From assembly GCF_006345805.1 (NCBI RefSeq), contig NC_043001.1, positions 37,572,001 to 37,636,000 of the forward strand: a stretch of 64,000 nucleotides of DNA. The letters are read 5' to 3'. Each line of letters opens with the position of its first letter. The first letter of the stretch is position 1. The DNA is from Octopus sinensis (taxonomy: Eukaryota). Both the position numbers and the translations under genes were made by a program. Positions 1-64,000 of this stretch are shown here, piece by piece. The notes below the pieces were generated by a model. The model saw only the letters and a program-made list of their open reading frames with translations. It made no database searches and had not been told where the DNA came from.

Positions 1-2128
1 TCCATGAAACTGAGTGTTAGAATAGTTGTGTTGCATCCACAACAACACACTTTTCCCCTACTCTACCCTAAGAAACCAAACTACAACTCCTCTTCCAACT
101 GCATCTTTTTCTTCCTCACATTTCCTCTTCATAAATTATGATTGTTTTCCAATCTCCTTTCTTGCCCTCACTGTTCTGCTCACTGCATCATTGCTCCCCA
201 TACCCCCAACACCCACACCCTATTTTCTACCCAGGTTCCACACTCATATTCTTGTTACTTGTGAGTTTACCCTAGCACTGCATCTTTCTTCTGCCCTCTC
301 TTCCACTTTTGCTGTTTCCTACTCTCTCTCTCTCTCTCTCTTGCCTTTGGTCACTCTCTCTCTCTCCTCTTGTTTTTCCTCTGACTAGGTAACTAAGTAT
401 CTCTTTTACATCAGCACACTTGTTTCTGGCCTCTTTCTTGTACCTCTCTCTCACTGCATAACCACGTACCTCCTCTATAGCAGGACACTTATTTCTGCCT
501 TGCTATTTCTCTGTTACACTCTAACCTTTCATCATCTGATACTGGATCACCTCCTCTAATGCCCACCTGTTGTGGCGAGACACCTGCTTCTGTCTCTCTG
601 TCTCTTTGTCAGACTCTAGCCTTTCATCCTCTGACACAAATTCCCCTTCTCAAATGCCCTGCCACTCCCATAATTCCTTGTCTTGCAAGTTACTTGGTTA
701 CCCTGCCAGTACTGGTGCCATGTTAAAAGCATCCAGCTGTAAAAATCATGCTGACACTAACCTCGCCTGTGGTAGTGCCACGTAAAAAGCACTGAGTCTA
801 CTCAACAGAGTGGTTGATGTTAGGAAGGGCATCCAGATGTAAAATCTCTGTCAAAATAGACACAGTAGCCTAGGGTTGTTTTTCTACCTAGCTGGTTCCT
901 ATCAACCGTCCTACCCATGCATGCATGGAAGATAGATGTTAAACGATGATGATGATGTACACACACACACACACACATGCATGTCAATATGATAATTTTC
1001 TCACCATATTGATCATAATTTTTATGTATATGCATTTCTATGCACACAGAAACACAATCATACATCATACACTTTCACACTTACAGGTACATAATCAGCT
1101 AGGTAAAAAGTGCACATACTTAAATATGATTTATATGATGGAGAGGAAATTATATACTCACATACATGACATGGGGGTCATAAAAACAGTGCTTAATTCT
1201 GGCTTTAGAAGTGATATGTATATAAGCTGTTAATATATCAGAGAATTGAAAATCAAACCCTTATAAGTAACATTTTGGTGGTTACCACTATTTACTTTGT
1301 GAATATTTATATGCAAATTAAGTGTTGTAACCACTGATACAAGAAATCAGTTCATCAAGTTCATAGCCATGTCTGTGCCTTATTTAATAATTTTACTTAT
1401 CTTACTGGACACAGAGAGATAAGGCTGTGTGGTTAAGAATTCACAATGCAACCATGAGAGAGAAAGTTACACAGTATATGAAGACCAAACTAATGGGTCA
1501 TGAGACTTCTGGCACTCACATTAATGCCTTATGTGAAAACAAATACTTCTAAGCAAGTATGTTAATTTGTTGCTGTTGTTTTGTCCCTGTCAGCCTGATC
1601 AAACAGACCTCTGAACAAGGGTATTCTAACCATGGCCATCCCATCTTCTTAGGAAAATGGGAGATATGTCTCATGTGTATCACTATCTAATGTGTCCTTT
1701 CTTTCCTAAAGATGGCAAAGTGTAATTTGTAGATCTGGCTAATATTTATATGAAGTGACTACATAAAGGCACTCTCATTAGCTTGGTTAGATCAGTGTTT
1801 ATAATTTTTTTGTTAATAAGTTATTCCTTAGAGAGTGTTTGGAGAATTGTGAGGTGCCAAGAGGTACACTTACAGTAAGCAGGATCACTCTGAAAATCAC
1901 TGAGTTACAATATATTTTATCCATTCCCTATAGCAAGAATTTATTGAATAGTAAAATACTAAATTTATTGACTATTCAGGGTCTCAGAAATTTAGCAACA
2001 CTGGGATCAAGATAATCTGTTATGTTAAATAAATAAATTCTTAGTGAAATTAATTACATTTTATATTATTTAAGACTATTGCTAAATTACAATCAGTTTT
2101 GGAAGGTTGGAATTACAGAATAAAGATA

Positions 2129-3046
2129 CAATGGTGAGTCAAAAAGTAATGCAATTTTTATTGTAAGAGGTGCATTTTTCAATGCATTTATTTGATATTT
2201 GGTACAGCTATAAAGGCACATATACTCTTGATATTTAATTATCTAATTTTGTTTCTTTTTTCCAGATGTATAAATAAATAAGCTGATATCAGAATGGCTG
2301 CCCTGCTGGAAGTCTGTCAGAAAGAAAGAGCGGTTATTGAGTCCTTTGATGCCAAAAATGTTTAAAAACATACAGCTTTAGACTACAGCAATATGTGGAG
2401 ATGGGCTCACCATCTGAATGAGAATTCAACAAACCAAAAGAATTGGGAAATTCATGCTTAGCAGATATGTCTTGTGGCTGTATGTCAACTTCTGTCAACC
2501 CTGCCAACAAAGAAAAAGCAGATGCTTTAATTAGAACTAATAGGCACATAACCATTGATGAGCTGGCCTCAAAGCTTGGAGTTAGCCATAATAGTACTCA
2601 CAACATTATCGAGTCATTTGGATATTCAAAAGTGTGTGCCTGCTGGGTACCAAAACAATTGACAAATGAGCACAGAATTGAAAGGGTTAACTGTTGCCCT
2701 GAATTTCTTGAACTCAGTGAAAGAGACAAAACCTTTCAAAGGCTCATAACTGGTAATGAAACTTGGATTCATCATTATGAACCAGAATCAAAAAGACAAT
2801 TGATGAAATGTAGAAGTGAAAACTGCTGTAAGGAATTGGCTATGTCAGCAGCCAGCTGAATATTATAAAGCTGCAATACATGCCCTCGTTCATAGGTGGA
2901 ATACTGCCATTGAAAGAAGTGGTAACTATATTGAGAAGTAGAGACGTGAACTAGTGATGTATAGCTATATTTTGATGTGTGATATATTTGTGTTCCTTGC
3001 TTTTTATATAATAAAACAAATTGCATTACTTTTTGGCTTGCCCTTG
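2129..3046 (+). mobile_element. internally deleted mariner (Tc1/mariner) transposon
   Basis: TA-flanked imperfect TIRs (caatggtgagtcaaaaagtaatgcaatt / aattgcattactttttggcttgcccttg). ORF 2443-2859 has an HTH (ITIDELASKLGVSH), WVPKQL (WVPHEL-like) and ITGNETWIHHYEPESKRQ (TGDETW-like); the rest of the catalytic domain is missing. Confidence 0.9.
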
Positions 3047-4697
3047 TATATTTTTTAAGTTGATTAATTTACACTAAAGTAAATATTTAAAGTAGTCTCA
3101 AAAACTGATGTGAAATGACTATTAGATTTTGAAAAGTTGTTATCTCTTGAAAAAAATCCATAATTTTGTTTAATTAATTGAATTAAAAGTGCCTAAATCA
3201 ATGTTGATTGATAAATTGTAAATTAACTGTTTAAAATTTTATTGTTTTTCTATACCTCCTAGTACCACACCAATCACTTTTCTGAAAAATAACAATTTTT
3301 ACTACTAATAGGAAGTACTGGGGCCCAATTAATTAAAGTGGCACTGAATTGGGAAAAAAAAGTTCAGGAAACAATGGTTTAAATTACAGGAATTATTAGG
3401 AAGCAAACCACTTCACTAAAGACTACTTTATAACTGAATACATATTTTTTCAGATAGCAAACATTTGGAAATTTTTCAATCTTCTTTTGAATTGACATTA
3501 AAAAAAAAAAACATATACAATCATAATAATTCAAAACTGATGAAAATGGTAATTAATCCAACTCTTTACAAAATCATAAATAAGATAGTGGAAGAGCCTT
3601 TTTAGAACATGCAACAACTGTTATATTCAATTTTTATTTATTTATTGAGGTGTTAAAATTGTTGCCCTACCTCTACTACATGATCACTAACAAATTCCAC
3701 TACAACTATTTAAAATAATATACTGGTGAGTATTGATAGGTCTCTCTTTGTTGAGCCTGTTTGAGCTTTTGACATGAACTTTTTTTTTCTCACTTTCAGA
3801 TTCAGTTCTTCTGTCTATAAATTAAGATGTTTTATTACAATCAGTCATCCATCCTTACATTTTCCTTTCTCCTTCTTGTGATGAGGGTTTCCTTTTTGAG
3901 TGTTGTTGGCTATGTGTACATATAAAGTATAGTGAAAATATCTGCTGCTAATACAAGTTTACTAAATTTATATATTCTTACTAAGTTGATGTATTTACCT
4001 GTATGGTAAAAGTGTTGGATTAACAAATAATAATTTATAAATAACATAAAATCACATATGTATCTGTATATATTGATAATTTATAGGGACACTGTATTTT
4101 GTTATGTGACCATAATACATTACAAAGTATATTAAACATTTTATAAGTCAATAATGTGTACTGTTGTGCTATTTTTTACCTTAAATATTTAACATGATAA
4201 ATGTATTATAGGCACCTGGTCCTAATGTTTTAAGTTTCAAATTTAGTTAATGGAATTTCTTCTAGAAGAACAATCATGATTTTATTTCTTTAAGAAATAT
4301 TGTTTAATTCTTTTTGCTTATTTATTTAACTATTATTGTTATTATTGTTGAACTGAGGAGTGACTATAATTTTAAATTGAATTGTTTTTCGATTAAATTT
4401 AAATTTAATTGTAATTTGAATTTAAATTATAGCCATGAAATGTACATAGTCTTTTTACTTATTATATATTGGTTATTCATTTTTGTACTTTTTGTGATCT
4501 AGTTATATGTTTTAAAATATATTTTATTTTTTATTTATGATTTGGTGATTTGGTTTATGTCTATCATTGTTTGAATCGCATAATAGTGGTTTTTCTCTAA
4601 TTTATATATATCATATATTCATATTGTGAAATTTGATTTAATACTAAATTGAATTTTCCCCTGTAAGTTTGGAGTTATACTCCCTAATATTATTATC

Positions 4698-4729
<32 letters not shown>

Positions 4730-5189
4730 ACACACATGCACATATATATATGAGAGTATTGTAGTATGTATTGTTTGTAAAATATAATGTGTCTTGAATG
4801 GCACAACAATGCACTATAATAACAACAATGGACTATAATAATTGTTATAATTTAATCATCCATAGTCTGATATAATACATCGGAATATAAAAATTCCTTC
4901 TTTAGATATTGCTAGAAATTGATCAAGTTACTGCTATAATCAGTTTTCCAAGGTTTTTTTTTCCAGAAGCATCTCTGCAGTGGTCTTACGAAGCTCCTTC
5001 CAGAATTTCTCATGAGAAGTGCATGAGGGCAGCCATGTCTCAAGCTCGTGTGTGCTGGCACATCTGTAGCACTGCTTCTAAGTTATGTATTATACATGCA
5101 GTTTCCTTTTTTCTCCTTCTTTCTTTTTCTTTTTTTATATACATCATACATGAGCATGTTATTAAAAGTGAACCTACATGCATCCAGAT

Positions 5190-6556
5190 GGAGCTAAATA
5201 ATATATTGACTGCCAACCTCTAGCCTGTTGTTAATTTGGGGGCCAAGTCTGTCTCTGAGGATAGCTTCCTTAATTCTTAGATTACCCAAATTTCTTTCAT
5301 TGACCTCAGTTGTGACTGTTATGCTTTTGTCAGTGTTTTGGCATCTGTCTAGTTGTTTTCTGAAGGAGGAGGCTCTCGTGTTCAGATGTTCTTTGATGCG
5401 AATGTGTAACGGTCTTGTTGTGCTACCCAAATAGAACTTGTTGCATTTGTTACATTGTATTCTATACATGACATTTACTCATTAGCATAAGTCTGTGTCA
5501 CAGATTGGTCAGTTTGCTGGTATGCATTGATTGCTGTCCTTTGCTCATTTCTTTGCAAGGTGTCTTCTCAGAGAGGGGCCGGAGTGGGCTAGTTGTATGT
5601 CTAGTCTTTCTCTTCTTATGGCTCTTCGGATGGCTGTAGTTACCCTCTCGCTAAAATAGGGTATTTTAAGGAAGCATGTGTTGTTGGGTTTTCTGTGTTG
5701 GTAATCTTGTGTACTTAAGCCAATTTGCAATGGATATAAGGTACCCGTTGGTTTTCAATATCTCTAGGAAGTGTGTAGTGTGGGTCAGCTTGTCCTCTGT
5801 CCTGCTGCACTTGCTGTGGATGTGTGCAAGTTCATTTCTGGTATATCCTATTTTGGCACCAAGTGGAAGTGCTGAACTGTACTGGACAAACATATCTCTA
5901 CTGGCTGCTTTCTTGTAGAACTCAGTGTGCATCTCTCCTTCTTCCGTTATTTTCAGTTGGAAGTCAAGTAGCAGTAGTGATCCAGTGTTGTCAGGATGTT
6001 CTATAGTGAACTGTATGTTCATGTCCATGTTGTTCAATGTTGTGAATATTCTGTCAGCCTCTTCATGAGAGGATGTAAGTTTGAGGATGTCATCTATGTA
6101 CCTGGTGTAGAAGGCACATGGGTGGCAGATGTTGAGTGCTCAACATTCCAGATGGTTCATATAGGTGATGGCTAGTAGGCCCAAGAGACTGGATCCCATA
6201 GGGAGACCTTTTGTCTGTTTGTATATGTGGTCATGGAAAGAGAAATAGGCGTTGTCCACGATGATGGAGAAAAGTTGATGTATATCAGCTGCAGTAAGTC
6301 TGAAGTAGTGGATGTTGGACACTACTATGCAGTCAGTCAATAAGTTCACCACCAAGTGTGCTGGTACTGTTGTGTACATGGAGACAACATCAAGACTAAA
6401 GGCATATCTGTTTTGTCTGTGTTGGTCTGGGGGCAGTTGGCACAGTCTTTTGATGACTTCATCAGAGTTCTTGATGTGTCCAGGAAAGGTGGAGAGTATG
6501 GGTTTCAGGATGTTGGAAAGTAGCCAAGATATTTTATGTAGAGGTCCTTCCATGCT
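5190..6556 (-). mobile_element. decayed, 5'-truncated Penelope-like retroelement (RT + Cys linker + C-terminal GIY-YIG endonuclease)
   Basis: SLDVVSMYTTVP, FSFHDHIYKQTKGLPMGS, YTRYIDDI (~6085-6110), IQFTIEHP..LLLLDF..FYKK, and YRIQCNKCNKFYLGSTTRPLHIRIKEH...LRIKEAIL..P.IN. Frameshifts and stops present. The 5' end abuts a (TA)n tract at ~6570-6650. Confidence 0.9.
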
Positions 6557-6582
6557 ATACACACACACATATATATACATAT

Positions 6583-6653
<71 letters not shown>

Positions 6654-6992
6654 TATCTATATATAAAGACAGTCTCCTTTTGCTGAACTACTAAGTTACA
6701 GGAGACATAAGCAAACCAGCACCTGTTATTAAGTGGTGGTGAGGTCTCACACACACACACACAAAATAGGCTTCTGTCAACTAAATCTACTCACAGATCT
6801 TTCATCAGCTTGGAGATATAGTAGAAGATACTTTCCCAATATAAGATTAATGTAATGGAGGTTGTTCTTAAACTTGTTACCTAATTTGCAATGGAGTGTG
6901 GCATCTACAAACATTACACTATCAAATTTATTTAATTCCTCATTTTATTGTATTTCTAACTACTCTGTTCCAAAACTTGTTATGGTGTAAAG

Positions 6993-7023
<31 letters not shown>

Positions 7024-7654
7024 ACTCTGTGTGTGTGCATATCATCACATCATCATCATTATCAGCAGTAGCATTTTGCCTCCCATTTCTTCTCTGACAT
7101 GGGTTGGATGCTTTGAGAGGATCCAATGGATCAGAAGACCTGATCTTGCTCTAATGCCTCAGTTCTGGCTTGGTATCTATGTCTGGACATCTTTCCTAAC
7201 ACCGACCACTTTATAGATAGCACTAGGTACATTTTTTTGTGGCACCATCACTATAGCAAGGCAAAAGGGTCCTCTCAACCCTGTGATTCTTTTGCTTGAT
7301 TTGCCAACACTTTATAGTGTACTAGGTACTTTATTTGTGCCTCAAAAACTAGAGAGGCCACTTTGTAAATCACAAAGCAAAAGAGTTGAGAGAAGTTACA
7401 GCATTATGGGTGATACAGATTCATTAAGATTTACTGTTGTGAGAAGTGGTAGAGGAGACAGTAATGGAAGATGAGGAGGAGGTATCATACTCTTAAACTC
7501 TAATGTTCAAGAAGGTGAATAGAAAATAGTGTGGTGACAGAAGATTGGTGAGAGTGAGAGAAGGTGACAAAATGGCAATTCCTCTCCTTCGTACTTGAAC
7601 ATCATGATGCAGAAGAACAGAAGGAGGAGCAGCAGGATATGGGTGGTAGAGGTG

Positions 7655-7740
<86 letters not shown>

Positions 7741-8084
7741 GATATATATATATATATATATATATATTCATTTGAATCAGTTTTTGAAATTATTTCAAAC
7801 CACAGTGTAACCAGATAACTACATTTTGGTAAATATAATACTGAAGGTAGTCTTATTATTCTTCAGATTAGCACATTTGTGAAAGGTTTCTCATTAGTCT
7901 TCTGAAATATGCCATTAGTATGATCAGTTTAGCAGTTTCCAACATATCAGAATCGTTTTAAGTTATAAGTGAGTCTGTCATGGATAATTTACAATATATG
8001 TGGAATATGCATGGCTTGGTTGTCCCATTAAGAATTTTATTCTCTATCCATAGCATGCTGTCCATTATAGGTAATCTTTTACTG

Positions 8085-8505
8085 GGGTGTCTAGTGGGGC
8101 GTCCCCAAAGTCCATCCCCTCCTCACTGTGGTGGGGACACTGGCAACGGGTAGTGTCAGAGCTATGCCATCGGGAACTTGGTACCTGGTAGGGCCACCCA
8201 AGGCGGATTGGTCTGACACCGAGTGGTATTAGGGCCACAACCCGGCAGACGGGGCTCTGGTGAAAATCCTCGGAGTGTCTGTTTTGGCAACCAGCAGCTC
8301 CTCGGTCATTCTGTCCCTGCGTCTGCGAACAATCTGCGGCAAACAGGATGTCTCTACATGTGGGATTGTTGGGGACCGCTTGTGAAATTCATATTCCACG
8401 AAACTTCTTCTACCGCCATGGTTCGAGATGCCTCGAGGGTGGTGGAAGAAGCCGACTCAACCTACCCAAGGTGAATATTGCCACAAGTACAAGTAAGTAA
8501 GTAGT
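8085..8505 (+). mobile_element. GC-rich non-autonomous RTE-type retroposon (copy 1)
   Basis: CpG-rich island in AT-rich DNA; gagctatgccatcggg...ctggtagggccacccaaggcgg resembles a recalled RTE-clade 5' UTR motif; ends in a caagtaagtaagta tail. Confidence 0.55.
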
Positions 8506-9884
8506 GACTTTTGTACTATCATGGATAGAATTGTTATACATCGTCTAGTACACAGTGTTTTCTTCATCCAACTGGTGATCAGCAGCATAAGGAATTATTT
8601 TAATGATAAAGTTAATGCCATCATTTTACCAAGGGTACAGTGCTATATCAAAATTAGAGGTAGCCATTTTTTGTTTTATTTGCTCATCTCACCACAACAT
8701 GAAAAAATGTGCACCATCTCCAGCAATTCCAGCTCTGATGGAAAATAGTAGTTACAAGAACAGTAAAAAAAAACCCAACTCAGTACATGGTGCAATGTCA
8801 ATCAGCTTAATAGTGTAATATTTATAGAAGCCACACCCAACAGTGAATTAGCTAATATATAGAAGAAAATCATCTCCACCTCAGATCAGTTTTTATACAC
8901 ATATGCATTTGTGTATATATGTGTATACATATGTGTAGGTGTGCATGTGTGTGTGTGTGCCTCACTTCTTCTAAACCTCATAAAGTCCTAAATTCAATTA
9001 CCTGTACATAAAAAAACTAGTAACCATTACTGCTATTTATTTAATCAAATTTTAACAAACTCCTGCATAAAAAATTACTACAATTAAAAGTAAAACTATC
9101 TAAAAATTTACAGAGATAACAACAGAATGAAGACATAATAAAGACATTAAGAGGGAACATCCTATCCTCAACTGTTTAATCAGATATTTTCATGGTTTCA
9201 ACATCAATAGGCAGTGTCACTCCATGTGTGTGTGTTGTGTGTGTGTGTGTGTGACTCTGTGTGTGTGCATATCATCACATCATCATCATTATCAGCAGTA
9301 GCATTTTGCCTCCCATTTCTTCTCTGACATGGGTTGGATGCTTTGAGAGGATCCAATGGATCAGAAGACCTGATCTTGCTCTAATGCCTCAGTTCTGGCT
9401 TGGTATCTATGTCTGGACATCTTTCCTAACACCGACCACTTTATAGATAGCACTAGGTACATTTTTTTGTGGCACCATCACTATAGCAAGGCAAAAGGGT
9501 CCTCTCAACCCTGTGATTCTTTTGCTTGATTTGCCAACACTTTATAGTGTACTAGGTACTTTATTTGTGCCTCAAAAACTAGAGAGGCCACTTTGTAAAT
9601 CACAAAGCAAAAGAGTTGAGAGAAGTTACAGCATTATGGGTGATACAGATTCATTAAGATTTACTGTTGTGAGAAGTGGTAGAGGAGACAGTAATGGAAG
9701 ATGAGGAGGAGGTATCATACTCTTAAACTCTAATGTTCAAGAAGGTGAATAGAAAATAGTGTGGTGACAGAAGATTGGTGAGAGTGAGAGAAGGTGACAA
9801 AATGGCAATTCCTCTCCTTCGTACTTGAACATCATGATGCAGAAGAACAGAAGGAGGAGCAGCAGGATATGGGTGGTAGAGGTG

Positions 9885-9964
<80 letters not shown>

Positions 9965-10307
9965 GATATATATATATATATATATATATATTCATTTGAA
10001 TCAGTTTTTGAAATTATTTCAAACCACAGTGTAACCAGATAACTACATTTTGGTAAATATAATACTGAAGGTAGTCTTATTATTCTTCAGATTAGCACAT
10101 TTGTGAAAGGTTTCTCATTAGTCTTCTGAAATATGCCATTAGTATGATCAGTTTAGCAGTTTCCAACATATCAGAATCGTTTTAAGTTATAAGTGAGTCT
10201 GTCATGGATAATTTACAATATATGTGGAATATGCATGGCTTGGTTGTCCCATTAAGAATTTTATTCTCTATCCATAGCATGCTGTCCATTATAGGTAATC
10301 TTTTACT

Positions 10308-10731
10308 GGGGTGTCTAGTGGGGCGTCCCCAAAGTCCATCCCCTCCTCACTGTGGTGGGGACACTGGCAACGGGTAGTGTCAGAGCTATGCCATCGGGAA
10401 CTTTGGTACCTGGTAGGGCCACCCAAGGCGGATTGGTCTGACACCGAGTGGTATTAGGGCCACAACCCGGCAGACGGGGCTCTGGTGAAAATCCTCGGAG
10501 TGTCTGTTTTGGCAACCAGCAGCTCCTCGGTCATTCTGTCCCTGCGTCTGCGAACAATCTGCGGCAAACAGGATGTCTCTACATGTGGGATTGTTGGGGA
10601 CCGCTTGTGAAATTCATATTCCCACGAAACTTCTTCTACCGCCATGGTTCGAGATGCCTCGAGGGTGGTGGAAGAAGCCGACTCAACCTACCCAAGGTGA
10701 ATATTGCCACAAGTACAAGTAAGTAAGTAGT
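10308..10731 (+). mobile_element. GC-rich non-autonomous RTE-type retroposon (copy 2, within the duplication)
   Basis: Same as 8085-8505 apart from two 1-nt homopolymer indels. Confidence 0.55.
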
Positions 10732-11448
10732 GACTTTTGTACTATCATGGATAGAATTGTTATACATCGTCTAGTACACAGTGTTTTCTTCATCCAACTG
10801 GTGATCAGCAGCATAAGGAATTATTTTAATGATAAAGTTAATGCCATCATTTTACCAAGGGTACAGTGCTATATCAAAATTAGAGGTAGCCATTTTTTGT
10901 TTTATTTGCTCATCTCACCACAACATGAAAAAATGTGCACCATCTCCAGCAATTCCAGCTCTGATGGAAAATAGTAGTTACAAGAACAGTAAAAAAAAAC
11001 CCAACTCAGTACATGGTGCAATGTCAATCAGCTTAATAGTGTAATATTTATAGAAGCCACACCCAACAGTGAATTAGCTAATATATAGAAGAAAATCATC
11101 TCCACCTCAGATCAGTTTTTATACACATATGCATTTGTGTATATATGTGTATACATATGTGTAGGTGTGCATGTGTGTGTGTGTGCCTCACTTCTTCTAA
11201 ACCTCATAAAGTCCTAAATTCAATTACCTGTACATAAAAAAACTAGTAACCATTACTGCTATTTATTTAATCAAATTTTAACAAACTCCTGCATAAAAAA
11301 TTACTACAATTAAAAGTAAAACTATCTAAAAATTTACAGAGATAACAACAGAATGAAGACATAATAAAGACATTAAGAGGGAACATCCTATCCTCAACTG
11401 TTTAATCAGATATTTTCATGGTTTCAACATCAATAGGCAGTGTCACTC

Positions 11449-11516
<68 letters not shown>

Positions 11517-13220
11517 TGTATGCGTGTGTACAGAGTTATAGAAAATATTATAATTTATCTATTATATTATTTTAAAATTATTATTTGCTCTCCACATTTT
11601 TTGACACACAGTTATATATATCAACTAAGCTAGAATCTAAATTCAAAAGTCTTGTTCTATAGAACAAGATATTTCAAACATACTTTTTATATACATAGCC
11701 AACAACATTTTCATATATTCAAAACAATCAAGAGAAAAGAAAGGAAGAAAGTAAAAGAAAGAATGGCTGAAATAAAACATAAATTTGTGGACAAACTGAA
11801 CCAAAACTTTTGCAGAAAAATTGAACCAAAAAATGACTAATGGCCACCCATGTCTTAATATTAAACAACAAATATTCATTAGGCCCATATGTTCAAAGAT
11901 TAAACAACTATAACAACAAAAAAGGTGTGAGTTATAAAGGAAAAGCTGTGAGGCCTATTGAAACTTACCAGTGAATAATTTTCATCAGCTGTAGTGGCTT
12001 TAAGTCAGTGACAAAGTTGCAGATGTGGGACACAAAATTTGACATCTCAAGAAACAAACAAAAAGTAAACCCAACAGTTTTAGTGAGTTCTTAAAATTTC
12101 TCTTCCACAATGTAATTGCTTCAGTTTCAAAACAGAATTTAAGATCAAGCCACTCATCAAACAAACACAAATACAAAAATAAGACATTGTTTGACTAAAG
12201 ACTTCAGGGTATCTCATTGAAAACTTACGCTTATGTTTCTACTTCTTAATTACATGGTTTTGATGATGCAACAGTGATGTAACAACATGAACAACAATAA
12301 AATATATTTTTTTTATTAATGTAGCATCAGTTGTAACTAGAACAGTTATTGTATCAGAAAAATCTATTTGACTTTAAAAAAATCCCCCAAAAAACAAAGG
12401 CTAAAGAACTTCTTGATCTAAGACAAGATAATCTGAAAATTCTTATACATTTCCTGCAGTCATAAAATTAACATTTAAAATTTCTTTCCTTTTTTGGGAG
12501 GGCTGGGTGGTTGGTTGGAGACAACAGGAAAGTTCTGTTAGTTTTGGTTTTTGGTAGCTTTACATTTTAGAATGAAAAGTATTTTTTACATTAAATCTTT
12601 TAGTCAAAAATCTTTTTAATTTGATATCATTTTTTTTTAATAACTGGATAATTTTAAATAATTTCTTAAATTAAGTATCATAAAAAAAATAATATAAAAA
12701 AATATTAAGAGGTGGCATTTATTAAAAAACTTATGTATGGTAAAAAAGAAGAGAATATATTTAAAAAATGAAATATTTATTAATACAAAACAAAAAAAAA
12801 GAGAAGAAAGCTTCCAAACAAGGACAAGAGTTACAAAATTCAAACTTATAAAATATTTTAAAACTAAATTTTGGAAAAGAATTGAAATAAAATTATCAAG
12901 AAAAAAATCCCTGAAAGGAAATAAAAGAGATTTAAAAAAATATAGCAACTGTTTCATAGGGATTGAAAAAAAGGTAAGCATCCTTAACTTTTTTTCTGTG
13001 ATAATTCATGAGATGAGTGAAGCCCACAGAATTAAATTCTTGTAGACAGTAATGAAGAACATAAAAAATTATAACATTTCAGTTATAATCTGAGAGAAAT
13101 TATTTTCTAAACAACATGCTTATAAATTTAATTGAAAAACATTACATTTTTTCTCATTTTCTTTTCGTTTCTTGAAAAAAACAACAGTAACAATAACAAA
13201 ATAATAATAATGATAAAAAT

Positions 13221-13277
<57 letters not shown>

Positions 13278-13580
13278 CCTTTCTGCTATAGGCACAATGC
13301 CTTAAATTTTTTAGGGGAAGGGGCTGGTTGATTGATTAATTGACCCCAGTAGTCAACTAGTACTTATTTCACAGCAGAATTTGAACTCAGAAAGTAAAGG
13401 CTGATGAGATGTTACTAAGCATTTTATCTGGAATGCTAACAATTCTGCTAGCTTGCCACCTTCATCATAATAATAAATATTGATATTGGTAGCTTCTCAG
13501 ACTCAGACCAAATACTAGTGAGCCAGCTTACTTTATAAAATGGCAATAAGCAGTCCAAGAAAATTAGCCTATCCAACACA

Positions 13581-13620
<40 letters not shown>

Positions 13621-13851
13621 TAAAATCCAAGTAGTGATTGTATCTTGTAAGAATACACACATTATTACACAATGTCAAAAACTAAAAGATTTGGAACTTG
13701 TTGAATTAAGGATTATCTTATTTTTGTAATAGATGAAAGCAAGGAAGATGACTATTTTCCATGAAGAGATTTCAGTGTGTATATATATATTTAAAGATAG
13801 ATAGATAGATAAATAGATAGTTAGATAGATATGCGTGTGTATGTGTGTGTA

Positions 13852-13917
<66 letters not shown>

Positions 13918-14983
13918 TGTATGTATATAAATATGTGTGTGAGAGAGAGAGAGAGAAAGAGGGGAGAGAGGGAGAAACTGAGAGAGATAAATAGCATTTT
14001 ATCTTTGGTCTTTGGTAAATCAATAATGGAAAAAATTGTCAAATTATTTTAATGAAATATATCTTAATATTGTTACAATAAGAACTTTTTGCCCCATAAA
14101 GGGTAAATAATTTTAGGTCTGGAGAAAAAGAAATTCAGACAAATGGAAAGGGAATAGAATATTTTTTTGTCTAGCAAAATATAATATTTTTTAAATATTT
14201 AATTCTTTTTTTTTTTTTAAATTTCCTTTGTATTCTTATTGCTTCTCTGCAATATGTTCTTTGACATGTACAAGAAAAAATATATAAATTGTATTGGAAT
14301 CAACTGCAATTGAGAGATTTATTTTTATTTAGAGAGAAAGAAATAGAGAAAGAAGAGAGAAGAAGAAGAAGAGAAAGAAAGAGGGAAACATAAAGATAAC
14401 TGTACACAGAAAGAAAGGACTTTGTAAGAAAACAAATCCAACAGCAAACTCTTTTGAAAAAATATTTCCAACTGACAACAATAAAGCCAATAACAGTAAT
14501 GATGCAGGCCAAATTTATTGGTTAGTTCGCATATTTAAAAAATATTTCTTTGTCTATCAAAAATTATAGATTTCTTAACAATTTTTCAACTCCACTGACA
14601 AGTTTACCAGTGTTTTTTTGTCTGTTTGTTGCTTTTGTCTTCTTTTTCTTCTTTTCTTCATTTTATATTATTATTATTATTATGATTAATTATCATGATT
14701 ATTACCATTATCATTTTTACTCAAGTTTGCTCTTTCTTTTGTTTTCACTCATTTTATTATCAAAATATCATTTTCTCAAAAAGGGAAAAAAATTTATAAC
14801 ATGTCAAGGAGAAATGCTCAACCTTTGACTCCTCATTCACTATTTGCAATGTCTAAATGGCAAGTGAAGATATTTACATATTTACCTAAAGATGACATAA
14901 GTCTAACTAATGGTACCAATTGATAGTCCTTCTGGAGAAATGAAAGCAATTTCAAGTAGTTTATAGTAAGAAAGTTAATTAAC

Positions 14984-15034
<51 letters not shown>

Positions 15035-18000
15035 CATCATCATCATCTTCCAAGTGAACTAAACTAAATCCAATTTTCAACTATTTTAATAAGTAAATAA
15101 AAATTTAAAATAAGGTAGTTATATTTTACTTCAAAGTTAATACAGAAGAACCCTAATTAGATTACTTTTCTTTAAAAGTCACTATCAACTAGTGAGCTGA
15201 TAGGGAATAAATCATGATATATTTGTATTTGTTGATTAGATGAATACCAAAGGTGAAACACTGTACTTAAAGCTAGATATTTTAAGTGTGAGTGTTCCCA
15301 GAGAGATAGTATAGATCTAGATTCATTAAATTCACTTGAGTAATATATCACTTTAATCAAAGGGTTGAATAAGATTGTGATCTTAAAGTTTATCCCCACA
15401 AATGTAGATGATCTTCCAGCCACACTATTCAGATATGGTAAAATATCCTGTATTCCTGAACACCAGTTAGCCTTCATGACAATGAATAAATATCTTGAAA
15501 ATGGGGGATATTTAAAGATATAGTTTTCTGTTTGAATTCCCTGTGATATTCAAAATGTCAGCATATTGCTCAAATTTCAAAGTTTTATCAAATTGTGCGC
15601 CCTGTATATATATATGTTGATATATGTTATTCTAACTCACAAAAATATTACATTCAATTTCATAAATAACAACTTGGAAATATAAAACAATTATTATACT
15701 TAGTTGTATGCAAATAGCTAAATTTCACATTACAGGGGATAAAGCACTAAAAACATAGAGCCATTGCAATTATATCTGTGCAAATTTTATAAATATTTCC
15801 TTTATAATTTGTTTAAGGCATATAAAATCAACAACATAGCAGACGTTATTGGCAGTTATAATGTTCTATTGCAGGCTAACTGGTCTCCATTACAAAAATA
15901 TATCTGAAAATACTTTTATATGGTTCCTCATGGCGATATTTCTAGTTTTTATACAAAAAAGATATCAATGTGGAGAAAATAAGTACTCCAACAATTTGTT
16001 AAATAATTTGTTTGTTTTATTTTTTATCCTTTGCTTTTCAGTATGACTTTCACTTACACGATCCAATTTAGTTTCAATCTAAAGGACCCTGTTTGGTTTA
16101 AACATGAGGAGCTAGTATAGTAAGGTACTTGTATATTATTTGAGTTCTACATCACAGATATCATTCAGACAAAATGAAATTTCAGTTGTAAACTGGAATG
16201 AAACTTTTTTTTTGTGGGCTGGGGAGATATAATGACTCACTACAAATTAAGTTATACTAATCTTTCAAGAAAGAAACTGGATATATCTTATATCACATAT
16301 TATTTGAACCACTCTGACAAGAGGCCCTTGATATCTCTTTTCAAATCTTCATATGTAACCCACAATCCATCTTAGTGATATAATTGTTTTCTCAAAACAT
16401 ACATAAGTTCCTCTAAGTAGTAATTTCATATTTATTTAGTAGTGAAATGCCATCTTACCAATTCTAGAAGATAATCAGTCATTCCCTAGAAGTAATAAAT
16501 TAACTTAGAAAATATCAAATCATGATAAACAAATAAATAAGCTAATTGTTGGCTAATCAATATTCTAGAGTGTGGGAGTCTGAATGAATGTTAAATATAT
16601 ATGAATAAGTTGAACTGAAAAAAATGGAGTTTTATCATATCTACAGAACAATGTCATTCTCAACAGAAAATACAAAAAAAAGAGAAACAAACCATAAAAT
16701 GGATAAACAGTGGTATAAATATAAAAAATTAAACCAGAAGAGTACCAATAAGGAATTAAAAAGTTTGTATTGGTAGCAATACCACTGAATTTAATCATCT
16801 TAAATAGTGATGAGTTGTCAATAGGTAAATAAAGTGTCTTCCAACATTAGGAAAACATATTTTTGCTGGGGGTGGGTGAGTTCTGTACAAAAATATTATT
16901 TTTAGTCATTTTATTTTCCTTTCAATAATACCAAATTTCTTTACATACGGATTTCAGATTTAGTTTTGAATGAACATGAAAATATTGAGAGAAAGAAAGG
17001 ATATTGCTTCATTTAATTTTCAGACATTTCCTAGAGTCTACAAAAGTAGAGTAAAGAGGTTAGAGTTTGATTTTAGTGGGCGAAAGGGCATTTTCATGGC
17101 AGTGTTGTTTAGAAGATAGACAAGGTTAATGGAAAAAAAAATTCAGGGATATTCACAATTAGATAATTGATTTTTATGTCCTTAAATCATATTGGAAAAA
17201 AAAAAAAACAAATTATGAATTTCTTAAACAAAATAATTTGATATTTAACTAGTGTATAAGTCTATATGATTACCAATTATTTTTGGTCAAGTCGAAAGTT
17301 TAAGTCATATATGTCGTTTGATCATAGAAGTAAAAACAATTTTGGATGTCTCAGTTTGCTTGTACAGTATTTTATAAGTAGCAAATAATTTGCACATAGA
17401 ATGATTGCTTTCTCTGAGAAAATGCCCTATATTTCAAAGAATAAATTTAGCTGCTACAGCCTTATAGCAACAAGTTCATATCCTTTGAATGTATGTCTAA
17501 TAAGACATATAGTAATCAGCATGCATATTTCATTGCTGATTATAGAGATTGTCTGTATTGTGTAATACATTAGTATAAAAACTACATCAAACAGTAATTT
17601 GGATATAAACATTAAACAACAATAACATTAATGTTTTTATTATTGTTATATCTTCCAGGATATTCCTCTTCAGCCATATAATTCCAACTTAATTAACATT
17701 ATCTTCTTTAACATCTTTACAGAACTCTTTTTAACTGATTATTAGAATACATTTGTCATCATACTCCTGTTGCACTTTTCATGATTGGTGGCTATTTAGT
17801 GAGACAAATGATATTCAAATTATCATAGGATGGAATTTTTTATTGAATACTTTAACAACCAGAACAGTTACACAATGTCTTAATGACATTTTGCAAAATT
17901 GCTGAAAGGCATAAATTCCTGCAATTGTGTTTATCTTAGTTTAATAAGAAAGGATTTGATACTCTTTCTGGCATTCAGTATTTTAGCAAAACTAATTATT

Positions 18001-21000
18001 TCTACTAAGTTGATTGCAAAAAATAAAGCAAAGTGGTTTTGCCTATTACAAAAGACAGAAATATGCAACAAGTTCTAATTTGGTTCTGAGGTTGATAACC
18101 TATATTCAATTAAATTATATTCTTTCGAGAAAAAAAATTATTTTGGATGTCTCAGTTTGCTTGTACAATTTGCTTGTACAGTATTATTGATTATGTTTAG
18201 GTAATTCGAATAAATTTCAGAAACTGGGTAATTAACCATCTACAGTTGACCAGATACAAAGTTACAAAATTCTTAAAACTCATCATTAAAATGAAAGGTG
18301 GTGAAATGAACCAATGGTTGTGCTCTTAATTTGAAATGAAAATAAGGATGAATATCAAATCATTGCTAGTTTTTAGTCAGAAACTGTAAAAGCATGATAT
18401 ACAGATGAAATGTACAGACTGTTAGGACCTGTAAAATATGTAATGTAGTCCAAACCATTAATATTAGAGAGAATGTCTGATCAAACTACATGGATGTTTA
18501 TTGATTTTAAAGTCACATGCAGCATGATGACTAATAAATGAGCTTACAGATTGGAATTATTTTTGTTTAATTTGATTGTGAGTATGCTTATTGTTTGATT
18601 TTGTTTACATTTAGGAACTGTTAGCTGGAAAATCTAAGTATGATGCTAATATTGATAGCATAACCATACCCCAACAGAAATTTGAAGAAATTTTTAAAAA
18701 TTTGAAATAAGCTCCAAAGTGTTTATAATAACACTTACAAAAATTATAGGTCTTTTTTCAAGTGCAACTTGACACCTGTAATATATAATTGATAGGATTG
18801 TTTTGAATACAAAATGTGTGTTACAAAATCTGAAGCTAATACAGAAGTCAGGTATTTGGAGATGAAGAGTAATTATTAAAGGTCATTTGTAGAAAATCTC
18901 AGCACATTAGCTGAACTATTAAATGCATTTTGTCAAAGATCTCCAGTAGTATTTGGACGGATAAACATGTAAAAGTATTGTGAAAATTAGAAAGAAGAAT
19001 AATAATTGAATAACAGAGCAATGTATTGAAATTTAGAAAATACTGGTTAGAGTATCATTAATTCTTTAATGGTACTTTACTGCAGGAATTGAGAAAATGT
19101 TATTAGAAAATTAATTAGCACATGCATTGAAGATTAATATGGTCAGAAAACAGAATTAACTTGGCAATAATGTTAGGCATTTTAAGGTTTAAGTCCTTTT
19201 ACGGCCTTATTTTAGAATAATTGTCTCTGCTTCAATGAAAGAGTGCCTAAAGACAGGACTTTGAGTTTATCAAAATGGGTTGGTTATTTGCTTAATCTTA
19301 TAAAATTTTCAGAAATGATTGAAAAAATGTGGAAATAACGATGTTATTTTCAAAGTTACCAACCAGCACCAAAGTGATTTTCAAGAATAAACCAACAATG
19401 AGTTATCACAGGAAAGGTTTTTAATGAGTCAGTAGAACTGCTTTCTTGGACTAGATGAAACACAAAGACCTATAAGCAAAATACAAACTAATGAGTGACT
19501 AAATGAAATGAATACCATATCATTTTTAATAGATGATGGTATAAACAGCAATTAAACTGTTATGGTAGATGGATTTCACCAGAATATTTCTTTACGAAAT
19601 TTTGTCAACAAACTTGGGTTTAGCAAGAACATGAAACAAAGACATGGAGAATGTATGAAAACTAGCTTATGGCTGAGATTGATTATACTAAACTTTCAAA
19701 CATTAAAGATTAAATGTTGGATTAAGTTCCATTTAATAGAAGCTTCTCCGAATTATCCTACTACATATGTCATTTGTTAAATACGTAATGTAAATATTTG
19801 CTAACTACATGTATCAAAGGAATTCGAGAACCAGTAATATTCTGCTAATGCTAATCTGTACAGCTTTAAAACAAGTAGCTATTATTTAACCATTACTATA
19901 ACTAAATCTTGATCTTAAAATTAGAAAAAATTGTAAATTATAAATCATACCAACTGGTTATTAATTTGATTAATTTATTTATAGACATAATATGGCATGT
20001 CACTGAGTTAAAACCTAAACAACCTCATGCCATTATGAAGAATTGATATATTAATGATCTCTTAAATAATCCTAAATTTTGAAGTTCATATTATTATCAT
20101 CAGTATTATGTCTGTTATTCCTTGCCTTCTACACATCTTGTTCCATACTAAATATATTTTATACTGATTGCAGTGATGTCTTAATGTATTTTTATTTGTT
20201 GATGGTGAGGTTATTAAGAGAAGAACAAGAAGATTTAACATTCAAGCCTTTTCCAACAACACAAGTGAAGACATGCTTATTGAAAACCAAAAGCAAGTTG
20301 AGTTTCCACATACTACTAAATCTTATGGTTATGTCAAGTTAAATTATGAATAAGATGATGCTCCCATAAACAGAGATATTGAAAACCCTCTCCAATGGGC
20401 ACATTACAAACTAAACTTATTCAACAGCACCGAGGTATGTTCATTCATGTAACACTACAGATATGTTAATTAAGTGAGTCTAAACTTGAAAAACTTCAGT
20501 TCTGCACAGTTGCTGATACTGTACAAAATAGAAGTGCAACTCACATTATAATATCACATATCTGATATAGTATGGCTATTATACAAACTTTTACATCCAA
20601 ATAAAGGCCAACTGACTGATTAGTAAACCTGCAATCACCAGTACACTACAACCAATAGCATACTTAAATGATGTGTTCTCTATCTTTTCTATTATATCTA
20701 TAGTGCCAGATTCCCTAGATAAGATAGCTACATAGTAGCTCTGTTGAAGCCTAACTGATGCACTACCCTATCTCCTTCTCCTCTCATGTCCTCACCATGA
20801 CTCCCAAACCATATATTAAACACTAGAATCAATCCTTCCCCTCCAGAAATGCAACCTTTTAGTCTGAATTTTTTTTACAGACATTCAGTTGGAATTTTTT
20901 CTACAGACGTTCAAGTTAAATATCACCTTATTGACTTCAACAGTCTGAGAAGGTTTTCAAAAGCTATGGTTTCTGTTCATCTTCCTTGCACTATGTTATT

Positions 21001-22594
21001 TAAAAATTCATATTTCATTATTGAACATGTAATTTACTTATAAATATATTTAGGAAGATTTCTTTGATATAACTGAAGAAATTTAATAAACCTCACACCA
21101 GAGAATTTAGCTACTCAAAAACTGTCTTATTAAAACGTACAGTTTTTGAAAGAAGGAAGTGTAAATTGGGAAATGTTTGGAGAAACTTTTAGAGGAAAAA
21201 ATGGCTGAAGAAGGAAACTGATTCAATTCTATTAATATTACAGTGAGATATTTAGTTTGTGCAATAAGTCTGCTATCTTTGATCTTTTCATACTATATAT
21301 AAGCACACTTATATACAGGTGGTAGTGTATATTATATGTGCATGCAAAGTTAATATAATATGCACTCTGTTATATGTATTGTAGAAGTTGTGTCAGCAGC
21401 ATGATACATAGGAATACATGAGTGATGTGTGAAGTTTGTATGAGTGGTATGTATATGTATCTGTAGGAGAGGGGAATTTTTACACTTGTTACTCATGTAT
21501 GTTTGCATGTATGTATATTGTGTAAGCATGGTATAGCATATGGTGTTTATTGCATTTTGATATAGTACATGTGGAGTATATTTATGATATGATATTTTTG
21601 TGGTGTTTTTAAGAGTATTTGTATATACATGTGCATATTTGAGATAAACCTGTTGCTATGTGTATGTGAAGTGTAACATATGTTGCATCTTAAAATGACG
21701 TATGCTATGCATTTGAGTTGTAGTATATGTAATATGAAGTTAATATGTATGTTGTGAAACATTGAGACACACATTGTAATATATGGTGCATCATAATATC
21801 CTATGTATGTATGTAAATTGTTATATAAAGTTGATTAATTGTGATGGTACATCATGTGATGAATATTATGGTAGCATGTGATGATGTATCATAGCAAATA
21901 TTACAACTATGATGTATATTAGGATATATGCAGGAGTTGTGAATTATTATATATGTGTTAGGACTGCATGTTATGATTTGTTTTGATATGCTTTTGTGAT
22001 GCATCTTACAATACATATTGTAATGTATGTTATGAAAATAGGTGATGGTGGGTTGTAGCAAACATCACAACTAAGATACATATTGGGACATATGTTGTGT
22101 ATTGTAGAACTTGTGTTAATCCATGTATGGTATGATGTGCCTTGATATGTATGTTATGGTGCATCTTACAATACATAATATAATGTATTCTGTGATGTTA
22201 CTGATTTAAAATCTTGATAGTAATCAGTAAATTCCACCTTACTCTATATGCATACACAGACACCAGCGTCTACATACACACATATATGCACAAAACTAGA
22301 GAACTGTCAATAGGAAATGAAGAGGCTTGATGACAACATGAAGAAAGCACCATATATACAGAGAGAGTTATTCGAATAAGTACAGAAAGGACTGTAAATG
22401 CATATACAGGTGGCAATAGTAAGTACAAGGAGCGTCATGAATAGCTAAAGAAAGTAAGTACCATTCATTGAGTATTTATAAGTATAGAGAATAGAGTGCA
22501 CTATAATGACAATATGTTAAATATAAGTAGATTTACATGTAGAGAGTAATATGCTGCACAGTTAGCATATACATACATAATACACATACACACC

Positions 22595-23612
22595 ACAGTT
22601 CTAGGACAGCACTCTACACCATATGAGATGTCATCGGGTGTACCACAGGGATCTGTCCTTGGTCCCCTCCTGTTTGTGGCATACATTAATGACATAGATG
22701 CCAATTTAAAGAATGCCACAGTATTGAAATATGCAGACGACATCAAGCTGTACCTTGAAATCAAGAGGACTGATCCTGATGTCTACAACTCTTTCCTGCA
22801 ATCAGACCTAGACACAATGCAGCAATGGATCACAGACTGGCAACTGAAACTGGCTGTAGACAAGTGTACCACCATGCATTTTGGGAGAAAAAACCCTGCG
22901 TCCACATACTCCCTCCACAACACTGATATCAAGAAATCCTCTTGCGAGCATGACCTAGGCATCACTGTCAGCAGTGATTTGCGTTGGACAAAGCATATCT
23001 CTAAAATTGTCAAGAAGGCCGAGGGTGTCTTGGCATCACTCAGCAAGACTTTTGTTAGCCGCTCTCCAGCCATCTATTTAAAACTGTATACAGCTATGGT
23101 ACGACCACACTTGGAATTCGCATCATCAGTTTGGAATCCCTATCTTGCTCAGAACATTGACCTCCTGGAATCTGTCCAGAGACGTGCAACCAAACGCATA
23201 CCCTCCATCAGACACCTACCATATTCTGAGCGCCTTGTTTCCCTGGGCATGGATTCACTGAAGCTCCGGCGTCTGGCGACGGACTTGGTAAACACCCACA
23301 AGGTTATCAACCACCTCACCAACAACAACACTGAACACCTTTTTGATCTCCATGTGTCTAACACACGTGGACATGACTACAAAGTCAGAAAACAGCACAG
23401 CTCCCATGACTTTCGGAAACATTTTTTCACGCTCAGGGTTGCTGAAGCGTGGAATAAACTGCCTGCATCAGTTGTTGACTGCCATGACACTGCATCCTTT
23501 AAGGCCCTCATGCTTCCCGAAATCCGTCGAAACTACACCTGATTATATATACACTTTAGATGAGTTGTAGTGCACCTGAGCACTGTACACAATTATTATT
23601 ATTATTATTATT
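22595..23612 (+). mobile_element. 5'-truncated CR1-group LINE with uninterrupted RT C-terminal ORF (22628-23542)
   Basis: SGVPQGSVLGPLLFVAYIND, KYADDIKLY, DLGITVSSDLRW, LYTAMVRPHLEF..VWNP, LESVQRRATK, RKHFFTLRVAEAWNKLP; short 3' UTR followed by an (ATT)n tail. Confidence 0.92.
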
Positions 23613-23673
23613 ATATGTACATACATATCTATCTATATACATATATGCACATATACATCTATCTATCTATCTG

Positions 23674-23719
<46 letters not shown>

Positions 23720-23851
23720 CATATATATATACATATATATATATATTTAAAAAAAGGAGATGTCGAACACGAGTGGTGATATATAAAAAAGAAATGAAGA
23801 AAATGCTGACAAATAATGAAGTAATTTAAGTAATTTAATTAGGTGAAAGTT

Positions 23852-23895
23852 CTTTTTACCGGTTGCGCATTTGTTATGCTTATCAAATATAAAAG
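23852..23895 (-). ncRNA. degenerate minimal hammerhead ribozyme motif
   Basis: Minus strand: cttttata-TTGATAA-gcat aacaa atgc-GCAAC-cg-GTA-aaaag. Both core boxes carry substitutions but spacing and stem II are preserved. Confidence 0.45.
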
Positions 23896-23949
23896 AGAGA
23901 TTAGAGTTCCTTTCTTATAGAATTTTTCCTCTTATATATATATATATAC

Positions 23950-24015
<66 letters not shown>

Positions 24016-24027
24016 TATATACATATA

Positions 24028-24411
24028 TGGAAAAAAAAGTCAGGCAGAAAATGCTAGGATAATTTTATAAAAAACATTTCAGTACCGGTTTCAGTCATTG
24101 AGACTTCTTCAGCTGTATGGGAAACAATAAAATTTAGGAAAAAATTAAAAGAAAAGTTTTTTAAAAGAATACTTTTAAAAGAATACTATGAACCCACAAA
24201 AATAAACAAGAGAGACAGAGACAGGCAGAAAATGCCCCTTGTATTTGAATACTATACAAATATTTAAAAAAAAAACTTTTCTTTTAATTTTTCCAAAATT
24301 TAATTGTTTTCCATACTGACAGTTGAAAAAGTCTCAATGACTGAAACCGGTACTGAAATGTTTTTTATAAAATTATTTTAGCATTTTCTACCTTGACATT
24401 TTTTTTTTCCA
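24028..24411. mobile_element. (TA)n-flanked palindromic mini-element with hammerhead motifs in both arms
   Basis: Inverted arms of about 140 bp (24028-~24165 / ~24261-24411), imperfect, between TA-rich microsatellites. Confidence 0.8.
24080..24115 (-). ncRNA. minimal type-I hammerhead ribozyme, intact core
   Basis: Minus strand: cag-CTGAAGA-agtc tcaat gact-GAAAC-cg-GTA-ctg. The mirror copy on + at 24320-24355 has the core mutated to TTGAAAA. Confidence 0.75.
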
Positions 24412-24533
24412 TATATATCAACTCGTGTGTTCCTTTTCAACCTTCTACATACACACACACACACACATATATATACATACATATATATCTATACATATAT
24501 ACACTTCTTTTATATATCTATCTATATCTATAT

Positions 24534-24586
<53 letters not shown>

Positions 24587-24946
24587 TATATATACATACA
24601 TACATATATATATACACACACACATACATAGGTATATTTTGAATCTAAATATCATACCTGGTGCATATATGAAATATTAAATATTTTTATAGTTAATAAT
24701 CTTTAAATGAGAACATCAAGATGTTATCCACTTACACATGCCTTACAATTATTAGTATTACTAATTTTTCAGTTTAATATCTACCACCATTAATTTACTA
24801 AAACTTGAAACTCCATTAATTAGATACTTAATAGAACCTGAATTTATATCTAGAACTTCAATATCATTAAACCTTATTTACTTAGTAATGCATAAATAAC
24901 ATCCCCTTACCTATAATTTTTTTAATATCTGTTATCTTTATATATA

Positions 24947-24990
<44 letters not shown>

Positions 24991-24995
<5 letters not shown>

Positions 24996-25245
24996 AGAAG
25001 AAATGAGGTACTCAGAAATTCGGATGGTTTTATATTTACAGATATTTATTTGTATATTACATGTTCGATTTGAAAACCCCACTAGAATGGGAGAAAGCGC
25101 TAATATATGATATATGATATAAGATATAATATGTATAAATACGTGTAATATACAAATAAATATCTGTAAATATAAAACCATCCAAATTTCTGAGTACCTC
25201 ATTTCTTCTAATATAAAATACCTGTACATCATCTCCAAACCTTCT
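24991..25245. mobile_element. (TA)n-flanked palindromic mini-element (same family as 49943-50080)
   Basis: Arms ttagaagaaatgaggtactcagaaattcggatggttttatatttacagatatttatttgtatattaca and its reverse complement at ~25144-25212. The spacer holds a degenerate hammerhead TTGAAAA-cccca..tggga-GAAAG-cg-CTA (25070-25102). Confidence 0.75.
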
Positions 25246-25641
25246 AATATATATATATAAATTTATTTTTTATTTTATTTTTTGCTTATGTGTGTATGTG
25301 CACATGTTTATATGTATGCATACATATTTGTGCATGTGTATGCATATGTATGCTCAATAAAATATGTATGAGTAACTATGTATTTGATGTTCATGTCCCC
25401 ATGTCCTAATGCACTAATCTAAAATATGCATTTATATATCCTAAATGAATACCAGTCTATAATTAAGTTTTACTAGATATGCATTATAATTGTTATTTTC
25501 AAGCTTTTGAGTCTTACATGCGTTATATTCGCCTCTTCAAATGCTTTCACTCCACTGCACACTTTTGTACGCCATCCAACTCGATCCAAAGCAAGAGTTT
25601 CTGTCTTTTGGATCCATTCCAAGTGACTTCATAGTAGTCCT

Positions 25642-25880
25642 TATACATACATACATACAAATATATATATATACATATACATACACACATATATACACAC
25701 ACACGTATATATATACATATACATATATATATATACATACATATATATATATACATATACATATATATATATATACATATAATATATACATACATATATA
25801 TATATATAATATATATATATATATATACATATATACACACATACATATACATACATATATATATACACACATACATATAC

Positions 25881-25918
<38 letters not shown>

Positions 25919-25923
25919 ACATA

Positions 25924-25955
<32 letters not shown>

Positions 25956-26108
25956 CTATATACATATACATACATATATATACATATATATATACATATA
26001 CATATATATACATACATAATATATATACATACATATATATACATATATATATACATATATATATATACATATATATATACATATATATACATATACATAC
26101 AAATATAT
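25642..26108. repeat. long compound (TA)n/(TACA)n microsatellite
   Basis: About 470 bp of TA/CA repeats; one of many such tracts (e.g. 6570-6650, 7655-7766, 23615-23746, 30746-30830). Confidence 0.95.
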
Positions 26109-26109
26109 C

Positions 26110-26299
26110 TTAGATAAAGATAGTTATGGCTGGTCTATGGGGTTGCCCTGGATTTCACGTCTATAAAGTACTTAGCTTTATGGCATCTCTTCAGACCCTA
26201 ATGGCCACTAGGGTCTGACGAAATACTGTAAAGATAAGTGCTTTATGGATGTGAAACCTAAGATAACCCCATAGACCAGCCATAACTATCTTTATCTAA
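26110..26299. mobile_element. 190-bp hairpin made of two back-to-back degenerate hammerhead motifs, within TA microsatellite
   Basis: Perfect outer ~35-bp arms. + strand: gggt-CTGACGA-..ctgtaaag/ctttatgg..-GAAAC-ctaag-ATA-accc (26211-26269). - strand: gggt-CTGAAGA-..-GAAAT-ccagg-GCA-accc (26140-26198). Confidence 0.75.
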
Positions 26300-26368
26300 T
26301 TACTCTATTGCTCTATCACTTAGAGTGTACTTCTCTTTTGGATTTATGATTTACTGACAATATATATA

Positions 26369-26399
<31 letters not shown>

Positions 26400-26793
26400 G
26401 GCAAATCTTTCTATAATATATAATTTTTCTAAATGGTATAATTTAATTTTTCATTGTTGTGTTGATAAAAGGTGCTTTTTTTCCTTATATATATATTATA
26501 TTTTGTGAAATTTGATTTAGTATTTCTAAATTGAATTTTTCCCTGTAAGTTTGGAATAATATTCCCTCATATTATATATATATATATATATATAAAATCA
26601 AAAATAAGGGTGAAAAAATTTGATTTTAATTATACTGCAGTAAATTTTTTATGCAGTATTTGTTTCCGGGATTTTTGGCGCGCTATAGCGAGGGCATTCG
26701 AATCATAACTGGGAATATAATTGACTAAACCACACATGTGTTTGATGTTATGTTAAAATCTAGCGTGCGGTTTAGTAAATTATATTCAAGACA

Positions 26794-26873
26794 AATTCTA
26801 CTGATGAACTATGGATTATATTATGTAAGTAAAATTGCATAATTCATTAATAGCGAAACAATTGTCTAGAATT
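26794..26873 (+). ncRNA. type-I hammerhead ribozyme (Penelope-type) with extended stem II
   Basis: aattcta-CTGATGA-(a)ctat...attatgtaa/ttgcataat...atag(c)-GAAAC-aatt-GTC-tagaatt. 7-bp stem I, palindromic stem III ACAATTGT, predicted cleavage after C26866; the stem II closing pair is an A-C mismatch. Confidence 0.85.
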
Positions 26874-27160
26874 AATCTACATTTATGTTATTTTTCATTT
26901 GTCCTGCTCGTTTACGCTCATAGTTGTGCTAATTCTCCTTGGAAACAATTCTTGGTGGTTGAGACCATAGTGGATCTATTTTTAGTGCAAGAGTCAACCA
27001 CATAGTGGACACTCTCTTATATTTGTATATATATATATATATACAAAAAGCAATAAAGATTCAAGTCAATTTTAATGAATTTACTTGAATATGGTACCTA
27101 ACTTAGATGCACCAAAAAACTATACGGTTTTAACAATACAGTAATGTGGGGTGATTATAA

Positions 27161-27556
27161 GCGAGAAAGAAGCAACAAGAATGGATAAGTTTTTAGTACA
27201 ATCGTTTCATACAAAGACAGGCTTTATTAAAAGTTGCAAAAATTGCAGCATATAAACGTGTCCCGTACTCATCAGCTAAAATACATGTGAGTTCTCTAGA
27301 CATCTTAGTGGTTGAGGCTATACTCATGAAGTAATGTAGATAATTAAGTAACATAAACAAGTAACATAAAATTTTTTAAAAATCTGTGATAAGACTGTAC
27401 ATCATCTTTAAAGAACTTTAATGAACTTTGGAAATCTGTTTATGTTACTTAATTATCTACATTACTTCATGCAATTTTTGCAACTTTTAATAAAGCCTGT
27501 CTTTGTATGAAACGATTGTACTAAAAACTTATCCATTCTTGTTGCTTCTTTCTCGC
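27161..27556. mobile_element. palindromic mini-element with perfect 87-bp outer and 35-bp inner inverted repeats
   Basis: 27161-27247 is the reverse complement of 27470-27556; 27325-27359 is the reverse complement of 27437-27471; followed by (TA)n. Confidence 0.88.
27191..27281 (-). ncRNA. type-I hammerhead ribozyme, intact core
   Basis: Minus strand: ttttag-CTGATGA-gtac...gtat-GAAAC-gatt-GTA-ctaaaa. 6-bp stem I, GUA cleavage triplet at 27199-27197. Confidence 0.8.
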
Positions 27557-27594
<38 letters not shown>

Positions 27595-27617
27595 TCACAC
27601 ATACATGTATATAATTT

Positions 27618-27982
27618 AAAGAAAGTCAGGAGGTATGAGATCAATATATTTATTTCACCAGTTGATATTCATAGGATTTTACATGTCTGCACTAGTGTGT
27701 CGGCTATAAATTGTAGAGTACTATTCTACATTTTGCAAAACTATGCCTCTATAGAAGGCTAGTTCTTCAGACTGAGCTAGCTTTCTATATCTGCATAGTT
27801 TTGTAAAATGTAGAATGGTACAATGCAAATTATAGCAACATATTGGTGTACATATGTAAAATAATTTGTCATACACTAAAATAGGTAATTTTTGTATGAT
27901 GTTGGCTGCAAAATGGCTATCATCCTATGGATATTAGCTGGTGAAATAAACATATTCATCTCCTACTTCTTGACTTTCTTTA
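27618..27982. repeat. older nested inverted-repeat element
   Basis: Diverged outer arms (aaagaaagtcaggaggtatgagat...catagga / tcctatgg...atctcctacttcttgactttcttt) and an inner hairpin at ~27719-27820. Confidence 0.65.
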
Positions 27983-28392
27983 TATTCTGTATAATTCTCA
28001 TGAAATAATTTTCAATGCTTGGATTTACTAGATTTCAACTGCAAAGAACTCTACCTTACATTCCTACATATTAGTTTACCATGTGGTATGTAGCTGGGTC
28101 CAATGAAGGAGCTTTTTTGTGATTACCTCTGGATTATATAAATCCACATATTATATTGATACAATAAATATACACACATATGTGCACACATACATAAATA
28201 TAAAAATACACACACACACATATGTAAATACAAACACACACACACATATACATGTATAGGTATATATAATAAACCTTTACATATATAAATATAAATAACG
28301 TGAAATGCACGAAGGGACGAACATAAGAAACAGACGGGTCATTCAAAGCCTTCGTTCTTCAGTCAGAAACCATACATAAATACATCTATAAA

Positions 28393-28467
<75 letters not shown>

Positions 28468-28630
28468 CACACACACTTATATACATATATATATAAATAC
28501 AAACACACATCATATGCATAGATGCAGACATACATATACACACAAGCACACACACACACATATGTATCTATGCTGCAATTGTTAACTTTATTTTCATGTC
28601 AACTGTCATTGTCTGTAGTAGTAGTAATAA

Positions 28631-28677
<47 letters not shown>

Positions 28678-29027
28678 TAAGAAAGGTAATAGATGAGAAA
28701 GAGAGAGAGAGAGATATGGGCTTGTAATCTTTACAGATAAAATCCCTGATTATTTGGAAAATTGGAATACAGGAAGGAGTGTATGTATATAAAATTAAAG
28801 TTTAGTTAAAGAAAAAATATAAAATTTAAGCTTTTACAGAACAGCTAAGAAATTTGTGGCTGTTTTGTGTCTTTTTTCTTTCTTTCTTTCCTTTTCTTTC
28901 TTTCTGTAATGAGCAAGCAATGAATTGATTCAAATTTACATAATTTATACACACACACATATGTATATGTACATCATATAGATATGTGTGTATATGTGCA
29001 TGTGTGTGTTTGTGTGTGCGTGTATAA

Positions 29028-29070
<43 letters not shown>

Positions 29071-29255
29071 ATATGATAAAAAGACCTATGCGGTCACTTT
29101 TCTCCGAAATTTAACAGCCTTTAGGTTTGGTTGCAATTTCATATATATATATATACATACATACATACATGTAGGTACATATTTGTATATGATGATATAT
29201 AAGTGTATGGCTGTGTGTATGTGTGCTTATATATATATATATATATATATGAGTA

Positions 29256-29310
<55 letters not shown>

Positions 29311-30742
29311 ATATATACTTACATACACACACATATATATGAAAGGGGTTTCAGAAATTGGTTACCTCAGTCAGCACTCCTGTGAAAAAAGGCTAACTGA
29401 GTGCATAGAAATGGGTAGTTTTCCGGAAAGGAAACCATTTCATATAAACTGAAATACCAGGGAGAATTCATTAGTCAGCCTGTAATACCAATAATTTCAA
29501 CTGAGAGCACAGTATGCCATTTCTGTGTTCTCCTTTCCTGTATATACCCACTTCTTAGATGATGATAAAATCTTGTCTTTTTTCCTGCCAACTAAAACCT
29601 TTGTCTTTGCTCAGTTTGCTTTAAAATACTATAAGTTTTGCTTTTACATTTGGAATTTCTTTCCCAATTCTTTGAATAGATTCAATTATGAGGACCATAT
29701 TATTGCCATACAAACAGTTAAACTTAAGCACCTCTGAAATAATCTGAAGAACACTAACAAGGGTGAGAATTGAACCCTTGTATGCTACATCCTTCACTGA
29801 ATTTGTTGTTTTCTCTCACCTTGTCAACACTCTTTCTGTCAATGGTATGAAAGGTTCTTCTAACCCATTTTTTTTTTTCGTAACCAAGCTACAGTGCGCT
29901 TTGATAAAATCTTTACTAGATATCTCATTAGGAATATGGCAACAATGGTATCCTATCCATGTGCAAACTCGATCTGCATCTTATCTATGCAAATTTTCTT
30001 TCCCTCAACCAAATACTGTAGATGCTAATAAGTTCCATCTCTTCATGGTTTCAAATCTATTAGGTACTATTCTGCCATAGAACAAAAACTCTGAGATGTG
30101 TTCAGCTCCAGAACCATCTGGTGTGATAATGTCTTTGCTAGATAGCAGGATGCTGGACTTTATGCCATTTACTTTACACATTTTGTCTGTTTTGTAGATA
30201 TTTTTCAATTCATTAAAGCGAAAAGAGACAACAAGTAAGCCTTACACTTTAGCTTCATCAACTTTAAAGCTGCCTTTGATATGATCTAGTAGAAGGCTTT
30301 ACAGACAATGATGGCAGCAATAGTTGTAGATTCAAACATAGTGAGAATTATTGAAGTGGTGTAGAACAATACTGAGTATCATATGGTCTTAGTTGGTCAG
30401 CTGACAGATTGGCTTGAAGTATCTGTGACTCTGTGACAAGGCTTTGCACTACCAACCTACCCTTTTCAATATATTCATGGGATATACATCATGAAAAAAC
30501 TGAAAGAGTTAGATACAAGTCTGACACTGACTGATGTCTTCTCCATAGATATGTTGATATAACCCTATAAATCATGTTCTTTGAAAAAGAGAATGTATGT
30601 ATGTATGTATTAGTATGTGTATGTATATATATATACATGTGTGTGTATGTATGTGCCTGTGCATTTATGTATATATACATATATATTGGCATGTATATAA
30701 ACATAATCACCTTTAATCATAGGTTATATATAAGCACATGAT

Positions 30743-30832
<90 letters not shown>

Positions 30833-31102
30833 TATAAAGTTATGATTTCAGAGAAATGGTTTTATTTTAATTGAAACCGTATATTTTAGAAATTTGGTAG
30901 GAATAAATCAAAGACACTTTTTCTTTTACACACTTTTTCTGTTGTGTGTTTTTAAATTTCAGTTTAAACCTTATTTAATTATACATGGGTGGGTCAAAAG
31001 AAATAGCAAACATTTATATTTCACTTTTGAATATTTTTGCTTTTTGAATGGTGCAAAACTTGAGTTTAGTTCAGAAGAACTGTTACAACTCAGCTGTAGT
31101 TA

Positions 31103-31108
31103 TTTATT
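31103..31108 (-). promoter_or_regulatory. candidate polyadenylation signal AATAAA for TMEM117
   Basis: tttatt on the + strand, about 300 nt past the stop codon; the AT-rich background makes a chance match likely. Confidence 0.3.
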
Positions 31109-31412
31109 TTGAGCAGCCCCAAACTGATTGAATAGAATAATTAAACAATTAAACCAGTGATAGAAATAGATGTAAGCTACATAAGTATATAGCATATAAA
31201 GACTTCTCAATTTCCAAGTTTGTATGATTTTTTATGTAAATTTTTATATTAAGGGACATACTTATTAGTTACTTATCATTATTCAGAATTTATCAATTAA
31301 ATGCATGGGTTTCAAGTCATCCCTTACAAACTCCTGCCACAGCTGAACATAAATCCTGGATATAATTTTATGTGTATACTTATGTCACCACACATGCATT
31401 TCCATCGCTGGT

Positions 31413-31912
31413 TTAAACTTCAGTTTTAGAAATTCCTTTAAATACCACAAATGTTGTATCTGATTCTGGTGAAGTTCTTTTGCTTTTTCTGAAAAATGAG
31501 AAACGCTTCCGTTTTCTTTTTTTCAATCTTCCAGCATAAGGATCTTCTTTGGTAGGTTTGAAGCGCCCAAAAACACTGACAGTCACACCAAGTGCCACAA
31601 AAGCCAAGATGCATGGAATAAAAGCCATACTCTTGATTGCCATAGAGTAATTCATAAATCTTGAATTCATAACAGGATCCTCCATCACAAAAGTCTTATT
31701 AGTTTCCGGGTTTATCGTGCTGTTTCGCCATTCAAATGATACCATTGATTCATTGTGGATGCCAAGCTGTTGTGTAGAGAGTACTGTGTAGATACGGTTA
31801 TCAGCACCAACATATTGACCATAGTCATACGGCTTGTAAAACAGTTGATTTTTCCACATATTCAAATCAAGTATGATAACACAAAAGAGAATTCCATAGT
31901 TGAACCATTTGC
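31413..31912 (-). CDS. TMEM117: TMEM117 terminal coding exon 5
   Basis: ttccag|GC AAA TGG TTC AAC; GKWFNYGILFCVIILDLNMWKNQLFYKPYDYGQY...NSRF...AFIP...FGRF, stop TAA at 31415-31413. Summed CDS 553+236+258+121+500 = 1668 nt = 555 aa plus stop. Confidence 0.95.
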
Positions 31913-33576
31913 CTGGAACAGATGCATAAATCAATAAAAAAAAAATCCCAAAGGATAAAAAGGAAAACTTTTTTTAAACATAAATTAACATTAAAGAAAT
32001 ACGAAAATATGTATGTGTTCTGATTTGCTGATTTATACTAAGTGAAGTTAGATGAAATAACTCACTATGTTTGGGCATTAGTATAATGATCTTATGATTC
32101 TCACTTGAAGAGAAAAACATCCAGTTCTATCCTGTGCTACATTCACTGCTTCATTTCATACATAACTCTACTGTTGTAAATATATCATATTACGTTGATA
32201 AGTAAGAAATTCTAAAGATACCTTATGCTAGAAATAATAGTTAAATCGTCCTCATATTACACCCTATCTTAAATATAGGCATGTATAATGGAAGAAAGGT
32301 TTTTATGATACATTTGGGGTATCTCCTTCTTCCATTATAATTATTCTGTTGATTTAAGAAGCTGGAGATACAATGCATGAAGTTCTCAGGAGGAGTAAAT
32401 TCAATAACTGTTTATTCACAGGTGCTTCGTACAAGGGGTTTGCTTTCAGTAAGCATCTTCACAGTAGTGTGTAGTTAGCCTTCTCTTCCATACATGTGAG
32501 GTTCAATAACCTCTGGAGACAATACAATGTGGTGTCACAGCAGGACAAAAGTCTGCTGTAAGCTCCTGGCTTCTCGTGTCGGTGTGAGAAGAATGAGAGG
32601 GAAAATGTTGTTGTCTTTTCCTTAAATAATGGTTGCAGGTGAGATGTCGTTTTTGTCTTGCGTATGGCAATGGTTGCAGGCAAGATCTTGCTGTTTCAAA
32701 ATGGTGCTGGCTTCTTTGTGCCTCACTACAGGGGCTTCTCCTTGAGAACGCCAGTGTGAAAATAGAGAATAACTGGAGTAGGCACAAGAAAAGAGCAAAG
32801 ATGGTAACCGATCGCAAACTACCAACAAAGATGGTAACTGATCTCAAACCACCTCATGAGCTGGTTAGTCTCATGTCAATTGCACTTACGTATATTTAAT
32901 TCACTTGTCCCCCCTCCTTTTATCACTCATTGTGCCCACCTTCCATCTTGCAATAACCACTTTTCCCAGTGTTCTCAAACTCCCTCCCTGTAAATGTTTT
33001 TCCTGCAGCTTTCAACTTGAACTATTCAAGAGGAACATTAACTGTGTCTGTTTCATTTGTCTCAGAATATCATTGATATCAATGACCACAACCCTTTCTT
33101 CTAAACCAAACAATAAAAGAAGAAAATTAAAACAACAAATATCAAGCAAAAAACTTCACAGATGATACTGGGAATTTGTGTTCGGGGTTATAAATTAGAA
33201 TTTTTAGTTTTGGCATCTTAACCTTTGAGTTATGGAATGATGATGCGGTTTTTTTCTTTTCAAATCTGAAAGTTCCTCAGTATCTCTTTAATAGAGTCTA
33301 TAATAAGAACCATGTCATCAGCAAGCATAAGTTCCTAAGCCCATCTATTCCTGAAATTCTGTGCTGTTAGCTAAATAATTGTTTGATAGAAGGAGCTGGA
33401 AAGGAAACTCTATTGAACATATATCTGAACATAAATTTTTTCCCTGAGGTCACTGAAAATCATAAGCATGTATATAGTTTGAATGTCTATCTCAACCCAT
33501 TCATTTTCATCTTAGTCTCTACTATAGAAATGTAACCTTGTGAGAGACTGTAAATCAACACATGCAAGTTCACCTA

Positions 33577-34418
33577 CATGGTCTGATCAATAAGTATCTG
33601 GACTGTTGCCATAGTAACAAAGCTAAAGCACACAGAGTGAAGCCACTTGGCATAGATTAATCTTGAGATCTTCAGTGCATCCACACAAAATTTTTATGTT
33701 CTAGCTCACTTCTGTTGTTTAGAGCAGTGCTTGGAAGGAAGGTGTGTAGTGTGTGATTGTTGCTTTGACTATGACAGAGAAAAGTTGATCAGAGAATCTG
33801 CATCAAATTTTTGCTAAAAGCTTGGCGATATTTGCTCAGAGTTTTCATCATTCTTGACAATCAAGGAGATCTTGTGCAACTGAAACCCGAGTGAATTTTG
33901 GCCGGCTGAAAGCTGTTTTGGCACAAACTTGGCAGACATGTGTCTGATACCCAAATCTTCAGTGATAATGGACTGAACTGAATTGTAACTAATCTGCACA
34001 TCCTCTGATAACTCACGGACGGTGATCTGATGATTTTCCCTCACAGCTGCATGCACATCTGCAATGTTTTCCTCAGTTCTGCTAATTGGGGGTCTCCCAG
34101 AATGTTTGTCCCAGAAAGGCCATCTTGGAAATGTCTGAACCATTCGTACACTCCTCTCCATACACTTTCTGCAACTTTGCATAGGCCTCTGAGTAGGTAT
34201 CTCCATGACAAATTTCTCTGTCATGGTCAATGCAATGATCACATGTTACACACCTTCCTTCCAAGCACAGCTGTAAACAGTGGAAGTGAGCTAGAACGTT
34301 ACAACTTAGTGTGCATGCACAGCAGAGGTCAAGGTCAATATTTACCAAGTGGCTTCAATTTGTGTGCTTTAGCTTCATTACTATGACAACAGTCCGGATA
34401 TTTATTGATCAAACTTTG
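33577..34418. mobile_element. mariner-derived foldback element (two inverted 5' halves) in a TMEM117 intron
   Basis: TA-flanked ends (catggtctgatcaataagtatctggactgttg / caacagtccggatatttattgatcaaactttg) with more than 200 bp diverged arms. Minus-strand ORF has HSGRPPISRTEENI...ITVRELSEDVQIS...LGIRHMSAKFVPKQL (mariner HTH and WVPHEL-like motif). Confidence 0.88.
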
Positions 34419-35421
34419 TATGTGTTCTGGGCCTTTGTGGTTTTCTATTCCAGTGTAAATCTGAACTATATCAGTTTGAGGCTTTAGTAATTACTCCTCA
34501 TGGGTACATCATCTCTGTCCTTGTCACAGATTATGTTGCTGTTGCTATGCAAAAAAGTGTAGAATAACACATTCTTTAATGACTTACTTAACAAAGTGAG
34601 TAATTAGTATAATGACTTCAAACCCTAATTCTTTCACTGTCTCATGGAATTGTAACTTTTTCTATCTTTAGCTCCTTAATTACTTGACCAAAATTAACCT
34701 CAGTAGTAGATCCCTAGAATTTTACTATTCCACTTATACTCCATATTCATCAAACTCACAAGGTGACAGAAAGTTTGATGAATTTGGAGTTTTCTTTCCA
34801 TTGTCACTGAGAGCAGTACATCAGTGTCATTTCTGACAAACATATCTCCAAAATTATTCTATATGATTGCACTGAAATACTTTATGCTTCTTATTTTCAT
34901 ATCATAAAACATTTATAACCCTACTACACAGTAGGACCTTTAAATTAGTGGCAGAGAAGATAAGCTAAGGTGATATGTTGGCAAGTAGAAAATGGTCAGA
35001 TCAACCTGCAATCAAAGACAGACTTTCTGACACTTCAAATTTACACATGCATAAAATAGAAAACAATTATCACTTGCAATATCTTTTAAATAGACATGGC
35101 ATGAACATGAGTGGAGTGAGAAAGCATGCAATAGACCAGTGATTTGTAGGTAGGTGGACGGACAGACAGATAGGTAGTTGGAGCAGGGGACAAAGGCAAA
35201 TACAGCTTACTTTAACCAAAGCTGAAGTAGCCATTTCAGTGTGTATGTAATCATGCATATTGTGTGTGTGTGTGTGGTGTGTGTGTGTGTGTGTGTGCGT
35301 ACCTGCATGTGCAGGCATGTGATGGGAGGTAAGATATATAAAACAATCATGGATACAGACATTTTTATAAAATTGCCTGGAATTAATAGAATAGCAAAAA
35401 AAAAAAAACAGACTGAATTAC

Positions 35422-35542
35422 CAGTGATATGGATGTGCCAATTTTCACTAATGAATTTGGGAGCATAGAATCTAAACTCAGGCCGATTCATTCCAGGAAG
35501 TTTGATTTCCAAGTTATTTATGAAGTGGGGAAAATCCCAGTC
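35422..35542 (-). CDS. TMEM117: TMEM117 coding exon 4
   Basis: tatttag|GAC TGG GAT TTT CCC CAC TTC ... ATC ACT G|gtaatt; 121 nt, phase 0 to 1. DWDFPHFINNLEIKLPG...HIHITG matches DWEFPHFMGDVDVNLPG...IHITG. Confidence 0.95.
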
Positions 35543-37345
35543 CTAAATAAAAAAGGAAAAGAAGAGAAAAGAAAAATCTACAAGTTATATAGAACTGAGG
35601 GAATAATACTAGTGACAGGATAATTGATAAAAAGGCTACTAACACAATTTATACAGGTTGAAAATGAAATATCTCAAAGACTGTGTCATTATTATATATA
35701 GATTCAGAGCAGTATTTATGTTACATCTTTTTTTATTTTTAGTTCATTTAAGATAAAATGTCTTGCAGTATTTGCTTACAATTTTTGTATACATTTTGAG
35801 TTCAAATCTACCTGACTTTGCATTTCATCCTTCTAAAGTTGATAAAAAAATGTCAGTGAAATTCTACTAGTCTATTTAATCATCTATACCCCTCTCCTAT
35901 AAATCTGTCATTTTATACTATTGTAAGAAGCCAATATAAATATCTAGAGAGACAAGTCTTGGGTATTAGTATAGATGTGAAGAGTCTGACTAGATGTTTT
36001 GAACTATCTAATCTTGTGCTTTGAGTTGTTGAGTTCAAATCCTATTGGGATTAAGTTTACTTCTTTGTTTCTTTAGAGTTGGTAAAGACAGCTGCAGGAG
36101 AAATACCTAGCCAAAGATAAAGAATATTAATATATAAGGATTGATTCAATCAATGAAACTCTTTTACATAAAAGAGCTCAGGCCTGCTTAACAGAAATTA
36201 ATGTTCTACTATAAAACATTACCAGAGTAATATATCTTTTTACTTGATAAAAGAACACTTTCCTCAGTTGTACAAATATATATAAATAGATTGAAGCAAT
36301 ATATTACTGATACTTAATTCATGGAATCTATAAGAATCAAGGAAAGACCAAAACCAAGTAAGGCTATAACATAAAATTGTAAGGTACAAAACCAGATACA
36401 ATGAAGAATTTAGTTCAGCCAATCAACTTTAGTAATATCTTTACCGCTTTATTTCCAGTTATGCTGACATTGCTAATTACTTTGAGAATTTTATTTTCTT
36501 GTTGGATGAATCAATAGTACAATTAAATTAAATTACTAATAAGGCTATAGTTTTTATTGAGGAAATAGTTATATGTGTGTGTCTTGTGGAGATGGGGACT
36601 GACTGGGACACTGATCGACAGGTCACCCAAAAGGACAGGGAATATACCAACAAATGGTGAATGCAGCAAGGCACTGCAATGGCACATGCCCCTTGCAGCT
36701 GACCTGAACTGTGTGTGTGTGTGTATTTGCATATGCCTATGTGTTTATGTCTAAAACAAATTCATTAGACACAGAAGTTATTCTGATAAGTCACCAAGTG
36801 CATCAGTGTCGAGAAGATATATTATTGAGTGAATCAATAGTGTAATGGGTAAAAGGATAAAGACCCACTTCGGTCATGAATGACCATGGGATTGCACTTA
36901 GAAAGTTATCTTCCAAGGCGCAAGTCCAGGCAAAGTTGTCTATGGAAGACCAGCAGTCACTCATGTACAACAACCTCCCTTCTCCACACTACTAATGTTA
37001 TCCAAGAGAAAGGCAAAGGTCAATACAATTTAGCACCAGTAAATCGAAACTCATTTCTACAGCTGAATAAACTGGAATAACACGAAATAAAGTGTTTTGC
37101 TGAAGAACACAACACACATCCTGGTTTAGGAATCGAACTCACTAACTCATGATTGTGAGCCTAACACTCTATCTACACTAGTAAGATGAAAAACAAAGTC
37201 AGCTACTACAAAATTTGAATACAAAATATTATAGAAGGCTGAAAGTAAATGTTTTGCAGTATTTAATCCATTGTTAAATAGTTCAAAGTGACTTGCTGTC
37301 TTATAACAAGTAATTATCTAAGTTCAAAACAAAATGTTAACAAAC

Positions 37346-37603
37346 CTGTGTAACAATGATAATATCCATAACTAAAATAAAAGAAGCACCAAAGGATCGA
37401 GTGAGTTCATTTGATGGAAGAAATCCATGGTTCAGACGATCCCAGTTGATGTAATCTGTAGCTATAATAAACACAACTATGAATGTAGTAGCACTCATTG
37501 ATGTCCAAAATAGTACAATGCGATGAAAGCCTTCTTTCCACCATTTCCTGATGTTGTGGGCCCAGTGTGGGTAGAGCTTCTCCTGTAACATAATGTCTGT
37601 TAC
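37346..37603 (-). CDS. TMEM117: TMEM117 coding exon 3
   Basis: ttatcag|GTA ACA GAC ... ACA CAG|gtttgt; 258 nt, phase 0-0. VTDIMLQEKLYPHW...WDRLNHGFLPSNELTRSFGASFILVMDIIIVTQ matches VTDMMLQDKPYPDW...WDKLNRGFLPSDEVSRAFLASFILVFDLLIVMQ. Confidence 0.95.
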
Positions 37604-38679
37604 CTGATAAGAATAGCAGAATAAACAATACAATTAAAGTCATTTATTAAAAAAAAAAAATTAGTAAATACTAATTTAATGCTTTACAATGGACTCCTGG
37701 TAAACCTTAAACCAAAACAACATAGGTTAGAGGCTAAGTTAGGCCACATGGCTTAAACAATGATGCTATGGGATATAGTAGATTTTTGAATAATTTAAAT
37801 TTATGTTTTAGTATTTCTATTTTTAATTATCAATTATGAATAGAGGAGAGAGAAGAAATTATTTTTCATGATTCCGAGTAAGAAAAGAATACTAACATTT
37901 TGAGCAGAATTCATTGGTGAGGAGAGATGAAATACAGATTGACTGTGCAGGATAAATAGATTAGAAGAATCGAGAGTGTAGGAAAATTATTATAACAGTG
38001 AAGAATAAAGGAGGAGGAGGAGGAAATAGTAATGAGTATTAGTGAAGTGGAAGAATAGTCGAAGTAAAGAACAGACAATAAATATAAGGATAATGAAATG
38101 ACCATCCCCAAGGTAGCAATATAGCAAAAGCTAAGTTATTTAGGATAGTATAAATGTTAAGAGTTATTTTTATTTTTTTAGTCAAAAGAAGGTGAGTTTT
38201 GTTCGATGTATGGGATAATACCATAATGTTGAAATTGATGTTTTCAGAAAACCGAAGAAAAACAGGCAAGTAGGAAGCTACAGAGAAAACTGCAGTTCTG
38301 GGTAGGAAGTTTGAACATTGTGCTTAGGAATGGAGATACAATGGGAATGACTAGAAGAGGAAAAGTTAAGTGAACTTGGTTTGTAAAGTTGATATACAGT
38401 TTGTTAGTTCAGAAAAGCAGAAATCTTTTCACATGTGCACATGGGGAGAGAGAGAGAGAGGGAGAGAAGGAGAGAGGGAGAGGAGAGAGAACAATAGTAA
38501 TGAATGAATAAATAAGATAATCAATGTTTTTCAAATTATAGAAAAGCTATGGATAATATTTGAATTTTAAAGCAATTGATTATACATAGAGACAGCAAAC
38601 AACATTAGCAACCAGTAAGAAAGTATAATTTAAAAAAAAAAAAAAAAAATCAAATTGATAAAGAAAAATGGAAGTATAC

Positions 38680-38915
38680 CATCCAAGCAGTGAAGAAGTC
38701 ACCACACCAGGTCCCACAAGCAGCTCCTTTCATAAAGAAGCCATTGGTAATACCCATTGCTGTTGTGATGATATATTCTTGGGCCTCCTCTCCAGCAATA
38801 TAAAGGCAACCATTGTAAATGTAGGAAAAGATAAGCAAACACACCAATACTGTCATAAACATGGTCATCCAAGAACCATGTGACTTTTGAAACATCTTCA
38901 GTTTAAAATAGCGTT
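38680..38915 (-). CDS. TMEM117: TMEM117 coding exon 2
   Basis: tttag|AA CGC ... TGG ATG|gtatac; 236 nt, phase 1 to 0. RYFKLKMFQKSHGSWMTMF...MKGAACGTWCGDFFTAWM matches TMEM117 LKMFREDHGSWMTMF...GTWMGDFVTAWM. Confidence 0.95.
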
Positions 38916-39775
38916 CTAAAACAAAACAAAAAAACAATATATATAATATATGAATGTATACAGTAGAGCTACATAGTGAAACATACCTAAACTCAATATA
39001 TCATCATCATCACCATCATCGTCATCATCATCATCATTTTTACGTCTGTTTTCCATGCTGGCATGGGTTGGACAGTTTGACAGTAGCTGACCAGCTGAAG
39101 GGCTGTTCATGTTCTCTGTCCATTTTGGCATGGTTTCTACAGCTGGATGCCCTTCCTAGTGTCAACCACTTTACAGAATGTACTGGGTGCTTTTACTCAG
39201 TACTGGCACAGGTGCTTTTTATGTAGCATCAGCACCTATGAGCCTGCGAGCTTAGGGATGCTCAGCTGGTGAGGATTACAGGGGCTGAGCCTATATGCAA
39301 GGACAACCATACTTTTACTTAGCTTCATGTGTCATTTCAAGCACAGCAAACCACCAGGAGCCTCAGTCCCCTGTCATCCCCTCTGTAAGTTCAAACATTA
39401 ATAAATATATATATATATAAGTATAGAATGGAGTAAGTGGAGCAAGGGCAGACACAAAAACAAAAAGTGTCACTGAAGAGGTCACAGATGTGTGACAAAA
39501 GATTTCTGGACAATGAAAGCCATACAGGCTTTCCTATCTCCACTCCATCACACTTCTATTTCAAACTTTGTTACACTCACTTTCTTTCTCCTCTATTCTA
39601 TTCTTATTTGATAACCAGACAATACTTATTTGCATACTGATGTATATAAGGGCCTGCATTTTTCTTTGTGTTGTAGTTCATATAATATAGATGAAGTTGG
39701 ACAGCTATACTATGTTGTGTAATAGGGCTTTCAGGCTTTTGTAATTAGAGGTGGATGTTTCCTGAAACATGTGTA

Positions 39776-39806
<31 letters not shown>

Positions 39807-41432
39807 GCAAACAATCCTCTCCTCAAATCAGGGGGTCTTGTCTTGTAAGTTGCTTGGTAACTTCACTAGTGCTGGTGACATGTAAAAAGCACTTAGTACA
39901 TTCTGTAAAGTGGCTGGCATTAGGAAGGACATCCAGTTGTAGAAAGCATGCCAAAACAGACAGAAGAGCTTGGCCCAGTCCCCTGGTTGCCAGCTCTTCA
40001 AACTGGCCAACATGGAAAATAGATGCTAAATGATGATGATAATGATGGTGATAATATGTATATAAATGTGTGTGTGTGTGTGTGAGAAAGAGAGAGAGAA
40101 TTCAGTGTGATTTAAATTACATGACAAATAGCAAGTATTTAGAACTTCATGTGATTTGTTAATTACTGAAAAATAAAAGTACAAGGTGGACTTGTATTAG
40201 AGTGTAAATTTTACTGATTGGTCATCAAAGTTAGCTTGGTCACAGTGTACATAAAGAAAAAGCAAAAACAAAATAGGATAGTTTCTTCATAAATTACTTG
40301 GTTACATCATCTTTCACATGTTTCATTAACAATGAAACAATATCGGTTATATAAGGAAAGTCTTATAAGCAGATTATATTGTCAAATCTTGAAGTTGCAT
40401 AATAATCATTATTAATTTTTAGGATTTACATTGGATTTCAAACAGAGTTATGGTATCAACAACATGGCCACTGATACCACAATTCTGTTGATAGTTGTAA
40501 ATGCAAGTGCCACCCTCATACAAGTGGTGTCGTTTTTTTCCAATCTTCTCTGAAAACATGTCTGGTCATGAAGAAATATGACCTTATTTGTGAGGATTGG
40601 CAGCAAGAAGGCTATCTGATAGTAGAATTTCTGCCTCAGCAATTTCTGACTGACCCGTGCAAGCAAGAAAGTATGGATGTTAAAATGATGATCACACACA
40701 CACACACACACACACACACTCGTGCATGCATATATGTGCATATGTATACACACATATAAATATATATTTATAGATAAATATTTTCCCATGCTGGCATATA
40801 CCATATTGCCATTAATCAATTGTCTTTCATTATCTTGACCAATATCCTAAGATCTAATCTCATGGCTTCCTTTCATACATTAATCATTCTTGTTTTACCA
40901 CAACATTTTAACTAACACTAATTCTTCATTCTCATCAATTTTGCATACTATTTTTCACCACAAACAACAAGGGTGTATTTTGCTTATAATACAAGAATGC
41001 ATTTGTTCATAACTAAAATGATTAACTCACAACAGCTATTTTACTTAGCTCTAAATAGGTATCACAGAGTGGTACAGTTCACTGTAGAAGGCAGCAGCAT
41101 TGCAAAAAACTAATGGAGGTTTCTTTATTTACATCAAATTAATAATACTTATTTGAGACATTCCTGTAGTCCAGGAAACTACAGTCATTTCTTTATCTAT
41201 TGAATTTTTACATGTTTTTCATTAGCAACCATGATATCCCAACAAACAACTTGGGTTATGAAACCAACAATCATTGCCACATCAGACAAACTTTCGCCTC
41301 AGATATCCAAAATATACATATATAACTGTTATGTAATATGTATTACACACACTCACACACAAACAGAATGGTAAATAGAAACACAAAAATATGTAAAATA
41401 TTATGTATGATTGCAAAAGTATTGTTACTTAC

Positions 41433-41985
41433 TAAATAACATTTCATGAAATAAAAGTTTTCCCAGAACAAGTCCGGAAATGATCCCACACATCCATAAA
41501 ATAAACTTGAGTTTTGTCAACCTGTTCCTTGGGTATTTTGTGAAGAGAAATGAAAAATCATTTCCTATAACTGGCACATGACTCTCTTTGACACTGTGAG
41601 CAACTGGATCCTCAGCATAAACAAGAAAGTTAGCAATGACCACCAGGTATGCAACAGCCAACCGGCTGTAGGGATGTTGGAAAAAATAACGTGCATCTCT
41701 TTCCATAAATAAAGAGTAGACACTGGCAGCATCTGTCTGGTCAGGATCTTGTGTGGAGACTGCAGGCGTTGAAACTCTTGAAGTATCGCCAATGTCTGTG
41801 GAATCTTCAGCCAATAACACTCTCCCAGCAGATATATTGGTACCAGCATCCCCATTATTTACTAATTCACTGACTGGGACATTGCTCTTTTCTTCCACAC
41901 TGGTATCATTTAACACAATTTCATTTAGTTCTTGATAGCCATTACAATTTTCCGATTCCATGTCAATTGAATGTTCCATAATCAT
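41433..41985 (-). CDS. TMEM117: TMEM117 orthologue, coding exon 1
   Basis: Encodes MERDARYFFQHPYSRLAVAYLVVIANFLVYAEDPVAHS...LGKLLFHEMLF, matching the recalled vertebrate TMEM117 N-terminus (MGKDFRYYFQHPWSRMIVAYLVIFFNFLIFAEDPVSHS). First in-frame ATG at 41985 follows an in-frame TAA; the ATG aligning with the vertebrate start is 41706. Acceptor ttttgcag| puts the exon start at 42058; donor A|gtaagt after 41433 (phase 1). Confidence 0.93.
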
Positions 41986-41996
41986 CAAGGTAGCAC

Positions 41997-42037
41997 CTAC
42001 ATTGCAGACATTTTCACACAACAAAACCGTAAAGCAT
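41997..42037 (-). promoter_or_regulatory. two short upstream ORFs in the TMEM117 5' UTR (MLYGFVV*, MSAM*)
   Basis: ATG 42037 to TGA 42014 and ATG 42011 to TAG 41997, between the acceptor (42058) and the main ATG (41985). Confidence 0.5.
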
Positions 42038-42401
42038 TATAATTTATCTGGCAATTTCCTGCAAAATATTAATATAAAATAAAAATTTTAAAAAAAGAGA
42101 GATTTATGTGCATGTATATATGCATATCATTTACAGACATGTATGTATGTATGTATGTATGTATTTATATATGTGTGTGTACATAAGAATTTTTTGCGTA
42201 ATGAGATAAAAAACCAAAGCTGTGTAGATATTAGAACATTTATAGATAGAAGGTCTTACAGTTGTTTCCAGGATATTTATTAATTATATCCCTTAAGTGT
42301 AGTGAATTCACCTTATAGCAGTTGAAATATGTTATAAACATATTTTAACTAACCTAAACTTTGGTTATGCCCAAACACTGCTTGGTGCTAACATTATGGT
42401 A

Positions 42402-42450
<49 letters not shown>

Positions 42451-42494
42451 CAAATACGGTATATGTGTGTGCATGTGGGTTATTTGTTGGTGTG

Positions 42495-42571
<77 letters not shown>

Positions 42572-43616
42572 TGTATATAGATTTGAGTTATGAAAAAATA
42601 CTCAATACTTGATGGGAAGTATTATATATTGTAATTTTATTAACTATTGTAGCCATTACTCAGAGTAATGTGTGTTTATATATTCTCATATAGATATATA
42701 TTCTCATATAGATATTAAGCAGAATGCATCTGTAAGCAACAATCAACAATTAAGCAACAAAATATAACAGACTAAATGCATATTCATTTTATAACTCAAA
42801 TTAATCAAGTATCAGTTATAAAAGATATAACTTAACCATTTAACCAGAGTAGAAACAGCTGCATTCCTTCTTTTAAGAAGGGACACTCAATGATGTCACA
42901 TGACCCAGTGAGTCACTCCACCTTACTCGGTCTGCTAGAAAATAGCAGCCAAATCACACTGAAATCACAACTTACCAACTTCAAAAAAGAAATTACGTTT
43001 TAGATAATGTAATTCTAGATAAATTATATCTGCATGATTGTAAAAAAGAAATGGGTGGACACAGCTGGAAAACTTTTCTTCATAAATCTGTTCAATTAGA
43101 GTAAACAGCAACATGAGGCTTGCTATGTTTTACTATATTTTACTCTCATATTCATCATCATCATCGTTATCGTTTAGCGTCCGCTTTCCATGCTAGCATG
43201 GGTTGGGCGGTTCAACTGGGGTCTGGGAAGCCAGAAGGCTGCACCAGGCCCAGTTTGATCTGGCAATGTTTCTACGGCTGGATGCCCTTCCTAACGCCAA
43301 CCACTCCATGAGTGTAGGTTATAAATATTTTGCGTGTAACACCAAGGAATTACCACAATGTAAACATGACAAAATTCACCAGAATTTGAATAACTTAGCT
43401 TTGGTAAACTTAGGTATTTCCACTATCTAGCATTAGGCAACATCCCATTTTGATGTGGCATGTAAATGAGAATAAATCATAAAGCAAATTTTATGAATAA
43501 ACTAGCATTAAAGACCTGTCGTTGCCGGGTCATAGTGCTAGTGCATGTATATATGTGTATATATATGTGGACATATTACATGTACATTTATATATATACA
43601 TCTACACATAAAATAC

Positions 43617-44638
43617 TGATACGAGGTCAGTTGAAAAAAAAAGTGCTATGACCCAGTTTTGTGGTTTGGTGCCAGCTTGACTAGGGAGACAGGTTATTGG
43701 CCTTTGTCCTGTCATTTTTGTAGGGAAATTAATGAGTTTGGAAGAGACATCTGACCCTTTCCGGTCAGGGAAAGTTTAACAAAAAAATAAATCTACCACC
43801 CTTTAAAATGCGACGAGCTGGGTTTGTTGGTCAGTTGGCATCAGGGCAGTTGGCGAGAGAGAGTTGGTCTGGGTTGGTCAGTTTTGCCTGAGAGTCAGTT
43901 GGCTAGAGGTGCAGTCTGGAGGGGCAACAACAGGGATGACAAGCGTGGCGAGAAAGACAGATACAGAGGATTGAGGACTTGTCAATAGAGAGGAGGTGAG
44001 GCAGATTACAGCGAGAAGGCATGGCTATTGTAGCAGGAGTTTGAAATGAACGAGGAAACATGCGGTATGTTTTGTTTATGTTTTTGATGTGAAATGTAAA
44101 AGAAATGAGATTATGACGTAAATTGCGAACTGTGTTGAAAAAAAAAGAATTGTTGAAGAGAAAAGGAATTGTGACAAAAAAAAAGAGAAGGAAAAGAGGA
44201 AGAAAAAAAGGAAAAGAACATTGTGTTAAAGAAAGAGAAAGAAGGAAAGAGAAAGACTTTGATTTGAACTGTTTCGAACTGTTTTGCGTTGAACATTAAT
44301 GTTTTGATTGTTTTGGACGTTTTGTATCGTGCATGCCTTTGTTGTTTTTCTTTTTAAATCTGTTGCATGTTATTTTCTTTAATGTATCTGATATGCATTA
44401 CGTGTTATTTGATGTTGTAATAATTGCATAAACTGTTCCTAAATGTAAGCAATTGCCTTCCGCCGTCTCTCTCTCTTCCTGTTGTTGTTGTTATCTCTGG
44501 TCGCCGGTTCGAGTTCGCTGCCATCCCCACCACCGTTTTCTCTCTGTGGTGGATTCCGTTCGACTGAGCCTGGTCAATCGTCGTCGCTCGACTTAGTAGG
44601 GTCCCGGGTTCGAGTTGAGTAACAGCAGGTTCGTAACA
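43617..44638 (+). mobile_element. putative solo LTR (1022 bp)
   Basis: TG...CA termini with 7/8 inverted match (TGATACGA / TCGTAACA), flanked by a 4-bp direct repeat ATAC (43613-43616, 44639-44642). CpG-rich; TTTAAAA at 43802 and Inr-like TCAGTT at 43831. Confidence 0.7.
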
Positions 44639-45339
44639 ATACAAAATACAAAGTTATATTTTGATATCACTAGTGATAACAATACTCAAAATATATAACA
44701 GACTGGAATTTTAGCCCGTCTCTTGTAATTTCGATCAATTGTATCTTGTCCTCCCTCTTGTATAGAAGTGTGGCTACAATCCAGCCTACCTCTACTTAGG
44801 GGGGGGGGGCATTAAAAATTTTTTTCCAGGACGTCCTACGTCCCAGATATAAAGGTAAAAATAAAATATTTCCACTTTGCAAATTCAAGTCAAGTACTCC
44901 CTTGCACGCTTCGTTGACTCGAACCTTGCTTCTATTGTGGCGAATTTACCTTTCATAGTCGCACCAAGACACTTTTCGAAGGTGCTTTCCTCTATGTGTT
45001 CAAATCTTTTTTCTCTACATTGTATACTTTATAGACAATAGTCTTTTCTTTAATTTAATTTTTTATTATCCATCTGGACTATTCCATTTCTGCACGCTAA
45101 TTTTATTTTTAATTTAATCCCATTCATGTGAAACCACTTATTCAAGTTCAAGTCATTGATGCAATTTTATACCAATTGCTATTTTTACTTTAGTTTGATT
45201 TTAATTATTACTTACTACATATAATTCAATTGTTATTATTATTTTTATTGTTAAAGTGAAAATATCTGACATAAAATAGAGAAATGTTTTTGTTTCACTT
45301 TTAACACATAATACTGAAATAGTGGAGAAGATAGCTCAG

Positions 45340-46620
45340 AGTCATTTAATTGACACACTGCAGCTACTCCTTGCTTTGATTCTTCTGGCTCCCCTAACCA
45401 GGCCTTTTTACCCTGGTTAGAGCATCTACCTTGTTTCTCTCTGAAGGCACAAAGACCACATTCAGTTTCAGGCTGAACTGGCTAATCAGCTCTCCTAGAA
45501 CCTCTAGGTGGCACTTCACTAACATTTCTGCAGCCCCTTTGGTTCGCACCCACTTCTTATCGGTGATCACGATCCTACCCAACCAAGCACGGTGGCTGAA
45601 TCCACTTCAAGGTCAAATTCAATCCTTTCAGCACTACATCCAACTCAGTGACATTGATGTGGTTGTAGTCATCTGCTTTTTGAAGCCAGGCTGCATCCTC
45701 CACTTTGGCACCTCCAATTTCCAACACAACTCCTATCGTGATGCTGCTAGCATCACACCATATGGTCCCGTTATCCAATTTGGGCACATGCCAATTCCCT
45801 CTGACTGGGTTTTCCACTCTCGTCTCCTCTAGGATTTCCTACATCATTGCCACTGTCCCCTCTCCCACCTTGTCACCCCAGTTCTCCCCTTCTGCTTGTC
45901 TCTTGGTGTAACGTCATGATGTACACAGCCACCCTGTGATTGGGTAGTGACCTACTAATTTCCCGCACATCATGAACAGTTCTTTCCTGCTGACGTTGGT
46001 ACCCAGCTCCAGAATCTCATTCCACCTCCGAATAACCAACACACCTGTTCAGTCTCTTTGAAGCTTAAGCCCCAGTTCAGTTCCTCCAGCCATTGGCTCT
46101 GGTGGCTTCACAATCAGCCTGAATTTCTTCAGATGTCTCACAATCTCTGTGGCAGGCACTACAGTCTCATCCACTAAGATGTCATCTATATAGGAATTGG
46201 TGACCCTTCTTATCCTATCCACCTTTCCCAAGATGAATTTGAGCACTGTCGCCATGATCTTTGGTGCAGAATTCAGCCCAAAACCCAGTCTTGTCAGACA
46301 ATATGTTCGGCCCTTGTATCACGCCAGATGGTACTTCCACAGTTTGTCGCTCACATGGAGCTGCAAATATGCTGACTTCAAGTTGTCACTGCCTTCCTCT
46401 CTCATCAGTGCCTGTCTAGCAGTAATTTCTCCGATGGTCTTGCCCTACCCCTGTCAACCAGTGTAAGCAGCTGCTTTCTGACCAACCCAAAGCGAATTTC
46501 CCGACGTCCATTCATGATGCCTCTGATGGGCAAAAAGAGGCTTGCCCGGGTAGGAAGTAGGGAGAGAGGCAAGCTTCTCTCCCTACTTCCTACCCAGCGC
46601 TTCCTCTTCCGGTCAGTCCC
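45340..46620 (-). mobile_element. decayed LTR-class retrotransposon pol fragment (RT + RNase H)
   Basis: LKSAYLQ..TYCLTRLGFGLNSAPKIM, SYIDDILV, RNase H WCDASS...HINVTELDVVLKG and VFVPSERNKVDALTR. Gypsy versus DIRS-like affinity is not resolved. Confidence 0.8.
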
Positions 46621-47589
46621 TTAACCATTGACATCATGACTCTCTTCTTAAAGCTCATCCCTGCAATACTGTAAAGCATTCTTTTCCAAATGCTCAAATG
46701 ATTCTGTCAACAACCAATTTTCTATTTCAATATAATAAATGTTCAACAACCAAAGTCACATTGATTCAGATTAAATGTTCAACTACCAAAGTGAACTTCA
46801 CTCATGTAGATATAGTAAAAGTATCCAAAAGCTAATTGTAATCCATGCACATTTTTGCTAGATATATCTAGTGAAGGGTATTGCATCCTCAAAAAACAAA
46901 AATATGTTCATATAACATGGAGCTAGACACAAATATAACTTCAGAGTAACAATGATGTTATTATTTTAAACATATTTAAATGAAATGTTATATAACAACC
47001 ACCCGCTGAACAATGAATAAGTTTGTAGTGTAGTCTGAAATCTCCTAATTACACTACACTTATTGATCCTAATTATATTGTACTAATGAAAATGATTCAG
47101 AATATTAGTTTGAAGTTGGTAACTGCTCTGAAGCTTCTGTGAGAAGGGGATTTATGAGAACATTTGATGAGATAAGCAGGGAAAAAAGGAAAAAAAAAAG
47201 CATAAGAGTTATACTGCATTAAAAATAAAATACAGTAGATTTTTTAAAGTAAAATCTACTGCAGACTACAGTATGTTTTTGAAGTAAAATAATGTTATAT
47301 ACTTTTTAGTTATGACGTTATTGTTTATCAAGTGGTTCTCAAGTCAATATATAGAAGTAGAAAAATGATGAGCTGGCAGAATCATTAGCTTGCCAGCCAA
47401 AATGCTTAGTGGCATTTCAGCCACCTTTATGTTTTGATCACCAAGGTCAAGTTTGTCTTTCATCCTTTTGAGATCAATAAAGTAAGTACCAGTTGAACAC
47501 TGGGGTCAATGTAATTGTCTTATCCCCTCCCTGAAATTGCTAGTTTTGTGTCAAAATTTGAAACTAATATATGGAGCTGTTATAACCGA

Positions 47590-47860
47590 ATCACTACCAG
47601 AACTAGAGAAGTTTCAGGTGTGGTAGTAAGGTCTAGAATTGAAGGACCTTAGAGTTAACCTAGCAAAAACCAAAGTTTTAGTAAGTAGGAAGGCAGAGAA
47701 ATCACAAATCCCTTCAGGTAGATGGCCCAGCTCAATCTGTATAAAAGGCGTAGGTAGAAATTCCATAAGATGTACCTAGTGTAAGCTGTGGACACTTAAG
47801 AGGTGCAGCAACATCAAGGAAAGTTAACCGGAAAGATAGGTGCACAGGTACAATAAACAC
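47590..47860 (+). mobile_element. RTE-type LINE ORF fragment
   Basis: Translates as ..GLELKDLRVNLAKTKVLVS..SGRWPSSICIKGVGRNSIRCT*CKLWTLKRCS, a post-RT region with a Cys cluster typical of RTE-type LINEs. Confidence 0.7.
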
Positions 47861-49912
47861 CAAAAATTGAAAGCTTCACATGAATGAGAAATAAAAACAA
47901 AGAAGCAAGTGAATTTTATGTTCACGATTGTAATTGATTTCACTGTTAACTAGGTTTTTTTTTTATAATTGCTCATTTTGCATTTGCACTTTTATATTTT
48001 TATATCTTATATTTTTAAAGTTCAGTTTGTTCACGCACAATACTGTATGTGGTTCAGTTAAAAAAATTAGTTATTAGAAAATCAATTTTTCATCTTCTTA
48101 TATGATATTACTTGTATAAGAGTGTAAAAATTAATCAAACATTCCCAAGGGGTATGAGGCATAGAAAACACTGGAAACCACTGCCAAAGAGCCTCCTTTG
48201 TTTCAAGACTTTTACACAAATGAATATATTGTCTTTCCCTTTTATCCCTCATACTTCATACAGTAGCCTTGAATTTAATTAGATTTATCATGTTTTCCAA
48301 TGGTTGTATGTTATGCAGATTTCACAGCTATACACCCTTCTGGGAGGCTACTACCTAAATTGCTTTGGACGAAGTATGCAAGTTGAAACTTTAAAAAATG
48401 AAAATGTTAAAAAACTAAATTTATACAAAAAAGAAATTTATTTGTATAAATTATTTCCAAATAATGGTATTTTGGGTGCCAATTTCATATATTATTATCA
48501 TAGGAAAAAAAAATGAATTCTATCTGTTAATAACTTCATTACCCAGTGATAGCTGAATGTGATTATTGAAGCCAACAGTTCTGTATTATTGCAAATTATC
48601 ACCACCTAGAAGTGCTATAAGATGTTAAATATCATCTGCAAATTATCCTGGGGGAAGGATGATAACATTTTTGCAGTGTCTCCACATCTGAGGTAAATGA
48701 AATGTCACCAGTCAAGTATTCTTTCAAAAAATGAGATAATAATTAGAATGAGTCCATAGAATTTAATCTTAAAATTTCAAAACTTTGAAGATAAAGGTTT
48801 CAGTAAAATGCACAGTAAAAATATTTTAAGGAACGGTAAATGATAAAATTAGCTTCCTTCAGTGATCTTATGTAGCTATAACTACATGCCTTCTACTAAC
48901 AAAATACAGAACTGAAATACTAACATGTTTTAACACTTTGTTTCCTACTTTTCAATATCTCTGACTTAGTTTCTGATCACAAATTTAATTTACTTGTGCT
49001 TTTGAGGGAATTTCAAAAAGAAAGAAAATTAAGAATTAACATTTCATCCTTTAAAATGGTTTTGTGGAGAGAGAAAAGAAAGGAAAAGCACCATGCCATT
49101 TCTGTGCAACATTTCTGTTTGAGAATACAGCAACTGTAAAGTTAACAAAACTAAAAATTTAATTATATTTTCTATTTGAAAGAAAATACTTTTGGCAAAT
49201 ATGAGTGTAATTTGAAAATAGAATTGAATGAAAGACTAATTTTGACAGCAGTCTAAAGCAATATCTTTTTAACAAAATTGAAGCTATACTTGCAGTTAAT
49301 GTCTAACATCAATAATCTCAAAACAAAATACATTTTAAAATACAATCTGGAAGCATATAAGCTTAGAAGTTCATTAAACTTGCTTAAAGCTAAAACAACT
49401 TGTAATCACCAGCCAGTTAGGGAAGCTGAGTGAATGAGTAAGAATATTTATAGTATGCTGTAAATGCCTAAAATTAGAAAAACTAGAAAATAGTCCAGTA
49501 AAGATATGTTCTTCAACTGAAGATTTCAAAGACTGGTGAACAATATAAGTGACTTTAGAAATAAAAGAGTGGAAATCACAGGAAAACCTGCTTTGCAATG
49601 CATTTCAGAACATATCAATTGAGTTTAAACATTTAGAAATAAAAAAGGAGGGCATTAGAAATCTTTAGGGCTTAGAAGAAGCTCTGTTACCAGATCTAAT
49701 GTTCAAAACTGAAGTTATGATAAGAATATGTAAGAATAAGTCCTTGATATGAAGTGAATAATAAAAAAACCAAAGGGAAAAGTGTCATAAAGAATGTCAA
49801 TATGAACTTATTAAAGATTTACATCTCACATCCACTACAGGGCTGCTAGTATGCATGTGTGTGTGTGTGTGTGCATGTATGTGTGTGTGTGCAGGTAGAT
49901 AGATATACATAA

Positions 49913-49942
<30 letters not shown>

Positions 49943-49944
<2 letters not shown>

Positions 49945-50080
49945 TAGAAGGTTTGGAGATGATGGACAGGTATTTTATATTAGAAGAAATGAGGTACTCA
50001 GAAATTCGGATGGTTTTATATTTACTTCTCTAAATATATAACCATCCGAATTTCTGAATACCTCATTTCTTATAATATAT
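49943..50080. mobile_element. (TA)n-flanked palindromic mini-element, second copy of the 24991 family
   Basis: attagaaggtttggagatgatggacaggtattttatattagaagaaatgaggtactcagaaattcggatgg is a near reverse complement of 25176-25240 and folds back on 50035-50076. Confidence 0.8.
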
Positions 50081-50099
50081 ATATATATATCAATCAAAA

Positions 50100-50668
50100 G
50101 CAAAATCAAAATTAAATCAAAATCAAATTCGATGACTGGCGTCCATGCTAGCAGGGTGCAAAGAGCACCATACGAGCATGATCATTGACAGAACGGCTAA
50201 CCGGCTTCTGTGCCAGTGGCACTTAAAGGGCACCATTTGAGCGTAATCGTTACCAGCGTCGCCTTACTGGCACTTGTGCCTGTGCTAGTAGGGTGCCAAG
50301 AGCACCATCCGAGTGTGATCATTGCCAGAGCAGCCAACTGGCATGTAAAAGGGCACCATTCAAGTGTGATCATTACCAATGTCGCCTTACTGGGACCTGT
50401 GCTGGTGGCATGTGTAAAAGGATTCGAGCGAGGTCATTGCTAGTACTGCCTGACTGACCCCTGTGCCGGTGGCATGTAAAATGCACCCACTACACTCTCA
50501 GAGTGGTTGGCGTTAGGAAGGGCATCCAGCTGTAGAAACTCTGCCAAATCAAGATTGGAGCCTGGTGCAGCCATCTGGTTCACCAGCCCTCAGTCAAAAT
50601 CATCCAACCCATGCTAGCATGGAAAGCGGACGTTAAACGATGATGATGATGATGATGATGATGATGAT
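50100..50668 (+). mobile_element. SINE/retroposon with internal ~130-bp tandem duplication and (GAT)n tail
   Basis: 3' block gagtggttggcgttaggaagggcatccagctgtagaaa...ccatgctagcatggaaagcggacgttaaacgatgatg. Family copies at ~690-958(+), ~39000-39230(-), ~39830-40050(+), ~43150-43310(-), ~53690-54050(+) and ~57625-58010(-). Confidence 0.8.
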
Positions 50669-50828
50669 ATATAAAAGATTAGAAATTTATTTATTCATTA
50701 TATATTGTTTATTCATTTTTGTACTTTTTGTGATCTAGTTATATGTTTTAAAATATACTTTATTTTTCTATTTATGATTTGGTTTATGTCTATCATTGTT
50801 TGAATTGCATAATAGTGGTTTTTCTCTA

Positions 50829-50861
<33 letters not shown>

Positions 50862-50867
<6 letters not shown>

Positions 50868-51150
50868 AATCAGAGGGGTGATCACTATGTGGACAACCCT
50901 TATGCTAGAAGTAGATCTGGTATGGTCTTACCATTAAGAAATGTTCTCAAGAAAAATTTAGCAAATACCAGAACGTAAGCGGATCTACTTCTAGCATAAG
51001 GGTTGTCCACATAGTGGTCATCCCTCTCATTTGTATATAATGCAGTTTACTGAACTTTCAGATTTTATATGCTAGACCACTGGTGTTAAATTGATGTTAA
51101 TTTAATTAAATTAATATCCAATTTCTTACCCTCATTTCAAATTTATATAT
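50862..51150. mobile_element. (TA)n-flanked palindromic mini-element related to the ends of the 26593-27030 element
   Basis: Arms of about 57 bp (50862-50918 / 50981-51038). The arm resembles 26971-27028 and 51110-51145 resembles the reverse complement of 26593-26630. Confidence 0.7.
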
Positions 51151-51157
51151 ATATATA

Positions 51158-51470
51158 TTGGGTCATCCCATAAATGATGCAGTTTTTCATTTGCATGAAG
51201 TAAAGGTCGGAGGGGGATGGGATAAAATACCTGCATCAACTTGCTATAAGTAGGTAGTAATTTTATCTTGTCCTTATTCTTAGTACAAGTTTTGAAGAGT
51301 GCAGTTCGATTTTAGCAGTTATTTTTTTCAAAGCTATAATGGAAGTGACAAAGGAGAATATTTTGCTTTATGAGTTCAATAAAGGCAACAGCCTAGAAGA
51401 CAAGCCTTGTCCTAGAAGATCTGTAGAGCTCGACAAGGATGTCCTGCAAACACTGGTGGAACAAAATTCC
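51158..51470 (+). mobile_element. mariner 5' fragment
   Basis: tattgggtcatcccataa TIR-like start; MEVTKENILLYEFNKGN..LEDKPCPRRSVELDKDVLQTLVEQN resembles a mariner transposase N-terminus. Confidence 0.65.
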
Positions 51471-51899
51471 TTCATTAAATGTTTTTAAAAATATTTCCAT
51501 AGTTTTCAAATGCAAGGGACATTTTCCTTTTTTCTGTCTGTCTCCGTCGCTCTTTTTTTACTCATGTGAGGTCTTGGTAGCAGGTGGCAGCAGTCTTATT
51601 ATTTGATATGAGTTCTTAGTTTTGATTGTTTAAGCAGCAGTAGTAGCTGAGAAAGGAGGCAGAGGAGGAGGAGCAGAAGAAGAAAAAGAAGAAGAAGAAG
51701 AAGAAGAAGAAGAAGAGCGAGTAGAAAAAGAAGAGAAAGAATGATAGAAATGCGGGAGTGGTATGACAGTGGTAGGATGTTGGTAGAATCCTTTTAAATG
51801 GTCAAGTGACCTAAAAGTAACCCGTTGTAGTTGTAATAGTAGTGATTGGAATTGTTCTAAATAAATTTATGGGTAGTGACTGTTATGAATATATTGTTT

Positions 51900-52800
51900 T
51901 TAATATTTGCATGGGTATTAATCTAAGGCCCTTGTAATAGCGTCATTTGTGGTAGATGCATTTAAAAGGGGTTTATATTTTGTGATAAAATATGACTCTT
52001 TACTAATGCGCTGACTACCAGTTATATCGTCCCTGAATTCTGGAGCTGGGTTGTTTGTTAATGTGTATGCTGAATGCGCTTTTTCTGTATTCCCAAATGT
52101 AGAGCCATCCTTTAATGTAGACTGTTTTTGGTTTGGCCTATGTATTGCTCTCGACACCCAGAACAAGTTAATACATATATTAGGTTCTCTGAAGCACATG
52201 TGAAGTTGTTTTTTACTGTAAAACATTGAGTCTGTTTGAATGAAAACTCTGATCCCTCAAGTAGGTTGACACATATACCACAGCTAAGTCTTCAGTATTT
52301 TTTTACTGACAGCTTCAGTGTTGTCGAGTGTACTTGGGCTTTTGTTAGGAGACTTTTAATAGATTTGGGTTGTCTTTTGCTCTTTATGATGGTGTGCGTT
52401 TGGAGGATGAAATTATTCTGTGGTCCCTTTTTAGGAGGGGAATGTTCTGGAGGATGGTATCGAAGGCTTCATTGTTAAGAGGGTTGTGTGTGGAGATGAA
52501 TGGTAGGGCTTTTGGTTGTAAATCCTTCTTTAATTTGGGATGCCTGAGTTTGTGAATGTTGAGTTGTAGGGCACATTGAAAGCATATATCAATTAGTGAT
52601 GGTAATGAGTGTATCCTTTAATTCATGTAGTCATGTGTCCCTGGTGCTTGTATTAGAAACTATAGTACAAATCCTTTTTGCTAGGTTGAAAGGGATATTC
52701 ATTCTAGTGTATTTGGTGTGGCATGAGTTGAACAGTAGATATTGATTTGGAGTCCATGGGATTATAGTATATATGTTTCTATTTCGTTGGTTTGGTCATG
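51900..52800 (-). mobile_element. decayed Penelope-like element 3' part (RT thumb + GIY-YIG)
   Basis: QYLLFNSCHTKYTRMNIPFNLAKRICTI (~52660-52750, frameshifted) and the endonuclease end KESYFITKYKPLLN. Confidence 0.7.
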
Positions 52801-53972
52801 TGATGTGTATGGATGAGGACAGTTGTATAAAGAAGTATTGATCACTTATTAAAGTGGATGGAACTTGTGTAGGAGTAAGACTCAGGGAAACATGGGAAGG
52901 CTGATCTCAAGACCCTGAGCCTTATGAAGAAGACAACAAAAGACTAAGATATCTGGTGCCTTACAATAATCAAGAAGTACTAGCCATCACAGTAGAATTG
53001 ATACCCTAAAATAACCTTAGTAATGCTTATCCATGAAGGGCTCTGCCCCACTCCCCCTTCCATTCTCTCTTCCCCATCAACCTTTCCCCACCATGTTTCA
53101 ACGTTTAACATCCATCACTTCTCTATCACTCAAGAGCAAAATAAGCACATACTCTATCCCCCAGCATTTTCAGTTACTTTTCTTCCCCATCCCAAACCAC
53201 TTTCTTTTCCCATTATCTTCCTCCCTGCCAACTGTCTACACCAATCATCTCCTTTCTGCACCTTCTCCCCTCTCATGTGCTGTTTTCCATCATTAACACC
53301 TCACTTACGTGCTATCACCCTCAATGCCTCCACATATCTACCATAACCTACACCCACTAAGCCTTTCCTAGGTTTCTCCCCATCATTTATCACTGCGGCC
53401 TCTATCCTGCCCACTCACCCAGTCCAAACGTCTGTATCACTTCACCTATTCTCACCAATCCCAAAGTCCCTAGGGGATATGTCCTGACACATTTTCCTCT
53501 TCAGCTCTTTCACTATCACTCTCCTTACTTACTCTCTAATTCACTCTTCTTTGCTTTCCAACTGGTGTACCATGTATCTACAATAAAACACTTATCTCTG
53601 CCCCTCCATATGTTTAATCTCTCAAATGGAACGAAGCCACCCCACCAATACTACTCCCTCCCCTCAGTTGATGGGAGTTTTGCCTTTTTTTGTCTTGCAA
53701 GGTACTTGATGACTCTGTCAGTGCTGGTTCTACATAAATAGTTCCAGTGCTGGTACCCCGTAAAAAGTATTGGTTCTGGTACCACATAAAAGGAGCCCAT
53801 GCTGGTGCCATGTAAAAAGCACCTAGTACACTATGAAAGAGTTGGTGTTAGGAAGGGAATCCAGCAATAGAAATGATGCCAAAACAATGGCTCCTGATCT
53901 TACCAGCTTTTGTCAAACTGACCAAATGGAAAACAGACATTAAATGGTGATGATGATGACGATGATGATGAC

Positions 53973-54038
<66 letters not shown>

Positions 54039-54652
54039 GATGATGATGATGCATGCAAACATTAAAATCATCTATGTTTTTACAAGACAACTATCAGAGC
54101 TTGTTGCTGGAGAAACAGAAGAAATATATAAATACATAAATCTTCACTTATGTGATGAACAATTATCCCAGTAGAATTGAATATATAAACTGATACATGC
54201 ATAGATACAAGAAACAAACACCCGCTTATTGGATATTTTATATCCAAACACCCACTGTTCCGCATAATTATAGTGAATGTCTTACTAACTATTGCTTAGC
54301 ATAAATGTTTTGTCATCAGAGTAAAATAGGATACTCCATTATCATGCAGAGAGTCAAGTGAGGATATACTGGAATACTTTAGCATTGCTGTCATCAGCCA
54401 AACAGAAGGATTTAGGTTTATCACTAACAAAATATTTCTCAGTTAAAAAGTGCTCTTACCATCTATAGCAATCTGCTGTAGTTAAACACAGCCTTTCACA
54501 ACAGTGGCATTTTATATCTGAAAGTATTGTAGCATTGAGAGAAACAGTGGACTGCTGAGGATAAGATATTGCTTCATTACCATATTAGTAAGCTCAGATT
54601 CTACCAACACTCCCAACTGTAGCTTTCTCTCGGCTAATGTGTTATTGCTAAT

Positions 54653-55071
54653 TACTTTACTTTTACTTTTACTTTTACTTGTTTCAGTCATTTGACTGCG
54701 GCCATGCTGGAGCACCGCCTTTAATCGAGCAACTCGACCCCGGGACTTATTTTTTTGTAAGCCCAATACTTATTCTATCGGTCTCTTTTGCCGAACCGCT
54801 AAGTAATGGGGACATAAACACACCAGCATAGGTTGTCAAGCAATGCTAGGGGGACAAACACAGGCACACAAACACACACATACATATATATATATATACA
54901 TATATATATGACGGGCTTCTTTCAGTTTCCGTCTACCAAATCCACTCACAAGGCATTGGTTGGCCCAGGGCTATAGCAGAAGACACTTGCCCAAGGTGCC
55001 ACACAGTGGGACTGAACCCGGAACCATGTGGTTGGTTAGCAAGCTACTTACCACACAGCCACTCCTGTGCC
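54653..55071 (-). mobile_element. full-length tRNA-derived SINE with internal microsatellite and (GTAAAA)n tail
   Basis: Head ggcacaggagtggctgtgtggtaag...ggttccgggttcagtccc (A/B-box-like), then caccttgggcaagtgtcttct. Partial relatives at ~6700-6840 and ~62475-62660. Confidence 0.8.
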
Positions 55072-55080
55072 TATAATTAA

Positions 55081-55290
55081 GGCAGTGAGCTGGCAGAATC
55101 ATTAGTATGCCAGACAATGTTTAGTAGCATTTTGTCCATCTTTATATTCTGAGTTCAGATGCTGCTGAGGTTGAGTTTACCTTTCATCCTTTCAAGGGTT
55201 GATAAAATAAGTACCAGCTAAGGACTGGTGTTGATGTCATTGATGTATCACCTCCTCTGAAATAGCTGAGCTTGTACCAAAATTTAAAAT
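55081..55290 (+). mobile_element. SINE with Nin-like central domain
   Basis: gagctggcagaatcattag...ctttcatcctttc..gttgataaaataagtaccag. Further copies at ~13278-13465(-), ~47368-47570(+), ~59470-59670(-), ~59700-59835(-) and ~62230-62430(-). Confidence 0.7.
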
Positions 55291-56499
55291 CCCTATGTTA
55301 CTGTTAATTAGTGGTGATTTTCTTGGATTTACTTGAAGTTACTTTCAGTTCTTTTAATTAAAAACTCAACATTTGGGTACTGAATTTATTTTGTCTTTCT
55401 AAGGACAGAATTATCTTAACTGATACTGTTATAAATACAGTATTGTCTCTATTTTATTAGATGTGCTGCCAAATTGCTTTATTCTGTATACCCAGTCATT
55501 TCCTACCTTAGGGTCATCATATAATATTGATGGAAATGCTATTACAGTTTTTAAACAACAAATAGTTGAAGCCCAAGGAATTCAAATTTATTAATTGCCA
55601 CTGAATTGTGCTTTTAAAAATGGCACATAACTCTGGTTGCTTCAGTCAACTTGGTAAACATGTATAACTGAGAATTGAGTGTTTAGTAAAAGGAATGTGT
55701 CTGGCTGTAGAATGTTATTTCAAGAAATATGAAAACACACAAATATATAAGAAATTAAAATAAATAAGAATCCATTTTTCTGATGTTAGATAAATGTAGA
55801 TCAACAAATGATAAGTCTTGAAATGTAAACATTCTAGATTGATAGTGAGAATAAAACACTGAACCAAAATCCAATTATCCAAAAATTTACATAAAAAAAA
55901 AGTAAAAGGAATTCATTCATCAACTTTATTTCAGTTATGATAAGTCTTATTACACACAAGAGCATAACGTCACAACTAAAAACTTCCACTACATGTAGTG
56001 CTTTTGGGAAAGCTAGCTAGATGGTACCACTCCTACTCTATCTATATCAGTCATAGGCAACCTACGGCCTATGGAGCTTTCTACATGGTGAACCTAACAA
56101 AAAGATTACTTTATTTATAGTAGTGTGTAGTGGTGAACCAACAAAGTATCTTGTAGGTAGTTACTCACAGTGCAAGGAGTAGCAGTTAAAGTTTTAAAGG
56201 TAGTGTTATATCCTTAAAATGTAGGATTGTTATAATGCCCACTTTGGTACACAGTATACTTAGTAAAACCAGTAAAGACACAACTATCTCTGACTGCCTA
56301 CTATGTACTCTGGTACTACATGTACTTCACTTTACTGATAGTGACTAGGTTAGTCCATTTGTCATGTGGGAGGAATGTACCATTATTACTATTCACTAAT
56401 TATTACATCTTTCCTATTAAGTTTTTCTTACGAAGTGTCATTTTATTTATCAATAATTTTTTAATTTACCCCGCCTCTCTTTTTTGAGTTTTTTTTTCA

Positions 56500-57325
56500 T
56501 ACAATTCAATATTTTTTGCACTTGGTATCTATTTTCAGGAACTCTGTATGGTTTCTTTTCCTCTCACTTGTATGCCTGGGTATAATCACTTACAGTGGTG
56601 TTGGTACTTGGAACATATTGTACAACTATTCCATTGGTTCCTCCAACTTCTTTGATTTGCTTTCCACGAATCTCTTTTACAGTTGGATCCTGTGTCTCTT
56701 TTGTTTGCCATTTCTACTTTTTACCCAATACATCATTTTACCTATGCATTTGGTAATTACACCATCCTCCCAACTCTGCTTTCCATTCTTGTATGCCCTC
56801 ATATACACCTTTTCATCGACTTTAAAGAATCTTGCTATGTCTTCCCTGGCACTTTTTCTTTTCTTGCCCAGTAGCAATTTATCAAAGACTGATTTTACTT
56901 TCCTTGCAAACATCAGCTCTGCTAGTGAGCTACTTGCTGGTGAATTCAGATTTGGTGTCACATGGCACACTCTTAAAAATTGTTTAGAGCTACCTCATCC
57001 ATGACTTCCTTATTTGATTTTGTAAGGGCTCTTTTGAAGGTATTGGCAAAGTGTTCTGCCTGTCCATTAAATCTGGGATGGTATGGCACCATAGTTATAT
57101 GTTCTACTTCAAACGTTTCAGAAAATTAAAAAATTTACTAGACACAAATTATGTTCTGTTGTCAGACACTGTTTTGTCTGGGATGCCAAATCTTGCAAAC
57201 AATTCATGTAAAAAATTTTTTTTATACTTACAAATTTCAGGCCATTTCGAAAAACTATCAACTACCATTAAGTAGTAAAAACCGTCTATAGGACCAGCAA
57301 CATCAATGTGTATTCTTGACTACAG
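56500..57325 (-). mobile_element. Ty3/gypsy integrase fragment
   Basis: RIHIDVAGPIDGFYYLMVVDSFSKWPE, LFARFGIP..SDN, PYHPRFNGQAE..TFKRAL, AELMFARKVKSVFD..FKVDEKVY..W..GVI..KRHRIQL; frameshifted. Confidence 0.85.
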
Positions 57326-60085
57326 AGCATCAATTTTTGAACAATGTTTACTTTTTATCATGGGTAAATTTTCATTTCGTTTTGGCATTTATACAGGTGT
57401 TCCATTCTGTTTTGCTGCAACTTTTTGCTTCAGTCCCTCAGCTATATTCGAACCTTCAACTGAACCGACAATAGATTCCACACAAAACACTTATGAGTGT
57501 ATTCCATACATTGAATAGTTCCATTCACTCTGTGCCAAATAAATTAAGTGAACTTTTTAACACATATATCTTTGCCTTTTTCATTTGACCTCGAAATGTT
57601 ACAACATAAATGAAGTCACAGTCACCATCATCATCATCATCATCATCATCATTATCATCATCATCGTTTAATGTCCATTTTCCATGCTGGCATGGGTTGG
57701 ACGGTTAGACTGAGGACTGCAAGGAAGATGCACCAGGCGCCAATCTGATTTGGCAAGTTTCAACAGCTAGACACCAACCACTGTGAGAGTGTAGTGGGTA
57801 TTTTTTATATGTGCCACAAGCACAGGAGTCAGTCAGATGGCACTGACATTGGCCACACTCGAATGGTGCTTTTTATGTTCCACCAGCAAAGGCAGAACTG
57901 GTACTGGCCACACTTGAGTGGTGCTTTTTCTGTGTCATCAGTGTGTGTGCCAGCCAGGTGGCACTAGTATTGGCCACACTCAAATGGTGCTTTTTACATG
58001 TCACCAGCCTTCCTGGGTTAATCTTCAGTCATCATTAAGTGCCTTTCTTTTCTGCATTTGTATGTAGTTCCAGGTGGGATTTGAACTAAGAATGCTTATT
58101 TCTAATTTAAGAGTCATAAAGTTCTTATCCATTAGTTTACTGATGCATGTACTCCTGTGGACAAAAATGTTATCAACCCCAATTTAGAAATAAGAAATCC
58201 TAGTTTAAATCCAGGCTGTGCTTTTACATATTTAATAATAAGGTCCCTAAAGACAATTAAAGATCACACCAAATGAAATTTAATGCAGATGTGAAAAGTG
58301 GAAAATCTTTTCATCTCCAAACATGAATTTAATAATTTAAAAAATTATAATTTTATCAATAATTTATCTCAGACATTTAAACATTTAATAAAATTGAAGT
58401 TTCCAGATTTATATGGTACATAAAAAACCAATAACTATGTCACTTCCACAGACTCCAATTGCATCACTAAAACTATTATTGTAACATTGACTTATTGCTA
58501 TAACTGTGTCATATCTACATATTAGAACTGTGTTGCTTCCACACACTAAAGTTAAGTCATTTCCATATACTGTCTTTCTGTCATTTCCATATACTAAAAT
58601 CACATCATTTTAAAACTCTATAATTGAGTCAGTTCCTATGCTAGTCATTTTAATGATGTGCTCCTTCCATGGTCAAAAGCTATGTCATTTCCACACACTT
58701 TTGTTTGGTTCTCACTGGCTTTAATTTTGTCATTTCCATGAGCTTTAGTGCTATCTCTTCTGCAGTAGTTATGTCAAATCTGCTGGTTATAGTTTTGTCA
58801 TTTCATTCTGTTATTTCCACAGGGTATATTTGAATCACTTCTACTTCTACAAATCAATATCAAATGGCTGACATGCAGTTAAACAATCTTCAACGTATAT
58901 GAAAATAAAAGCATATAAAAGCATTGAAAAGTCTTTGCTTTCCATTGAACGGAAATAAAATTCTTTTGTTGCTAAGATCAGTAAAAAATCCTCTGAAATT
59001 TCTGCTAGCATGGCTATTATAACTACTGGATTCAAAAATGAAATCTCTTAAGTGTTATCTGTTGAAAAAGCATTTTAGTAACCATAGAGAGTGTTGCTAG
59101 GAGAAGAAATCAGAATGCTAAAAGAAACTAAAATATTTTCAAGATTCCATTCCTGACACAGCAATTAATTACCTATGAAAATACTTTGTAATGTTTTTTT
59201 TTTAAAGTTTTTGAATCTCGGAACATTGAGAAACCCTGTAAACCAATAATAAATTACACTTTATTGGTATACTATACATTAATCCAATTTAATTACATTA
59301 AATTTATTCAAGATCATGTAAGCCAACTAGGGAGAGAAGGGGATAAAAGGCAAAGTTCATACAGGCAAGATATGAATTCAAAAGATTAAGAATCAAAATA
59401 CCAGTGATTTACTATTTCTGTTATTTTGTTGGAAAAACAAAGCAAAAAAAAAATACAAAAATAATAATTGCTTCTAATTTAAGCACAAGACTAGTAATTT
59501 TGAGGAGAAGGGCTAGCCAATTAAAGTGATCCTAATGCTTGATTGATACTTTTTTTTATTGACCTCCAGAAGGATGAAAAACAAAGCTGACCTTGGGAGG
59601 GTTTGAACTCAGAACATAAGGAGCCATACAAAAACCACAAAGCATTTAGCCCAGTGCTCCAAATATTCATCAATAATGACAAAGTGATAATGGATTCTGT
59701 TTTAGGCACAACCCCAAAATTTGAGAGTAGAGGTTAATTATTATCATTGATCTTAGTACTTGATTTGTACCTTATTTCACTGACTCCAAAAGGATGAAAG
59801 GCATTGTTGACCTCGATGGAATTTGAACTCAGAACATCTCTATATCTATAAATGGCAAAATGTCTGTGTATCTGTGTGTCCTTTATACAAATCCACAGGT
59901 TTTCACGTAAAAGGCTCACATTTGTGAGTTTGTCTCTTATGGACAACAAGGATTATCAGGCGGGTTCTAAGCACTTGAAAGACTGCTGAAAACTTGTGGA
60001 TACCTAAGGTTACAGGTAGTAGCCTGCTATCCACATAATTCCCACCAAGAATAAGACCGAACCTGAGTCAAACCAAAATAATAGT

Positions 60086-60170
<85 letters not shown>

Positions 60171-62201
60171 GTCAATCCACATGGATTGACTATAAAAAGG
60201 CCTTCAACAGTATACTGCATTCATGGATCTTAAAATCGCTGGACATCTTCAAAATTTCCCGTGATTTCAAGCTTCCTGAAGCACAATATGTCGTTGTGGA
60301 ATACGAATTTCCAATTATACCACTCTAATGGAGTACTTGCCTCAGAGAATATAAACATCAACTGTGGCATGTTTCAAGATGACTCACTTTCACCTCTAAT
60401 ATTCTGCATAGCCCTAATACCCCTTACAAGTGAATTAAACAGAACAGGGTATGGGTATAAAATTGTCAATAAAAAAAATAAGCCATCTATTTTATATGGA
60501 TGACTTAAAACTCTATGGTAAAGATGATAATGAACTTGAAGGCCTATTGCGCACTGTGAAAACATTCAGCGATGACATCGGGATGGAGTTTGGGCTTGAG
60601 AAGTGTGCCAGAAAGGGAAAGTGAAGACCACAAATTCAGTCGTGTTAGATGTTGACACAGTCATAAGAGAGCTTGAGCAAGAACAAACATACAAATATTT
60701 AGGGATAAATGAAGGCTCTGGTATTCAGCATGCAAGCATGAAAGAGAAGATCAGGAAGGAATGTTATAGGAAAGTTTGTGCAGTCCTGAAATCTGAACTA
60801 AATGCACATAACAAGGTGTTAGCTATAAATTCCTTAGCAGTTCCAGTTGTTACTTATAGCTACAATGTGTTGAACTGGAATATGAGTGAAGTAAAGAATA
60901 TAGATAGGAAAATACGCAAGCTGCTGAGTTGTAATAGGATGCACCACCCAAAGGCAGACGTAGATCGCCTTTACCTCCCCAGAACCCAAGGAGGTCGAGG
61001 CCTGATCCAATTTGAACTAGCTTACAAAACAACCACAACTGGACTGGCCAAATATCTTGAAATAACGAATGACTGGATGCTAAAGCTCGTGGAAAATCAT
61101 GAGAGACGAAAGAAGCTTCATTCTATCATAAAAGAAAGCAAAAAATTTGCTATTGATCTCATGCAGGATACCCAAACTGAACAACCCGAAGGAAGTACGG
61201 CAACTATTGTTGCAAAGAAGGTGAAAATAATGGCAACGACAAAAGCGCACGAGCAATTGGCTGATAGGTGGGAGAAGAAACCTCTGCACGGCAAATATGT
61301 GGCCCGTAGCAAACAAGCTGATGTTGACCAGAAGCAAACCCATCAGTGGCTACAGAGCTCAGGGCTAAAAGCAGAGAGCGAAGGTTTCATCCTGGCTGCT
61401 CAAGATCAAAGCCTATTAACCCGGAACTACCAGGCCAATGTGATGAAAAATGGAGCAGACCCAAAATGCCGATTCTGCAACAACATAATTGAAACAGTGG
61501 ACCACCTAATCTCTGGATGTAAAGTCTTAGCACCAATGGAGTATAAATTAAGACATGACAGAGTTGGCTAATATCTACACTGGCTAATAAGTCGGCATTA
61601 CAATATAAAAACTGCCAACAAGTAGTATAATCACCACCCTGAAGCTGTAACTGAAGGAGAAAATGTAACGATTCTGTGGGACTTTCCAGTACATACAGAC
61701 CGAACCATCAAAGCCAATAAACCGGATATTGTTGTGAAAGACCAAAACAATAAAGTTTGCTTATTGATCGACATGAGCATCCCCTGTGATCATAATATCT
61801 CGGCGAAAGAGTTTGACAAGCTCAGAAAATATAAAGACCTGCTCATTGAAATTGAGAAAATGTGGCATCTCAAGGCGGTTACAATACCAGTGATCGTAGA
61901 AGCACTAGGAATGATCAAGAAGGGAACCGAAAATTATATGAGAATGATCCCTGGCTTATCATCCCTGCAAGAAGTGCAAAAGATTGTCTTAACTGGTACA
62001 TTACACGTATTGAGAAGAGCATTGTCGATGTGAGAACTATTACTACCCATGTATTTTAATTTAACTTTAAAAAAAAAAATGAGTGAACTAGTGAGTTTAG
62101 TTTAATGGCCTACCAATGTATACTATAAGTTTCTTTGCCCTAGGAGTCGGGAAGACACTTGGCAAGAAATGGAAGCAAATTTGAAAGAAGAAGAAAAAAA
62201 A
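60171..62201 (+). mobile_element. 5'-truncated R4/Dong-clade non-LTR retrotransposon (RT + CCHC knuckle + restriction-like endonuclease) in (TAA)n
   Basis: WIDYKKAFNS..HSW, GMFQDDSLSPL.F, FYMDDLKLY, RLYLPRTQGGRGL, CRFC..ETVDHLISGC, RHD, NKPDIVV..LIDMSIP..KYKDL. (TAA)n on both sides (60088-60170, 62204-62230). Several stops and frameshifts. Confidence 0.9.
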
Positions 62202-62678
62202 GATAACAATAATAATAATAATAATAATAACTTCTGGTCTAGGCACAAGGCCAGCAATTTTCAAGGGATTCAGGTTAGTTGATGCCTGTGGTCCCAATAC
62301 TTGAATGGTACTTTATTTTATCAAACCCCAGAGGGATGAAAGGGAAAGTTGACCTCAGTGGTTTGGACTCAAAATATAAAGAGCCAGAAAAAATACCTGA
62401 AGGTATTTTATCTGACACTCAAATAATTCTTCCAATCAAAATTGCTTGTTATTAAATAGAGATGCTACATATGTATATTCTTTTATTCTTTCATTTGTTT
62501 CAGTTATTAGACTATGGCAATGCTGGGACAGAGCCTTGAAGAATTTTAGTTAAATGAATTGACCTCACTACTTATTTTTTAAGCCTGGTACATACCATAT
62601 TGGTCTCTTTTCCCGAAGTGATAAGTTACAGGGGCATGAAACACACCAACACTGGTTATAAAGAAACATGAAATTTAC

Positions 62679-62813
62679 CTTTTTCAACTTTCTTCTTGAA
62701 TAATAAAGATACAATGGGCATATGTGAATGCAGTTCCACTTCAGTTCGCATCTAGATGACTCCATGAAAATATTATGATTAACCAGATCTTTGTTGCTTT
62801 TCCATTGAATTCT
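62679..62813 (-). other. candidate isolated exon (135 nt, open in phase 0-0) of an unidentified transcript
   Basis: atttgcag|AGA ATT CAA TGG ... TTG AAA AAG|gtaaat; encodes RIQWKSNKDLVNHNIFMESSRCELKWNCIHICPLYLYYSRRKLKK; no homology recognised. Confidence 0.35.
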
Positions 62814-64000
62814 CTGCAAATAAATCAGAAATAAAATGGAGAGGTTTTAGACTTGTCTTCCTTCCAAGAAATGACAACAGTTTTAAATATACAGTACAGA
62901 ATAAGGTTTCAAAACAAACTGATGCAACAAAAGAATTCCTACAATAAATTCTGTAACAAGTAATGTTAATATTTGCTTTCTATTGTTCCAATGGAGTTGA
63001 TGGCAACACAGTTTCAGTTTCCATTTAGAAGCAGTTTCACTTAAAAAAAAAAGAAGTAAAAATATCACATTTTACCTTGCTTATAAATTTAGAGCTTGAT
63101 ATCTGAGTAAAATATTATTTTAATTTGGTCTATGTTTTGTTGATGTTTGGACCCAAGCCATTCCTAATCAAGTAAACCTATAAATTGTCTAGCTGGTGTA
63201 GAGAGCAGAACACCTAATTAGATTCTGCAGAATCTAATTTAACTTCTCATATTTTCAAGTTCAAATCATAACACTGACAACTTGATTGTAATCAAATATC
63301 CAAAGAGACAACTTTTTTTACCCTCGGGTCATACATTAACACACCAATATTTAAGCATTGACAATTAGTAAGACATCTTGGAAGAATTCACTTTTAAAAT
63401 AGTTAAACAATATGCTATGTAATTTGATCAACAATTGGATACATTTAACAATTACAACAGCCAAGTACATAAGGTAAGGTGCGTCCATGTCTTGTAAATA
63501 TTGAGTAAGAAAGATTTAAGACCATGGTTTCAAGGAAACTGATAAGGATCTGTGTTGGTAACAATTAAGAGTTTGCAGAATATTGATAAACAAGAGTCTG
63601 CAGAATATTGACCAGGTCACTCTGCTTGCAAAATTGTAACATGCATTGGAGTACTGTGTACATATTTCAGATGGTGCTTTCTTTCTTTCTCTCTATCTCT
63701 ACACACACACATACATACACATACACACATGCAAACATACATGTGCAAACACGCACACACACTATATCATGTACAAAAATAAGTTAGCTAGCTAATTGGT
63801 GAAAATTCACTCACCAACATGTTACATTCTCTAGCTCACAGACATAGCCATTTCTTCTCTCACTGCTCTATTGCTATCTTTAAAACTTCTGTTTCTCTGA
63901 ACCCCATAGCTGCACAACCTCACTCTACTCATTACCATTGCAGGGGAGCTCACATTATATACTTATTCAATTTCTTTTTTCCAGAATGCAACTCTCAAGA

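What the first reader, a model, noticed from the sequence alone, without database searches (positions are those of the whole stretch)
23750..27982. Hotspot of non-coding, palindromic, hammerhead-ribozyme-bearing mini-elements nested in (TA)n microsatellite
Seen: within about 4.2 kb, at least six short inserts of mutually dissimilar sequence alternate with (TA)n tracts. Most are inverted repeats, and each carries the minimal type-I hammerhead layout CUGANGA-stem II-GAAAC-short palindrome-GUH (23852-, 24080-/24320+, 25070+, 26140-/26211+, 26794+, 27191-). Known: Penelope-like elements carry minimal hammerheads with palindromic stem III in their pseudo-LTRs, often leave inverted terminal copies, and some clades favour simple repeats; animal retrozymes are usually direct tandem repeats. 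Inference: these are either pLTR remnants or a family-rich class of MITE-like, PLE-mobilised ribozyme retroposons with inverted architecture that repeatedly target the same TA tract. Decayed RT+GIY-YIG PLEs at 5.2-6.6 kb and 51.9-52.8 kb show that candidate mobilisers exist in this genome.
Basis: partly seen in the sequence, partly recalled or inferred. Interest (0 to 1): 0.78.

Follow-up and report, generated by a model that had tools for sequence, protein, structure and literature searches.

The report
Penelope-end nest with a retrozyme
This stretch is a pile-up of seven ribozyme-motif-bearing insertions in TA microsatellite, five of them the cut-off ends of protein-coding Penelope-like jumping genes and one a piece of a protein-less 505-base repeat that likely borrows their enzymes, which is known biology plus a testable clue to how the mirror-image insertions form.

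Summary
Seven inserts between (TA)n tracts carry type I minimal hammerhead motifs: 5 descriptor hits against a mean of 0.002 in 500 shuffles, about 40 times the density in 400 kb of arbitrary genome. They are not a fixed MITE-like class. Each is a dispersed family with fixed 3' ends, variable 5' ends and variable palindrome junctions. Long copies of five run into reverse transcriptase and/or GIY-YIG coding sequence (three Neptune-like, two Hydra-like Penelope-like elements, PLEs). One (26595-27031) belongs to a non-coding, circularly permuted 505-nt unit, a retrozyme-like element, whose dispersed copies show the same PLE insertion anatomy. One is unassigned. In 35 of 38 palindromes exactly one arm carries the 'tail', and in one family the two arms share their 5' end (16 of 17), which suggests two primings on one RNA. 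Minimal hammerheads, the U3-A8 core, opposite-strand pairs, inverted copies, tails and (TA)n targeting are published PLE features. The scan's own unchecked notes describe similar palindromic stubs in other genomes. Cleavage and expression are untested.

The parts
23747..23934 (-). i1: single-arm pseudo-LTR with 33-nt tail (23747-23779) of a young Neptune-like PLE; core UUGAUAA at 23886-23880, GCAA for GAAA, predicted cut after 23857
   Evidence: near-full-length copy L299 with RT and GIY-YIG above Pfam cut-offs
24029..24449 (.). i2: inverted pair of 3' ends of a Neptune-like PLE; CUGAAGA at 24112-, UUGAAAA at 24323+; tail 24411-24449 on the right arm only
   Evidence: L002, L005, L009 run upstream into coding sequence homologous to window 51.8-52.9 kb
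24632..24941 (+). i3: left half of an older low-copy repeat (70-84% identity), no hammerhead found
   Evidence: L322 and L327 carry this and the 25265-25506 piece in order, in L322 around a TA tract
24994..25248 (.). i4: inverted pair of 3' ends of a Neptune-like PLE, inserted in the TA tract of the older repeat; core UUGAAAA at 25070+; tail about 25213-25248 on the right arm only
   Evidence: L138 has RT (below Pfam cut-off) and GIY-YIG (above) upstream
25265..25506 (+). right half of the older low-copy repeat, no hammerhead found
26110..26359 (.). i5: inverted pair of 3' ends of a Hydra-like PLE; cores at 26194- and 26215+, both decayed; tail 26300-26359 on the right arm only
   Evidence: in L146 both arms reach endonuclease-coding sequence (BLASTP E 2e-7 to the i7-family endonuclease)
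26400..26570 (+). i5b: pieces of another dispersed repeat usually beside TA; no hammerhead seen; unassigned
   Evidence: 25 hits in 19 of 305 loci; copy at window 4602-4688
26595..27031 (+). i6: about 400 nt of a 505-nt circularly permuted non-coding unit (retrozyme-like) with a short inverted head made of the tail end (26595-26631); core CUGAUGA at 26801, palindromic ACAAUUGU stem III, predicted cut after 26866
   Evidence: longest ATG ORF 25 aa, circular fold z -6.6 against 30 shuffles
27045..27557 (.). i7: inverted pair of 3' ends of a very young (99-100% identity) Hydra-like PLE; intact core CUGAUGA at 27275-, 60-nt stem-loop II, predicted cut after 27197; 115-nt tail 27045-27160 on the left arm only; right arm lacks the core
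   Evidence: L133-L136 share 3.4-3.8 kb with RT and endonuclease ORFs
27608..28149 (.). i8: old (about 80% identity) inverted pair with decayed hammerhead (family core CUGAAGA, about 115-nt stem II insert); 150-nt tail about 27989-28149 on the right arm only; parent not found
   Evidence: no contiguous PLE protein hit in 25 loci or in 4 stretches extended 8 kb
23613..23746 (.). first of the (TA)n-rich target tracts; others at 23933-24028, 24467-24614, 24939-24992, 25642-26108, 26360-26399, 27558-27591
   Evidence: 3' flanks of family copies hold (TA)3 within 22 nt in 30 of 30 (i1) and 28 of 30 (i4) against 7% of random 22-mers

Best explanation
Seven hammerhead-motif insertions sit in neighbouring (TA)n tracts: five are 3' ends (pseudo-LTRs) of protein-coding Penelope-like retrotransposons, one is part of a protein-less 505-nt tandem unit that is likely moved by the same enzymes, and one is unassigned. 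Shown: family membership, fixed 3' ends at two alternative positions (body end, tail end), TA flanks, variable junctions, coding sequence upstream in five families, and read-through from tail to unit start in the sixth. Inferred mechanism (about 0.55 on its own): the PLE protein, probably as a dimer, nicks both strands of a (TA)n tract and primes two cDNAs on one RNA, one at the distal and one at the proximal internal start site. Both run towards the RNA 5' end, or stop early, and are joined at short microhomologies, giving a palindrome with a tail on one arm. In the Neptune-like families many cDNAs end just 5' of the hammerhead, likely the transcription start of the pLTR promoter, so the short stubs would be by-products of full-length mRNA, not a separate element. 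The 505-nt unit would be a parasite that kept the start sites and the ribozyme, copied from a circular or multimeric RNA. Each insertion leaves TA on both sides, so a TA-rich spot keeps attracting more.
For: Coding links. Tail on exactly one arm in 35 of 38 inverted insertions not selected for the tail (hand tally, with by-eye checks; binomial p 3e-8 against 0.5). Arm 5' ends within 15 nt of each other in 16 of 17 i1 palindromes, permutation mean 6.3, 0 of 100000. With 3'-end-only queries, 19 of 27 i1 arms end within 55 nt and 14 of 27 i4 arms within 15 nt upstream of the core; 0 of 27 and 1 of 27 end at the cut site. In i7, arm overlap of 2-17 nt in 14 of 18 junctions; the tail arm is the longer in 9, the shorter in 7, equal in 2. 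i6: no locus of 30 extends upstream into shared non-unit sequence; the tail-to-start junction is present in all 30 loci fetched for it, some of them duplicates; the sister family (70% identity, 536 nt) has the same anatomy and a compensatory stem I. In vitro a PLE protein cuts and extends both strands and starts at two internal sites that bound the tail (PMC11167929).
Against: No expression, transcription start, circle or cleavage was shown. No autonomous partner with sequence similarity to i6 was found among 7 candidates compared. Each search returned only the 40 best-scoring candidates, so a rare coding i6 copy could be missed. The i5 link rests on one locus and a weak alignment, and tblastn did not recover it; Pfam gave no hit for the i2, i5 and i7 ORF pieces. 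PMC11167929 saw no difference in start site between strands, which does not by itself predict the one-tail rule. In i7 the arm 5' ends are often hundreds of bases apart and not clustered. Some clustered 5' ends begin with TA/AT and may reflect microhomology to the target, not a transcription start. Nesting is not general: other families occur at 32 per Mb beside family copies against about 22 per Mb in arbitrary DNA.
Confidence: 0.82

Rival explanations
1. The inserts are a distinct MITE-like class of fixed palindromic ribozyme retroposons that replicate as palindromes.
For: In i1 many palindromes have near-identical lengths and junctions clustered at two sites; 19 of 30 i7 loci have an inverted partner.
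Against: Junction letters differ between copies even in i1; i7 arm 5' ends range from 160 to over 1700 nt; single arms are common; five families have coding copies; i1 stubs are about 98% identical to the coding copy L299.
Confidence: 0.05
2. The 505-nt tandem unit is a solo pLTR of an unseen coding PLE that was duplicated head to tail at the DNA level, like a satellite, and is not retrotransposed as such.
For: No RNA evidence. In run X7 (kind unknown) summed contig depth over the sister unit is thousands of times that of unique flank, while the assembly holds 11 exact motif matches, which hints at unassembled arrays (not a copy number). The 2026 preprint discusses local tandem amplification.
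Against: The same tail-to-start junction lies in dispersed insertions on many chromosomes, of at most about 1.7 units in what was mapped, mostly ending at the body end or the tail end and often with an inverted head. DNA-level duplication does not make such ends.
Confidence: 0.1
3. Palindromes form by fold-back: one cDNA snaps back on itself, is copied, and the endonuclease resolves the hairpin at the body-tail border.
For: It also predicts correlated arm 5' ends, microhomology and one tail; the body-tail border holds a short TA run in i1 and i2; PMC8557442 attributes the tail to endonuclease-mediated resolution.
Against: Fold-back needs the first-made arm always to be the longer one, but in i7 the tail arm is longer in 9 and shorter in 7 of 18. 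It survives only if either arm can be made first.
Confidence: 0.25
4. The palindromes are long-read assembly chimeras.
For: Inverted chimeras are a known long-read artefact (own knowledge).
Against: Arms have diverged (about 84-86% identity in i5 and i8), ends are asymmetric by rule, and contigs of public runs show opposite-strand joints in the i6 family.
Confidence: 0.02

Closest known systems
Minimal hammerheads in pLTRs of animal Penelope-like elements (Cervera and De la Pena 2014, PMC4209133)
   Same: Type I minimal motif, palindromic stem III, extra base before stem II (i5), U3-A8 core variant, many divergent families per genome, mostly single truncated copies, and pairs 100-700 bp apart on opposite strands are all described there.
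   Different: Stem-loop II here reaches 47, 60 and about 115 nt (i6, i7, i8) against 7-8 bp there; the young i1 family has GCAA for GAAA as its majority form.
Neptune and Hydra clade EN+ PLEs (Craig et al. 2021, PMC8557442)
   Same: 5' truncation, partial tandems, adjacent inverted 5'-truncated copy, tail at one end, (TA)n insertion for Hydra; CX2-5CxxC linker and CCHH in i1; CxCX5C linker with CxxC and CxH motifs in i7.
   Different: Tails are 33-39 nt in the Neptune-like families but about 60-150 nt in i5, i6, i7 and i8 (30-40 bp described); the i7 element is over 3.8 kb (Hydra described as under 3 kb).
Animal non-LTR retrozymes (Cervera and De la Pena 2020, PMC7229834; Li, Clavereau and Pollet 2026, 10.64898/2026.07.22.740005)
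   Same: Non-coding, low-GC tandem unit with one type I hammerhead per unit, predicted highly self-paired circle, co-occurring with PLEs; PLE mobilisation proposed there.
   Different: Unit 505-536 nt (150-450 described), minimal-type ribozyme with long stem II, short dispersed partial concatemers, and insertions that carry the PLE inverted-head, one-tail and (TA)n footprint, which the passages I read do not report.
Non-autonomous Chlamys elements such as MRC1 (PMC8557442)
   Same: Non-coding PLE dependants that make pLTRs and head-to-tail multicopy insertions.
   Different: Green algal, from a clade that mostly lacks hammerheads, and they resemble an autonomous partner at the 3' end; no such partner was found for i6.

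Membership tests
EN+ Penelope-like element (i1, i2, i4, i5, i7) | RT followed by C-terminal GIY-YIG endonuclease upstream of the repeat | tested here: met
   i1 both domains above Pfam cut-off; i4 GIY-YIG above, RT below; i7 by homology; i2 by tblastn; i5 endonuclease only, weak
EN+ Penelope-like element (i1, i2, i4, i5, i7) | pLTR on both sides of the ORF (partial tandem) | tested here: met
   shown for i1 only, L299; no full-length copy seen for the other four
EN+ Penelope-like element (i1, i2, i4, i5, i7) | inverted 5'-truncated copy and tail at one end | tested here: met
EN+ Penelope-like element (i1, i2, i4, i5, i7) | type I hammerhead in the pLTR | tested here: met
   motif conserved across copies; activity untested, i1 carries A13C
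EN+ Penelope-like element (i1, i2, i4, i5, i7) | RT phylogeny places it among PLEs | not tested
   no tree built; clade names rest on motifs
Neptune clade (i1) | DKG motif, CX2-5CxxC linker, CCHH in the endonuclease | tested here: met
   read from L299 translations against the description in PMC8557442; i2 and i4 show the linker only
Hydra clade (i7) | CxCX5C linker, CxxC and CxH beside the conserved E and N, no CCHH, (TA)n insertion | tested here: met
   L136 translation against section 11 of PMC8557442
Hydra clade (i7) | RWK and DKT motifs in the N-terminal RT | tested here: inconclusive
   the four long copies fetched are 5'-truncated and lack that part
Non-LTR retrozyme (i6) | non-coding unit repeated head to tail | tested here: met
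   505 nt, longest ATG ORF 25 aa; junction in 30 of 30 loci fetched for it; slightly above the 150-450 bp described
Non-LTR retrozyme (i6) | two consecutive units with complete hammerheads | tested here: inconclusive
   L099 has two, one with a core change; sister-family L306 has two intact cores; no long array seen
Non-LTR retrozyme (i6) | canonical type I hammerhead (6-bp helix I, 4-bp helix II, loop-loop contacts) | tested here: not met
   5-bp stem I and 47-nt stem-loop II; so filed as retrozyme-like with a minimal-type ribozyme, which the 2026 preprint's descriptor admits
Non-LTR retrozyme (i6) | self-cleavage and accumulation as circular RNA | not testable with these tools
   only assembled contigs of runs of uncertain kind were available
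MITE-like fixed palindromic element | constant length and junction across copies | tested here: not met
MITE-like fixed palindromic element | identical terminal inverted repeats | tested here: not met
   ends differ by the tail in 35 of 38

The most novel reading that the evidence does not exclude
The i6 clade is a retrozyme lineage whose every insertion records Penelope-type integration, giving direct genomic evidence for the proposed mobilisation of animal retrozymes by PLE proteins; and the near-absolute one-tail rule with matched 5' ends shows that PLE palindromes arise when a protein dimer primes both target strands at two fixed start sites on a single RNA, independently of ribozyme cleavage.
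Probability: 0.4. Interest if true: 0.65.

Novelty: new member of a known kind. Interest (0 to 1): 0.42.

Why it matters
The nest itself is ordinary PLE debris at unusual density. Two points are of use. First, retrozyme mobilisation by PLEs has been argued from co-occurrence and phylogeny; the i6 clade adds an insertion footprint and a ready substrate for a trans-mobilisation assay. Second, how PLEs make inverted insertions is named as open in PMC8557442; the one-tail rule and matched 5' ends give numbers that any model must meet, and very young families (i1, i7) exist here to test it. The scarcity of ends at the ribozyme cut site, and young families with altered cores, suggest that cleavage is not needed for insertion.

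Tried and rejected
Rfam scan: no hammerhead family up to E 10; hits were mostly microsatellite-driven miRNA noise. Strict descriptors: 1 hit site without and 2 hits with full stem requirements, missing the U3-A8 forms. Monomer folding: no significant z-scores; cofolding favours pairing through the palindromic stem III but does not give the full double hammerhead. Clean 3-8 covariation within a family: not seen; i2 arms are TA 7, TG 5, CA 3, CG 1. 5' ends set by ribozyme cleavage: rejected for i1 and i4. Hydra-like endonuclease beside i6 locus L083: a separate insertion beyond a TA tract. Parent for i8 and partner for i6: none found. i3 as another ribozyme unit: no core in its copies. RNA: no RNA holder listed; laid contigs cannot show strand, ends or level, so they say nothing on expression. 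Host species not determined. Literature searches found no paper counting the one-tail asymmetry or reporting retrozyme insertions with inverted heads and tails; the library is open-access only, the dimer-cleavage paper of 2017 and the 2006 PLE survey (both recalled) were not read, and no supplements were opened, which may hold such cases.
Full report
Setting. The window lies in a 2.7-Gb, AT-rich animal genome; the host was not determined. The region sits about 3 kb beyond the last coding exon of a TMEM117-like gene and directly after the 3' end of a LINE.

Observation. Ten non-microsatellite pieces alternate with TA-rich tracts. Five are inverted repeats, one has a short inverted head, one is a single arm. 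A strict type I hammerhead descriptor finds two sites in the 64 kb, 24112- and 27275-. Allowing the U3-A8 core, one extra base and a long stem II gives five, all in this region, against a mean of 0.002 in 500 shuffles of the same inserts and 12 in 400 kb of arbitrary genome. The descriptor was written after I saw the motifs. The density is about 40-fold background; TA-tract density, 5.9-fold background, covers part of it, and with that adjustment five hits have a Poisson probability of 0.001 per bin in a genome of about 640,000 bins. The nest is rare but needs no special cause. Beside 226 other family copies a second family occurred at 32 per Mb, against about 22 per Mb in arbitrary DNA.

Families. 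Each hammerhead insert is a dispersed repeat: first-look candidates numbered 635 (i1), 212 (i2), 1746 (i4), 868 (i5), 1740 (i6), 1564 (i7) and 314 (i8), of which 40 were scored and 12-30 fetched per search. Core conservation across arms: i1 U3-A8 in 72 of 74, i4 in 52 of 58; C3-G8 in 35 of 43 (i5), 29 of 30 (i6), 45 of 46 (i7), 23 of 29 (i8); i2 mixed (arms may be counted twice where loci overlap).

Five inserts are PLE ends. L299 shows the i1 family whole: TA, inverted pLTR with tail, pLTR with tail, a frameshifted ORF, 3' UTR, pLTR without tail, TA, with RT and GIY-YIG above Pfam cut-offs. Three of 12 i2 loci run into coding sequence homologous to the remnant at 51.8-52.9 kb, whose endonuclease is 64% identical to that of i1. 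L138 links i4 to RT and GIY-YIG. Four i7 loci share 3.4-3.8 kb with an RT that has 88 relatives, the best at E 2e-70 carrying a GIY-YIG domain, and a CxCX5C-linked endonuclease, matching the Hydra description. L146 links i5 to a similar endonuclease, weakly. Pfam missed the i2, i5 and i7 pieces. i8 has the same anatomy but no parent was found.

One insert is non-coding. In 30 loci of i6, no copy extends upstream into shared sequence other than its own tail. L099 holds a 505-nt head-to-tail repeat. A search with the tail-to-start junction returned it in all 30 loci fetched, on many chromosomes; about nine are duplicates of each other or of earlier loci, and the only PLE protein hit lay over 1 kb away on the other strand. 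The unit has no ATG ORF above 25 aa and folds as a circle with z -6.6. A variant seen in laid contigs led to a sister family, 70% identical, 536 nt, 11 exact motif matches, whose stem I differs on both strands. Copies of both end mostly at the body end or the tail end, in TA, often with an inverted head; a few end further into the next unit. That is the PLE footprint on a protein-less unit; trans-mobilisation is inferred.

How the palindromes form. Among inverted insertions not chosen for the tail, 35 of 38 have it on exactly one arm: i2 3 of 4, i6 12 of 14, i8 10 of 10, sister family 5 of 5, five more in the window 5 of 5 (hand tally; L163, L307, L313, L314 corrected by eye). One has no tail, two have a tail arm and a longer arm. 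In i1, searched by its 3' end only, the arm 5' ends agree within 15 nt in 16 of 17. 5' ends cluster just upstream of the ribozyme in i1 and i4 and avoid the cut site. In i7 they are spread out, junctions overlap by 2-17 nt in 14 of 18, and either arm can be the longer. With the in vitro finding of two-strand cutting, two internal start sites bounding the tail, a predicted dimer and no need for ribozyme cleavage, paired priming on one RNA is my preferred model; fold-back remains possible. A pLTR-internal promoter is documented for Drosophila Penelope; that the clustered ends are transcription starts here is inference.

What is known. PMC4209133 (parts 1-2 of 4 read) reports minimal hammerheads, U3-A8, the extra base and opposite-strand pairs. 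PMC8557442 (passages and section 11) reports inverted copies, one-sided tails, (TA)n targeting and non-autonomous Chlamys elements. PMC11167929 parts 1-2 of 4 were read. PMC7229834 (passages) and the 2026 preprint (part 1, passages, discussion) propose PLE mobilisation of retrozymes. PMC2377424 (passages). PMC13282606 (passages; read on an untested guess about the host group) does not mention hammerheads. Other papers were seen as listings only. Unchecked scan notes describe palindromic PLE stubs and one non-coding tandem unit with PLE-type ends in other genomes.

Verdict. Real, mostly known; new members of known kinds, with a useful mechanistic regularity and one retrozyme-like clade. Interest 0.42.

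Noticed in passing
window 49941-50079: A second i4-family palindrome (97.6% identity to i4), tail on the left arm only.
   Followed up: yes
window 50866-51140: Palindromic insertion of a family about 75% like i6, tail on the right arm only; whether it is also a circular unit was not tested.
   Followed up: partly
window 51482-52888 (-): Decayed Neptune-like PLE whose 3' UTR matches i2 at 75% over 77 nt.
   Followed up: yes
window 5341-6550 (-): Decayed PLE (RT and endonuclease, 24-38% to the Neptune-like proteins), not linked to any insert.
   Followed up: partly
L309:1339-2254 (G000:C5, 116.26 Mb): Sister retrozyme-like family: summed contig depth in run X7 (kind unknown) is thousands of times unique flank and near that of an abundant repeat beside it, yet the assembly has 11 exact motif matches; possibly a collapsed array. 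Runs X1 (high) and X12, X19 (low) differ greatly.
   Followed up: partly
i1 family and L304-L311: Young families with altered cores: i1 has GCAA for GAAA as its majority form; 7 of 15 sister-family arms have CCGAUGA. The ribozyme may be dispensable for amplification.
   Followed up: partly
L048, L240, L253: Three i4 copies have an extra G before the clustered 5' end, as a copied RNA cap would give (idea from own knowledge). Anecdotal.
   Followed up: no
L356, about 1240 in the oriented locus: One inverted i6 arm ends exactly at the predicted cut site; single case, flank not TA.
   Followed up: no
L083 and L019: Further Hydra-like PLE ends of other families nested in the same TA tracts as i6 and i5 copies.
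   Followed up: partly
window 41425-42033 and 31413-31970 (-): First and last coding exons of a TMEM117-family gene.
   Followed up: partly
window 22550-23612 (+), 60600-62033 (+), 2422-2859 (+), 33814-34245 (-): LINE 3' end with (ATT)n tail next to the nest; another LINE remnant; mariner-like transposase remnants (the last named by eye).
   Followed up: no
window 26400-26570 and 4602-4688: Unassigned repeat, the most frequent neighbour of PLE ends in the fetched loci (12 of 22 events).
   Followed up: partly
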